From positions 10,223,939 through 10,287,938 of the forward strand of contig NC_057749.1 of assembly GCF_004010195.1 (NCBI RefSeq): 64,000 bases of DNA. Reading direction: 5' to 3'. This DNA is from Chiloscyllium plagiosum. Lineage: Eukaryota. Of the stretch, positions 1-64,000 are shown one piece after another. The position numbers were made by a program, and so were the translations under genes. Positions within the stretch are counted from its first letter, which is position 1. Every line of letters begins with the position of its first letter. Under the pieces are notes generated by a model. That model was not told the DNA's origin. It searched no databases and worked only from the letters and a program-made list of their open reading frames with translations.

Positions 1-188
1 GGCCCATCATTTCCCCCACCCATGGCCCATCATATCCCCCACTCATGGCCCATCATATTCCCCATTCGTGACCCATCATATCCCCACTCATGGCCCACCA
101 TGTCCCCTGCTCATGACCCATCATATCCCCACCTATGGCCCATCATATACGCCATTTATGGCCCATCATATCTCCCACTCATGGCCCT
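1..188. repeat. Minisatellite, ~21-22 bp unit (CATGGCCCATCATATCCCCACT)
   Basis: About 8-9 imperfect tandem copies, truncated by the window start. Confidence 0.9.
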
Positions 189-2062
189 CACAACCTTTAC
201 CATCAAACCAGGGGATCAACTTTGGTTCAATGGAGAGTGCAGGAGGGCATGTCAGGAGCAGCACCAGGTTTTTGTGAAAATGAAATGTCAACCTGGTGAA
301 GCTACCTAACATCAATCAGCGTGGGGGTGGCAGCCGCATGGCTAATGGTGTCTGCATAGTTTCCGAGGCCAGGGGAATATTCTGGAATGTTTGAGGAGCG
401 CTGGTTATGGAAGTGGGTAGATATGGATCCCACCTAAGCTCTGCAGTTCTGTCACGGTTGTGAATGGTGTTGGAAAATTAAACAACTCACTGGAGGAGGA
501 GAGGGTCCACAAATATCCCCGTCCTACATGATGGCAGAGCCCAGCATGTCAGTGCAAAACATAAGGCTGAATGATTCGCAGTAAATTTCAGCCAGAAGTG
601 CTGTGTGGGTGATCCATCTTAGCCTCCTCCAGTGGTCTCCAGCCTTACAGGGTGGCACGGTGGCTCAGTGATTAGCACTGCTGCCTCACAGCACCAGGGA
701 CTGGGTTTAATTCCTGCCTTGGGTGACTGACTGTGTGGAGTTTGCACATTCTCCCCGGGTCTGCGTGGGTTTCCTCCGGGTGCTCCGGTTTCCTCCCACA
801 ATCCAAAGCTGTGCAGGTCAGGTGAATTGGTCATGCTAAATTGCCCATCGTCAGGGATGAATATGGGGAATGGGGCTGGGTGGGTTACTCTTCGTAGGGT
901 CGGTACGGACTTGTTGGGCCGAAGGGCCTGTTTCCATACTGTAGGAAATCTAATTGTTTAAAAAAAATTACAGAGACCAATCTTCAGCCAATTCAATGCA
1001 CTCCATGTGATATTAAGGCACTGGATTCTGTAGCTGGGCCCTGACAACATTGCAGCAGTACTACTGAAGACCTGCACTCCTGAACCTGCTGCTCCCCTAG
1101 CCAAGCTGTTCCAGTACAGTTACAACACTGGCATCGACCTGACAATGAGGAAAATTGCCCAGATATGTCCTGCACATAAATTGGAGAACAAATCCAACCC
1201 AGCCAATTACCACCCCATCAATCTACACTTGATCATCAGTAAAGAGATGGAAGGTGTCACCAACCTGCTCAGCAATAACCTGCTCAGTGACATTTGGGTT
1301 CCCCAGGGCCAGTCAGTTCCTGACCTCATTTGAGCCTTGCTTCAAACATGGACAAAAGAGCTGAATTCCAGAGGGGAGTGAGAGTGGCAGCCCCTGACAC
1401 CAAGGCTGCATACGCCTGAGTCTGCCATCAAGGAGCAAAACTGAAATCAGTGGGTATCAGGGTGAAAATTCTCTCCTGGTTGGAGTCATACCTGGAAGAT
1501 GACCGTGGTTGTTAGAGGTCAGTCATCTCAGCTCCAGGACATCTCCGCAGGGGTTTCTTAGGGTAGTGTCCTAGGCCCAACCATCTTCATCAATGACCTT
1601 CCCTCCAACATAGTCAGATGTGGGGATGGTCACTGATGATTGCGCAATGTTCAGCACCATTTGCAACTCCCCAGAGACTGAAGCAGTCCATATTCAAAAT
1701 CTGTACTATCGACGAGAAGCACTGCAGAAATTCACCAACAAACCTTAGATAGCACCTTTCAAACTCAAAACCACTTCCATCGAGAAAGACAATGGCAGCA
1801 GATACTTGGGAACACCACCCCCTCCGAGTTCACCTGCAAGCCACTCACCATCCAGACTTGGAAATATATCGCCATTCCTTCACTGTCACTGGGTCAAAAT
1901 CCTGGAATTGCCTACCTAAAGACATTGTGGGTCTACTTACAGCACATGGTCTGCAGCAGTTCAAGAATGCAGCTCACCACCACCTTCTGAAGGGCCCCAA
2001 AGGATGGGCAATAGATGTTGAGCCAACCAGGTATGCCAATGTCCCATGAGTAAATAAAAACT
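189..2062 (+). mobile_element. Degenerate LINE (L2/CR1 group) ORF2 and 3' end, interrupted by a SINE
   Basis: Disrupted RT motifs NPANYHPINL and GSVLGPTIF.INDLP...DD; A-rich 3' end near 2055. Confidence 0.75.
650..955 (+). mobile_element. HE1-type V-SINE
   Basis: tRNA-like A/B boxes (GGTGGCTCAGTGATTAGC, GGTTTAATTCC), V-domain core GTGTGGAGTTTGCACATTCTCCCC, CR1-like tail. Confidence 0.88.
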
Positions 2063-3784
2063 TGGGATCTTACAGGGATCTGACCAATGTGAGCTATGGT
2101 AAGATTATGCCTAGTGAGGCTTAGCTCGATGATGGGAGCATTTTTCTTCATCCTTTATGCTTTCGATAGTTATGGTGACTGTCTTGCTAGACAGCATCGA
2201 GTTGTGAATTAAGGGGATTATTGGTTGTTCAACATCTTGTTAATAGCCCGACTCCCTTGTTAACATTTAGCTTCCCACCTTACTAAACTAACCAAGCAAG
2301 CAAGGTGACAAGTAAACTCTACATGTAAATAGGAGCAGGTACCTGGTGAATTCAGCTCACTGCTTGATCTGTTGGCTAGGAACAGACTGCATCTGAGCAC
2401 AATCCACGGGCACCAGCCACATGCACCCCTCATCCAAGAACATTGATGCCTGACATATACTAACCCCTGATGGTCATTATGGCATCTCTCCGATAACACT
2501 TTGCAGGCCACTGATGAATCACAAACTTGGATTGCATTGGTCACTGACAACTAGCAGTGAAAGGCTGCAGCAAGGACAGTGCAGACACGAACCGGATCCC
2601 AGACAGCGGATTGGATCAGGCTCCATCTCAGGGCTGTTCGATGGCTGTCTTAGCTCTCTTACCTCACGTCTGCTCAAACCATCCAGGCCTTACCTTGGTT
2701 TCTGCCTTGCCATGCTATGCGGCATAGTCATACAACCAGCGGCTTGTCTTCCTGGTCAGCAACCCTCAGTTGGAGGATGGGGTGGTGGGCAGTGGGGTGG
2801 GGGTGTGTAGTTGTTGTATGACTCACTGTATGGCACCGTGTTGCCAACAGCTTGGATGGCAAACACACCCCACTGTGTGCACCAAGTAAACAGCTGTGTC
2901 TGAAAGTCTTAGCAAAGTCATCCATTGATGAGGTATCCGTCAGTCAGGGGCTCCTAGTGCAGGAAATCTGAGGCAGCCTCTAGTACCAGTCCGAGGATGG
3001 GTGCCCTGTGCCTCTGACGTCCTGGGGGTGCGGCACAGTCAGTCCAGTGGCTCAAACATGGCCAGACTGAGGGGTCAGGAGATGGCCGGATACCGGTTAG
3101 ACGGTCTGGTCGTTTCTCATCCGGGACTGTCCCATTCCGCTGCCCAAGGAGGCTGAGCGTCTGTCGGTTGATTGATCCCTGTGTCGAACCTGACGGGAGG
3201 AGGGCTGAAGGGGCACCAGGTTGGGGGAGTGGATCACTGCTGCAGAAAGGAGACTTGGCAAGTTATTCTTCAGAACTGCAGGCTCGTTGGGGGAAGGGTG
3301 GGTAATGATTGTGAAGGGGAGGGAAAGAGGGGGGGCATGGTAAATGTGGTAAAAATGCAGGAAAAAGGATGTTCATCTATGGTCTAGAGCACCCTGGTGT
3401 CATGGTACATATTAGGACCACACTTGGCATTGTTACCAGAAGATATTGGGCAACCCCAGGCTCATGTCGGCTATTGGGTGGAAACCTGGGGAGCTATGAA
3501 CCCCCTAGGGTTCCTAGCAGGGGCTATCAGGGGCCATATCAATGTGGAGAGGCAGGGGATGGAAACCACTGGCCAAAGAGCTCTCACTGCCACCTTCCAT
3601 CACACTGGGACTAGGAAGTGCACAACGAGAAGGAAGATGGAGCTGTGAACACACTCAATGGGGGTCGGGTAAGTGTTTCATCCTGTGAGGGATGGAGCTC
3701 CAACACTCATGGATGTGAGGCCCTTGTGAGGGGAAACATCACAGTGCTGCAGGCCTCCAAATCCCTGGCCATCCTAATCACACA

Positions 3785-4110
3785 AGCCCTACAGTGTGGA
3801 AGTAGGCCATTTGGCCCATCAACTCCACACCAACCCTCCGAAGAGCATCTGACCCAGACCTGTACCCACCTACCCTACACCCCTCATTTCCCCATGTCTA
3901 ATCCACCACAAGCCTGTACGCTATGAAGCAATTGAGCACGGCCAGTCCACCCACCCTGCACATCTTTGGACTGTGGGAGGAAACCGGAGCATCCAGAGGA
4001 AACCCTCGCAGAGAATGTGCAAGCTCCACACTGACACATGCCTGAGGGTAGAATCAAACTTGCTTCCCTGGCACTGTGGGGCAGCAGTGCTAAACACTGA
4101 GCCTCGGTGC
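3785..4110 (-). mobile_element. HE1-type V-SINE
   Basis: Reverse-strand match to the copy at 62958-63286. Confidence 0.82.
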
Positions 4111-5319
4111 CACTCTAAAGCATCCCCCCCACCCTGGTGTGGTTTGCATGTCCCTGCCTCCGGCATTGTTGACCACCTCATTCACTCAGACATTGCGGTC
4201 AAGGTAAGAATAGGGATATGTTATAGGGTGAGGGCCAAAGGTGTCAGCAAGAACCCATTTGCCTTTGTACACCCAGGTTCCTCTTGCAGGTGCAGCGGGA
4301 TGTCAACGCAGCCATAGATCCACGTGTGCACATCCTGTGTGGACATGGAGTTAGGCCTCGTGCTTTTGAACAGTGACGTCGGGGCGACACTGCGAGACAA
4401 ACGTGGTGGGAGCGGCAAAGACAAGATGTTGCAGGAATTACTGAGAGTGGATGGAGCATGGGCCTTGGTGGGAGGTGGATACAGGAACAGAGACAGAGTG
4501 TGAGGGAGCAGAGAGAAGATTTACGCCACTTAGCCTGGCACAAGGAAGATGATAATTGACCTGACTCTGGCATGGCTGGGCATTTCTCCAGACAGCACAG
4601 ACTGCACTGACCCAGGGTGACCATCTTGGAGCAGGCTGCCCCTCGGGACATTGTTGTTGACCCCTTTTCTGGTTCCCCTCTTCCTTTGCTCCACCAGGAG
4701 TGCTAGGTCCCTGTCGTGGCAGCTGTGGAATGTCAGTACTTTCAACAGCCGCCTTCAAAGGATGGTGCAGATGCGACGGATATCCAGCCAGCAGGACGCT
4801 CTTCCAGGAACAGCACCTCTCGTAGACGGAGCTGGAACCAGACCTGAGGGGCACTGTAGTTAGGGCAGGTTTACATCGTTAATGAAGCAAATTTGCTCAG
4901 ACCCAGTGAGAATGCTCACTACCAGCAGTCCCCCTTGTTCTATTCTGCTGAACGGTTTTCCCTGCACGCAGGGAATCGAAAACGATGTGAACCATGTGGG
5001 CACGCCGATAGCAGTGTGCGGAATGTCGGAGCAGCTGTGAGGGCAAGTTGCTCACTAGTCCTTTTGCCGAACAACTCCCTTTGATAAAGCCCGACAAAAC
5101 TCACACTCGGGTGGCAAGCAAGCGTGAGATTCAGCCTTTGGTCCATGGAGCAGGTTTGGGGAAAGAGGAGAGTGAGAGAGAGAGAGAGAGACAGCTAGAG
5201 ATGTGAGAGGTTTAGGGAGAGAAGTCAAAGAAGCTGAAGGTATAGGTGCCAGTGGAGTGGTTGGACATGAGAGATAAAGTTAGATGGGAGACTGGGCAGT
5301 CAGGAGAATGCAAAGATGT

Positions 5320-6110
5320 TGCAGTATGGACAAACTGAGTGAGTTGGCAAATGCAGCATAATGTGGACAGAAGTGAGGTTATCCATTTTGATAACAAACA
5401 TAGGAAGGCAGACGATTATTTGAATGACTGTAGATTGGCTATAAATCTAGGTGTCCTTGTATACGAGTCACTGACAGTAACCATGCAGGTACAGCAGGCA
5501 GTAAAGAAGGCAAACTGTATGTTAAAGTGAGAGGATTTGAGTACAGGAACAAGGATGTCTTGCTACAGTTACAAAGAGCATTGCGGAGGTCGTACCTAAA
5601 ATCTTGTGTTTGTAGTTTTGGTCTCCTTATCTGAGGAAGCGTGTTCTTGCTGCAGAGTGAGTGCAGAAAAGACTGATTCCTGGGATACCAGGACTGATGT
5701 ATGAGCAGAGATCAAGTCGATTAGCATTGTATTCACTGGAGTTTAGAAAAATATGGGAAGTCCTCATAGAAACCTATCAAATTCGAACAGGACTAGATAG
5801 GTTATAGATGTATGAGTGATGTTCCCATATTTGGGGAGTCAAGAGCTAGAGGTCACAGTTTAAATATAAGGGGTAAACCTTTTAGGACTGAAATGAGGAG
5901 AAACGTCTTCACCCAGAAAGTGGGGAGCCGGGGGAATTCACTACCACAGGAAGTGGCTGAGGCCAAAATATTGTGTATTTTCAAGAAAGAGGTAGATATA
6001 GCTCTTGTGGCTAAAGAGAGCAAGGGTTTTGAGCTCAATGGTCAGCCATGATCATATTGAATGGCAGAGCAGACTTGAGGGACCGAATGGCCTCCTCCTT
6101 CTATCTTCAA
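5320..6110 (+). mobile_element. CR1 LINE 3' fragment
   Basis: Disrupted ORF2 end (WQMQHNVDRSEVIHF...RGHSLNIRGKPFRTEMRRNVFTQKV). Confidence 0.85.
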
Positions 6111-6264
6111 TGATTTAATTTTTCTGTGAAAGGTGTTGGTGATGGAGTGTGTGATAAGGTCGAGGGGAGTAAATCAGGATGCAGAAAGGACCAGAACTGG
6201 AGGAAGAAACAGGGCTCCTGGAAACTTCTGATGCTAACTTTTAATCGCATTGTTTTTTTGTCAG

Positions 6265-6443
6265 ATATGTGTCAGGATCGATTGGAGAAGGCAAAATGCC
6301 TGGGGGCCACTGTTGTCTTGAAGGTCGATAAATGTACATGTCCTATGGAACTGGCCCAGAAGGTGAAGAACTCTCTATGTGCCATGCCAGACATATGCCT
6401 TGAATGCACTGGCTCTGATACCTGTACCCAGGCTGGTGTCTAT
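6265..6443 (+). CDS. SORD: Sorbitol dehydrogenase-like, internal coding exon (equivalent to human exon 7)
   Basis: Polypyrimidine-TCAG acceptor and TAT|GTAAGT donor. Encodes (D)MCQDRLEKAKCLGATVVLKVDKCTCPMELAQKVKNSLCAMPDICLECTGSDTCTQAGVY, matching the SORD pattern D....RL.KAK..GA...ECTG....QAG.Y. Earlier exons lie upstream of the window. Confidence 0.93.
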
Positions 6444-7877
6444 GTAAGTACTGGGATCCTTAACTTTTTGAAATCTGTCAACCTGTGCGATATTAGACAA
6501 AAAAGATAGCATAAAGTTAGAGATTGTGCAAGGATATTTTCTGAAATTCTCAGCCGGGTCTCTGTATGTAGTCCAGATGGCATCTCCTCATCTTGAGTAC
6601 AGCATGTTTCTTTAAATTGGTATATAGAGGAAAACAATATTTTCCAAATGCAAGGTTCCAAAATGAGACAGATAATATTTTATTGTTACAGTGAAAAATT
6701 TGGCTTTTGATTGTGAGCAATGGAATGCACTTCAGTGCACCAACTGGGTATAAATACTTCAACCAACCTGCTCAGACATGTTATGACAAATCTGAAGGGC
6801 AGGTAAGGATTTGAAACCAAATGTTCTGGCCCAGAGGTAGGGACACTATCTTTGCACCACAAGAGCCCATCAATTGGGTACATGACAGGCACAGCAGAGG
6901 TCCCAGGATCCAGCTGTGATCATTGGAACAAAAGAAATACATTGCAACTAGTGAGGCCATTTGTGCCATCATGCATGTGCTGGCTCTCTGAAGCAGCTTA
7001 TCAGTTAGTCCCATTCCCCATGGTCTTTCTCCAGAGCCTTGACAATTTCCATCTTTGCAGCTGCACACCCAACTGAAGGTTACAATTGAATCTGCTTCCA
7101 CCATTCTTTCAGGTACATTCCAGATACAACACTTCACTACAGAAAGAGAATTCTCGACTGCATTTTTTGAAATGATCTGAAATTTATGTCTTCTATTACT
7201 GACCAGCTCCCAAAGTCCTCCTAATTTTAAATGCCTCTGCTAATTTTCCCCCTTAACTGTTGATGCTTAATGAAGATCAGTCCCAGTTTCATCAGTTTCT
7301 CCATGTGACTGAACGCCTACGTACAAAGGTGTCCTGAGTGGAGTACTGTATTAACTTATAATTCCAATGACTGGTTATAAATGGGTAGATATTGAACATT
7401 TCTTTCGAAGAATGACACTTTTACTAATCAACAGACATTGATTTTTAAAGTCACTGCTGATTGGCATTGTGAAACCACAGTTCATTTCACAGAAATAAAG
7501 CTAAGACGTTCAGATGCTAGAAATCTGAAACAACAACAGAAACGAATGAAGAAACTCAGCAGGTCTTGCAGGATTTGTGGAAGAACACCGATGAGGGGTC
7601 ACTGACCCCAAAGCATTGACTCTTCTTTCTCTCCACTTCCTGTTTTTGGTTCATTTCAAGTAGATGTAATGTTTTCGGAGACCCCCAAGAGAAACTTATG
7701 AATAGCTCCTTTCCGTCTCATCAAGGTGGAAGGTGGATCAGTCAGAAGTTAACGGTTGGGACTAGAAATATATTCAGTCAATTTGGCTATGAGTCAACTG
7801 CTAAAGAGAAGCAATGTGAGACTTGAGCTCATCCTTCTACAATCTTTGAAATACAAAACCAACGTAGAGAGAGGTCA

Positions 7878-8197
7878 TTAGATTAGATTCCCTACAGTGT
7901 GGAAACAAGCCCGTCGGCCCAACAAGTCCACACCGACCCGCCGAAGTGCAATCCACCCAGACCCATTCCCCTACATTTACCCCTTCACCTAACACTATGG
8001 GCAATTTAGCATGGCCAATTCACCTGACCTGCACATCTTTGGACTGTGGGAGGAAACCAGATCACCCAGAGGAAACCTATGCAGACACGGGGAGAATGTG
8101 TAAACTCCAGACAGACAGTTGCCCGAGGTGGGAATTGAACCCAGGTCCCTGGCGCTGTGAGGCAACCGTGCTAACCACTGTGCCACCGTGCTGCCCC
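7878..8197 (-). mobile_element. HE1-type V-SINE
   Basis: Near full-length reverse copy with (TAATC)n-type tail. Confidence 0.9.
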
Positions 8198-8636
8198 ATG
8201 TGATGCAACCTTTTGCCTGCTTTATGGAAATGTGATCTGGAGAGCACACAAGCTGCTGGAATGAAGCTGATGAAGAGTCATCTAGACTCGAACCGTTAGC
8301 CTGCTCTCCATGGATGCTGCCTGACCCACTGCAATCTCCGGCATTTGTTGTTTTCTGCTGGAATGAGCAACTGTCTGTATCTCTCCTTCTCTCTTAATTT
8401 CATTTAAGTTCTGAGCCCTGTTTAGCTGTGGGAAAGTGTCGTCAACCCAGCAACAGGCAGAGACGTCCTGCTCAAAAAGACCTCTGGATTTACTACACAG
8501 TGACTGCAGGAGAGATAGGATTGTACCAGCTACGACTGGTGAGTGACTGCCCAAGTGAGAACCAAACATCCAGTAGAAATCAGTGATTATTTATTAACTT
8601 TACCTCTTTATCTGCATCTTACATGGCCAAGTTTAA

Positions 8637-8923
8637 TTTTTTTAACTCCTTTTTTTTAATGTTGTGTGTGTGCAAGTGTGAGACACAGCGAAAGTCACAA
8701 GGTGTACAAATCTTTATTCAATTTCCACCACCAGGAAGAAAAGAAACACCCACTGCTTGGCCAGTGACAAGCAGTGCCCTTCACATCAAAGGGCAATGCT
8801 GTGTGATCAAACAGTGAAGAGGAGGGCAGGGATTAAATCAAAATAGAGTTGGAGGGGGAAATAATGCACTCCACTCCCTGAACAGCTTGAGGGTGTTAGT
8901 GGACACCACATGCTCCTTCTCCA
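8637..8923 (-). mobile_element. 5'-truncated non-LTR retrotransposon 3' end (Tx1/L1-like) with 14-bp TSD
   Basis: Flanking direct repeats ATGGCCAAGTTTAA at 8623-8636 and 8924-8937; T-rich tail on the left; minus strand ends an ORF ...CIISPSNSILI* followed by AATAAA. Confidence 0.75.
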
Positions 8924-10179
8924 ATGGCCAAGTTTAAATCTGATACTTAGTTCATTTGTATTTCATTTTTGAATTTCTGGCAAATATATCTGTGTTAGCA
9001 CTAATCAAAGAGAAGTAAGGCGTATTGGTCCATTGTTAATGTGTTTAATAATTTCGCCTGACTGTGCTTTAGCAGTAAAACTAATCTCATATATGTTTAA
9101 ACTGAACATACCTGTCTGCCTTAGTTCTTACAAACTGCCCCATGTAAAGAATTATTAGCATTCCAGTATCCTTTTAAGAACTCAAATTGGTTTCAATGTT
9201 GTAAACTTTCAGTGTGCTCATTCCATGAAATAGTATCAATTCCGAAGGTTTGCTGCCCAGTATTGGGATATGGTATTCCAGCTGAGGTTTAGTTTGCGGC
9301 TTGTACATCATTGTTTTTGCTGTAGTTAGGCTTAAACACTAAGGCTCAGGAAAGGCGTCAAAATTGTTATGTATGACATCCATGTGTTTTCAGCCAAGAT
9401 CAGATTGAGGTCAGTATCTTTCATTCCTTTGCTCAGGTATGTCCATAAGTTAGAAAGGCCTTTATCTGTGCTCAAGTAGCTATGGAAATGAGTGTGGTAG
9501 TGAACAAACATTTAATGGCTTTGAGTGAATTACCCTCCTTTACTTTTAATACTTGCTGTCACCTACATAGGATTTAGATGAGTATATTTAACAATACTTT
9601 CTGTTTTTATTCATGCTGGAAGACCCATGTCCTTATACAGTGAGTCCTCGTTTTAAGTTTGTTTCCATGTTAATTTTTTTTAATGTCCTGTGTTCCCATT
9701 TAAAGTACCATTCCCTGTTTTAACATCCCTTTATTCCTGGTCAAGTCTCATATCATTGTGCCTCAGTTATGATGCCCACTGATCTCACTCTAAAGTTTGT
9801 TACCATCGTGTCTACGCCCTGCAGTCAAAGGTCATCATTTTGTGAAACATCTCTTTTAAGCTTTGTTTTTCAAAATTCTTTGTTGTTTGTATCTGTATTT
9901 TAGCGGAGCTGCTGTACTCTGTAATACTTATTCTGCATATGTACTGTACAATGAACCTCTTTACAGCTCCTCTAAAGGAAGAGGTCCACTTTGTTCACCT
10001 CGTTTTCTTTTGCAAGTATTTCAATTCAGAATTCACAGTGCTACACATATGTAGAACAGCATTTCAACTTTTATATTGGCCTTTCCCAGACAAAATATGT
10101 CCTTGGAACTGGTTTTAACATTGAATCTTATGAGGAAACATGCTTAATTTAAAATTGCTTCACTTTATCATAATTTTCA

Positions 10180-10382
10180 AACTTAAAAATCGCACAACAC
10201 CGAGTTATAGTCCAACAGGTTTATTAGTTTTCAGAGCGCTGCTCCTTCATCGGGTGGTGGTGGATGAAGGAGCAGTGATCCGAAAACTAGTGCTTCCAAA
10301 TAACCCTGTTGCACTATAACCTGGTGTTGTGTGATTTTTAACTTTGTACACCCCAGTCCAACACTGGCATCTCCAAATCATA
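10180..10382. mobile_element. Fold-back Penelope-derived short element (family A)
   Basis: Inverted arms AAAATCGCACAACACC...CTCCTTCATC / GATGAAGGAG...GGTGTTGTGTGATTTT. Same family at 16400-16710, 41281-41490, 42400-42470 and 44520-44905. Confidence 0.75.
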
Positions 10383-10850
10383 ATTTTCGGGAATGGCACC
10401 CTGATTTAAAGTGAGGACACCTGGTAAAAGGGATGTTGAATTGAAATCCAAGGGAGTGATACCATAATGGTTTTGCTAATGGATGAATTACCATGAGGCT
10501 CAGAGTAAAGCTCTGGGGACGTGAGTTCAAATCTCCACTGGTTACGCCACTAGTGGAATTGAACTTCAATTCATTCAATAATATGTTCTAACACTGGACT
10601 AATGGGAGATTGTCATTAATTGGCCACTTAGGGCCTGAATTGGCTTTGTGGGTCAGATGAGGTGCCCAATGCCTTTGACTCTAAAATTTCAAACAGATTG
10701 AAGCTGAGCAGGTAGGTAAAGGGAAAGCCTGCAAACCCTTTGGTAGGGGAGAGTGTAAACTCCAGTCCAAACTTTGCTTAGACATGACACTTATCTTTTA
10801 GGGGCTGGAACTGCTGCGTGCCATGCCTCACTGTGTTTTGCTTTTCACAG

Positions 10851-10972
10851 GCTGTCAAACCTGGTGGAATGGTCGTATTGGTTGGCATGGGACTGGCTAC
10901 AGCAAATGTTCCTGTAACACACGCGACAGTCCGAGAAGTGGATATTCGGGGTACCTTTAGATATACAAACAC
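10851..10972 (+). CDS. SORD: Sorbitol dehydrogenase-like, penultimate coding exon
   Basis: TTTTCACAG acceptor, AC|GTAAGC donor, 122 bp, in phase with both neighbouring exons. Encodes AVKPGGMVVLVGMGLATANVPVTHATVREVDIRGTFRYTNT with the SORD GG..VLVG and REVDI.G.FRY motifs. Confidence 0.95.
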
Positions 10973-12829
10973 GTAAGCACCCTTAAAAGTTCATATTTCT
11001 GCGATCTGATCTGTGGAGGGACAATTGAGTGAAAAGCACACGTGTTCTGGCACTGATTTGCCTTGACATCTCATGTCTTGAAAATACCCCAAAGTAAACC
11101 TCTTCAAGAGTACTCAGTTATTCCAATGAATACGGCTGTGCTTTCACTCAACGCAAGACTCCACAAGTAACAATGAGACAAAAGAATAATGAAGGGTGCT
11201 ATATGCTGCATTAGAGCTAATGGAGTCTGCTTTTGGTGGTTTTGGATGAGGGGGAGAATATTGACCAGGGCACCCAGAGCAGGTATTTTCTTTGAATTTG
11301 TCAGAGGTGTATGACGCCAATGCCAAGTGGACCCTAGGGCTCTTTCTGAGCATGCCTCCAGGTCAACCAATTTCTCATTCCATTCAGTGGCCTCTCTTGC
11401 ATGGATTTCTAAGACATGCAGGCTAGGTGGATGGACCATGGTAAGTTGGGGCAGCGTGGGGGACCGGGTCTGGATGGGATGCTCTTCAGGGAGTCAGTGC
11501 AGACCCGATGGGCCAAATAGCCTCTTTCCGCACTATAAGGATTCTACAATTCTGTGCACGCTTTAGCTTCCTCTCAGCCCCAACCCACCCCCATCATTTA
11601 TCTCTCAGCCCCCTCGGGCCACCCCCTCATTCCTGGTGAAGAGCTTATGCTCGAAACGTCGACTCTCCTGCTCCTCGGATGCTGCCTGACCGGCTGCGCT
11701 TTCCAGCACCACACTCTTCAACACTGAAACCAGTGATTGCCAGTATTGAGTTGTGTGGAATCCGAGAGGGTTTTAATTTCTGTGGTGACAATCACAAGAA
11801 CTCTTGTTATGTGGGAATGGGGAAGAGGTTACAGTGGGTGGTGGGGCACAGCACATGGAGGCACAAATGGGACGCAATAAACAATTGCCTGATAGTAGTC
11901 AACTCAAACCTTGAGGCTTGGTAAAGGTAAAAGGATTATGGCAGGTAGCTGCCTTGCTCATGCAATGTTTGTGAGAAATTCTTAAATGGAATGTGCTGTG
12001 ATATAGGTGGTATGAACTTTCACCAATATGAAAGAAAATGGACAATACTAATACAGTTTTCAAGCCATTCAGCAGGTAATTATATATATCTCACATAATT
12101 CTTAAGATGGACCTCGCCCATACAGGAATGTGCACATGCAGACCGGTGAACGTTCAAAGCGAGAGAGCTCACTATTTCTTCAAAGTGGAATGTAACCACT
12201 AAGCAAGCCCTCCATGTAACTGCATAGTCAGCATGTGATCTTGAGCTGAACCTGATTGATTGGAGTCTCTCTCATGTGTCAGGACCATGTGAGAGAGCAG
12301 AGACTCCCAAAATGGGACATCCCATGGCGTATTCATTCCTGGTGGCATGGAGGTGAGACTTAGAGTTGGAGCATGGAAACAGACCCTGTGGTCTAACCCA
12401 TTCGTGCTGACCAGATATCCTAACCTAATCTAGTCCCACTTGCCAGCACTTAGCCCATATCCCTCTAAACCCTTCCTATTCGTAAAGATATCCAGATGCC
12501 TTTTGAAACATTGTATTTGTACCAGCCTCCACCACTTCCTCTGGCAGCTTCAAAGGTTTGTTCCTGAGTGAATTGAACTGCATGTTTGGAACGAGAGTTG
12601 AATTGCCTGGCTTAAAGATTCTAGAACGCATTTGGGAATTGGACCTTTCAAAGCTAAATACCTCTTCCAATGTCCCTTTGATCCTCATGCTGAGGGAGGG
12701 TCCTTGCTGACTGTGTTTATGTTCATTACAGGCCTTCATTTCCTGACACATTAGAAGGGTTTCTGACAGTTGTCTCCTGTCATTGCTGTTTTCTGGTAGG
12801 GATGATGTAACCAGGGAGGGATGTGTATA

Positions 12830-13115
12830 GAATCATTGAGTCCCTATATTGTGGGAGTAGGCCATTTGGCCCATCAAGTCCACACCGACCTTCTGAAGTG
12901 TATCCCACCCTTTCCCTGTAGCCCTGCATTTCCCATGGCCAATCCATCTAACCTGTATATCCTTGGGCTGTGGGAGGAAACCAGAGCACCTGGAGGAAAC
13001 CCACACAGACACAGGGAGAACATGCAAACTTCACACAGTCACCCGAGGCTGGAATTGAACCTGGGTCTCTGGTGTTGTGAGGTAGCAGTGCTAACCACTG
13101 AGCCACCGTGCCACT
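12830..13115 (-). mobile_element. HE1-type V-SINE
   Basis: Reverse copy with V-domain core and tRNA-like head. Confidence 0.85.
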
Positions 13116-14023
13116 GCATTGACACAAACCAATGAAAAGGCTTCATCTGTGGAGTTTTGTCCAGAGGCATGTTGAACAAAAAGATCTTCATCCTCACTTT
13201 ATCAGATGTTTCAAGAGGACCTTAAATTTCTTGTGAACATTTCTGAGGTGATTTATGATTGTTGGGCACACAACTGAATATTATATCTTGCCTTTGGTCC
13301 ACCTGGTCATGCTTTATGCAGTTTGCTGACTGAGAGAGTCTGTCTGATGTAGGAATGCCCACAGTGATTTTATGGAGCAAGTTCCAGGAATATAACCCAG
13401 CAGCAGTAAAGTAACAGCGGTATACTCCCAAGTCAGGATGGTGAGTGGCTTGGAGGGGGTGGTGTTCCCATGACCTAGTCCCTTCTAGTTGGTACAAGTC
13501 ACAGGTTTGGAAGGTTCTATTGGCGAGTTGCTGCAGCTGTGTGACAGTCACAGAGGGGAGTGAATATTCAGTGTTGTGGATGGGGTGCCAATCAAGCATG
13601 TTGGGTTAGTCCTGGATAGTGTTGTTGGAGATGCACCATCTAGATAAGAGGAAGGTATTCCATCAGGCTGCTGACTATGTCATGATAGTCATAATATATG
13701 GACTCTCAATTTTCAGCTTCCATCATCCACTTTTCAGTTCCTGAGGCCTTTAATGTGCTGAAGTGATTTTAAAAGGATACACATTGACCTAAAATGGCCT
13801 CAATGATCACGTGACCATGGACTGCATCAAGTAAACTAATGCAAAATAAACAAAACAGAACTGAAGTTATTATTTTATCTAAAGTTACTGCAACCAAACA
13901 CTGAGTCAAAACATCAAGAAACTCACATCTCCTATTGCACTTTGCATATGCTTGATAAGTGGCACTTATTGGACATGAAAGGTTGCCCGTTGATTACACA
14001 GCTTGCATGTAAATAGTGATGGC

Positions 14024-14236
14024 AAAAGTGAGGACTGCAGATGCTGGAGATCAGAGTCTAGATTAGAGTGGTGGTGGAAAGGCACAGCAGGTCAGGCAGT
14101 ATCCGAGGAGGAGGAAAATTGAAGTTTCAGGCAAAACGAATGCCTGAGGAAGGGCTTTTGCCCGAAACGTTGATTTTCCTGCTACTCGGATGCTGCCTGA
14201 CCTGCTGTGCTTTTCAAGCGCCACTCTAATCTGGAC
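14024..14236. mobile_element. Fold-back Penelope-derived short element (family B) with hammerhead core
   Basis: Inverted arms GATTAGAGTGG...CAGCAGGTCAGGCAG / CTGCCTGACCTGCTG...CCACTCTAATC. Core CTGAGGA-A-GGGC-TTTT-GCCC-GAAAC at 14144-14168. Confidence 0.75.
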
Positions 14237-16399
14237 GAGTAAACAGTGATGCCAGACATGGGGATACACAAAAGATCTGTACTTCAGTAGCAGTAGCACA
14301 GAAAGAAAAAGAGATATGGATTGGTAATAACAAAATCTGAAAGTCTCTCTCTCTCTCATTCTCTCTCTCTCTCTCTTCCCCCCCCCCCCCCTATTAAATT
14401 GTAACATCTCAAGGACTCTAAGGACTTCTAAAATAACATAGCCTTTTTCTCTTGTCTGTACAAGACACACCCTCTCCTTTTCTAACTTCCGTGCCTGTAT
14501 TTGTGTGTGTGTGTTTGGTGATTTTTCTCAGGGATAGTAAGTAATAAAATTCCTCCTGCTTTCATACAGGTGAAGCTGGTGATCAGCTCCTTAATTTTAA
14601 CTGCATTATCATGGAAGTGTGAAAGCTGGGAAAAATAAATTTAAAGATTTGTTGTTACTAACTAGGAGGAACCACTCAGCTGGCAGAATTGGAAGGGGGG
14701 AAAATAAATTGTTTTTAACGATGAATGGAAACTGAAAAGATTTTCTTCAGACTGTAATATCAAAGAAGTAAGGTGCCTACTTTAAATGTTAATGCTTTTG
14801 TAGAGCATAGCTTTTGGGAAACTAAGTGCATTAACTTTGGAAGAATTAAAAGAGATAGCTAGATATGTGAAGGGGAAGTTTCAGCTAAAAGCCAGAAAGT
14901 TAGAAATTGTAAAACAGGTGGTGAAAAATCTAGAGGCGAAAACTGAAGGTAACAAGATGCATTAAAATTGGAAAATCTGAGATTGGAACTGGGATTTCAA
15001 TAGAAAAAAAACAAAGCAAATTTTGCAAAAAAAGAAGTGAGACTGGAAAAGGAAGCAGAGGGAGATGGAAATCAGAGCAGAGAGGAGACAGAGAATTCCA
15101 GGAGAGAGAAGGCAAAAGTGAAAGGGAGTTTAAATTGAGACAGCTCAAGCTGACTACCTCATACCTAAGGGCTGAAATATTCCGGTCCACCCATTCAATC
15201 ACTGCACTTGCTGTGGGAAAGAGTGATGGCCTCCTTTATATGTTTTGAGTGGTTAGCACAGCAACTAAAGTGACCAGTCCGACAATAAAAAGGGTAAAGT
15301 CACCATGGTCTTGCTAGTGCATAGAGAGAGAGAGAGGTGGAGGTGGTTTAACCTGAGGATCCCCGTCCCTTAGACAAACGGGAGAGGCTGAGACTACCTT
15401 TATAGTAATCTCAGCCGGTGCAGCCCCTGAACCGACGCTATTGGCATCACTAACCAGCTGCCAGCCAACTTAACTAACCCGCACGACAGCAATAGAGTAG
15501 GCCGGTGAGGAAAGTCCATGACGTTTGCTCTTTCTTACCTGAGGTGAGGCCCAGTGACTTTGACACAGCAGAAAGAGGCTATTTTAAGTCCACACTAACT
15601 CACACAAAAATTCTTCATCCTCAACAAACCAGACATCCCTGGAATTGGAATGGCTTACCAGCTCACTTTTAACTGAAGTGTATGGGCATTTGAAATTAAG
15701 GCCATGCACAAGAACTTCCATAATTCTTCTTGAGGGGCTCCAAGACTCAATTCCTTTTGTTCTCCAGGTGTATGTAGTAGAATAGAAGGTAGCAGGATCC
15801 AGAGAGAGATGGCCATTAGTGAGTTGCTGCCACTGTGTGATGGTCACAGAGGGGAGTCAATGTTAAATGAGGTGTCAATCAAGTAAGAGAAAGGTATTCC
15901 ATCACACTGCTTGTGCCATGATAGCACTAATATTATGGACTCTCAATTTTAGCTTCCCATCATTTGGCTTTTAATTCCTGAGGCCATTTGCGGGATGAAG
16001 TAATTTTAAAATGGTCACGTGACCATGGATTGCGTCAAGTAAACCAGGTTTTATCGAAAGTCAGTGAGACCAGTCACTGAGTCAGAGCAACAAGAAGCTC
16101 ACATCCCAATAGGCTGCTGACTGTGAGTTAACACATGGACCACAGTCTAGGTCACATACCAAAGAGAAATAAAGGCAAGATAAGTATAACTGAAGCAAGC
16201 GGAAGAATACAGGAAGTTTGGCAGCGTGAGTAGAACCATCTCGGACTGTTTAAAGAAGGGACCCAAGGGGAAAATCGCCCCAAATCTTTGTGCTGTACAA
16301 GTCCAGAGTCTGTATTGGAAAATTGTTGGTTCTGTCTGCCCCTCGAAGCTCAAGCTGTGAAACCATAGTGTGTAGTATTAATATTGGTGTCTGTCTGCT

Positions 16400-16710
16400 C
16401 ATGATATGGAGGTGCTGGTGTTGGACTGGGGTGGACAAAGTTAAAAATTGCACAGATTATAGTCCAACAGGTTTATTTGGAAGTACTAGCTTTTGGAGAG
16501 TTGCAACCCATTCTGAAAGATGAAAGGCTTAACAGCAATCTAGGTTTGTTCAATATATTGTTTCAGTTGCATGACACTCAGAACTTTTGCGATAGATTCT
16601 GTGTCTTATGATCTTGCTTCATAGCTACCCGATGAAGGAGCAGTGCTCCGAAAGCTATTGTTTCCAATAAACCTGTTGGAGTATAATCTGGTGTTGTGTG
16701 AGTTTTAACT
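16400..16710. mobile_element. Fold-back Penelope-derived short element (family A)
   Basis: Inverted arms around a spacer; CCGATGA-A-GGAGC-AGT-GCTCC-GAAAGCTA at about 16629-16657. Confidence 0.72.
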
Positions 16711-17419
16711 CTGTCTGCTCAAGTATGACTGTTGACCAGGAGATCTGTCAGATATTTTTGTCACTGGTTTGAGCAGCTAAAAAGATATACCGGCATTCTA
16801 GGAGATGCATTCCTTGCTAAGCAGGTGAAAATCAAAGATTCTTCACCTGGATGGAAGTTAAATCCCCATGCGCAGGTAAAGGCTGGATGGAAAAGGTTAT
16901 AACTGAGCATTGGTTCAAGTTTACTTCGCAAGTGACTGGTACCAATAGTATCAGTAACAGGGATACATGTTTTATTGAGAAACTGTATGGTGAGCAGCAA
17001 CATAGCTTCCTCAAATAGAAAAGGACAGAGCAGGTGACAGGAAAAAAGTTGGTAGCTAATGACAGAAAGTCAGGGAACTGAGAAAGATGCACAGAGTGTA
17101 ATGAATCCCATGAGAATTGGCTGAAGATGGGTCACATACATCAAACCAGAGGGAAACAGCTAAAAGGCTCGGAGGTTCTTAAAGTGGTGAGGCCTGCGGT
17201 GGTTCAGGAAGGGTCAGTCGAATGAAGCAGGCTGACAGTATCAGAAAGTGTCCGGACAGAGCCAGAAGGGGTTAGGCAGCAGTGAGTCAGGCCATGGAAC
17301 CAGAAGAGAGGTCAGGAAAGGGCCATGGAACCTGATAATGGATGGCAAGCCACTGCCAGAAATCTGGCTATCTGTACCTTCAAGGTATGATTACAAAGAA
17401 AATCAATGGCACTCTCAAA

Positions 17420-18055
17420 CAGATTCCACCTCCAAACGGACCCCACCACCAGGGATATATTTCCCTCCCCTCCCCTATCAGTGTTCCGAAAAGACCACTC
17501 CCTCCGTGACTCCCTCGTCAGGTCCACACCCCCCACCAACCCAACCTCCACTCCCGGCACCTTCCCCTGCAACCGCAAGAAATGCAAAACTTGCGCCCAC
17601 ACCTCCCCCCTTACTTCCCTCCAAGGCCCCAAGGGATCCTTCCATATCCGCCACAANNNNNNNNNNNNNNNNNNNNNNNNNNNNNNNNNNNNNNNNNNNN
17701 NNNNNNNNNNNNNNNNNNNNNNNNNNNNNNNNNNNNNNNNNNNNNNNNNNNNNNNNNNNNNNNNNNNNNNNNNNNNNNNNNNNNNNNNNNNNNNNNNNNN
17801 NNNNNNNNNNNNNNNNNNNNNNNNNNNNNNNNNNNNNNNNNNNNNNNNNNNNNNNNNNNNNNNNNNNNNNNNNNNNNNNNNNNNNNNNNNNNNNNNNNNN
17901 NNNNNNNNNNNNNNNNNNNNNNNNNNNNNNNNNNNNAAGGGCTCATGCCCGAAACGTCGATTCTCCTGCTCCTTGGATGCTGCCTGACCTGCTGCGCTTT
18001 TCCATCAACACATTTTCAGCTCTGATCTCCAGCATCTGCAGTCCTCACTTTCTCC
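17420..18055 (+). mobile_element. Penelope-like element 3' part spanning an assembly gap
   Basis: Encodes FRKDHSLRDSLVRS...PCNRKKCKTC (Cys motif preceding the GIY-YIG endonuclease). A family B terminal repeat follows the gap. Confidence 0.82.
17657..17936. other. Assembly gap (280 N)
   Basis: Run of N characters. Confidence 1.
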
Positions 18056-18109
18056 ACTCTCAAACAGGCCAGGAACCAGTGAAGGTGCAAGCCTCACATA
18101 GTATTTTTT

Positions 18110-18465
18110 AAATTGATTCACAGGATGAGAGTGTACTGGCTAGGCCAGCTTTTATTGCCCATCCCTAATTGCCTGGAGGGCAGTTAAGAGTCAACCACAT
18201 TGCTGTGGGTCTGGAGTCACATGTAGACCAGACCAGGTAAGGATGGCAGTTTCCTTCCCTAAAGGACATTAGTAAACCAGCTGGGTTTTTCCTGACAAGC
18301 GACAATGGATTCACGGTCATCACGGGACTCTTCACTACAGGTTTTCATTGAATTCCAATTCCACCATCTGCTGTGCAGCGGGATTCAAACCCAGGTCCCC
18401 AGAACATTACCTGGGTCCCTGGACTATGAGTCCAGTGATAATACCTCTAGGCCACCATCTCCCAT
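18110..18465 (-). mobile_element. Second tRNA-derived SINE family
   Basis: Shares CCACATTGCTGTGGGTCTGGAGTCACATGTAG...GGTAAGGATGGCAG with copies at 26335-26662 (+) and 57270-57945 (-, split by an HE1 copy). Confidence 0.75.
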
Positions 18466-20831
18466 TAGTAGTGAAAGAGCTGCAGGGGAGGATAGTTGAA
18501 CCTAAACATCCATCTCATAGCTGTAGTGTTCCAGGGAAAGTGAAACATGTTCCACAAAAAGGAAAGGAACATCCCCCACCCCAGGCAGTATTAGTGGTGG
18601 CAGCCCAATAAATGTTCGGGACCCACCCCACAAACAGGAAGGGAACAACCCCCACCCCAGGTACCATTAGTGGTGGCAGCCATTAAAACCAGGTGCCCAT
18701 AGGAGTCTGAGGAACAATACCTCAAACAGTTCAGTCGGCTTGGTGTTGAGTTAAATGAGAACGAGGTACAACATGCATGTGCAGGCTCCCTCCAGGTGAC
18801 AGCCCTCAGATTACAGCCAACCAGCCTTTGAGAAGGGTGTCACTGGCTGGGCCCAGCATTTATTGCCCATCCCTTATTGCCCTTGAGAAGGTGGTGGTGA
18901 ACAGCCATCTTGAGCCACTAATTTGTACAGCACTTCTCTTCAGTTCCCACTGGTAATAATTAACCAGGGTCAGAAGGGAGAACTCCCCTGCTCTTTGTAG
19001 TTAGAGATTCTGGGGACCTTTTAAATTGGAACTCAGTTGGAGGCGCAGTTTAATGGCTTGACTGACAGGTATCATTGTAGCAGTGCCTTGGCGCTGCAGG
19101 CAGAGGAAGCCAAGATTTTGTGTTCAGGTCTCTAGGGTGGGAGGTCATTCCTCACACTTTATACAACAATTGTATTTGGTGGCACAGTGATTGCGGTTCC
19201 TAACCACACACTTTGCAGTGCCTGTGTTAATGATATAGCTCATTACATTTACGATGGGGTGAGTTTATTGTTGGAATGCCTATCTGCTCAAACTTTCTCC
19301 CAAATTCACACAACTTCTACCAGGGTCTCCTGGAGCCAGCTGTTCCAGAACTGTGGAGCATAGCGTTCCCTCGTATCTGGGGGTAAAATCAGACAAGCCC
19401 CTGTTTTACAGCACTAGCCAGGTCGTATAATAAAGATAAACAAAGAAACATCAAGGGATACAATGTTTCATTTCCTCCTCCGACTCCATTTTGATTAAGC
19501 GCCTTCCCACTCTCCCTACCCCCCCTGTGTCATGTTTGATGGGTTTATATTGCCTGTAATGAGCTTTGCTTGTAAACTTCTAATTGGGGACATGAGTGGG
19601 AGTTAAAAGGAAAAATGCAAAAAGGCACAGTGATTCTGGTGGTGGGACAGTCATTCATTTGCGTGTGATAACACTTCTAGGTAGAAAAGGAACAGAAGAA
19701 AAATAGAAAATAGGAGCAGGAGTAGGCCGCTCAGCCTGCTGCACTATTCAATATGACCATGGCTGATCATCCAACTCAGTCCCCATTCCTGCTCTCTCCC
19801 CATACCCCTTAACCCCTTTAGCCCTAAGAACTGTATCTAACCACTTCTTGAAAATATTCCATGGTTTTGCCCCAGTCGCTTTCTGTGGTAGAGAATTCCA
19901 CAGGTTCCCTCCTCTCTAGGTGAGGAAACTTCTCATCTTGGTCCACCCCGTATCCTTAGACAGTGACCCCTTGGTTCTGGGCTCTTTGGTCATTGGGAAC
20001 ATCCATACTGCAACTAGTCTTGTTCGCATTTAATGGTTTCAATAAAATCCACCCTCACTCTTCTCCTAAGGTGAGGTGTCCAACATCAATGTTAATGAAT
20101 GGGTAAGTGGATGAATAAGTGAATGGGGCAGGGCAGATAGCCAGGGGTGGTACATTGATAAGTGGGTAGCGTCGGTGAGCAGTAGATGGATTGGGTGACA
20201 AGTGGGTGAGGTGATAAGTGGCTGAGGTGGCAAGTGGGTAAAGTGGCAGTTTAGTGAAGGGGCAAGCAGGTGAGGTGGCAGCTGGGTCGATTGGTAGGTG
20301 GAGATGGTGGTAGGTGAATGAGATGGTATGAGGTAGTGAATTGGGTGCCCAAGAGGCCATCAGGTGGGGTCAGGGGGACAAACAACAATCAGATACCAGA
20401 GGAGGTGGTCAATGGTCAGGTGTATTTAGAGAGAGCCAGAGGATAGTCCATAAGTCTGGTCGGGTTGGCTATCGGTGTGAGTGTTTGATAAGAGATATGA
20501 TAGAATCCAAGAATTAGGCTGTGATTTTTTTATATATATCCTGACATTTCCTGGGTAATTATCTGAGACAGTATGTTATAGCTGTCCAAAACCCAAGTTG
20601 TAACTCCAAATCGAGAACTCCAAATCGACGCTCCAAACAGAACGTCCCATGGAAAACAGATTCAGCCATCGGAAGTTGAAATTTCCTGGGGCAAATCCTG
20701 ACATGCATTCCAGAGACTGGGAGATTTGTGTGTCATGACCAAGCAGGCAGAGGTGTTGGCTGTTGGGGGGAGTGGGGTGGTGGTGAGCAATGTGATCCGA
20801 TAGTTAACCTCTCTCCCTCCTGCTGTTCCAG

Positions 20832-21078
20832 GTGGCATACTGCAATCGCCCTGCTAGCTTCAAAGAAGGTGGATGTCAAACCTCTGATTACGCATCGTTT
20901 CGGACTGGAGCAGGCCCAGGAAGGATTCGAATGCGTGAAGAAGGGAGCTGGAATCAAAGTGGTCATCAATTGTGAACAGCAGCAGCAGCAGTGCCCATCG
21001 CTGTGCCCACAGAACCAGTGTGGCCAACAACAATCACAATGCCAAACAAGACAGTGTCCCCAGCACAGCTTTTTCTGA
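20832..21078 (+). CDS. SORD: Sorbitol dehydrogenase-like, last coding exon with Gln/Cys-rich extension
   Basis: TTCCAG acceptor, phase 2. Encodes WHTAIALLASKKVDVKPLITHRFGLEQAQEGFECVKKGAGIKVVINC, then EQQQQQCPSLCPQNQCGQQQSQCQTRQCPQHSFF and TGA. Confidence 0.93.
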
Positions 21079-21149
21079 TTTGTTTTGTTTGTGCAATTAC
21101 AGTTTTGACCACTGTAAAAGTAATGTCACCCAGCCAATTGACCTTCTGC

Positions 21150-21155
21150 AATAAA
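21150..21155 (+). terminator. Probable SORD polyadenylation signal
   Basis: AATAAA about 70 nt after the stop codon; a second AATAAA lies at 21258-21263. Confidence 0.55.
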
Positions 21156-23669
21156 CACTGTGTATAACTGGTACCAGACCTCTCTTTATTTACATTGCAT
21201 TGTCCCTACTCCTGCTTATGATTTCCCTCTTTTTTAGACTTTAGTAGATACAACATGAATAAATTCAGGACCTCTGAGGGATCTGCTAAATGAATCATAG
21301 CCTCTCTGCTCAGTATTTTTGGCCGGTTAACTGTAGGCACCAGTCTGACAGGCAAATCAAGTTGAAGAAGAAGAGATTGCTCCATTCAGCAGAACCAGAG
21401 TACGACAATTTACAAAACACAAAGGCAACATGAGGAAAATTCCTTCCGCAGCAAGAGCATGGAGACTGCATTGTGTGATGGTCTGGTGGAGACAAATTTC
21501 AACAAGACTTTTCAAAGAAATTTGGAGAAACAGAAAGGTTTGCAGGGCTATGGGCAGAAGAAGAAGGAGTGGGACCAGGTGACTTGCTCTTGTAGAGAGG
21601 GTAAATTACCTCCTGTATAGCTGCACGAAAGTGCATGTACATATTAAATTGCCCCTCTTCCCATGCAGTAAGATTGGGACAACATTGAGGCTTAGATATA
21701 TTAACAGAAAGTAAACGTTGTGCCACACAAATGCCAGGCAATGACCATCTCCAATTAGAGAGAATCAAACCCTCACCTCACAACATTCAACACCATTAAG
21801 CTCCACTGGATCCTTTAATGTCCAGATTCTGGGATGTTACTATTTACCAGAAAATTAACTGGACCTGTCATATCAATTTTTTGGTTGCAAGGGCATGTTA
21901 GAGATTGGAAACTCTGCTGTGAATAACTCAACTCCCAAAGCCTGTCCATCTACAAGGTACAAGTCCAGAGTGTGATGGAATACTCCCCACCTGCCTGGAT
22001 GGGTGCAGCTCCACAACACTCGTGATGCTTGACACCATCTAAATAACAACTGCTTGATCAACACCCCATCAACCACTTTAAATATTCTCTACCATCAGTA
22101 ACCAGCGACAGCAGTTTGTACCATCTATAGTATGTACTGCAACAACTCACCGATGCTCCTTTCGTAGCACCTTCCAAACCAAGACGTCCACCACCAAGAA
22201 GAGTAGGTGATGTATGGCAACCCCACCACCTCCAAGTTCCCCTCTAAGTCACACAATATCCTGATTTGGAGATATATCACCATTCCTTCACTGGTACTGG
22301 TTCAATGTTCTGGATAACAGCAATGTGGATGCCCCTATACAACATGGATTGCAGTGGTTCTAGAAGGCTGCATGCTATCACCTTCTCATGGGCAACTAGG
22401 GATGATCTGCTAGCACTGAAATTTGTGCACATGTCCAAGGAGAGACTTTCGGTGTTGCCGCACGCTCTTTCTCTTCCTGTTTTGAACCATCTCCGCTTGA
22501 TGCTGGAGGTCTTTAAAACAATCTTTTAAAGGAGCTTTGTCACAGGAAATGGAAAAAAAACTGTTCACACAAGACTGTGACAGTGCAGCCAAGCCTTTGA
22601 GCAATTTGCTTAGATTATCCACTAACGATGAGGAAATATGAGGTGGAACAGAGGAGGGAGTTCCTCTGTCCCGGAAGTAGATATGGTGTGTCACCCTGGG
22701 AGTTGGCACAATACTTGGCAGGAGGTTCCAAGTCGTGTCAGTGTTGACAGCGTCACTTCATGAAACTGACAACAGGAGCTGAGAGAAGATTCATCATCTC
22801 ACCAGGGAGTGTCCAGGTCGGAAACATTGCCCAACAGATTACTTAATATTCATGTAACATTCAGACAGGCGTAGCTGCTCACTCAAACACGATAGCCTTT
22901 AAGTATTTCAGCTACTTTAAGTATGTGCCATGTTAGCACCGAGAGTCAACTTTTGGCCTTGCATCTATTTTGCACTAACACATCCTTTCCTGACATATTG
23001 AGATAGGATTTTAATTAAAACCTGCCTGTCAGAATGCAGCATGGAGGTAAAATGCTGAATTTACATGTCAGCGGTTTTAGTGAAGTCTTTGGAGAGAAAT
23101 ATTGCACATAAGAATGGTTAAGGTAGCAGGAATTAGGCCATTCAGCCCCTCAAGCCTCCACCACCATTCAGTGCAATTGTGTCTAATCTGATCTGACCTC
23201 AACGCCACTTTCCTGCCCATTCTTATGATGCCTGACTCTATTATAGTTCAAGAAACTTGCTGTCTCAGTCTTGAATACTTCCAGTAGTTCAGTCTCAGTG
23301 GGGTAGAGACTTACAAAGATTAAGGCTTTTCAACAGTAGAAGTTCCTCATTATCCCCATCTTCAGTGTGAGAGTCCACATTCTGACAACTGTACTCCCCA
23401 GTTCTACATTGCCTCAACGCCAGGAAATGTTCTCCCAGAATCTATCAAATCCCCTTCAAATCTTACTTTTCAATAAGATCACCTCCCATTCATCCAAACT
23501 CCAATACATTAAGTACCAATCAGCTAATCTTTCACCAAATGATTAACCTTTTCTGTCAGGAATAAAGATAATGAGTTTTCTCCAATTCCCCTCCATTGCA
23601 AGAGCACCCCTCTGTTATAAAGAAAATCAAATCCGGATGCAGTATTTGAGGTAGCCAGGAGATCATTGA

Positions 23670-24475
23670 GTGATAGAGATGTACAGCACGGAAACAGATA
23701 CTTCGATCCAACTCGTCTATGCCGACCAGATATCCTAACCTAATCTAGTCCTGTTTGCCAGCAACCGGCCTATATCCCACTAAACCTTTCCTAATCAAAT
23801 ACCCATCCAGATGCCTTTTAAATGCTGCAATTGTACCAGCCTTCACCACTTCCTTTGGTAACTCGTTTCATACATGCCCCACTCACTGGGTGAAACATTT
23901 GCCCCTTAGGTCCCTTTTATATCTTTACTCTCTCACCATAAACCTCTAGTTCGGACTCCCCCACCCCGTAGGAAATACTTTGCATATTTACCCTATCCAT
24001 GTCCCTCATGATTTCATAATCTTCTAAAAGGTCACCCCTCAGCTTCCGATGCTCCAGGGAAACCTATTCAGCCCCAACCTATTCAGCCTCTCCCTATAGC
24101 TCAAAAGCTCCAACCCTGGTAACATCCTTGTAAATCTTTTCTGAACCCTTTCATGTTTCACAGCATCCTTCCCAAAGCAGGGAGATCGGAATTAAACACA
24201 GTATTCCAATAGCGGCCTAACTAAAGTCCTGGACAGCTGCAACATGACCTCCTAACTCCTATACTTTATTGCACTGACCAATAAAGGCAAACACCTTCTT
24301 CACAAACCTAAGTATCTGCGACTCCACTTCTGAGGAACAATGAACCTGCACTCCAAGGTCTCTTTGTTCAGTAATTCTCCCCAGGAACTTACCTGATTTG
24401 CCCTTCCAAAATGCAGCAACTCACATTTATTTAAAGTAAACTCCATCTGTCATTCCTCGGCCCATCGGCCTATCT
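23670..24475 (-). mobile_element. CR1 LINE 3' fragment
   Basis: Reverse-strand CR1 ORF2 end and 3' UTR, similar to 62340-62895. Confidence 0.85.
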
Positions 24476-26334
24476 GTTCACATATTTGCCAATTTGCTTT
24501 TTCCTATCTTCTGCTCATTATCCACCCTTTAAGCCTTGAAAAGCAATCTAAACTAGGTTGCTATTATCCTGTGATTATTTACCTGCAAAGCTCACATTAA
24601 TTTTGCTTTTGAAAATATACTCAGCACCATTTGCTTAATTGGGTCTGTCAACTGTTTCTCACTGCTTTTCATCATGTATCCTGGTTTCCTAGTAGATTCC
24701 TGATCTCAAATTACTGAGTGGAAAAGCCTCATTTTACATAGAGCCTTTTATGTCTTAAAGATCTCTGACCTTCTTCAAACACTGCTGCATTTCTTAACCT
24801 TTCCAAGCAGCTAAGTACTAAGCTTCATCAGTCAGGAGTATTGAAATCTTGAGTGTGTTATGGTCTATGAACCAAATGTAAATATTTGTTCAGTGTCATT
24901 GTGGCTTGGAATATGCTATTTGTATTGGGGTAATTTGAGCTGAGATGAATTGATTTAAATGCCTTTATTTTTAAAGGTTTTTTTAGTGTATACACTTCTT
25001 CAACTTTTTTTTAACACTTCCCAATTCAGTATTCTTCAGCCTCATGAAGGAGCACATTCAAACCTGTGAGACGTTAATTACTCAGAGAAGCCACTACATT
25101 GGTTCACAGTCCCATGAATAGGTCAAGGGAAAGCCTACCAGATGCTGGTTTCAGTTCCATTGTTTTGACAGTGTAAAGGAGCTTTGTTCCTGGGCTCACA
25201 TCAAGAGTTCTGCTCAGTTGCAGAGTCTGCACAGTGAAAAATGATCCATTAATTAAAACAACTGTCTCCAGTTCAATGGCCCCATGTGGTGCAATGTTCT
25301 AAAGCTGATAACTTTTGTGTCAAACCATATCCTCTACTTTCTCATTGCATTACTTTTTGAAATAACTGCGTAGAGACCAATATCTCATTACCAAGTCACC
25401 CTTTATTTACTTGGACATGGGCTCTGACCAGCCAACTCAGAGCCAGTCCCTAGAATCAGGAGATGCTCTGAATCTACTGTTTATATTTTTTCTTTAACTT
25501 ATTTTTCTAATCAACCTGTTCAGCGATGTTATTACACACCTTTGGTGCAGGTGGGACTTGCACCCAAGCCTTCTGTTCCAGAGGCTGGGGCACTACACAG
25601 TGCTACAGAGCCCCAGTCTCCTGTTTATATCTGTCAGCTGGGGCTCCCTGATTGACCCAGGTTAAGAACCCCCAATCAGGGATCTCATAGCCAATGAGAT
25701 CCATCTGGTTCTCATTCCAATCACTACACTCATAATAAATGAATCTGTAATATGTTGAATTAGCCAATATGTGGAAACAAGCTTTCATTATTTATCCCTT
25801 TGATCATTTTCTTGATTATGAAAACCATTAAATTTTCCTTAATTCTTTGTCCTACAGTAAACAAACCACAATTTTTTTAGCTTTTCTTTGTCTCGATGAT
25901 CTCTAATTCCATATTACAATTCTGGTGAATCTTCAATGGGACCTTCCCAGAGCTCTCAATTCTTTCTGCGTTCAATATTCCAATGCAGCCTAACTAATAT
26001 ATTGTTCATTTTTAAAAAATGTTTACATTCAGTGTTCCCACATATGATACTCCACAGTCTTATTTGCGTTTTTATGACTTTTTGTAAAGGCATTGCCAGT
26101 GGTTTAACACTTTTGAGAATCTGGGTTTTTTTTAAAGGCTGACTTCCTTTTATAATTTTTCTTACCAGAATGGACTGCTTCACAATGCTCTGGGTTATAT
26201 TTCTTTATTCTCGATTTAAGATACTTTACCAGCCTGGCTATGTCTTCCTATAATTTTCTTAAATTCGTGTTCAGTTTGCCATGCGCCCATCTGGACTTTA
26301 ATTCCTCATGACTATGTCCACATTATTTAGGTGC

Positions 26335-26662
26335 CGCCGGTATTATCACTGGGCTTTTAATCCAGAAACGTTCTAGGGAGCTGGCTTTGAATCCTGTCAC
26401 AGCAGATGATGGAATTTGAACTCAACAACAAAGAGAAAATCTGGAATTACACGTCTAATGATGACCAGGAATCCATTTTAGGAAGAACCCATCTGGTTCA
26501 CTAGTGTCCTTCAGGGAAGGAAACTGTCATCCTTACCTGGTCTGGCCTACATGTGACTCCAGACCCACAGCAATGTGGTTGACTCTTAACTGCCCTCTGG
26601 CCAATTAGGGATGGTCAATAAATGCTGCCTCAGCCAGCAATGCCCTCATCCTGTAAATAAAT
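26335..26662 (+). mobile_element. Second tRNA-derived SINE family copy
   Basis: Reverse-complement match to 18110-18465. Confidence 0.75.
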
Positions 26663-27599
26663 ACAGGGAAAAGTAATTTATTGATATAGGTGCAAAACGG
26701 GGTCTCAGTGAAAACCTTTTAGTTCACCCTTTAGCACAGTTAATGCACTTCAAAAGGTCATTATCAAACCAACTTTAACACATAGTCACACAAGGAAATA
26801 CGAGGCAGGTGAATCAAGGATGTAAGTAATAAGGAGGGGCTTTAAAGTAGCAAAGATGGAAAAGTTTGAAAAGGGAACACTGGAGATTGGAGATTGAACA
26901 GTTGAAAACATGCTTAATATTGGTGGAGTGAGTTGCAAAGGGTGGCCCTGGAAAAGCACAACAGATCAGGCAGCATCTGAAAATTCAGGTAGAGCCCTTC
27001 ATCAGGAATGTGGAGGGTGAAGGGGAATGACAGGTGGGGATGGGGGTGTGTGGGGGCGATGGAAGATAGGTGGGAAGGCGACAGACAAATGCAGATGGGG
27101 GGGTAATTGTGATAAGTCAGTGGGAAGGATGGAGTAGTTAGCTGAGAAGGAAGATGAACTGGAAGGACAGGTCAAGAGGGTGGAGTGAGGCTAAATGGAG
27201 GCAAATTGGTGTAACACACTGAACTGAAGACTGCAAGGAGGCTTGAGAGGTAGTGGATGGGGGCTTTGTAAAAAAGGATGACAAAATTAACATCGAGGCA
27301 CGAGAATACAGAGAGCCAACCAATGATGGGATCAGTAGCTATCACATCTCCACATAGATTTTGTCTAAGTTTTCAAAATCTAAATCCCTGTTACAATATT
27401 CTCTTTAAAAAAATATTTTTTAACATATCTTTGCGTGATCTTTTGTTAAATATTTCCTCAAAATTCAAATACACAATGCCTCTCGCCTTCCTTCTAAACA
27501 CATTGAAACAAACTTGCCTTTCACAAACAATCCTGATAACCTGAACCATTTAACTAAAGCTTTGAGCACCTGTCTTAATTTCTGGCTCATGTCAATCTT

Positions 27600-28150
27600 T
27601 ATTTGAGTATTGCAAACAATTTTTGTCCCTTTATTTGAGGAAGGATGTAGTTGAATCAGAGAGAATTCAAATGAGGTTCATTGGATTGAATCCAGAGCTG
27701 ATGGATTTGTTTTAGGAACAGAGTTCGAGCAGTTCAGGTCTATACTCTCTAGAGTTTAGAAGAATGAGAAGAGATTTCATTGAAGTCGATAAGATGCTAA
27801 GAGAGTTGACAAAATAGGCGTAGAAAGGGTGTTTCCTCTTGTGTAGCAATTTAGAATGAGAGGTCATAGTTTTATGAGAAGATGGGGCAGATTTAAAACA
27901 GAGATGAGAAGAAATTATTTCTCTCAAATGGTCATGAATCTGTGGAATTCACTCCCCCAGAGTGCAGTTCGTGCTGAAACATTGAGCAAATTTAGGGAGG
28001 AGATGGCTAGACTTTTAATTAGTGATGGGTTGAAGAGATATGGGGAGTGGGCAACAAAGTGGACTTGAGTCCGAGATGGATTCAGCCATGATAGTACTAA
28101 AAAGAGCAACGTTAATGGGCTGAAAAATCTACTCCTGCTCCTAGTTCTTA
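27600..28150 (+). mobile_element. CR1 LINE 3' fragment
   Basis: Encodes RGHSF...FKTEMRRNYFSQMVMNLWNSLPQ. Confidence 0.82.
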
Positions 28151-29814
28151 CACTCCTGTGAATTTTAAATTAAAAGGCTTTTTAAATTGAAGATGCACTA
28201 TAAACGGAATCTGTTGTCTGCATCGATTTTCTTTATTTAATCACGTACAGACATTGGAAGAAAAAGACGAACCACTCAATTGCATCTCATTCAATTTTAT
28301 TTAATAAATAAGAAATTAAGAATAATTTAAAACCAAGATAAAAGAAAACTTGTTCATCAGTAACAAATCATTTGGTACTATATTTGTAATTAGGCAGACA
28401 CCTCCTTGCTCCCTATCTGCACTAAAAAATACATACATTCCCATGTTTAGGATTTTGCTTGACTATTTGCAAAAGAGCTGTCCGTACCCGTGTGTACAAA
28501 TCCACAACTCATAATGAGCAGTAGTACACATTTGACTCCTTAAAATGACTGCTTTCACATATTAAACACAGTCTTGTTCTTCCAGTCTTAGCTTTATCAC
28601 ACAGTAATCAGGTTACATTTCATTTGGCCAACAAATGCTTGAGTTGATTTCGCAATGAGATCAGAAAGTGACACCAGATTCTTGAGTTTTTTGTGCCATG
28701 GAGAGAAAAATAAAAAGCTGTGTGCCTTTGATTTCGAGACCAACATTTCCCGTAAGTCTACATCCTTGTGAAGCCCAGTAACAGGTATTCATCTCAAAAC
28801 TATGTTGACAAGGAGTTAAAATCATCTGCCAAATCACTGACAGCATTTGCAGATTGTTATATAAAAAGGCACAGACCATTCAGCCCTTCTGCCATTCAAT
28901 ACAATCATATTTGAACTTAGGCTTTAACATCATTTTCATGCCCAAGTCCCATATCCCTGAGAGATCAAAAAACTTGTGTATCCCAGCCTTAACTGTAGTC
29001 AGTGATAGAATATCCTCAACTCACTTGGATAGAGAATTCAAAGAATCACAAACGCCTCATCTCAGTCCTAAAACATCGATCCTTTGTCCAGTGATGGTGC
29101 CCTGCATTTCAGATTCCAGACAAACAGGAATAATCTCTCACAATCTACTTGATCAGCCCTGTCAGAAGCTGGCATGTTTCAATGGGATGTTAACAGGGTT
29201 GATCATTTAAATACAGAAAACATATCTACATGTGTAATTATCACTCAATTCCCAAATCAAAGCCAAAACAACTTGAACCATATTTGCTCTTGATTTGAAA
29301 ATTCTCACTACAAAGTAGACAAGGCTACGGGCCAAGTGCCAGAGACTGGGATTAGAATAGGTAGGTGGCTGTTTTCGTCTAGCCGTGATTCAATGGGCTG
29401 AAAGGCCTTTTTCTGTGCTGTACATCTCTATGACTGTAAAGTGTTCACTAAGATAGCTAACTCTAATCTATTAAAGTGCAGATTTCTTGTATCCTACTGC
29501 TCATTGTGGCTTTTTGCCAGATTTCACATGTTTAAACATTGGCATTTTTTAGCTTCAGAACAAAAAAGGTTAAGTCTGATTATGAATAATTTGTCCCTCT
29601 TTGAATTGTTGCAGTTAATCCAAGACTTGCTTCTCCAAATACTCCAAAAGAAGGTATAGGTACAAAACGGCTGCGCTATCAAATTATCCACATGATTGTG
29701 CTCACTTTCAATGGTACAGAGTTGGCTCAAGGCTCTACCTGCCATTTCACAAAATAATCTAATGAAAATAGTCATTTAAAAAAAATCATGTACGCAGTGG
29801 AATTTTGACATCCT

Positions 29815-29874
29815 TCAGGAGTTGCCCAGTGAAGCTGTCACACTGTTGAGTGAGCCAGGTGTTGCATGGTAATC
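29815..29874 (-). CDS. DUOXA: Probable DUOXA terminal coding exon (DYHATPGSLNSVTASLGNS*)
   Basis: Strong acceptor CTCCTCTCTGTTCATTTTACAG, phase-0 compatible with the 32592 donor. Followed by AT-rich sequence with minus-strand AATAAA at 28296-28301 and 28232-28237. No homology support. Confidence 0.5.
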   Translation of the reverse strand, partial: DYHATPGSLNSVTASLGNS

Positions 29875-30500
29875 CTGTAAAATGAACAGAGAGGAGCATT
29901 CATTCAAAAGCAATGGAATACTTCTGCCAATTGGACTGTACACACCCATCTCCTAAGCATGACAGAACACTTCACAATATTTAACTATCATAGTTTGGTT
30001 TTATTCGCTTTCCCTCGTGAGTCAGCCCAGATCATACCGAGTTATAAGATTAACTCATTGTTGCGGTCTCGTGAATGCATTTATGAGAATTCCCAAAGGA
30101 ACGTAAGAACTGGTCTGCAAAGACTGACGAGAGAAACAGACAAATGCTTAAGAGCTTGTCACTCATGGCAACAAAGGATTTATTTTTGTGAAACCTCACC
30201 TATATATAGTCACTGTAGATGTGTGGATCCAGTGCCTCTCTCTCCCTCCCCTTTTCCTTCCAGTCCCCTCTTGCTCAACAGAAAGCCCTGTCACCTCTAA
30301 TATCAGAAAGTAAGGGGCCAAGGACCTGCCCTAGGACTACACACCACACACAATCCAGCGCTGAGGGAGTGCTGCTCTGTCAGAGGCGCATCTCAAGCAG
30401 GACATTCCATGATACCATTTCTAGGAAGAGTGGTGGTGTCCTGGTCATTATTTATCCCTCAAATGACACCACCTATCTCATTATTATTTGTGAGAGATTG

Positions 30501-30678
30501 CTGAAGACATTCTTCATGCTAAGAGGAGAGGAGGATGATGATCATCAAATGAGCATTGGATTAATTAGCAATAACTTTACTGATGATCGTGGAGATGTTG
30601 TATATTTAAAGGTAAGTTTAAACTATAGCTCACAATTCTATCAATATCCTCTTTCTGTCTTATAAGTACCACATTTTG
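30501..30678 (+). repeat. Inverted copy of DUOXA exon 6 3' part, splice donor and intron start (partner 32523-32702)
   Basis: Hand alignment to the reverse complement of 32523-32702 gives 4 substitutions and one 2-nt deletion over about 180 nt. Confidence 0.97.
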
Positions 30679-32591
30679 TACTTATTGGTTGTATTAGAAC
30701 AGTAAGCAATTGATTGCTTGTAAAGTACTTTAGAATCTGCTGAAATAGTGAAAGGTGCTATACAAATGCACAGCTTTCTTTCATCTCCTCAAACCTGACT
30801 GAGGTTGCAAACTTTTATTTTCCAATATTAATACAGTAACACAGTGCCATGTTACTTTGGTAATTAATAAAATTGACTTGAGATATTGAAATAGAAATTA
30901 CCTTCTCAATTCCAGGCATCTTCAGTCTTAGGTATAAACAACAATGTCCTTGTTTTTGAAGCCATTTTTAATTTTCTAGCATTAAAAGATTTGGAAACAA
31001 TTAATAAACATCCAAAACAGCTTCAATTCATTATCTGTGACTTAACCTAAAGAGACACCCAGACTGTTTTACAATCCTATGGAGTGATATTTCACAACAC
31101 TTGCTGAAAGCCAGGAATAATGTAAGCCACTAACATTTTTCAAGTTCCCCTTAAATATAGAGAAACCCCCCAGAGTGGCTTACACAGCCATGAGACTGAA
31201 GAAGGCTTCATTTCCAAAAGTAGCAAAAAAAATTGGGCAAAGTCTTGGGTTTTCATGGATGCTTTAGAGCAGCAGTTTCCAAATGTTTTGGGCCTGTGTT
31301 AGTCCTTATTCATTTTACCAAGTTGATGCATACCCCTTAGAGACATGTTCTTTTTCAACCACATTTTGTAAATCCTACCCCGTCCAGAATCACACACTCA
31401 GCATCCCCACCCCTAGTCCTCCTGTCAGTTATTTGCCTCACCTTCTAACCCCCCCCACCCCAGTTGACTCATTCACTCAACAATCCCTCCTCCTAAACCT
31501 TCTCTTCCCTATTCACTCTGTTGTGTCTTTGAGAGACAGCTCCAGTAGCAGCCAACTTTGATCAGAGAGCCATCTCTCTCCACCTCCATACTTGGACTAT
31601 TTCTGTAATGGAGCACCATCTGATGTACAGTCATTCGCTCTCCCACTGCTTCTCCACTGTTTCACACTGAGAATGGTGCGTGTATGGAATGAGCTACCAG
31701 AGGAAGTGGTGGAGACTAGTACAAGGACAGCATTTAAAAGGCATCTGGATGGGTACATGAATAGGAAGGGTTTAGAGAGATATGTACCAAATGTTGGCAA
31801 ATAGGACGAGATTAATTTAGGATATCTGGTCAGCAGGGACAACTTAGACCTGTTTCTAAATTGTACAACTCTATGACTCAATGTCCTTGTCTGAGCATCC
31901 CCAACCTGTGGAGTAGAGAATTCCAAGGAATCCTAACTCTTTACTCCAAAGATTCATCACTACTGATGATTCCTCTTCCTTTGCTCTTTCACCTAGCCCA
32001 CAATGCTGGTCGATGTCTTCATATCAATCCTCTTCTCTTTTTGGATTTGGTGATTGGTAAACAGCTGCAGTTGAAATGCGCTTTCTGCCATCAACTCTCT
32101 GGATTTACCTGGACTGGGAATTGGTACCAATATATGGAGTCTTGCCCGCACCAGTAACTAGGTTATTTTGTAGCCAGCGAGGCCTGGTGAGAGACTTGAA
32201 CCCAGGTCTTTCAGGATCAGGGGCAGGACAATACCACCAACCCAGCCACTCCAGTACCCACTTGAGGAAATTACAAATTAGTGGGGATCTTTTTGGCATT
32301 TCCAATGCAAGGAGTTTATAAACCTCCTAAGTTGTGGGTAATATAATCCTCTGCTGTTTTTAAATCATACTGAGCAGTGATCTATTCCAGGTACCTTAGA
32401 AACTCTGTGGAACAATAATCCCTCTATAGTAACACTTCATCTATTCTGAATATCCTGACGTTAAATAGAACACACTTCACAGCATTACTTAAGGAGTCAT
32501 TAAGCAGTAGTGAGTGATTTCCCAAAATGTAGTACTTATAAGACAGAAAGAGGATATTGATAGAATTGTGAGCTATAGTTTAAAAACTTAC

Positions 32592-32764
32592 CTTTAAATA
32601 TACAGCATCTCCACGATCATCAGTAAAGTTATTGCTAATTAATCCAATGCTCATTTGATCATCATCATCCTCCTCTCCACTTAGCATGAAGAATGTCTTC
32701 AGTTTCTCTGGGATGCAGTGATCCATAATGATTACAATTACTCCAAGAATGAAGCACAGCAACG
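32592..32764 (-). CDS. DUOXA: DUOXA coding exon 6
   Basis: TCTAG acceptor. Encodes ALLCFILGVIVIIMDHCIPEKLKTFFMLSGEEDDDDQMSIGLISNNFTDDRGDAVYLK and ends at AAG|GTAAGT. If unspliced it reads on to VSF-stop at 32580. Confidence 0.9.
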
Positions 32765-34559
32765 CTAGATTAGAAAGGAAAGGGGTCTGTTATTTGTTGC
32801 ATGTTCCAAACCAGCTGTTTGTGGGAATTGGGAATTTTGATGACCCAATTTTATCAACCGCTCTATGGTGCACGCGAGGAATAAAAGCTGAAATTCGAAC
32901 TCTGAGATCTAATTCATCATGTTCCCATCCAATTCACCCATTTCCAGTATTGGCATGGGCACCCTAAATGACGTCTCCGCCTTCCTACCAGCCAATCAAT
33001 CCAGCTGGCTGATGGTCAGAGTGGAAAGTGGGCCAGGGCTTCACACTCTTAGTCTTGCCTCCTATTACTGGATTCCCTTTGTCCCTTCTGTCAATATTAA
33101 AGTTCCTGTTCAAAAGGTCCCAAGGCTCAATATACAGCAAGTTTAGAGAACCACAGTTGCCCAACTCTTGTCAATGCAATAACCCAAGTTCTCAACCTTT
33201 AGCCACTTAGTATAGAAAGTACCACGGCTCATCCGTTCCCAAAATTGATGGAAATTGATCAGCATACCACTCCTTCCTGGGAGTCAGTTTCAGATGTCAC
33301 ATAGGGACAGTAGATCAGTCTTCCTTCACAGTCAGGGAAAACATGTGTAGACAGATCTCAAGGGGCTGTCAGACAGATAAGGGCAACTTGCCTAAGCATT
33401 TTCTTTTCCTTTGCACAGCAGGTTGCTGCAATCTGGAGGGCACTGACCAAAAAGGACGGTGAAAGCAGTTTCAGTCATAACGTTCAAAAATGAGTTGGAT
33501 AAATGCTCGAAAAATGAAACGCTGGCAGGACAAAGAGTAGGGAGGGGAAACTCTGTCAAAGAGTTGATTAAGCATGAGGGGTCAGGTGGGCATGTTGTCA
33601 TTTTTCTGTGATGGGAGGTTGGAATACAAATTACCCAATAGAAGGGAATAAAATTGTCTTGGGGTGATGATACTTCCAACTGTCGTCAATCTGACTCTGC
33701 TCTTTTTGTAAATGTTGGTTGGACTTTTCAACCGTTTGGAAGAAAATTCAACATTTCATTCAATAGCCTGGCCACGTCCCAATATTTCAGCAAAATGAAA
33801 ACCAAACATATGCTGCCAAGATGAAAGAACTGAATGGGTTTTTGTGATCCAAAGCATTGAGAGTTAACCACATTGTGTGAAATTTGAAGCTAGTTTACAT
33901 CCAAACCATGAAAAGGTGGTTGATTCTGATCTTTGAAGAACATCAATGAACCTCTCAGCTTTTTGCAAGGAAAGAAAATTGGCTATGTTCATTCTTTTTT
34001 CTTTCTAGTGGTAGGTTACAAATGAATGAATTTGATAATTTTATGAATCTTCTAAGCAGGAAGCTGAGATGTCAACTTGAGGCTATGCTCAAAACAACTC
34101 TGGACACCAGTTTTAGGGAGTCAGAGTGGATGACAGATAGATTTCAACAGTTGTACTACCTGTCCTCAACCTTAAACATTTCCTGCATTTGTTCCATTAA
34201 ATATAACTATTAAATATAACTTAACTCTTAACTATACTTAGCTTAAATTTAACAATTTCCTGTATTTGGTGCACTAAGCATCAAAGCATTGCAAAAATGT
34301 TTCTATGTTCATTGATTTCTTGCTGTGCCCTCGTGTCAATCAGAAAATTAAAAGGGAAGAGCCCCAGATTTTCCACCCAGTGGTTTCAGAAGATATTGGG
34401 GACATTACTTATGGTGTTTCCTGGACTCACAACATCAACAGGGCAGCCTTCACACTAGAAAATTGACAGAAGAAAATCTATCCTGATACTAATGCAAATC
34501 TCCATTTCTTTAGATCAGTACATCTTCTGTATTCTAAAAAACAGACTCACTGTGCTTAC

Positions 34560-34774
34560 CAGTTGCTAATGTCAGCCAGAAGGAGACACTGAAATTAGTC
34601 TTCAGTGTTGTTGGGCCAAACTGAATGATGCATGGCGATACATTTTGTATAGTGGCAAATGAGATGACTCCAAAGATCATGAATGCAGATGTGACCAATG
34701 CCATGTAGCCTCCGTACACAATAGTTGGCATGGAGAAGAGAATGTTAGTGATGATCCAGGCACAAAATGCCACC
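34560..34774 (-). CDS. DUOXA: DUOXA coding exon 5
   Basis: ATTAG acceptor, G|GTAAGC donor, 215 bp. Encodes VAFCAWIITNILFSMPTIVYGGYMALVT...SFWLTLAT. Confidence 0.95.
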
Positions 34775-37251
34775 CTAATCAGAAAGATCAAAAACACAAT
34801 GCTTGGTCAAAAATCTCTAAACATTCATCCCACAAATATTACTTCTGTTTGTTCAATATGATAGGAATGTAGTCAACTAGCAATCAGCTGCACTAACATC
34901 TTGGATCTCCCTTCTGACCTTATCCATATCTCATCCTAAAACCAGTTTTTCCATTGCTCAGCTATTTCTTTTAGATGCTTTAATTGAGTGAGTTGTCCAC
35001 TCTGCACAGGTAAGTGATTTTTCACAATGACACATTGTGTGCACCAAATTTCAACATCAATGTTGAAACCCCAATACCTTGTCACACAAGTATCACAATT
35101 TCGGACAAATTAGACATGCATTTCTTTGAGTGAACTGGAATAATAACAGGCCATTTGGTTCAACATAACTGGAGGGTAGGAGGTTGAGAGGCGACTTGAT
35201 AGCAGTTTATAAAATAATGAGGGCTATAGCTAGAGTTAATGATAGTTGTCTTTTCCCTCAGATAAGGGATTTCAAGACTAGAGTGAGGGGAGAATGATTT
35301 AAAAAACACACGAGGGCAAATGTTTTACACAGAGGGTAATTCACATGCAGAATGATTTTCCTGGAGGCAGTGGTGGATGTAGACAAAATTACAACATTTA
35401 AAAGACATTTCAGTGAGTACATAAACAGGACAGGTTCAGAGGAATATGGGCTAGGAGCAGGCATGTGGGACTAGTTTAGTTTGAGATTATGTTTGGCACG
35501 GACTGGTTTGACTGAAGGGTCTGTTCCGTGCTGTATGACTCTCTAAAGTAGTTAAAGGGTAAAGCTGTATTTTCTTAAAGTTTAGATCACCATTTGGTCC
35601 ATGCTGGCAGTGTTGGTTCCAGCTTCAGAGACTATTCGATCCTTTTTTTCCCCCCTTGTACTGATTAATATGTTATATTCGACAATTTAAACAACTCTCA
35701 CTTAAGTGCTGCAATTGATTCAGCTTCATTGGCTCTTTGCATTTGTACATTCCATAGTCTAATAACCCTTTGTGTGGAGAAGACACCTTCAAACCTGTCC
35801 TTTATATTTAAGTTCATGCCCTCCATTGACCAGTGGTAATAACCAATTGCCCTTAACCTTGTTTGCTCCAATATGTTCAGCTCTAGAGTCCTGGTTGAAT
35901 TACCAATGTACAGCCCTGTTCTCATTTTTGTTCATCTTGAATGAGAGCCAAATGCCTTCATACATCCTCTATAATTATGTCCTTTCTTCTTTCTAAAAAT
36001 GATGTCACAAACTGCTCACACTGTTGTTTAGTGCCAATAAACTTTCATTCATAGCTTTGCTTCAGAGTTTAATGTTCATGTTCCCTTCCTCTAGATTTTC
36101 TTTTACACTGCTCTGTATCATCTTACAGGGCTGCGGTTGCAGCTAACAGTCTCACTGCCTGTGTAGAAATTGCAACCTCTATTTTAAATTGATGGTTTGA
36201 AAACGCTTCAGTTTGTGATATTTTTATGGTGAGTTTTGAGGTGATTCCTAGGCTGTGGCCATTGCTGGTATCTTGTGCCCATTCTCAAGTTTAATGGGTC
36301 CTGAATATTACATCTCCCTCCCCTCAATCTGGCTGTCAGTGCGTACATGTCACCTTCACATTTGACTAGCGGCAGGATAGATTTTAGACAGTCTGCTCAC
36401 TCTTACTGAATTGTGGCCAATTAAGGGGCTCCCAATGCTGTTGGTCTTTTATAAGGCAAGGTATACCCTGCAAAGTGGCTCCATGTTTAAGCTGCTGGAC
36501 AAAGCAGTCAGTGTGTCCCTCTGAGCCAAGTCGAGTCCTACTGGATATAATATAACTTTCCTTTATGTGTCGTGTGGTGCAAAAGTAGTGTTCCTACCTC
36601 TGAACCAGAATGTCCAAGTTCAAGTCCCATCTGATCCAGTGTGCAGCAACACGTCTCTACAGGATGATTAAAAATAGTTCCCCTGTGAGCCAGTCTGTGT
36701 GCCCTATTGGGAGGACGGATTTTGACTTTCACTTGGACACTGGCGCCCCACAAAGGTGCTCCTTGAAAAAAGAAATCCAGTCCTCCACTGCCCCCCCAAT
36801 AACTGAATGAATTGCCAGAACCATGCACACTGCATTGCACATTTACTAACTCTCCCTTGCTCAGCTGAGGGCACTTTGCAGCCGAGAACAGATAGCAATG
36901 TATTTTGGGATATACTGGAGAGAGGTGACGGTTTCCCTTGGCATTGGCAAATGAACACTGTCATTAACAATGTGGCCCCTTGCGTGAGCATTCACTGGTG
37001 CTAATCCACAAATTGCTCAATGTACAGATTCACTTTTACTTTTTGTTCGGGTTGAATTTGAACTCATACCTTGGTTAGGAATTTAGCCCCATTGTCAATG
37101 CAGAACTGTTCCATTTGTTTTGCTTTGCAATTGCCACTGTCCTTTGATTCTGAGTCTAAACTCTGCCTGCTTGATCTTGGATGAAATTAACCCCTTCATC
37201 TTCAAATACATCAGAAATGCAATTCAAAATGCATGAATGTGTTTTGCTTAC

Positions 37252-37465
37252 CACATCATGGCTGTTGCATAATGGCCAGAGAACCTGTACTGGTCATGAA
37301 TAAGACAGGGGCTTTTGCTCTGAAACTTCTCAGCAATGTACAAAATTGGATGTGGAAGCCCTCGATTAAGCCCATTGTTATATTGCTCATCGTAATTCAT
37401 TGTAAATCTCCATAGAAAGCTCTCGTTGTAGTCTATGGTTTCATTCAGCTGGTTCTCAGGGATTC
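37252..37465 (-). CDS. DUOXA: DUOXA coding exon 4
   Basis: TTGCAG acceptor, TG|GTAAGC donor, 214 bp. Encodes GIPENQLNETIDYNESFLW...GLPHPILYIAEKF...QYRFSGHYATAMMW. Confidence 0.96.
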
Positions 37466-38409
37466 CTGCAAGGACATAGCATGGAGCACCCTCATATGTT
37501 AATTCAGTTTGCAGTCGGCCAAAACAATAATTAAATATCCAAAATAACACTTTACAATTGATGAAAATCCAAACGCTTTAAGCTGTGGCCAACCACTTGC
37601 AAGCGCATCTGTGCTGAATCACCCATTCCTGATGGTGTCCACTTCAGTGGAGCAGACTGTGAGTTAACAACATTGTAAATATATTAAAGACAAGCTCCTG
37701 TGTATGGCAGTGAAATTATAAGTACATTATTCTACAGAGTATTTGCCACTACAGATCCTAGCAAATGAGATGAGGCATTAAGATCGGTAACAAAAGAAAT
37801 TTTCATAAATGCAGCAGTGTTAGCCCATACCTTTGACAATGGACGATGAATAATGGAATCCTAAACCAAAGTATTACTTTCTCATCACATTTATTTTTCT
37901 TTTATTTAACAGTGTGACCCCATCATATATTATATCAGACTGTGTATTTATTTTTATCTACTGGTTTACAGCGAGAACGTACAGTTTGTATAATCCGCAA
38001 GGGCAGATAAGTTAAATTGCTTTGGCAGAGGTCTGATACAAATTGTTGGGTTGAATGTGCACTTGGTTCGCAAGTAAGTTCCTTGTTCACTGTTCATGCA
38101 CAAACCATTGGCGCATTTAGCTAAGCACTGACCTATTTCCAAAGGGATCTGCTCCTGCTCTTTTCTGATGCAACACCTAACACCAATTACCAATCTCTAC
38201 CTGTTGAACCATTGAGTTGTTGCCAATTTAGAATAAAAGTCAATTATTGGTTTGTGTGATTAAGAAGTAGTGTCCCTACCTTGAGCCAGGATGCTTGGGC
38301 TCAAAGTCCCACCTGCTCCAGAGGTGTATAATTACATGTCTGAAAGAGGTTGGTTAGGGAAATAGATTACATATTTTAAAAAAAATATTGCCACAAGAAA
38401 ATGACTTAC

Positions 38410-38544
38410 CTCTCAGAGTCACATTAATTCCTGCCAGTCCAATGTTGAGTCCCACTTCTGCAGTGATTGCCTCATTACTGAAAGCCTTGTAAATTGTGCT
38501 CACCCTGGCAAATCCAGCTGCCCAGTCACCAGTAAAGTTCACCA
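38410..38544 (-). CDS. DUOXA: DUOXA coding exon 3
   Basis: CTGTAG acceptor, G|GTAAGT donor, 135 bp. Encodes VNFTGDWAAGFARVSTIYKAFSNEAITAEVGLNIGLAGINVTLR (YKAFS and G.N.TL motifs). Confidence 0.95.
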
Positions 38545-41158
38545 CTACAGAATGAATTATGATTCAGTTAATGATTCTGATATTATCATGGCCAAGTGTC
38601 TGATTTCCTTAATTAGTTATTAAAAAGTCATTTTGTGCTTTAGACGCCACTCTGAGGTAAAGTCAGACTTTTGTAGATAATATTCACAATTCATCCAGAG
38701 AATTATGAAGGTTGTACTTTGCACTAAGAATTAGCACAGCTCTGAAGTTTAATGACTGAGAAACGAATGTGGGTAACATGAGACTTTAAAATGAGAAGTT
38801 GCACCTTTCCAATTTGGCATGAGCAAATATAATTGGCGTATGCCTTTGTGTGGGGCTGACTTGATTCCCCATCACTGACAAAGTTATACCTTCTATAATA
38901 AGAAATGCAAACTGAAAATGTTGGAAATACTCAGAGGGTCAGGAAGCAACTGCAGTGAGTGAAACAAACAAGCTAGTGCAGTAGGAGGAAGTGAGGACTG
39001 CAGATGCTGGAGATCAGAGTCAAACAGTGTGGCGCTGGAAAAGCACAGCAGGTCAGGCAGCATCCGAGAAACAGGAGAGTTGATGTTTCAAGCATTAGCC
39101 TTTCATCATTCCTGAAGATTTGACACAGATTGTTGGATTGAGTGTGCATCTGGCGTACTTATGAAAAGATATTGACTCCCTGTGTCTGCAGGAGCCTTCC
39201 CATTCTCAAAGTGGTCTACCCAGATTGCTATGTGATATTGATTATTGAGAGGGACATTTTTACAATCCTGCATATTCCAAACTTTAGCAATGTAGATTGT
39301 GGGCAGAAATCTTCTCTGGACAAGTAAAAAGATATTAAAAACCCAGCTCAAACAGTTACACACTATATTATTTGCATTCCATGTGCTTTAAGCCTGAAAG
39401 CCATTGGATCAGAGAACTTCCAAAACCCAGGCTGGCCCAAATACGTTATCTGTGCATTTCATCAATTATAGAATGATTACAGCACCGAAGGAGGCTATTT
39501 AGTCCATCAGGACTGTGTCAGCTCCTTTCATGGTAAATAGATGTGGGTACAATTACAACATTTAAAAGACATTGAGAAACGTATATGACTAGGAAGGGTT
39601 GGGAGGGATATGGACCAGGAGCAGGCAGGTGAGAATAGTTTAGTTTGAGATTATGGTCGGCATGGATTGGTTGGACCGAAGGGTACGTTTCTGTGCTGAT
39701 TAACTCTATAACACCAGAGATGTTTGAAATGAGATGTCCTTTTCTTTTCCCTTCATTCAATGCCTGTAGTTGTCCCCTGGCTCAATGTGACCCTGAACCG
39801 AGTGGCTTACTAAAACTGAATGTAATTAACCAAATCAACACGTTGGAAAATATTGGGTTTTGTGATGCAGGTGCAATGCTGTAAAACAGCATTTAAAACT
39901 ATCAACATAAATTTTCCAACTTCTTTCAGTTCCAGAAAAGAATCAGAGTGGACTCCAAACAATAACTCGATTTCTCTCTTTCCACTGAGGCTGCTAGGCC
40001 AGCTCAAATTCTCCAGCACTTGTCTCTTTTTATTTCAGTTTGGTCAAACAGAACAAGGGAGAACCAATGAAACTTAGAAAGGGAATTTCAGAATGTGTAG
40101 TCAGTAAGACCATAGCAAAGCTCAAGAGACCTGAAATGAAGGCGCCTAGTGATCTTGAAAAATTGTGGACTAGATTATAGAGGGCGGTGGCAGGTGGAGT
40201 AGAGTGGAAAAGGGAAGGTGTTGGGTCAAAGGGAGAGCTATGCACTGCAGGAGGAGAAAGGGGTATTACAAAGTGCTCAAAGATAACTGCAGTCTTTGGG
40301 CACTCATCAGGAATTGGGTGCTTCCAGGTTTTTCAGAATACAATCGGTGGATTTTGGAAATCATTGAAACAGAGTTCTGACTAAGGGACACTGATTTCTC
40401 TCCACAGATGCTGTCCTTCTTGCTGAGCTTTTCCAGCAACTTGTTCTTGTTTCTGGTTTCCAGCATCCACTGTTCTTTCGGGTTTTATTTAAACAGGGTT
40501 AAATGTTGGCTTTCAGGTTAGGCCGGGCAAGCGCCAAAGACAGTCCTTGCTGGGTGCCTCACCCTTACACAGCCGGACTTTTCAAAGTCCAGGAAGTTGT
40601 AGCTTCAAGAGAGCCACAGGAAGAGATTGGAGATACTTGAGCCACATTCTCATTCCCGGGCTGTGGGGAAGCAGTGGACCACTCTCCCCTTAGGGCAGGA
40701 TACAGATTAAATTTACTAAGTCGTTCTGTTTTAATGCGCGTTTTGTCACTTTAAGAGCTGTTTCTAAAGTGCGACTGTCCTATAACGCTGGGCTGCACAA
40801 GAACTTTATATGGTTTACGGTCAACAATCCTCTGTCTGCCTAACCCCTTCATCTCTCTCTCCCTCTCTGGGCTCTTTCTCCACCGATCTCCCATCTCTCC
40901 CCCTCCATACCCTACAAATACCACTTTATCCTAACTGGATCAGCTCTGATGAAGACTAACCAAAATCTAAACGTTAACACTGCTTTCTCTGCCCACAGAT
41001 ATTACCAGATCTGCTGATTTTCACCAGTAATTTCTACGCGTTTTCAGATTAAGTTACATCTTAGCATACTCATTAGAAAACATAACATTGTGTCTCTGTT
41101 GTGAAATTTACAACACGATATCATTTAATATATTTTTTAAAAAGTAAATTGCACATAC

Positions 41159-41216
41159 CTACAATAACAGCTCCAACAAAAAGGCTTACAATAATTCTGC
41201 AGAAGGAGTAAACTCT
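41159..41216 (-). CDS. DUOXA: DUOXA coding exon 2
   Basis: TTTCAG acceptor, G|GTATGT donor, 58 bp. Encodes RVYSFCRIIVSLFVGAVIV. Confidence 0.92.
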
Positions 41217-41280
41217 CTGAAAATATAAATCAAACAGGCAACATTTTAAACAAACGAATAAACATATTGTTCACTAAGAA

Positions 41281-41490
41281 TTGGAGATGCCGGTGGTGGA
41301 CAAAGTTAAAAATCACACAACACCAGGTTCTAGTGCAGCAGGTTTATTCGGAAGCACTAGCTTTCGAAGCGCTGCCCCTTTTAAGTGGTTATATCCCATA
41401 ACCAGCTGATGAAGGAGCAGTGCCTCGAAAGCTAGTGCTTCCGAATAAACCTGTTGGACCATAGCCTGGTGTTGTGTGATTTATAACTTT
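41281..41490. mobile_element. Fold-back Penelope-derived short element (family A) in DUOXA intron
   Basis: About 80-bp inverted arms; CTGATGA...GAAAGCTAGTG at 41406-41437. Confidence 0.8.
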
Positions 41491-41832
41491 ATTCATTCGT
41501 TTCATATTGCGTGTTTCGTTAGACTCAATGTTAAAAACCGCCTCCAAATTTCGTGAATTTGTCAACGTTGACCGACAGGAACGAATTGACTCGGAATCAA
41601 CTCCCTGCAGTGAAAATGGGAACCACGACTTTGAAGCGGAAAAATAATTTCAGCGCACAACCCCCAGTCCCCACACCCCCACAACCCTCTCTCCCTTTCT
41701 GTTCTGGGGGTCGAAAGAAGGGTGTCTGGCGTTTGAAATGTCACTATAAGATCGAAAGCGACAAACTGCAGTGGATAATGAGACCAATTCTGCGTCAGCA
41801 AAGACAGCGGGGAAAAAAAAACCAAGGCTTAC

Positions 41833-41979
41833 CCCTTTCCCTCTGATTCCCGGGAGGATAATGAGCAGCGTTAGGGTAAACACCAGGAATACCAGGATAA
41901 CCACGAGTAAGGTGATGGCAAAAATGAACGCTGTTCTGTCGTGGGGATAGAATGGTCGAATTCCATTGAAGAGAGTCAT
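41833..41979 (-). CDS. DUOXA: Dual oxidase maturation factor, first coding exon (exon acceptor at 42009)
   Basis: Encodes MTLFNGIRPFYPHDRTAFIFAITLLVVILVFLVFTLTLLIILPGIRGKG (PFYP and ILPGIRG motifs). 147 coding nt, GTAAGC donor, TCTCTGCAG acceptor 30 nt upstream of the ATG. Confidence 0.95.
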
Positions 41980-42799
41980 AATTGGCGATTGCACACGATC
42001 CTGTGTCAACTGCAGAGAGATTGAGAGACAAAATAGTTACGGGGTAATCAACTAAGAGCAGACTGCAAAACCCTCATGGTCATTTTTTCGCACAAAAAAT
42101 AAATTGCACATTCGGTTACATACATCCGAATTCAAATCCCAAACTGTTTCCGTTAAAAAAAATTGGGAATTTCGGATTAGTATAGTTCCACAGCGCATTT
42201 GACCCATCGCGCACCGTACTAGCCCAGGTCAATCCGCTCCATTCTAAGTCTACATCAGAGTGATGCTGGAAAAGCACAGCATCCCGAAGAGCAAAAGCCC
42301 TTAATCTACCCACTCCATTCCAGAATCCTTGCCCCTTCCCCACCCCGTCCTTGCAGCCCCGTGAATGACCACACACAATGTTGATCCACAACCACCTATT
42401 AAAGGAGCGCCACTCCGAAAGCTAGTGCTTCCAAGTCAACCTGTCCTGGTGTTGTGTGATTTTTAACTTCAGACGCAATGTATTCGCTTGTCCCCGTTCG
42501 TCTGAGGAATTTCCCGAGGCTTGGCGTTTCGTTTTTTCTCCCCAAGGGAAGCGCATCAGAAGTCACAACCTCAGCTCCTGAAGTGAACACTATCTGGAAA
42601 ACACTATCTCTTTCTCCTTCGACGTTGCCAGACCTTGCAGCACTTCTGTCTGTCTGTGTGTGTCTCCTGTTTCTGCTAAATTCAGCATCTGCAAACAACT
42701 TGCTTCTGAATTAGATTCTAAAGTTTAACTGGTATCAGTGGTCCCTTAGAACTAACCAAATTCCTATTTTCTCTACATCGTGTAAAATAAACGCTCTAA

Positions 42800-43350
42800 C
42801 GGTTTGAACAGGCTTCGGAAAGATTGGAAATGAGCAGAGATGGTCTCTTTCTCACCCAGAGAGAAAAAAAATCTCGAACCAATTGTCCCGTCGCACGGAA
42901 TATTACGAGTGGTTCTTGCGTCTGTCCTCAGTCCCATCCTATTTATACACACCGTTTTTTTTTAATCTCATTTGGGCTTTGTTCCAGCTTTGCGTCAGGT
43001 GTAATACAAAAAGGGATGGGGAATTTTTCATTTCCCCGGCCCCTGAACATCTCTTCCTTCCTGGTATCAATGCAAATTGCTGTCCCTCCCCACCCTCTAC
43101 GTAACGCTGAGACCTCCCTCACCTGGACTGCACAGTCCCCAGGTCGGCCTTCTCTCTCTCTCTCCACCCCTAAACCCGTCCAAATTTCGGGTGAACGGGC
43201 GACAGCAGACAACTGCGTGAACTGTGAGCGCCGCGGGCCGTCCACGCTCTGTCGGTGAGTCTCAATGTTCGCTCTAGTTCCCGGGCAATTGTGGTTAGAT
43301 TCAGGGAGGCTGTGAGCTGAGATCTCCGCCCCCATCCCTCTTGGTCAAAA
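42800..43350. promoter_or_regulatory. Putative bidirectional DUOXA/DUOX promoter and non-coding first exons
   Basis: Locally CpG-rich, non-repetitive sequence between the divergent genes. Outward-facing splice donors: minus-strand CAG|GTGAGG (exon end 43123) and plus-strand TCG|GTGAGT (exon end 43254). Both first coding exons begin with acceptors, so upstream exons are required. Confidence 0.55.
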
Positions 43351-45311
43351 CCTTCTTTGTCTCCAAGATTTACTTAGGGAATTAATTGTTTTTTTGCGGA
43401 TGATCAGACTGGGCAGAACTCAGCTCAGCAACAAGGCAAAACCTATAACATTTGAATAGCTCTCCCTCTTTCATTCGGCTTTCTTAGCCAACCCATTCTA
43501 CACTTTAAATCTCTCTCTCTCACTCACTTGTCTTTCTTAGCCAATTTCTACACTTTAAATCTCTCTCTCTTGTCATTCTGAGTCAACTAATTTCTACACT
43601 TCAAACCTCTCTCTCTGGTCTTAGCTCATAGAGTCATAGAGATGTACAGCATGGAAATAGACGCTTCGGTCCTGACCAGATATCCCAATCCAATCTAATC
43701 CCACCTGCCAGTCACCGGCCCATACCCCTCCAAACCCTTCCTATTCATAGACCCATCCAAATGCCTCTTAAATGTTGCAATTGTACCAGCCTCCACCACT
43801 TCATCTGGCAGCTCATTCCTCCACACTTCAAACCTCTCTCTCTCTTTCTCTCTGGTCTTAGCTCATCTCCACACTTCAAATCTCTATCTCTCTCGCACAC
43901 ACATAATTCTTAGGGTGAGTCAGTTTATTTCAACGCTCCAGATCGCTGTCTCTTGTTTTTCTGAGTTAGTCAGTTCATTTCTGCTTCTCAAATCTCTCTC
44001 CAACCCTCGGAGACGGCGGCACTTTGATTTTTTTTTTGTCACGGGGAGGTGACCCACCGACGGACCTCGGGAGGTAGCATCACATTCGGAAAGACTGGCG
44101 CTCCCTCATCCAGTTGTGTACCGGCTGTTTGCTAACCTCTCATCGCATCGCATCGCTGCTCGCCCCGGCGGGTTTAACGGCATCCCAGAATCGTTACGGT
44201 GCAGGAAGAGGCCATTCGGCCCTGACGACATCCGTTCTGTCACTGTGAGAGCAGCCAATGATGTTAATGTTGGTTAGTAAAGTGCATGTTACAGACATAG
44301 TGGAATGAGAGGGACGGATAATGGTCATAACGTGAAGATGCTCATAGTCCAAACCACGATAAGCCGCCAGGGAGCGCTCTTGTGGCGGAATCCTACCCCT
44401 GCTCGATCCCTGTGTTTTAGTATCTCTTGATTAACGGGGAAAAGCTACAGTCTTCAACAGACCCGTGTTCAAACCCCGCTGCCAGCGTTTATATTTAAAT
44501 TAAACTGTCATTCTGAAATGCAAAAAGTTAAAAATCACACCACACCAGGTTATAGTCCAACAGGTTTATTTGGAAGCACTAGCTTTCGGAGTGCTGCTCC
44601 CTCATCAGGTGGTTGTGGAGAAATGTCTTATTCGCCACAGTCTGACACAGCATTGGGACAGAGGCAGACTTCACGCCTACTGTTTAAAAAGCTGAGCTAT
44701 CTTGAGAATGTAATTTAAAAGAAGTTCTGGGATTTACATCTCAAAGAACAGAAACCAGCATATCCCGTTGTAAAAGATGAAAGTTTTAATCTAAGATGGT
44801 TTACTGTATCACATCTCCATGACACTGGACTCCTCTGGCTATAAATTCTGTGAGCATGATGTTAACCTCCACAATCACCTGATAAAACGCTCTGAAAACT
44901 AGTGCGAAGGGTCTGTTGTTGCGCTGTATGACTCAACGTTTCTATATAAATGCATGGTGTCGACTAGGTTAGTTGACAGGCCCAGTCAAAGGGCACTATT
45001 CCAGGGCAATGGTTAGGAGAATGGAGGGTTGGAAAGGAGAAGGGCAAATCCTTGTCCAAACATTCGTTCGCTCTCAATCACATGGAGAAATGAGACAGTA
45101 TACCGCGGAACGAGTGGGGGCGGGACGTATAGAAATAGCTGGTACAGAATTTCAGCAGCTCTGGCAGCATCCATGGAGAGAACGCAGAGTTAATATTTTT
45201 AGTAGATCCCAGGAGGGGTTTGGGATTCAGAAATTCCTGTTGGGAATCAGTACCAGTTAAACCCAGTGCACCGTAATCCGTATAGTTTTTTCCTCCCTTT
45301 TTTAACACCCG

Positions 45312-45570
45312 GACCAACCAACCCAACCGCCCCGTGGCTCAACACTTCAACTCCCCCTCCCACTCCACCAAGGACATGCAGGTCCTTGGACTCCTCCATC
45401 GCCAGACCATAGCAACACAACGGTTGGAGGAAGAGCGCCTCATCTTCCGCCTAGGAACCCTCCAACCACAAGGGATGAACTCAAGAAGGGCTCATGCCCG
45501 AAATGTCGATTCTCCTGTTCCTTGGATGCTGCCTGACCTGCTGCACTTTTCCAGCAACACATTTTCAGCT
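45312..45570 (+). mobile_element. Penelope-like element fragment (GIY-YIG C-terminus plus terminal repeat)
   Basis: Encodes VAQHFNSPSHSTKDMQVLGLLHRQTIATQRLEEERLIFRLGTLQPQGMN. Confidence 0.85.
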
Positions 45571-47299
45571 CCGTAATCCTGACAATCCAATTGATGCAAA
45601 CACAGTGCAGCCTAGTCAACACGGCAAGGAGAAATATTTAACATTGACTGGAATTCTTGCATTTAAAACATTAAATAGGGTAAATTTTCAAAGACGGGGC
45701 ATTTGAGAAGTTGCAATCAGCAGTTAGTGAACATGTAGAGAGAGAGAAAAATCCCAGGATTCCTGCTGGACTAACTCCGCACCATCTCCAGGGAAATGAA
45801 CTGAATAAATTTATCCTTAATCTGATTAAGATCCCCTCCAATCGAAGCTTCTCAAATTGAAATCTGTGAAACGAAACAAAAACGTAGCTGGAGAAACTCA
45901 GCAGGACTTGCGGAATCTGCGGAGAGAGAAACAGGGTGAGCATTGCAGGTCCAGAACTCAATTTGCAGAAACAAGACGAAAATGGCTGGAAAAGCTCCGA
46001 GTTAATTTCTCTACACAGATGCTGCCAGACCTGTTCAGCTTTTCCAACAATTTCTGGATCGTTTCTGATTTCCAGCATCCGCAGTCCTGTTGGTTTTTAT
46101 TCAGCACTTTGACCCCGCTCCAGTATTCTGGATTAGGACTGATCAAGGCTTCCTTTATTTTGAGGACAAGTATGTACGAATTTATGACAATTCTGACAAT
46201 TCCCATGTTAAGAGCTCAACCGATTATGTCGAATCTGTGGAGAGAAATCAGAGTTAACATTTCTGGTCCAGTGCCCCTTCCTCAGAACTCCATTAATATT
46301 TGGCTCAATTATCATGAAGTTAATTTGTTTTCGTCTGCATCTCTCAATTAGGTCTGTTTGGTTTTTAAAGAAAAGCTCCTTCTCATTTTGTACCGGAGTT
46401 ACGGCTTGAGAAATCTAAACCATATCCCCCCTCCCCCCCCCCCAACAGACACCCATGTGTTATGTCCACGTCGAGACCCCCCATTCCGTTCCCTGCCTGA
46501 CCGCCGGGGGCGCTCCAGCTGCTCCTGACTCGCCCCTTTGTAGGGTCCCACAGTAGATTAGAAGTTGAACTATTTTCGGAGCCCCCACCACAGCACAAGA
46601 GGGGAGTTAACACAAATAAAACAAGCAAAGATTTGGTCAGAGAGAGGATAAACCTGATGGGATGAAGAGACGAATGTTTAACCTGGAATCAAGCAGGCGA
46701 GGACAGCTTAAAGTGATGAAGTTGTTTAATATGCGGACATAAAATATTCATTCTACCTCTTACACTATAACCATATATCGTTTAAACAATGGACGAAATT
46801 TTTGAATATAAAATCACATAATATACTTAAATAATACATAATCCATTGGCTGTTTAAGTTAAATAGTTTATATGCGCACAACATTTTTCTTAGGAATCTC
46901 CTCTCTCTACAAGAGATTTTCCTGCTCCTCGGATGCTGCCTGACCTGCTGTGCTTTTCCAGCACCACACTAATCTAGACTCTGATCTCCAGCATCTGCAG
47001 TCCTCACTTTTGCCTAATTAATAAATATTGTCCAGTTGCTGGAAAAGCTCAGCAGGTCTGCCAGCATCTGTGGAAGGAATGTGCTCTGAGGAAGGGTCAC
47101 TCGCTCCGAAAGTTAACTTTGCTTTCTCTCCACAGATGCTGCCAGACCCGCTGAACTTTTCCAGCAATTTCTGCTTTGTTTCTCATTTCTAACATCTGCA
47201 GTTCTTTTTGGTTTTTAATATTGTGTATTAGTATATATTAACAATACATAATGCAATTCCTGTATAATGTTGAAGCAAATGACAAAATAGTTGGTTATA

Positions 47300-47605
47300 T
47301 AGAATCCCTACAGTGCAGAAAGAAAGAGGCCATTTGGCTCATCAAGTCTGTACTGAAGAGCATCGCAACCTATCCCTGTATTTCCCATGGCTTACCCACC
47401 TAGCACACTCTTAGATATGATGAGTAATTTAGCATGCCCAGTCTACCCTAACCCACATGGACTGTGGGAGGAAACTGGAGCACCCAGAGGAAACCCACAC
47501 AGACACGGGGAGAATGTACAAACTCCACACAGTCACCCAAGGGTGGAATCAAACCCGGGTCCCTGGCGCTGTGAGGCAGCAGTGCTAACCACTGAGCCAC
47601 CGTTC
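47300..47605 (-). mobile_element. HE1-type V-SINE
   Basis: Reverse copy with V-domain core and tRNA-like head. Confidence 0.85.
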
Positions 47606-47894
47606 TGTCCAAGTATATGTGTACATTAGTCATAATATTATCTAATGTATTCTATAACACAATAATGATATAAATGGTAAAAAAAAGTAGTGAAAGAGTT
47701 AAACATATGGCACATTAACTGTACTGTATAAAATATTTTTTTTTCTCTATACATGAACCAAAGGATCTTGGTTGTCACAGATTAACAATTGATAAATTTG
47801 AGAGTCTAATGTAATGAATAGGACATTTTCCTGAATCATCCAGGTAATTATCCAACCAGAATTTGTTTTTAAATGCCTTTTTAAAAGAGACTGA

Positions 47895-48373
47895 TTGTTG
47901 TGGTTCTGTTCGCTGAGCTGTGAATTTGTGTTGCAGACGTTTCGTCCCCTATCTAGGTGACATCTTCAGTGCTTGGAAGCCTCCTGTGAAGCGCTTCTGT
48001 GATGTTTCCTCTGGCATTTATAGTGATTTGTACCTGCCGCTTCCAGTTGTCAGTTCCAGCTGTCCGCTGCAGTGGCCGGTATATTGGGTCCAGGTCGATG
48101 TGCTTATTGGCACTCATCCACATTCAGTCAACAAGACCTGGACCCAATATACCGACCACTGCAGTGGACAGCGAGAACTGACAACTGGAAGCGGCAGATA
48201 CAAATCACTATAAATGCCAGAGGAAACATCACAGAAGCGCTTCACAAGAGGCTCCCAAGCACTGAAGATGTCAGCTAGACAGGGGACGAAACGTCTGCAA
48301 CACAAATTCCCAGCTCGGCGAACAGAACCACAACAACGAGCACCCGAGCTACAAATCTTCTCCCAAACTTTGA
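47895..48373. mobile_element. Penelope-like fold-back insertion (family C), 202-bp inverted arms
   Basis: Arms 47895-48096 and 48135-48336 with a 38-nt spacer. ORF end DLDPIYRPL; hammerhead core at 48259-48298; imperfect TSD AGACTG(A/G)TTGT at 47888-47898 and 48374-48384. Confidence 0.88.
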
Positions 48374-49547
48374 AGACTGGTTGTGCAGAGCCAAGCCCTT
48401 CACTTTGTGTTAGATATTTTATTGCTTTGGCATCCGCTGCCTTGTTCCAATCTGTGTGTAATCTTCAAAGATGACAGAGACTGATGACATTAGATTTACT
48501 GATGCCATTCACTGGAAATGTTTCCAGAGCCACAGAGGCAGACCACTTGGCCCATTGAGTCTATGCTAGCTCGCTGTATAGCAATCCAGTCTCTGGCCTT
48601 TGCTGAATAATCTTCAGAGCTTCCTACTGTCTGGACTCTGTGGTCCCATGAGAATTCTATTCCCCCGATCCATGTATACATCTCCCACCGGAGCACTCCT
48701 GCTGATCACTTCTGCAAATTATCCTGCAAAGAACAGTTGGACCACAACTCAATTGAAAGCAAAATATAGTGGACGCTGGAAATCTGAAACAACCGCAGAA
48801 TACTGGGGAAACTTAGCAGGAAGAGACATACTGACCTCTAAATCTTAACTCAATCTCTCTCTCTCTTTTTCTGTCCACGGATGCTGCCAGACCTGCTGAG
48901 TTTCTCCAGCATTCTGTGCTTATGTTTCAGTCAGACCTCAGTACTCACCCACAACATGTGAAAACCCAACAGTTGACGGACACAAAGATGATCAAATGAT
49001 GGTCATGGCCACCTACTGCTAGCCTGATAGTAGAACTTACATTTATATAACGCCTTTCATGACTTCAGGACATCCATGGACAGACAGCAAGCTAGTGTTT
49101 CGAGTCCAGATAGTAGAACTTACATTTACATAGCGCCTTTCATGATTTCATGGGCATCCCAAGGCAAATTACTCCCACTGACCTAATTAAAGGATAGTCA
49201 CTGTTGTGATATGGGAAACTCAAATTGCGCACAGAAAGCTCCCATGCACAACAATGAGACTAGGGGCCATATTATTAAAGTGAGAGGAGAAAGAAATATG
49301 GGCAATTTGTTTATAAAGAGGGTCATTCAGGTGTGGAATGAACTTCCTGAGGAAGTGGTGGATGTGGGTATACTAACAACATTTAAAAGATATTTGGATA
49401 AGTACATGAAGAGGAAAAGTTTGGAGGGATATGGGCCAGGAGTGGGTAGATGGGTCTAGTTTAGTTTGGGATTGGTTTGGCATGGACTAGTTGGAATGAA
49501 GGGTCTGTTTCCATGCTGTATGACTCTATGCCTGTGACTATAATGTA

Positions 49548-50225
49548 GTTGCTGGAAAAGCACAGCAGGTCAGGCAGCATCCGAGAAGCAAGAGAATCGA
49601 CATTTCGGGTATAAGATCTTCATCAGGAATGAGGCTTGTGGGCCAGGGGCTGAGAGATAACTGGGAGGTGGGTGGGGTTGGGGGGAAGGTAGCTGAGAAA
49701 GCAATAGGTGGAAGAAGGTGATAGGTCGGGGAGGCTGGAGCAGATAGATGGGAAAGGTGATGGACAGGTCCAGAGGGTGGTGCTGAGTTGGAGGCTTGGG
49801 ACTTGGATAATGTGGGGGAGAGGAAATGAGGAAACTGTTGAAATCCACATTTATCCCATGTGGCTGAAGAGTCCCAAGGCGGAATATGAGGCGTCCTTCC
49901 TCCAGATGTTGGGTGGTAACTGTTTGGCGATGGAGGAGGCCCAGGAACTGCATGTCCTTTCTGGAGTGGGAGGGGGAGTTGAAGTGTTCAGCCACAGGGC
50001 GGTGGGGTTGGTGGGTGCGGGTGTCCCAGAGGTGTCCTCTGAATCAATCCTCAAGAAGGCGTCTTGTCTCCCAGATGTACGGGAGACCACACTGGGTGAA
50101 ACAGATACAGTAGGTGACATTGGTAGAGGTACAGGTAAATTTCTGATGAACCGTGGAAGGATCCTTTGGGCCCAGCAACACGCTCTCGACTCTGATCTCC
50201 AGCATCTGCAGTCCTCACTTTCTCC
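49548..50225 (-). mobile_element. Penelope-like element fragment (GIY-YIG endonuclease)
   Basis: Minus strand reads ...CGLPYIWETRR..., then AEHFNSPSHS...LIFRLGTLQPHGINVDF, followed by a family B terminal repeat. Confidence 0.85.
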
Positions 50226-50638
50226 TATGCCTATAACTATGACCAGATCAGCAGATTTCTTTCTTAAATGATGTTGGTAGGATTCCAGTTATCTTCAAAA
50301 AAAGTTGCCATCAGGTCTTTAGCATCAGCCATTTACTAAATTAAGGAATGTCGGGATAGCCCAGGAAAAAAAGTGACTTTCAAATAGACTAGCCATGATC
50401 TCTTTGAATGGTGGAGTAGGTTCAAGAGACAAAATGGCTTCCTCCTGTTGCTATTTGCAATGTACTGAATGGGAGTATAGTGTGGCTCAGAAAAGGATTG
50501 AAAACTCAAGCCATTTCGCACAGCGGCGTTCTCTGTCAGATCCTGGTAACGTTTCATTTTCACTGCAATCCCTTTAATGGGTCAGCATTTCATAACAATC
50601 TCATGTTTCCATGTTTTATTATCTAACTGCCGATAAAT

Positions 50639-50936
50639 GGGCAGCACGGTGGCACAGTGGTTAGCACTGCTGCCTCACAGCGCCTGGTTCAATTCCCGCC
50701 TCAGGCAACTGTCTGTGTGGCGTTTGCACATTCTCCCGTGTCTGCGTGGGTTTCCTCCGGGTGCTCCAGTTTCCTCCTACAGTCTAAAAATGTGCAGGTT
50801 AGGTGAGTTGGCCATGCTAAATTGCCCGTAGTGTTAAGTGAAGGGGTAAAGGTCTAGGTGGGTTGCTGTTTGGAGGGTCGGTGTGGACTTGTTGGTCCGA
50901 AGGGTCTGTTTCCACACTGTAAGTAATCTAATCTAA
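50639..50936 (+). mobile_element. HE1-type V-SINE
   Basis: tRNA-like head, V-domain and (TAATC)n tail. Confidence 0.9.
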
Positions 50937-50939
50937 ATT

Positions 50940-51900
50940 GAGGAAGGAGGTGGTGCAGCAAGGCCTGGGTATCCTCACTCACCAGTCACTAAAAGTAAGC
51001 ATTGCAGGAGCAGCAGACGGTGAAGAAGGCAAATGGTATGTTGCCTTCATGGTGAGAGGATTCGAGTACAGGAACAGGGATATCTTGCTGCAGTTATACG
51101 GAGCCTTGATGAGACCTCAGCTAGAGTTTTGCGCTCTGCTATGGTCTCCTTATCTGAGGAAGGATGTTCTGTTGATGGAGGAAACTCAAGAGAAGATTTA
51201 TCAGACTGTTTCCAGGGATGACAGGACTGACATGCAGGGAGACACTGGGTCAATCAGGACTGTATTCCTGTAGGAACAAATTATTGCAGATGCTGGAATC
51301 TATACTGAACAAATAAATACTGGAAATCACAGTAGGTCAGGCAGCATCCATGGACAGAGAGCAAGCTAAATGTTTCGAGTCCTGATGCAGGGTCACCTCG
51401 CCTCAAAACGTTAGCTTGTTTTCTCTCCACGGATGCTGCCTGACCCGCTGTGATCTCCAGCAGTTTTTTTGTTGGGACGATATTCATTAGAAGAATGAGA
51501 GTGATGGGGCAGAATGTCATGGAAACCTCTAAATTTCTGACAGGATTAAACAAGGTAGATGCAGCAAGGATGTTCTTGTGACTGGGAGGCCGGAACCAGG
51601 GGTCACAGTCTAAGGATAAGGGGTAAGCCTTCTGGGACCGAGATGAAGAGAAAGTCTGTCATCCTGAAAGTGGTGAGCCTGTAGAATTCACTGCCACAGG
51701 AAACTGTTGAGGCCAGAAATAATGAAGACTTTCAAGACAGATGTCGATACAGTTCTTAGGGCTAAAGGGAGCAAAGGGTATGGGGAGAAAGTGGAAACGG
51801 GGTGCTCAGTTGGATGATCAGCCATGATCATATTGAATGGTGGAGTAAGCTCAAAGGGCTGAATGGCCTCATACTCCTGTGTTCTGTCTTTCTATGTTGA
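50940..51900 (+). mobile_element. CR1 LINE 3' fragment with a nested fold-back element (~51272-51472)
   Basis: Encodes RGFEYRNRDILLQLYGALMRPQLEFCALLWSPYLRKD. The nested element has inverted arms. Confidence 0.82.
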
Positions 51901-52501
51901 TACAGGTACAATGCATTCAATAAGAGTGACTTTCAATCCCAGTTTAAGAGAGTGACTTCATTGTTGCTCCCCATCCCAATCAGTAGCAATTTTCAGCATC
52001 TATTTTCCAATTTAAAAAAAATGCATTTCCTATCTTTCTTCTGATTTTCAATTAAGAATAGAAAAGTGCAATTTCAGCTTAATTTGTTGATCCTCTCCCA
52101 TTAAACGTTCAATTTTGTCGCAATGAATTATATAATTTGCACTCAGGATGCAGTCTTTTCATTCCTGACGCATCTGTGATAGAGCCATAGAGTCGTAGAT
52201 TCACACAGCACAGAAACAGGCTCTTCGGTCCAACTCAAGGGAGAACAATACCGATACTGACGAGAGATGACCCTGGTCCAATTCAAATTGGAAACTGACC
52301 TTTAAGCAGCAATCCATACCTGAGAGATTGTTCAGTATCTAATACTGGGTGGAGCTGATTAGTTAGGCTGGGGTTCTGGGTATGTGGGTGGGTATAGGAA
52401 TTCCTATATGTTTGTTCCTGCATTTGCTAATTAGATGACTTTTTTTCTTGTTGCAGCTGAACGACTTGGAGAAACATCTGGGGTATCAGTGCCCCATCAA
52501 A

Positions 52502-52580
52502 ATGAAGAAAATGACACCAATGCACCTCTGGATAGTGCTGGTCACTGCCTGGATTCACCTCCCCCACATTCCAATCACAT
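52502..52580 (+). CDS. DUOX: Dual oxidase, first coding exon (signal peptide); exon acceptor at 52457
   Basis: Long polypyrimidine tract plus TTGCAG at 52456. Encodes MKKMTPMHLWIVLVTAWIHLPHIPIT, ends at a T|GTAAGT donor in phase 1, matching the next exon. Three in-frame ATGs make the exact start uncertain. Confidence 0.7.
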
Positions 52581-53973
52581 GTAAGTCAACTTGTCCTTTT
52601 TCAATATTGAGTATAGAGTGTAAAAGGGAGTTGGTGGTGGGAATCTGGAATTCACCGCCTGAAAAGGTGGTAGAGGCAGAAATTCTCATAATATTTAAGA
52701 TTTACATTGCTGGGATTGAAGGATTTGAACTGTAGGGAGAGGCTATATTGTTCTGGAGCATTGGTAGCTGAGGGTTGACCTTACATAGGTTTATAAAATC
52801 ATGAGGGGCATGGATAGGGTGATAGCCAATTTTATTTTCCCAGGGAAGGGGAGTCCAAAACCAGGAGCCATAGGCTTAAGGTGGAAAGGGAAAGATTTAA
52901 AAGACCTAAGGGCCAACTTTGTCGTGCAGAGGGTGGTACGTGTATAGAATGAGCTACCAGAGGAAGTGGTACAATTACAACATTTAAAAGGCATCTAGAT
53001 GGGTTGTATGAATAGGAAGGGTTTAGAGGGATATGGGCCAAGTGCTGACAAATGGGAATAGGTTAATTTAGGACAACTGGTACTGAAGGGTCTGTTTCGG
53101 TGCCGTGCAATTCTATGACTTTATGATTCCAAGTATCCAGGTGAACACAAGAAATGTGAAGCTATGAGCCAAGTGCTGGAAAATGGGATTAAAATAGTTA
53201 GGTGGTTGGCTTTGCAGACTCAATGGACTGAAGAGCCTTTTTATGTGCTGTAGATCCTCTATGACTCTATAGGTACCACTGTTAGCTCTTAAATATTTTT
53301 AATCAACCATGCTTTAATCAGACATGTGGCACACCTCTAGAGCAGGTGGGACTTCCTGACTCAGAGGTAGGAACAATGCAACTATGCCACCCTACCTCCT
53401 CTAGCTCTTGTACTTACTCTCTCTTGGTGGGAATATGGATGCCCTTGGCCCTGCCAGGGATTTATTGTCCATCGTTAATCTTTCCTGGGGTTGTCTCTAC
53501 CTTGACATTGCAGACCAACACCCATATTCCAACAACAATTTATTTTATGTTGTAAAACCGATCTGATAACAAATCAGTTGCTTGTTTATTGATGAACCTA
53601 CTTGGGCTTTTAAGGACTCGAGTCACGAGGTGGGACTTAAAGCCAGGACCTTGTGCTTCAAGGGCCAGAGTGTTCTCCACAGCTTAACTCTTACTGCTTG
53701 GTCCCCACCTTCCCCATCACTCTCACTGCTCTCTTCTCATATCCCTGCAATTGACTCCATGTACTTATTGTAATGTTCAAAATTTTAAAGTGCAGTCATG
53801 CTCTCAATCACATTGAGTTGTTCTTTAATGAATTATAAACCATTTTCTCATGTGCATAGATTTCTTCTGTTGTTAATCAGAACTTCCTTCACTTGTCAAT
53901 ATTTATTTAACAAGACGTGAGTGATTAATCTAAGCACTTTCATGTTGGTCACTTAATGTCTTGTCTTTCTAAG

Positions 53974-54057
53974 CTGCTCAGCAGAATATCAACTGGGAGA
54001 CACAGAGATATGATGGATGGTATAACAACCTTGCCTTTCATAGCCGAGGAGCAGCTG
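53974..54057 (+). CDS. DUOX: DUOX coding exon 2
   Basis: 84 bp, G|GTAAGA donor. Encodes [27 protein letters not shown] (WE.QRYDGW.NNL DUOX signature). Confidence 0.95.
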
Positions 54058-54254
54058 GTAAGAAGCTATCTCTTTTTCACGCTCTGTCATTTTAAATTCA
54101 CAAGCAAATATCTAACTCATCTTTAGCTTGAAATAGTTCCAAATGTTTAGGTTGGATGTTAATATCAGTGATATACAGTATGGAATCAGTGGAGCTTGAA
54201 TTAAGAACTTGAATGGGGGTTGTTATCAATGCAAGTCCCTAATATGGGGCAAAC

Positions 54255-54483
54255 GCTGTATCCACGGAGTCAGTTACCCCAGTTTCAGTTACCCGCGGTT
54301 TACTGTGGCCCAAATATATTACAGGGAACGTTCCAGAACCAGGGACCAGGGGGGCTGCCAGGAAGGTAAATATCCCAATTAAATGATTGGGTTCCTTCCT
54401 ATCTGCAGTTTTGGGTTTCCACGGTAGTTCTTAGAACACATTCCCCCACGGGTAGGGGGGTGGGGGAGGGGAGGCCTACTGTA
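54255..54483. mobile_element. Tigger/MER44-like DNA transposon MITE
   Basis: GTTTCAGTTACCCGCGG...TTCCAGAA near the left end and GGGGG...CTACTG|TA at the right end resemble pogo/Tigger non-autonomous elements. The left TIR is degraded. Confidence 0.55.
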
Positions 54484-56282
54484 CTCCCCAGTGTGCATGG
54501 TTTTCTCATGACTTGCAATCTGAAAGTTTACTTCCTGAAGGCAAAGTCACCACCGTCCCTAGATGGAAAGAGAGAGACATATGGCGAGTTCAACCTGAGG
54601 GTCATCACTTCTCAGGCAAAGTTGAGAAAGCAGAGCCTTCATTGCAACCTCGGCTACTACAGGAATTGAACCCACAGTGTTGGCATTACTCTCTATCACA
54701 AACCAGCCATCCAACAAACTGAACCATCAGTTACTATCGAATCACTCATTTGTAGGGAACCTAAACATTGTTAGGAGGAAACAAGAAGTCAAAGATTTTT
54801 GTCTTGAACTCATTGGGACCAGGAAGCAAGAAGCAAACTAGAGAAAAGGGAGTTCTGAAGGTTATTTAAGGGACACCCTTTTGTACAACATGAGAAGAGG
54901 ATATGGATGGGTTGGGCCATTATTAGCATGGGGATGTGGCAAGAACAGTTAACTGTCACTCTCAGTTCTCAGGCCAGGCAGGTAGATTCTGATTGGTCAG
55001 GATAATACAATCTGACCGATCAAGTCCACTTGCCTGGTTTGAGAACTAAGATTGACAGCTAACTACTCTTGCTGTATATCCATGCTCAATCTCTCCTCAT
55101 GCCGTCCACTCTTTCTAGTCTGTTTTTTTTTGTGTGTCCTATTGCCCGTGGAGTGCAAGGCAAAGAGTTTCAACTTCTTCTCTCCCCAATATTACAGAAT
55201 CTTAAAATCTGCAGCACAGAAGGAGCCATTATATCTGTGCTGGCTGAAAAGGAGTTATCCAGTCAAAAGCCACTTTCTGTCACTTGGTCAGTAGTCCTGC
55301 AGATACAGCACCAGAGCTGTATTTCCAAGATTTGTTTCTTTGAATGCAATGAGTTTTTCAGTTGCAACTACTTTTTTTCAGGCAATGAGTTTCAGGCCTC
55401 CGCCACCTTCTGGGTGATAAATAAAAGTTTTCTGAACTCCCCTAATGCCTTTAATTTTATCTATCCTTGTTATTGACCCCAGTGTTAACAAAAACAAGTC
55501 CTTCCTTTCACCTAGGTTCCTCAAGTTTATACACCTCATTGGAATCCTACCTTAGTGCCAAATCAAACCCGCTCAACTTGTCCAAGTTCTCCTCATAGCT
55601 AAAATTCTCCAATGCTGACAGAATTCTTGTAAATCTCAAGACTAGTGCAGTCAGTCTTTCCTGTAATGTTGGAACTGGATGCAGTACTGTAGCTGTGATC
55701 TATCCAGTGTTATATACAGGGCTGCTTAGTACTACCACAATGTGGGTACAGCTCCTTGTGTAGATATTTTCAATTCAGGCACATCTCTGGACCTCTTATT
55801 CATTGCATCGCTGTTAAGGGCATCCTTTACTGCTCACCCCTAATTGCCCTTGTGAATTAAGAGTTAACCAAGTTGCTTTGGATTGGATGGATACTTCCTT
55901 CGCTGAAGGGCTGTAGTGAACCAGATGGATTTGTGCAACCTCTGATGATAATTTCATGCTTATAATGCATAGCTTGCAAATCCAGATTTACCATTCAAGT
56001 TCCACCGATGGCCACAATAGGGTTTGAATGAGTCCAGCTACAGCATTAGCTTAGAGCACAGTGTTACTGGCCCAACGATGTGACCACTATACTGCCATTT
56101 TCCCCAGTTTGCCTGGGTAAGACCTGCCTCCATTAAAGCAGCTACAAATTTACCGTCGAATTAATAGTCTTAACAATGTGAAGTCTGAATTGCTGCTTTG
56201 CTTTTAGTGTCTAGCATTTCCAGCTATGCTTTACAGAAGCAAGAGGTGCAAAGCTATCGCACTTCAGGGATGCAGCAGAAGG

Positions 56283-56602
56283 TCAGCACGGTGGCTCAGT
56301 GGTTAGCACTGCTACCTCACAGCACCAGGGGCATGGGTTTGATTCCAGCCTTGGCGACTGTCTGTGTGGAGTTTGAATGTTCTCCCTGTGCCTGCACCTG
56401 CAGGTGCTTTGGTTTCCTCCCACAGTTCAAAGATATGTAGGTTAGCTGGATTAGCTATGCTAAATTGCCTGTTGTGTCTGGGGATGTGCAGGCTAGGTGG
56501 ATTAATTATGGGGAAATGTGGGGTTACAGGGATTGGGTGATGCTCCTTGGTGGGTTGGTATGGGCTGAATGGCCTGCTTCCACAATATAGGGATTCTATG
56601 AC
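56283..56602 (+). mobile_element. HE1-type V-SINE (older copy)
   Basis: tRNA-like head and V-domain core. Confidence 0.82.
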
Positions 56603-56908
56603 TTAAGAAGTGTGATCGCAGTGGGATTATAGCCCGGTGCAGGCAATCAGTTGGGATGAAAGTATCTGGGATGAAACACCCTGATGTTTGTAGCCAATCC
56701 CCACTCTCTGCAGCTGAAGGTCCCTATTGTAATGGGAGTTGTTTGTTGTTTTTGGCAAAGGGCTGTTTGCTGAACCATGCACTACTGTACCTGATAATTT
56801 CTCAGGAGACAGGTTGTGCACAGGTGTAATTATTGCAGTGCATGGTTGGTCAGTCAAAGTAATCTCCTTCCGCCCCTGTGAAAAGACAATGCGTGTTTCT
56901 TTCTGCAG

Positions 56909-57073
56909 AATCACCGTTTATGCGCCGGTTGCCTGCTAGGTATGCAGATGGGGTGTACCAGGCTTTGAGTGAGCCCAAAGTACCGAATGCACGAATCCTC
57001 AGTAATATCATATCAAATGGATCATCAGGACTTTCATCCATCACGAATAGCACGGTGCTGAGTGTTTTCTTTG
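56909..57073 (+). CDS. DUOX: DUOX coding exon 3 (peroxidase-like domain)
   Basis: TTCTGCAG acceptor, G|GTAAGG donor, 165 bp. Encodes [55 protein letters not shown]. Confidence 0.96.
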
Positions 57074-57443
57074 GTAAGGATTCAGTTTATGAGGATGCAC
57101 ACAATTCCAGTGCTACAGGAACATGGGGAGAAGGTTGCCTATGACTGCTCTCTGTGCTACTTGTGCTTACAACCCAACCACCAGGCCTTCATAAGCACAG
57201 TTACTGCCCACAGTGCCCAGAGAGAAGCTTCCCCTCGTATCATCAATTCATTTTTTATAAATTTGCTCACGGAATGTGAGTATCTCTGCCCATCCCTAAT
57301 TGCCCAGAGGGGCAGTTAGGAGTCAATCACATTGCTGTGGGTCTGGAGTCACGTGTAGGCCAGACCAGGTAAGGATGGCAGATTTCCCACTCTAAAGGGC
57401 ATTATCTAACCAGATGGGATCTTCCCCCTGACAATTCACAGGG

Positions 57444-57782
57444 TACAGTGTGGAAACAGACCATCCAACCTCAACAAGTCCACACTGACTCACGGAAGAG
57501 TAACCCACTCAGACCCATGCCCCTACCCCCCATTACTCTACATTTCTCCTGAATAATGCACCTAACCTACACATGCCTGAACATTAAGGGCAATTTGGCA
57601 CGGCCAATTCACCTGACCTGCACGTCTTTGGACTGTGGGAGGAAACTGGAGCACCCGGAGGAAGCCCACACAGATACGGGGAGAATGTGCAAACTCCCAC
57701 AGACAGTTGCCCGAGACTGGAATCAATCCTGGGTCCCTGGCACTGTGAGGTAGCAGTGCTAACCACTGAGCCATCGTGCCTC
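57444..57782 (-). mobile_element. HE1-type V-SINE nested in a second SINE family copy
   Basis: Reverse copy; the flanks on both sides match 18110-18465. Confidence 0.85.
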
Positions 57783-58699
57783 CCCTGACATTGGTTTCCT
57801 GGTCATTGTTAAACCCTTAATTCCAGATTTTTTCTATTGAATTCAAATTTTAATGCATCTGCCACGGCAGGATTTGAACCCAGATGCACAGAACATTAGC
57901 TGAGTTTCTGGATTAACCATAATGCTACTAAGCTATTGCCTCCCACTTCCATCTTATCGATTTGCCAGAACCTTTAGTTTCTCTGTTGCATAATGTGAGA
58001 GGAATGGGAAGTAGAATCAAGATGGTTGTTGGATAGTTTGGAAAGTTTATGTTTTAGGAATTCCTCTTATTTAAGACATACTTGAGAAAAGGAATGTCCT
58101 GGTTTCTAAATACAGTGACATTGTAAATGTATGTCTCCATAATGGAACTGCTGGTAAAATGCAAAGTTTATCTTCATAGCTATTTTTTCTACCTGTCTAT
58201 CCATTCTTGTGATTTTTGTCAGCTTAGTTCATGCAGTTCAATTACAAAGTTCACTAGAATTATTGTAAAGTAGCTCTTTCCCCACAACAAAAAGAACTCT
58301 TGAGCCGGGGAAATTCATTTTGAAATGGAGCATGTGCACCTTGAATGTAAATCAGGCAATAAATTAACAGCGATGTGCTACAAATGATCAGAGATAGGGC
58401 CCATGCAGAGAAGAGAAACGTTTGGAACAAAGATGAATGATTTAGATCCCAGCATCATGTGCAAACTGACAAGGTGTTTGTTGATCAGTATAATAGAATT
58501 GGAAAAGTGATTGTTTTCCGCTAGTGAGCAAGTTATTCAACTGGGATAAATACCAAGGTGAATGTTACACTGCATCAAGAAATCTTGAGACTTGTCCCTA
58601 GTTTGAGAGGAGTCTCTTTAATAGATTTACTGGTTTTGTTTTGAATGAGAAATTACATGATAAAAAACCATTATATTTTGCTCTTCCAAACTTCAACAG

Positions 58700-58887
58700 G
58701 ATACCATGTAATGTTTGAGATTTTAGACACAAGGCATCCTGCCTGTCCTCCTGAGTTTCTGGATGTTGTGATTCCGCATGGCGACACGGTATTCGATCCC
58801 AATGGGACAGAGAGTGTGAGGCTGCTGTTTCAACGCAGCGGGTGGGATCACCAATCAGGGCATAGCCCCAACAACCCGAGGAACCAG
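58700..58887 (+). CDS. DUOX: DUOX coding exon 4 (peroxidase-like domain)
   Basis: CAACAG acceptor, CAG|GTAAGA donor, 188 bp. Encodes GYHVMFEILDTRHPACPPEFLDVVIPHGDTVFDPNGTESVRLLFQRSGWDHQSGHSPNNPRNQ. Confidence 0.96.
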
Positions 58888-59689
58888 GTAAGACGGGTAT
58901 GTGGAGAAGAAAGTTCAGGAACACATCAGAACCTTTAACCAATCAAAGTAATGCCCTCTAGCTCCCCCCACCAAAGGTGTGTACAGAAGGGACAGGTGAC
59001 ACCAGCTGGATGGGCACACAGGAGGCTGGAACAACACAGCGAGCTCAGACACATCAGGAGGTGGAGAAGTTAACATTTCGGGTGTAACCTTCATTCAGGC
59101 TATGCCTGAACTGTCAAGTTCTCCACCTCTTGATGCTATCTGGCCTGCTGTGTTCTTCCAGCCTCCTGCCTGTCTACTTTGTATCCAGCATCTGCAGACA
59201 TTTTGTTCCTAACCAGCTGGATGGGAGAAGACTTCAGAATCTGCCCTCCATCTTCTCCTTTTTGCGTGGACCTTTGAGGTCCATACGCAGCAGCACTTTC
59301 TGAAACCAAATGACAACACAACGCTTAGAGGGAATGACAGGAAGGAAGCAGCACTGCTGAGATCAGCACATTCCCCGCGCTGTGACATCAGCACCAGTGC
59401 ATGCACAGAGGACCCACTGTTACGTCGTGTTTAAAAATGACAGACAGTCCCTTGTGCTACCTCAGCCACTCCCTAACGAGCTCCCTGGTGGCTTCTCTTT
59501 CCCAAGCCTGAAAGTTGGTGCTTGGAGCGATGTTTGAAAGCACTTTGATAAACAAGGTGTTTGGAACTCTCTTCCAAAGGTGAATGCTGGATTTGTTGTT
59601 AATTTTATATCTGAGATAGGTGGCATTTTGTGAAGCAAAGGTATGAAAGGATAAGGGCCAAAGGCAGATATATGGAGTTCAGCCACACA

Positions 59690-60250
59690 GAAACATAGAA
59701 ACATTGAAGATAGGAACAGGAGGAAGCCATTCGGCCCTTTGAACCTGCCCTGCCATTCATCGCAATCATGGCTGATTGTCCAATTCAATAACCTAATCCT
59801 GCTTTCTCTCCATAACCTTCAATCCCATTTACGCCAAGTGCTATATCTAGCTGACTCTTGAATACACTTAATGTTTTGGCATCAACTACTTCCTGTGGTA
59901 ATGAATTCCACAGGCTCACCACTCTCTGGGTTAAGAAATGTCTCTTTGTCTCTGTTCTAAATGGTCCACCCCAAATCCTCAGTGTGATGCCTGGTTCCCG
60001 ACACACTCACCATCAGGAACATCCTCCCTGCACCTATCCAATGTGGCCCTGTTAGAATTTATAAGTTCCTATGAGACCCCCCCCCCCCCTCACTCTTCTG
60101 AACTCCAGCCAAAACAATCCTAACCCAGTCAACCTCTCTTCATACATCAGTCCCATCATCCCCGGAATCAGCCTGGATAAACCTTCACTGCACTCCCCTC
60201 GGGAGCAGGACCATCCTTCCTCAGAAAAGGAGACTGAAAATGCACCCAAT
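59690..60250 (-). mobile_element. CR1 LINE 3' fragment
   Basis: Encodes FRTETKRHFLTQRVVSLWNSLPQEVV; (TTCTATGT)-type tail. Confidence 0.85.
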
Positions 60251-60928
60251 ATCTGAACCTTGTTGTGATTACATTATTAGTTGAATTCTTATTTTACTTT
60301 GCACTACCCGTTAAGGTATTGTCCATATTTATTTATGCAGGTGTTGACCTGATTTTGTTTGTGTAGAGGTGGAAAGATTGAGAATATTACACATTCATGT
60401 TAGGTTTATAGAATATTGGTGTCTCAGTTAGTGTCCATACCTCAACAATGTTGCCAATTGGAGGCCATAAGGGACAAGCAAAGTAAATTATTATGTGCAT
60501 ACCTTGCCTTTAAAAGAGTTCACCAGTAACGACTCTACATGATGTGTGTACGCACTGTTGCGACTCTGCCTGACAGTGTGTTATGGGTTTACAAGCTGTG
60601 CACACAGAAAGGAATTGATTTGGTGTAAAGTCTGCTTCGTAACTTATAATGTGTTTTACCATTTTAATTGAACTAGCCCACAGGTCGATCAGTCCTTGAA
60701 AAGCTATTGATTATTAGACCCTCGTTGTCATAGCAATGATTGCAAACATGGCTTGTAAGCGAAAGATTAAAGAAGGAAAGCAGCAGGCTACACCAGGAGT
60801 AAGCAGATCCGTGAAGCAATGAACCAGTTGGAGAGAGAAAACTAAATCAGAAGGACTTTATAACATTTTCTTTCTCTTTGGCTTGCCCTTAATGAATCAT
60901 TTTAATCCACTCCATTGATTTCCAACAG

Positions 60929-61130
60929 GTCAATGAAGTTACCGCATGGATAGATGGAAGCTCCATTTACGGATCGTCCCATTCTTGGTGTGACGAGTTA
61001 CGGAGTTTCTCTGGTGGCCGACTTGCTTCGGGCTCGGACCCACTGCTTCCGAAACCAAGCACTGGAAAGTTGCCTATGTGGAATCACCCTGATCCAGCCA
61101 CTGGCCAGACTGGCCTTCAAGGATTTTACG
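60929..61130 (+). CDS. DUOX: DUOX coding exon 5 (peroxidase-like domain); gene continues beyond the window
   Basis: CAACAG acceptor, G|GTGAAT donor, 202 bp. Encodes [67 protein letters not shown]. Not present in the ORF track. Confidence 0.96.
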
Positions 61131-61484
61131 GTGAATATACAATATTTTGAACTTGTGACAAGTGGATAATGGCAATTAGTCATTATAATTTGTTCTAAGT
61201 ACTGCTGTGCTCAGTATCATGCCAATGTAAAGCAGATAGATGCAGTAGCATTGAATAGCTGCCAACATTGTATTGTTCAATTTCATTAAGGGCAAAATCT
61301 AGGAAACCACCACTCATGGATTAATGTTTGCTTGTGTTAGGCACGTTTTATCTATTAAATGCAATTCAACTTGCTTATCAACCTTAAAATGTTTCACATA
61401 ATTAGAGTTCTGAGTACACATAATCTATATAAATAATTAAAGTCAACTTTGTGAATTAGTTTTCTGAGGACATAACAAAAAAGA

Positions 61485-62895
61485 TTAATGAGTGCAGGGT
61501 TTTAGACATTGTCTACATGGACTTTAGTAAAGCCTTCATAAGGTTCTGCATGGTAGACTGATTAGTGAAGTTAGATCACATGGGATTCAGGGAGAGGTTG
61601 CCAATTGGAGATAAAGTTAGCTTAATGATAGAGGGTTGTTTTTCAGACTGGAGGCCTGTGACCAACAGTGTTCTGCAGGGATCAGTGCTGGGTTTACTTT
61701 TGTTTGTAATTTACATAAACAATTTGGGATGAGAAGTTAGTATGTATGGTTAGTAAGTTTGTGGATGATACCAAACTTGGAGGTATTCAAGATTCACAAA
61801 TTCAATCAATAAGCACATCGACCTGGACCCAATATACCGACCACTGCAACAGACAGCTGGAACTGACACCCGGAAGCGGCAGATTCAAACCACTATAAAT
61901 GCCGGAGGAAACAACACCGAAACGTTTCACAGGAGGCTCCCAAGCACTGAGGATGTCACCTAGACAGGGGACGAAACGTCTGCAACACAAATTCCCAGCT
62001 CGGCGAACAGAACCACAACAACTTGGAGGTATAGTTGACAATGAAGAAGATTATCTGAGGCCTTGATTAATTGAGCCAATGGGCTGAGGAGTGGCAGATG
62101 GAGTTGGATTTGGACAAATGTGAGGCATTGCATTTTGGTAAAACAAACGAGGGCAGGACATATACAGTTAATGGTAGGGCCCTGGATAATGTTGTAAAAT
62201 AGTGACCTTGGAGTTCAGGTACACAGTTCTTTGAAAGTTGCATCATAGGTAGACAGGGTAGTTAAGAAAGACCATTTAGCATGCATGCCTTCATTGCTCA
62301 GACCACTGAGTGTAGGATTGGGAAGTCATGCTAAGGCTGTATAGGGATTGGTGAGATCACTTCTGGAGCACTGTGTCCAGTTCTGGTCGCATTGCTATAG
62401 GAGGGATATTATAAAGCTGGAGAGGGTTCAGAAAAGACTGACCAGGATGTTGCTGGGACTGGAAGAGTTGACTTATAAGGATAGGCTGGGAGTTTTTTCA
62501 CTGGAGTGCAGGAGGTTGAAGGGTGACCTTACAAAGCTTTATAGAATTATGAGGGGCACAGATAAGGTGACTAGCAAATGTCTTTTCCTGAGGGTGGGTG
62601 AGTTCAAAAGTAGGGGGGGGGGGGCATATTTGAAGGTAGAGAAGAAAGATTTAAAGGGACTTGAGGGGCAACTTTTTCACATGGTGGGTGGTTCATGTGT
62701 GGAATCAACTGCCAGAGGAAGTGGTAGATGCAGGTACAGTTACAACATTTAAAAAACATTTGGACATGTACATGAATAAGAAAGGTTTAGATGGCCAAAT
62801 GGAGGCAATTGGGACTGGTTTAGTTTGGGAAACTGGTCGGCATGGATGAATTGGACGAAAGGGTCTGTTTCCATGCTGTATGTCTCTATGACTAA
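61485..62895 (+). mobile_element. CR1 LINE ORF2 3' fragment
   Basis: RT motifs DIVYMDFSKAF, LQGSVLG, FVDDTKLGG and later VRSLLEHCVQFWS, with stops and frameshifts. Confidence 0.9.
61787..62019 (+). mobile_element. Penelope family C fragment inserted in CR1, with 13-bp TSD
   Basis: TSD AACTTGGAGGTAT at 61774-61786 and 62020-62032. Encodes NSINKHIDLDPIYRPL; hammerhead core at 61944-61983. Confidence 0.88.
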
Positions 62896-62957
62896 CCTCT
62901 CACAAGGTAACTAAACTGGTTAGAGTGTTACTGAGAAACCTAACATCTTAACATCGT

Positions 62958-63286
62958 GGGCGGCACGGTGGCACAGTGGTTAGCACTGCTGCCTCACAGC
63001 GCCAGAGACCCGGGTTCAATTCCCGCCTCAGGCGACTGACTGTGTGGAGTTTGCACATTCTCCCCGTGTCTGCGTGGGTTTCCTCCGGGTGCTCCGGTTT
63101 CCTCCCACAGTCCAAAGATGTGCAGGTCAGGTGAATTGGCCATGCTAAATTGCCCGTAGTGTTAGGTAAGGGGTAAATGTAGGGGTATGGGTGGGTTGCG
63201 CTTCGGCGGGTCGGTGTGGACTTGTTGGGCCGAAGGGCCTGTTTCCACACTGTAAGTAATCTAATCTAATCTAATCTAATCTAATC
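62958..63286 (+). mobile_element. Full-length young HE1-type V-SINE
   Basis: Intact A box GGTGGCACAGTGG and B box GGTTCAATTCC, CpGs retained, (TAATC)6 tail. Confidence 0.93.
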
Positions 63287-64000
63287 TTAAGAAAATGGGA
63301 AAATGATTATTAAATGGTAAAACCATCATGGAATAAGACATGGGTGCCATTTTTCTCATTGAGCTTTTGAACTCAGCTCATCATTGTTCGACAAGGCGAA
63401 ATTTGGAAACCAACTGTTCTACTGCGTGGAAAGGTAAAACTAACAGGAGAGGCATTTCCATTGTGTCTCTATCTATTCCCATGAAATAACCTTACAGGAG
63501 GCTTGGGGAAAAAATGCATTCACTTCCTATCTCACCCACAATTATTTAATATCTGTGGGAGATGAAGACCAGGAGAAGAATATGACTTTCTGCACCCCCA
63601 GATCTGATTGCGTATTGGTGCCAATTAAATCCCTGACACCTGAGGCTTCCTTGGGCCGTCCAACTATCCATGTCACATGACCAAACACAGGCTTTGCCAA
63701 GTTCTAATAGTAGCAAAATCCAGAGTCTGTAGTGAAGAGAGCTAGAAAATCCAACAGTACTGTCCATTTTCTGTAGCATCTTCAGATTTGTGACTTATCA
63801 ACTTTGCCAATCCTACAGTACACTATGGGGGGGCGGGGGGCATACAACTTCTCAACAGCCCTCTTCACATTTTATGTTTTGGGGGACAAAGAGGGGAAAG
63901 AAGAGAAGACATGAACATTGTTAGCTTTATTTGATCAACTACATAGAAAGAGGTTTCTTAATGAGGATATAATTGTAGATACGTTCTCACCAACCTGTTC

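Follow-up and report, generated by a model that had tools for sequence, protein, structure and literature searches.

A sorbitol dehydrogenase (SORD) gene of the bamboo shark Chiloscyllium plagiosum continues past the cysteine that closes the enzyme fold into a tail dominated by glutamine and cysteine. The exon is almost certainly the last one of an ancient SORD paralogue found throughout the elasmobranchs, here termed T1, that arose by tandem duplication at the ancestral SORD–DUOXA–DUOX locus. By every sequence test T1 is a member of the SORD family, one in which the short C-terminus has been changed. Positions given without a contig refer to the window, which is the whole stretch of 64,000 nucleotides analysed here.

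The terminal exon of T1 and its tail

The tail translates as CEQQQQQCPSLCPQNQCGQQQSQCQTRQCPQHSFF, 35 residues followed by a TGA stop, and its reading frame is the continuation of the last SORD coding exon; no separate exon encodes it. Because tail and SORD C-terminus lie in one exon, no ordinary splicing event can remove the tail. The T1 features located in the window are as follows.

6265..6443, forward strand: T1 coding exon, residues ~199–259, MCQDRLEKAKCLGAT...QAGVY, with borders ttgtcag/AT and TAT/gtaagt; located by tblastn with the C. punctatum model (P0003), exact join to the C. plagiosum model (P0187)
10851..10972, forward strand: T1 coding exon, AVKPGG...FRYTNT, with borders cacag/GCT and CAC/gtaagc; tblastn match of 100%
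20832..21078, forward strand: T1 terminal coding exon, comprising the conserved SORD C-terminus WHTAIALLASKKVDVKPLITHRF...IKVVINC, the tail and TGA; acceptor ag at 20830–20831 after the pyrimidine tract ctctccctcctgctgttcc
20971..21078, forward strand: Cys/Gln-rich tail, from the closing Cys346 to FF, with Cys346, 353, 357, 362, 369 and 374 and with His377
20977..20991, forward strand: pure tract of five CAG codons, within the Gln run that starts at about residue 347 (codon list and alignments)
21150..21155, forward strand: AATAAA, consensus polyadenylation signal, 72 nt downstream of the stop (sequence match only)
21258, forward strand: second AATAAA (sequence match only)

The exon at 6265–6443 is the first T1 exon within the window, the earlier exons being placed upstream of it. 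All three window exons have GT–AG borders, and when joined they reproduce, letter for letter, residues 200–380 of P0187, a 380 amino acid RefSeq model from C. plagiosum annotated as "sorbitol dehydrogenase-like". The corresponding C. punctatum model differs from it at two residues. A run of 280 N inside the last T1 intron (17657–17936) may be an assembly gap.

The 14 glutamines of the tail are specified by nine CAG and five CAA codons, and its six cysteines by three TGT and three TGC codons. The preliminary description had reported a tail of this length, composition and mixed codon usage, and the translation and codon list agree with it in each respect. Its statement on where the mammalian enzyme ends is likewise accurate, since human SORD (1pl6, 356 amino acids) stops seven residues past the equivalent cysteine, with KCDPSDQ aligned. 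T1 thus has 35 residues past the closing cysteine where the human enzyme has seven and the two normal bamboo-shark copies have one to five.

Conservation of the tail and history of the tandem array

A search with the terminal exon matched nine proteins among 24 candidates. Eight of the nine carry the full-length tail; the ninth is a truncated model from Scyliorhinus torazame that departs from the family sequence before the tail is reached. Six more tailed sequences were obtained from cluster look-ups. The tail is accordingly present in 11 named species (two of Chiloscyllium, Hemiscyllium, Stegostoma, Rhincodon, Carcharodon, Cetorhinus, Mustelus, Hypanus and two of Mobula), which span the Orectolobiformes, Lamniformes, Carcharhiniformes and Myliobatiformes.

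When 11 T1 orthologues of sharks and rays are aligned, 24 of the 35 tail residues do not vary, among them all six cysteines, His377 and the final FF. Every one of the 11 tails finishes with QCPQH(S/N)FF, and the spacing C-x3-C-x4-C-x6-C-x4-C-x2-H is fixed throughout. Apart from one extra unit on a single contig (see below), variation in length is confined to the Gln run, which ranges among the orthologues from QQ (preceded by Ala) to Q9. Between bamboo shark and Carcharodon the tail is identical at 33 of 35 positions and the enzyme body at 281 of 317; for bamboo shark and Hypanus the corresponding values are 29/36 and 254/319. A 35-codon open run is not improbable in itself, and it is the invariance of 24 positions that places the tail beyond chance. 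Taken together, this conservation and a tail identity as high as that of the body rule out a sequencing error, a missed stop or neutral slippage. The tail is therefore a real, conserved coding feature rather than a CAG slippage tract, as had been proposed from the codon usage. Of the outcomes named beforehand as speaking against it, none was found: the tail is intact in relatives, it recurs in independent records, and no intron separates it from the fold.

Further support for the gene model comes from a 205 amino acid frame (P0008) that runs over at least four exons into the tail on a contig of 916 nt. As the frame crosses at least four exons, the contig represents a spliced transcript or derives from one, and this spliced frame carries the tail. 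The encoded protein, a ray-like T1, has one additional CPTL unit (CPSLCPTLCPPQNQC...), indicating that the xCP unit can duplicate.

T1 was not among the matches for Heptranchias, Heterodontus, Leucoraja, Amblyraja, Narcine and Pristiophorus, for all of which other SORD copies were matched. T1 may be dispensable in some lineages, or merely unannotated there.

The C. plagiosum genome contains four SORD copies in tandem on one contig, together with one further exon interrupted by stops. The order along the array is T2 (a second tailed paralogue), normal copy B (ending KCDPDN), the lone stop-bearing exon, T1, DUOXA (reverse strand), DUOX (forward strand) and an inverted normal copy (ending KCD). 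The two normal copies stop five and one codons, respectively, past the closing cysteine. The remaining elements of the locus map as follows.

C40:10075852-10094674 of the same genome, forward strand: T2 paralogue, with its last exon at L009:573-875
C40:10150674-10150850 of the same genome (L012:678-836): lone SORD-like exon between normal copy B and T1, residues ~84–142, with in-frame stops
32583..42036 of the window, reverse strand: DUOXA, five exons matching the DuoxA profile
from 56863 of the window, forward strand: DUOX, first An_peroxidase exon, head to head with DUOXA

The lone exon probably represents what is left, as a pseudogene, of one more duplicate. The placement of DUOXA and DUOX in the window identifies T1 as the SORD copy directly beside this pair, an arrangement that the preliminary description had noted and that the profile matches bear out. 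Human SORD also neighbours DUOXA and DUOX. That T1 might be a paralogue and not the housekeeping SORD, also suggested at that stage, is supported: it is one of the four tandem copies.

A maximum-likelihood tree was calculated from 35 enzyme bodies with their tails removed, omitting four mis-modelled or partial sequences (P0002, P0004, P0008 and P0010). T1 and T2 are each recovered as a clade (support 100/100 and 100/99, respectively), and they group together with one row from Callorhinchus (95/96), separately from the normal-ended chondrichthyan copies. All chondrichthyan SORD copies form one clade (93/90), and T1 lies inside the vertebrate SORD clade. The T1 stem has a length of 0.31, and the shark-to-ray path within T1 amounts to 0.28–0.32 versus 0.37–0.41 for the normal copies; a long stem followed by short paths points to a burst of change with strong constraint afterwards. 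Rays and sharks are sister groups within T1, so that T1 is older than the divergence of sharks and rays. This split is dated to ~270–300 million years ago.

The Callorhinchus row is a UniRef model from C. milii (P0092) that leaves the family sequence after ...IKVI and ends ...QPCNKRCELPHCKTFVC, with four cysteines and no Gln run. This end could be a third type of tail or a mis-modelled last exon. As the row sits on a long branch and its end is perhaps a modelling error, an origin of the group before the divergence of chimaeras is offered only as a possibility.

Enzyme body, cysteine content and tail structure

The body of T1 is that of a complete medium-chain dehydrogenase (MDR). Pfam returns PF08240 (ADH_N, GroES-like; E 1.9e-21) and PF00107 (ADH_zinc_N, Rossmann; E 2.1e-22) for the C. 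plagiosum model, and the structural matches are human SORD (1pl6, E 2.3e-133, aligned over 4–351) and the sheep enzyme (3qe3, E 4.3e-132). The residues that do not vary in an alignment of 76 SORDs, a set that includes both T1 and T2 and whose register was checked against 1pl6, are all present in T1; among these residues are C40, H65, E66, E151, G175, G177, G180 and D199. The first four align with human C44, H69, E70 and E155, which we take to be the catalytic zinc ligands and a second Glu. The glycines presumably form the GxGxxG element of the NAD fold and D199 is presumably the Asp that selects NAD, these roles being carried over from the human enzyme. Since the zinc and NAD residues are kept, T1 is probably still a polyol dehydrogenase. 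The substrate loop reads FMAGFPP in T1 versus FFCATPP in the normal copies, and with this alteration the specificity of T1 may differ from the sorbitol-to-fructose reaction. The N-terminus is of the ordinary cytosolic SORD type and has no added leader.

In comparison to vertebrate SORD (EC 1.1.1.14; 1pl6/1pl8), then, T1 has the same two-domain MDR fold as judged by sequence, the same Pfam domains and zinc and NAD residues, and the same DUOXA/DUOX neighbourhood; it differs in its altered substrate loop, in its membership of a clade limited to chondrichthyans, and in its cysteine content. T1 proteins contain 26–31 cysteines (6.7–8.2%) and T2 proteins 18–25, compared with 9–14 in normal copies from sharks to mammals. 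The cysteine count of T1 is thus roughly twice the normal one. This enrichment, which the preliminary description did not mention, covers the whole T1 protein and not the tail alone; nor did that description mention the sister paralogue with its different Cys/Gln tail or the strict conservation of the T1 tail by position. At 13 body positions T1 has a cysteine that is found rarely or never in normal copies, and four of these derived cysteines (141, 210, 224 and 237) are common to T2. The seven full-length T1 sequences have 25 core cysteines in common, and the carpet sharks have gained up to six more. Residues 184–270, in the Rossmann domain, contain CxxC and CxC pairs, and this stretch hardly differs between sharks and rays. 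Within T1 the cysteine columns are no better conserved than the others (25/31 versus 262/346; Fisher p 0.66).

The AlphaFold2 model of T1 has a mean pLDDT of 83 over the body. Residues 350–380 are without secondary structure at a pLDDT of 33–35, the tail alignment being shallow. The T2 tail of C. plagiosum is CQQQCQQLLQQCQQQCQQ, and the protein ends ...LEECQKQCQQLLQQCQQQCQQMQKEQKEHCGRTAGH; it is composed of a Glu/Lys/Gln linker followed by the 11-residue units CQKQCQQLLQQ and CQQQCQQMQKE. Two such units, CQQQCQQLLQQ and CQQQCQQLQKE, are likewise present in the T2 of Heterodontus (P0015), for which AlphaFold2 predicts a disordered Gln linker and then a 29-residue helix (residues 363–391, pLDDT 63–79). 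The helix cysteines 366, 370, 377 and 381 are spaced i, i+4, i+11 and i+15 and lie on one helix face, a layout that in this predicted model would suit bridging between helices. Proteins of the T2 type were found in seven named species, among sharks, skates, rays and torpedoes. T1 and T2 thus belong to one clade, their tails both begin with C-E-(E/Q)-poly-Gln, and their cysteines align at four tail columns; the T2 tail is predicted to be a long helix, whereas the T1 tail contains proline and has no predicted structure.

Pfam returns nothing above the cut-off for either tail (best E 3.8 for the T1 tail), and repeats in the T1 tail are limited to three xCP units. In its own genome the T1 tail matches itself only, at E up to 10, and the T2 tail matches itself and two weak sites (E 0.08 and 1.2); there is no second copy of either tail in the genome, and no sign of a donor gene. 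The best protein atlas matches to the T1 tail (0.75–0.77) are unnamed clusters of 20–23 amino acids and give no lead. Cys- or Gln-rich ends occur in none of 149 cluster representatives of the wider SORD family, a count in which all vertebrate SORDs stand as one representative and which shows no more than that tails of this kind are uncommon across the family at large. In a further set of 190 proteins, Cys- or Gln-rich ends are limited to 14 T1 rows, seven T2 rows, the row from Callorhinchus and a single fragment that is unrelated.

An origin of the T1 tail by frameshift into an old 3′ untranslated region is not supported. Positions 21068–21082 of the window match, over 14 nt (CTTTTTCTGAT.TG), a site ~40 nt downstream of the copy B stop, in the 3′ untranslated region (L010), and copy B read in the +1 frame would give ...SCFFF and a stop. 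However, 13 of 632 other pieces of the window score equally, and the match is probably due to chance.

Possible roles of the thiol-rich tails

The T1 tail can be described as a poly-Gln spacer of variable length followed by a fixed Cys/Pro framework that ends QCQT(R/K)QCPQH(S/N)FF. The gene model, its paralogy and conservation, the cysteine enrichment and the retained catalytic residues are established from sequence; beyond these, we infer that tail and extra body thiols could together serve to tether or assemble the enzyme. Bridges formed by disulfides or metal, and possibly Gln–Lys links, would fix the active enzyme in place, and the anchoring site would be a specialised, thiol-cross-linked cell structure. 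As a whole, and with this mechanism included, the proposal of an active enzyme that its thiols tether or assemble within a specialised cell is a tentative one, to which we give somewhat less than an even chance. The absence of a defined module from the AlphaFold2 model of the tail is a point against a tether, as are the cysteine columns of T1, which are no better conserved than the rest, and the six genera for which T1 was not matched. Moreover, the last 12 residues of the tail are strictly conserved by position in all 11 rows, a pattern that, on sequence grounds, would suit a metal site or one for a specific ligand no less than it would suit generic cross-linking.

Anchoring extensions are known from GAPDHS and other mammalian sperm-specific metabolic isozymes, for which testis expression is documented. 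The idea common to GAPDHS and the proposed tether is that of a duplicated metabolic enzyme in which catalysis is kept and a terminal low-complexity extension fixes the protein to the cytoskeleton; the GAPDHS extension, however, is N-terminal and Pro-rich, whereas that of T1 is C-terminal and Cys/Gln-rich. Cys-rich protamines are reported from sharks. On account of these isozymes and protamines, sperm would be the best single guess for the site of T1, one that rests on analogy and that we regard as doubtful. In the parts seen of a report on the catshark semen proteome (PMC11083954), the protein lists for sperm and seminal plasma, which are short and count against this site, contain neither 'sorbitol' nor 'SORD', nor A0A401NS62, which is the truncated S. 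torazame T1 fragment whose model is without the tail. The sperm table and Table S2 of that report, as far as seen, do include an MDR N-terminal fragment, A0A401QCT0 (scyTo_0023980). As the gene models of S. torazame are fragmented, this entry could represent a SORD paralogue of which only the N-terminal half was modelled.

A related proposal extends the tether to both paralogues. T1 and T2 would form a thiol-rich pair built into a cross-linked structure, either the sperm flagellum or midpiece or another hardened tissue, while still oxidising polyols; the QCPQHSFF end of T1 would then be a docking motif. We consider this possible, though on balance improbable.

In the main rival reading, the tail, perhaps together with C198-x2-C201, C222-x-C224 and C243-x2-C246, would bind metal (Zn, Cu or Fe–S, with five Cys and a His as ligands) or act as a redox switch within the molecule, and would so regulate or stabilise the enzyme without any tethering. 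The fixed Cys5-His spacing is what would be expected of a ligand set and not of a tail driven by composition, and several CxxC and CxC pairs that T1 has gained in its Rossmann domain do not vary among T1 sequences. The MDR superfamily often has a four-Cys structural zinc site, which mammalian SORD is without, and six of the seven T2 sequences have regained a CxxC, through D98C, in the lobe of this site. However, no Pfam metal-binding family matches the tail, and AlphaFold2 gives it no fold, albeit from a shallow alignment. The variable poly-Gln and the lineage-specific gains of cysteine (from 26 to 31) look rather like selection on the number of thiols, and T2 has a quite different, helical tail at the same position. 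On this evidence a metal or redox module is unlikely.

Rather less probable is a bulk structural role, in which T1, and perhaps T2, would be a taxon-specific lens crystallin or a component of epithelial or reproductive material hardened by transglutaminase and disulfides, with catalysis secondary. Zeta-crystallin is an MDR quinone reductase, and the cytosolic, NAD-binding T1 belongs to the same superfamily; both are nucleotide-binding enzymes that were duplicated and altered in one vertebrate lineage. The cysteine content of T1 is high and still rising, the Gln run could be a transglutaminase donor, and the long stem followed by slow change fits a functional shift. To our knowledge, however, crystallins do not carry Cys/Gln tails, and all aligned catalytic and cofactor residues have been kept through the history of the clade. 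The preliminary description had likened the tail to SPRR proteins, ODF1 and SMCP. These proteins, like the keratin-associated proteins (KAPs), are small, repeat-built and fast-evolving. The likeness holds for composition and for the QC and CP dipeptides but does not extend to a Pfam family match, and the T1 tail is by comparison a short, non-repetitive, position-conserved appendage on an enzyme, its strict conservation being unlike that of SPRR- or KAP-type proteins. The word 'dehydrogenase' does not occur in the main text, as far as seen, of a paper on the catshark eye and lens transcriptome (PMC11979771).

It is very improbable that the tail is a functionless, low-complexity read-on, produced by stop loss or frameshift and CAG slippage and merely tolerated. 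The variable length of the poly-Gln (QQ to Q9) and the predicted disorder would agree with such an origin; against it are the mixed Gln and Cys codons, the invariance of 24 of 35 positions from sharks to rays, and a tail identity that equals or exceeds that of the body. An artefact of assembly, sequencing or annotation where the frame would normally stop can be dismissed, as independent records of 11 named species and the transcript-like contig all show this tail, and as the two normal copies of the same genome stop five and one codons after the cysteine.

In the part of the literature seen on sorbitol dehydrogenase in sharks, elasmobranchs and chondrichthyans, and on lens, sperm and the bamboo shark, we found no paper on the T1 protein. 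The T1 sequences are public under the automatic label "sorbitol dehydrogenase-like". T1 is an old, undescribed, cysteine-loaded branch of the SORD family.

Vertebrate SORD has been regarded as one uniform enzyme with a housekeeping function. The array described here indicates that a major vertebrate lineage kept four or five copies, of which two are cysteine-loaded and have had different conserved Cys/Gln tails since before the split of sharks and rays. Should the tails serve to tether or assemble the enzyme, as we tentatively favour, T1 and T2 would provide an independent example of metabolic enzymes that are anchored or put to use as structural material, and would point to a special role of the polyol-to-fructose pathway in a shark tissue. 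Should the tail instead bind metal or respond to redox state, the MDR family would have acquired in it a new regulatory appendage. If T1 and T2 are built into structure, they would constitute a lineage-specific dual role as enzyme and structural protein, independent of the mammalian sperm isozymes and of the lens crystallins.

Follow-up and report, generated by a model that had tools for sequence, protein, structure and literature searches.

A DUOXA gene of the shark Chiloscyllium plagiosum raises the question of what happens to a pre-mRNA when the end of one of its exons, together with the splice donor, has been reversed into a downstream intron of the same gene. DUOX, whose maturation depends on DUOXA, supplies hydrogen peroxide for thyroid hormone synthesis and mucosal defence, and long-range RNA pairing affects both splicing and editing. 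To our knowledge, almost all known long-range pairings are either short, old and conserved, or built from mobile elements, so that their origin and their immediate effect are inseparable. The DUOXA case has a plain origin in the gene's own exon end and donor, and its near-perfect partner makes it a clean natural experiment, given that related sharks with the copy exist and others without it probably do as well. The locus poses two questions: whether a 175-bp duplex with a 1.8-kb loop can win in vivo against co-transcriptional recognition of a strong donor, and whether ADAR recodes the coding arm.

The DUOXA gene and its inverted repeat

The window is the whole stretch of C. plagiosum DNA that was analyzed, 64,000 nucleotides long. 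A first-pass annotation made from the letters alone had assigned the gene on its minus strand to DUOXA, and this assignment held. The exon 1 ORF matches the Pfam profile PF10204 (dual oxidase maturation factor) at E 7.7e-8, above cutoff; the exon 5 ORF matches the solved DUOXA1 chains 6wxr_B and 7d3e_B (E 4e-15); and in tblastn every exon is 100% identical to the C. plagiosum protein P0001, named DUOXA1-like. The start codon lies at 41979 on the minus strand. Vertebrate DUOXA genes stand head-to-head with a DUOX gene, and we found plus-strand animal haem peroxidase exons (56863-57141 and 60896-61147), in the head-to-head arrangement of a DUOX-DUOXA pair. The features on which the argument depends are as follows, in the order of transcription.

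34560 to 34775, minus strand: exon 5, which the main mRNA links to exon 6 and the predicted isoforms P0003 and P0007 link to exon 8
32592 to 32764, minus strand: exon 6, 173 nt, matching P0001 residues 257-314 at 100% (tblastn) and present as a piece of the X18 transcript contig
32523 to 32702, minus strand: source arm of the repeat, running from the final 111 nt of exon 6 (32702-32592) across the donor into intron 6, of which it takes in 69 nt
30976 to 32591, minus strand: intron 6, 1616 nt, delimited by tblastn and the X18 contig, its first 69 nt belonging to the source arm
30902 to 30975, minus strand: exon 7, 74 nt, matching P0001 residues 315-329 at 100% (tblastn), with an X18 piece at 30901-30975 and splice sites read from the sequence
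29875 to 30901, minus strand: intron 7, 1027 nt, GT..AG, defined by the X18 joint 29873/30901 ("skips 1027, CT..AC (cut +1)")
30501 to 30678, plus strand: inverted copy, 178 nt, antisense to DUOXA and inside intron 7
28484 to 29874, minus strand: exon 8, terminal, its lower end approximate and inferred from the size of the X18 transcript record

Exon 6 codes for the fifth transmembrane helix and an acidic tail, and aligns to residues 257-291 of mouse and human DUOXA1. The earlier gene model lacked the 74-nt, stop-bearing exon 7, which is now placed at 30975-30902; this exon codes for the final 15 residues and contains the stop codon at 30930-30928, which lies 26 nt ahead of the last exon junction. 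Intron 7 is consequently a 3′UTR intron in the main isoform, in which exon 8 is 3′UTR. Positions 1097-1571 of the X18 record (record 17) fall on 29873-29400, and the record extends to 2487.

The inverted repeat was exactly as the first-pass annotation had described it. In BLAST and global alignment, plus-strand 30501-30678 paired in reverse complement with 32523-32702, showing four mismatches (30524 A/T, 30543 C/G, 30598 T/C and 30670 C/T) and one 2-nt indel, the TT at 32586-32585 that is missing in the copy. The content given for the source arm also stood: 111 nt of exon 6, the donor AAG/GTAAGT (its GT at 32591-32590) and about 70 nt of intron. When the window was compared with itself by BLAST, 30501-30678 aligned with 32702-32523 at 96.7% across 180 columns (E 6e-81), and the copied segment had no further match within the window. 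A repeat search of the window resolved the same pairing into two abutting inverted arm pairs, 30501-30619 with 32584-32702 (119 nt, 97%) and 30617-30678 with 32523-32584 (62 nt, 98%).

The arms are separated by a spacer of 1844 nt. The copy begins in mid-exon, without an acceptor, and sits 223 nt past the exon 7 donor and 626 nt ahead of the exon 8 acceptor. It had been assigned to the intron following exon 6; it is indeed intronic, but lies one intron further, in intron 7, so that the two arms flank exon 7 and place it in the loop. Intron 7 also holds a fragment of a dispersed, SINE-like repeat (30701-30802) at a distance of 22 nt from the copy, and an AATAAA at 30819-30814, ahead of the copy in the direction of the gene. 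A very high-copy repeat occupies about 31608-31975 in intron 6.

Reality, origin and age of the copy

Genome assemblies are known to fail by creating inverted duplicates, the copy has a SINE-like fragment close by, a second DUOXA paralogue exists in sharks (P0122 and P0126, 57% identity), and mammalian DUOXA1 and DUOXA2 lie tail to tail. The object could accordingly be an assembly error, a fragment of a mobile element, or an exon of a convergent second DUOXA gene. Contigs from two DNA runs and two organisms, however, join copy-specific bases to unique flank. The outer junction of the copy is bridged by record 1 of X1 (29415-30573) and record 9 of X13 (29415-30560), and X1 record 3 and X13 record 11 begin at 30649 and continue into the spacer. 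The misassembly for which the first-pass annotation had allowed is therefore rejected.

A mobile element or dispersed repeat was rejected as well, since the copied segment has only two places in the whole 3.56-Gb genome and its left flank is unique. A tblastn search with nine DUOXA proteins (P0001-P0009) yielded the 37-residue copy and no other plus-strand DUOXA exon in the window, which removes the second-gene candidate; a start in mid-exon without an acceptor, and the splicing of spacer exon 7 in the sense orientation, likewise speak against it. The 148-residue plus-strand ORF over the copy matched no Pfam family. We regard an artefact or other object of these kinds as very improbable. At the copy junctions we found no poly(A) tail, target duplication or clear microhomology, and the copy most likely originated by a template switch during repair or replication.

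The two organisms compared, the same species and a relative (organism B), show 167 differences in 5122 positions (3.26%). The arms differ at 4 of 178 positions (2.2%), and set against the 3.26% between the organisms, this figure is compatible with an origin close to their split or shortly ahead of it. The inverted copy is real and inherited, and arose before the two bamboo-shark lineages, now about 3.3% diverged, separated. Its earlier description as recent calls for qualification in view of an age exceeding that split. The copy retains the His codon of the exon 6 proteins in two related species, whereas exon 6 of C. plagiosum has Asp.

In organism B, a shared contig covering 30531-30678 has a depth of 22.5, about twice the 11.8-12.1 of its flanks; the arms in this organism therefore have most of their 31-mers in common and may be close to identical, although one mismatch could remain. 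An A>C change of organism B at 30593 falls within the double-depth contig. These observations, together with the retention of the copy at one site in both organisms across a divergence of 3.26%, count in favor of a maintained regulatory switch, in which selection or gene conversion would keep the pairing in order to tune full-length DUOXA, and hence DUOX maturation. The switch would either shift transcripts toward a form that lacks the fifth transmembrane helix or make the polymerase slower. The finding that inverted SINE pairs act in cis on polymerase II to reduce expression (PMC5080714) counts in the same direction. In the C. plagiosum arms, however, three of the four mismatches break pairs and the indel leaves a bulge of 2 nt, and compensatory pairs were not seen. 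Moreover, the depth argument from organism B is indirect and compatible with one mismatch, and two species are too few for conservation. Such a switch thus appears distinctly unlikely; as far as these sequences go, the arm divergence fits neutral drift, with no sign of selection for pairing.

Splicing of DUOXA and the predicted duplex

A spliced 2487-nt contig (run X18, record 17) links exons 5, 6, 7 and 8, with exon 8 starting from 29874. It spans the GT..AG intron 7 with the copy inside, which places both arms in one transcription unit. The first-pass annotation had made its proposal conditional on transcription continuing to an exon at 29874. This exon is exactly where it was predicted, and the X18 joint from exon 7 to 29874 shows that transcripts reach it rather than ending before 30678. 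Because splicing removes intron 7 after its transcription, the arms coexist solely in the pre-mRNA. Given that the stop codon lies upstream of the copy, we also considered that the copy might be part of the 3′UTR of the mature mRNA; X18 splices 30902 to 29874, which rules this out. Polyadenylation within intron 7, at the AATAAA that precedes the copy, was considered as well; the slight X18 depth in the bin 30688-30871 coincides with the dispersed repeat and is neutral on this point.

The main DUOXA mRNA is spliced normally, and the X18 contig has no differences from the genome across its exon pieces. Since contigs drop rare variants, this result bounds the size of any effect of the copy and does not exclude one. 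Among the 15 X18 joints listed (there are 98 further joints), neither an exon 5-to-8 joint nor a back-splice joint of exon 7 occurs, the second being of a kind that contigs are poor at showing.

In silico, the minimum-energy fold of a 2401-nt pre-mRNA contains 175 arm-to-arm pairs. The duplex has a predicted energy of -295.3 kcal/mol, compared with -40.2 and -31.2 for the single arms, and all nine positions of the exon 6 donor are paired within it. The fold thus reproduces the donor-masking duplex that had been proposed from the letters, and the DUOXA pre-mRNA could fold into a long duplex over the exon 6 donor. The consequences that the first-pass annotation had attached to it, namely altered splicing, ADAR editing and endo-siRNA, are hypothetical. 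Timing bears on whether it does. The donor is near-perfect relative to the consensus and is synthesized about 1.9 kb ahead of the copy, which favors early binding of U1. The copy itself follows the intron 6 acceptor by about 300 nt, and its emergence from the polymerase at this point would set up a kinetic contest between the duplex and U1 binding with commitment to splicing.

Our preferred explanation, to which we assign a probability of about one half, starts from the established inverted copying of the exon 6/intron 6 boundary into intron 7 and holds that the resulting duplex sometimes beats splicing and leads to editing and exon skipping. About 180 bp of DNA was copied to a site 1.84 kb downstream, and in the pre-mRNA the arms would zip into the 175-bp duplex, burying the strong exon 6 donor and looping out exon 7. 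Splicing would prevail in most transcripts. In a minority the duplex would form first; there it would be a good substrate for A-to-I editing across the 111 coding nucleotides that end exon 6, and would favor skipping of exons 6 and 7 to yield an exon 5-to-8 mRNA. No adaptive role is claimed, and the locus is a natural test case, not a demonstrated regulator. Complementary regions are depleted over active splice sites in human genes, according to PMC8052449, which suggests that a structure at this position would be either harmful or ineffective.

A rival explanation is a silent passenger, a neutral mutational scar whose duplex would be too rare to matter. U1 would bind the donor and exon 6 would be defined long before the copy is made, helicases and RNA packaging would separate the arms, and the exon 5-to-8 isoform would be independent of the copy. 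The normal main mRNA, the strong donor and the 1.84-kb loop all accord with this. So does the arm divergence of 2.2%, which is about that expected from drift since the 3.26% split, allowing for coding constraint on one arm, and an alternative tail read in another frame of a 3′UTR exon is typical of a noise isoform. Against it, the duplex is very long and almost perfect, at a predicted -295 kcal/mol, and far weaker human intron pairs carry editing sites and reduce inclusion of the looped-out exon (PMC8052449). Furthermore, a copy made about 300 nt past the intron 6 acceptor has time to pair before catalysis, and annotations of the short isoform are, among the proteins checked, confined to the one genus in which the copy is known. 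We consider a silent passenger quite possible without favoring it.

For the preferred explanation, an occasional win of the duplex over splicing, the exon 5-to-8 isoform is the expected splicing product. Of the 29 chondrichthyan DUOXA proteins that were compared, 2 are annotated in this form, and they come from the two Chiloscyllium species, a tally based on automatic annotations with uneven RNA support. Residues 256-285 of the predicted isoform P0003 match exon 8 at 100% (tblastn). The alternative tail comprises 28 residues (29874-29789) from the 3′UTR exon in another frame, and the mRNA is predicted to code for a DUOXA without the fifth transmembrane helix. The bolder proposal is a lineage-specific and self-made switch of splicing and editing, with arms kept near-identical by gene conversion or selection, as the contig depth in organism B hints; it would send a regulated share of DUOXA pre-mRNA into this mRNA and thereby set surface DUOX in bamboo sharks, which seems to us unlikely. 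If the RNA is unaffected, it would follow that a structure of this kind on a constitutive splice site can be borne by vertebrate cells; if the switch reading is true, the locus would document the birth of a long-range regulatory RNA structure from a gene's own exon/donor boundary.

Comparison with known systems

Judged by title or the start of the abstract, the papers retrieved included none on this DUOXA gene in sharks and no case of an inverted copy engaged in exon/intron pairing of a pre-mRNA. Among the listed matches for inverted duplication with splicing or dsRNA, most concerned plant and transposon silencing.

At the GluA2 sites, an exon pairs with an intronic editing complementary sequence that guides A-to-I editing. 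An intronic element is likewise reported to take part in site-selective A-to-I editing of Gabra-3 (PMC3479170). As in these exon-intron editing duplexes, the DUOXA exon end and donor are predicted to pair with a downstream intron, and only before splicing. Unlike them, the DUOXA partner is a recent and almost perfect duplicate of the exon itself, 178 nt long, and stands in the second intron downstream, so that another exon falls in the loop, whereas the known duplexes are short, imperfect, old and conserved; editing of DUOXA is hypothetical.

Exon circularization is promoted by flanking inverted repeats. Like inverted SINE or Alu pairs, the DUOXA arms measure a few hundred bases and lie within about 2 kb of each other in the same transcript, and as such pairs do, they could form dsRNA, draw ADAR, reduce expression and favor back-splicing of exon 7. 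The DUOXA arms differ in being no mobile elements, and one of them consists of coding sequence with a donor.

Hairpin loci such as young plant microRNA genes, Drosophila hairpin-RNA genes and maize Mu killer arise when gene fragments are duplicated in inverted orientation. Hairpin loci of this origin are treated in PMC3440606. The DUOXA copy resembles them as an inverted partial gene duplicate that would yield a long fold-back RNA homologous to the gene, but here source and copy lie in cis within one pre-mRNA, from which the copy is removed as part of an intron.

Template-switch or templated-insertion mutations create inverted repeats, and the DUOXA copy shares with them the reverse-complement copying of a nearby sequence in cis, without the hallmarks of mobile elements. 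Compared with the typical short template switch it is larger (180 bp across 1.84 kb), and its junctions have no clear microhomology.

Conserved complementary regions of human genes suppress the exons between them, block splice sites and carry an excess of A-to-I sites (PMC8052449). The DUOXA arms share the layout described there, namely two boxes in one transcription unit at kilobase spacing, one of them over a splice site and with an exon looped out. In contrast to the human regions, which are depleted over active splice sites, the DUOXA box covers a strong constitutive donor. It is far longer and, by prediction, more stable than is typical, and the pair was born by self-duplication, with its conservation known in two organisms only.

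The DUOXA gene and the inverted exon 6 segment

A minus-strand stop-to-stop ORF at 34534-34806 matches the mouse and human DUOXA1 chains 6wxr_B and 7d3e_B (E 4e-15); the next ORF, at 32580-32789, has a weak alignment to these chains over residues 257-291. The exon 6 translation retrieved P0001, a Chiloscyllium plagiosum protein named DUOXA1-like isoform X1, whose 90% cluster holds nine proteins from five orectolobiform species. P0001 maps to the minus strand with 100% identity in every exon, and the DUOXA stop codon (30930-30928) directly follows its last piece.

P0001 exon matches (tblastn, 100% identity)
41979-41833, minus strand, exon match
41216-41160, minus strand, exon match
38548-38408, minus strand, exon match
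about 37472-37251, minus strand, exon match
about 34774-34560, minus strand, exon 5
32764-32592, minus strand, exon 6
30975-30931, minus strand, exon 7, final 15 residues

Plus-strand exons with animal haem peroxidase matches (56863-57141 and 60896-61147) are those of the expected head-to-head DUOX. Downstream of DUOXA, nothing in the window hints at another gene except a weak zinc-binding dehydrogenase match at 6114-6506 (+; E 6e-4, under the Pfam cutoff). A second shark DUOXA paralogue (proteins P0122 and P0126; 57% identical) lies outside the window and shares a chromosome-scale contig with the first in Mustelus and Carcharodon.

An inverted copy of the end of exon 6, its donor and the start of intron 6 had been reported by the first-pass annotation at 30501-30678, and repeat search, self-BLAST and global alignment agree on it. 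Repeat search returned it as two adjoining pairs of arms, 30501-30619 with 32584-32702 (119 nt, 97%) and 30617-30678 with 32523-32584 (62 nt, 98%), and self-BLAST of the whole window gave a single alignment of 30501-30678 against 32702-32523 (96.7% over 180 columns, E 6e-81). This segment had no second match in the window self-BLAST, despite abundant SINE-like repeats; source arm and copy segment occupy two places only in the whole 3.56-Gb genome. By global alignment, copy and source differ at 30524 (A/T), 30543 (C/G), 30598 (T/C) and 30670 (C/T), and a TT at 32586-32585 is absent from the copy. The arms are separated by 1844 nt, and the sole N run in the window (17657-17936) is distant from them. 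The copy was also considered as an exon of a convergent paralogue; tblastn found no further plus-strand DUOXA exon in the window, and this reading was therefore rejected.

The window holds other repeats. A 442-nt palindrome or fold-back element (47895-48336), which matches its reverse complement at 91% identity, is located between the start of DUOXA and the peroxidase exons of DUOX, and its halves each match 61807-62022 at 92%. A 190-nt self-complementary element (41302-41490; 84%) in DUOXA intron 1 and related 80-100-nt pieces at 10263-10345, 16627-16714 and 44517-44618 look like a miniature inverted-repeat element family. Very high-copy repeats by contig depth (1e4 to 1e6) lie at 29400-29583, 30320-30503 and 31608-31975, one of them within the DUOXA 3′UTR exon. 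An interspersed family of ~310 nt (82-90% identity) is present in both orientations:
650-954, 7877-8201, 50638-50936, 57576-57784 and 62951-63270, among others, copies of the ~310-nt repeat

Transcript structure and position of the copy

Record 17 of run X18, a run guessed to be RNA, is a 2487-nt contig (depth 18.6) that continues past the compared stretch. It comprises 34560-34775, 32592-32764, 30901-30975 and 29400-29873, all without a single other letter. Its exact GT..AG joins reproduce the annotated protein, which shows it to be cDNA. At the 29873/30901 joint the contig jumps over 1027 nt bounded by plus-strand CT..AC, the cut possibly lying one place rightward. Sequence reading gives exon 7 as 30975-30902 (74 nt, with the donor border GAGAAG/GTAATT), intron 7 as 30901-29875 and exon 8 as beginning at 29874, preceded by TTTTACAG. 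The exon at 29874 had been placed exactly by the first-pass annotation, and transcription does continue beyond the copy to that exon, as its duplex required: the contig is spliced across intron 7. Exon 7 was absent from its gene model, and the copy is in intron 7 rather than the intron directly after exon 6, lying 223 nt past the donor of exon 7 and 626 nt ahead of the exon 8 acceptor; exon 7 is flanked by both arms.

For the main isoform, intron 7 is a 3′UTR intron. The stop lies in the 74-nt penultimate exon and the 3′UTR is interrupted by the 1027-nt intron (29875-30901). Nonsense-mediated decay usually requires 50-55 nt between stop and junction; at 26 nt upstream of the last junction, this stop is too near by that rule. 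The main mature mRNA retains just the source arm's exonic 111 nt, and an arm-to-arm duplex is possible in pre-mRNA only.

X18 is coded organism B, yet at eight listed sites (29456-29841) where X13, a DNA run of organism B, differs from the window, the X18 contig agrees with the window throughout; judged by sequence, it carries the window's allele despite that code. The X18 contig and a contig of X1, a DNA run of organism A (by code the window's species), both have an extra A after 29777 (a gene-strand T run in the 3′UTR) that the window lacks; this reflects either polymorphism or an assembly error in the homopolymer.

Age and origin of the copy

Record 1 of X1 (29415-30573) runs from unique left flank into 73 nt of the copy, including copy-specific 30524 and 30543; record 3 (30649-31698) contains the copy's last 30 nt, including copy-specific 30670, and spacer; record 2 (30544-30678), with 0 differences, connects them. 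X13 records 9 (29415-30560), 10 (30531-30678) and 11 (30649-31695) cover the junctions likewise in organism B; across seven contig pieces, 167 of 5122 aligned positions (3.26%) distinguish organism B from the window. Because the same junctions occur in so diverged an organism, the copy predates the A/B split, and the misassembly envisaged by the first-pass annotation is rejected. The contigs bridge the outer junction with 60-73 letters and the inner with 30, one below the 31-letter rule for bridging; spacer orientation is beyond the reach of short contigs, and in the spliced contig exons 6 and 8 enclose exon 7 in sense orientation. An artefact or some other object is very improbable.

The two arms of the window show 4 differences in 178 positions (2.2%), against about 4.5-5 estimated from drift since the split once the 111 coding-constrained nt of one arm are taken into account. 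This fits an origin near the split, and the arm divergence gives no sign of selection for pairing; that the copy is a maintained regulatory switch is unlikely. The copy retains a His codon at 30542-30544 where C. plagiosum exon 6 has Asp; since exon 6 of the C. punctatum and Hemiscyllium proteins also has His, the change at this site was in the source, not in the copy. The organism B contig 30531-30678 has a depth of 22.5 versus 11.8-12.1 in its flanks, indirectly suggesting, with the arms read together, that they have most 31-mers in common and may be almost identical.

The copy's left flank is unique in the genome, and its right flank contains a dispersed SINE-like fragment (30701-30802) found in at least 12 other places. 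No poly(A) tail, terminal repeat or target duplication marks the copy. We infer a DNA-level template switch or a templated repair insertion as its most economical origin. We assign a probability of about 0.9 to the joint claim that the repeat is real, inherited, non-mobile, intronic, in cis and confined to pre-mRNA; functional readings are much less certain.

Predicted duplex formation and its possible consequences

With RNA parameters, the arm-to-arm duplex has an energy of -295.3 kcal/mol versus -40.2 and -31.2 for the single arms. Folding had been suggested by the first-pass annotation, and the minimum-energy fold of the 2401-nt pre-mRNA (32800 to 30400) contains 175 arm-to-arm pairs that wholly enclose the donor AAG/GUAAGU, paired at every position. 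Of the four substitutions, three give U-U, G-G and C-A mismatches and one still pairs as G-U. Transcription proceeds from the exon 6 donor through the 1.6-kb intron 6, exon 7 and 223 nt to the copy, which would emerge about 300 nt past the intron 6 acceptor, at a time when U1 has long been able to bind the donor but catalysis has probably yet to occur, so that duplex formation would be in kinetic competition with splicing.

In the dominant X18 contig splicing is normal and exon 6 has no sequence differences, as would be the case for a silent passenger; minor forms are invisible in contigs. In two predicted isoforms, P0003 of C. plagiosum and P0007 of C. punctatum, exon 5 is followed straight by exon 8; exon 7 is missing, as is exon 6, the exon encoding the fifth transmembrane helix, and both isoforms end in 28 residues of exon 8 in another frame (29874-29789, 100% by tblastn). 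Among 29 chondrichthyan orthologue proteins with C-termini read, annotated to uneven depth across species, just these two Chiloscyllium short forms have this structure; P0138, from Callorhinchus, ends in an unusual tail of another kind. The Chiloscyllium-only form may thus lend indirect support to a minor effect of the duplex. We consider the chances about even that the duplex has a measurable molecular consequence, with the exon 6 end edited and/or exons 6-7 skipped in a minority of transcripts; a silent passenger is a possible, somewhat less favored reading.

If the exon 6 donor is unused, read-through adds three residues before a TAA (32582-32580), so intron 6 retention would yield a protein without just the last 15 residues.

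Our literature search found no paper on the DUOXA locus or an exon-plus-donor self-copy of this kind, although a word search cannot prove absence. Long-range intramolecular complementarity in pre-mRNA is a known phenomenon; here its origin is unusually transparent, making the DUOXA inverted copy a natural test case of moderate interest. Inverted SINE pairs lower expression in cis (PMC5080714). PMC8052449 describes human conserved complementary regions that suppress the exons between them, obstruct inactive and cryptic splice sites and are enriched about twofold in A-to-I sites; by analogy, some editing or skipping would be expected from the DUOXA duplex. The same paper describes depletion of these regions over active splice sites, which warns that effective structures there are normally not tolerated. 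Compared with the human regions so described, the 175-bp DUOXA duplex is unusual in covering a constitutive donor.
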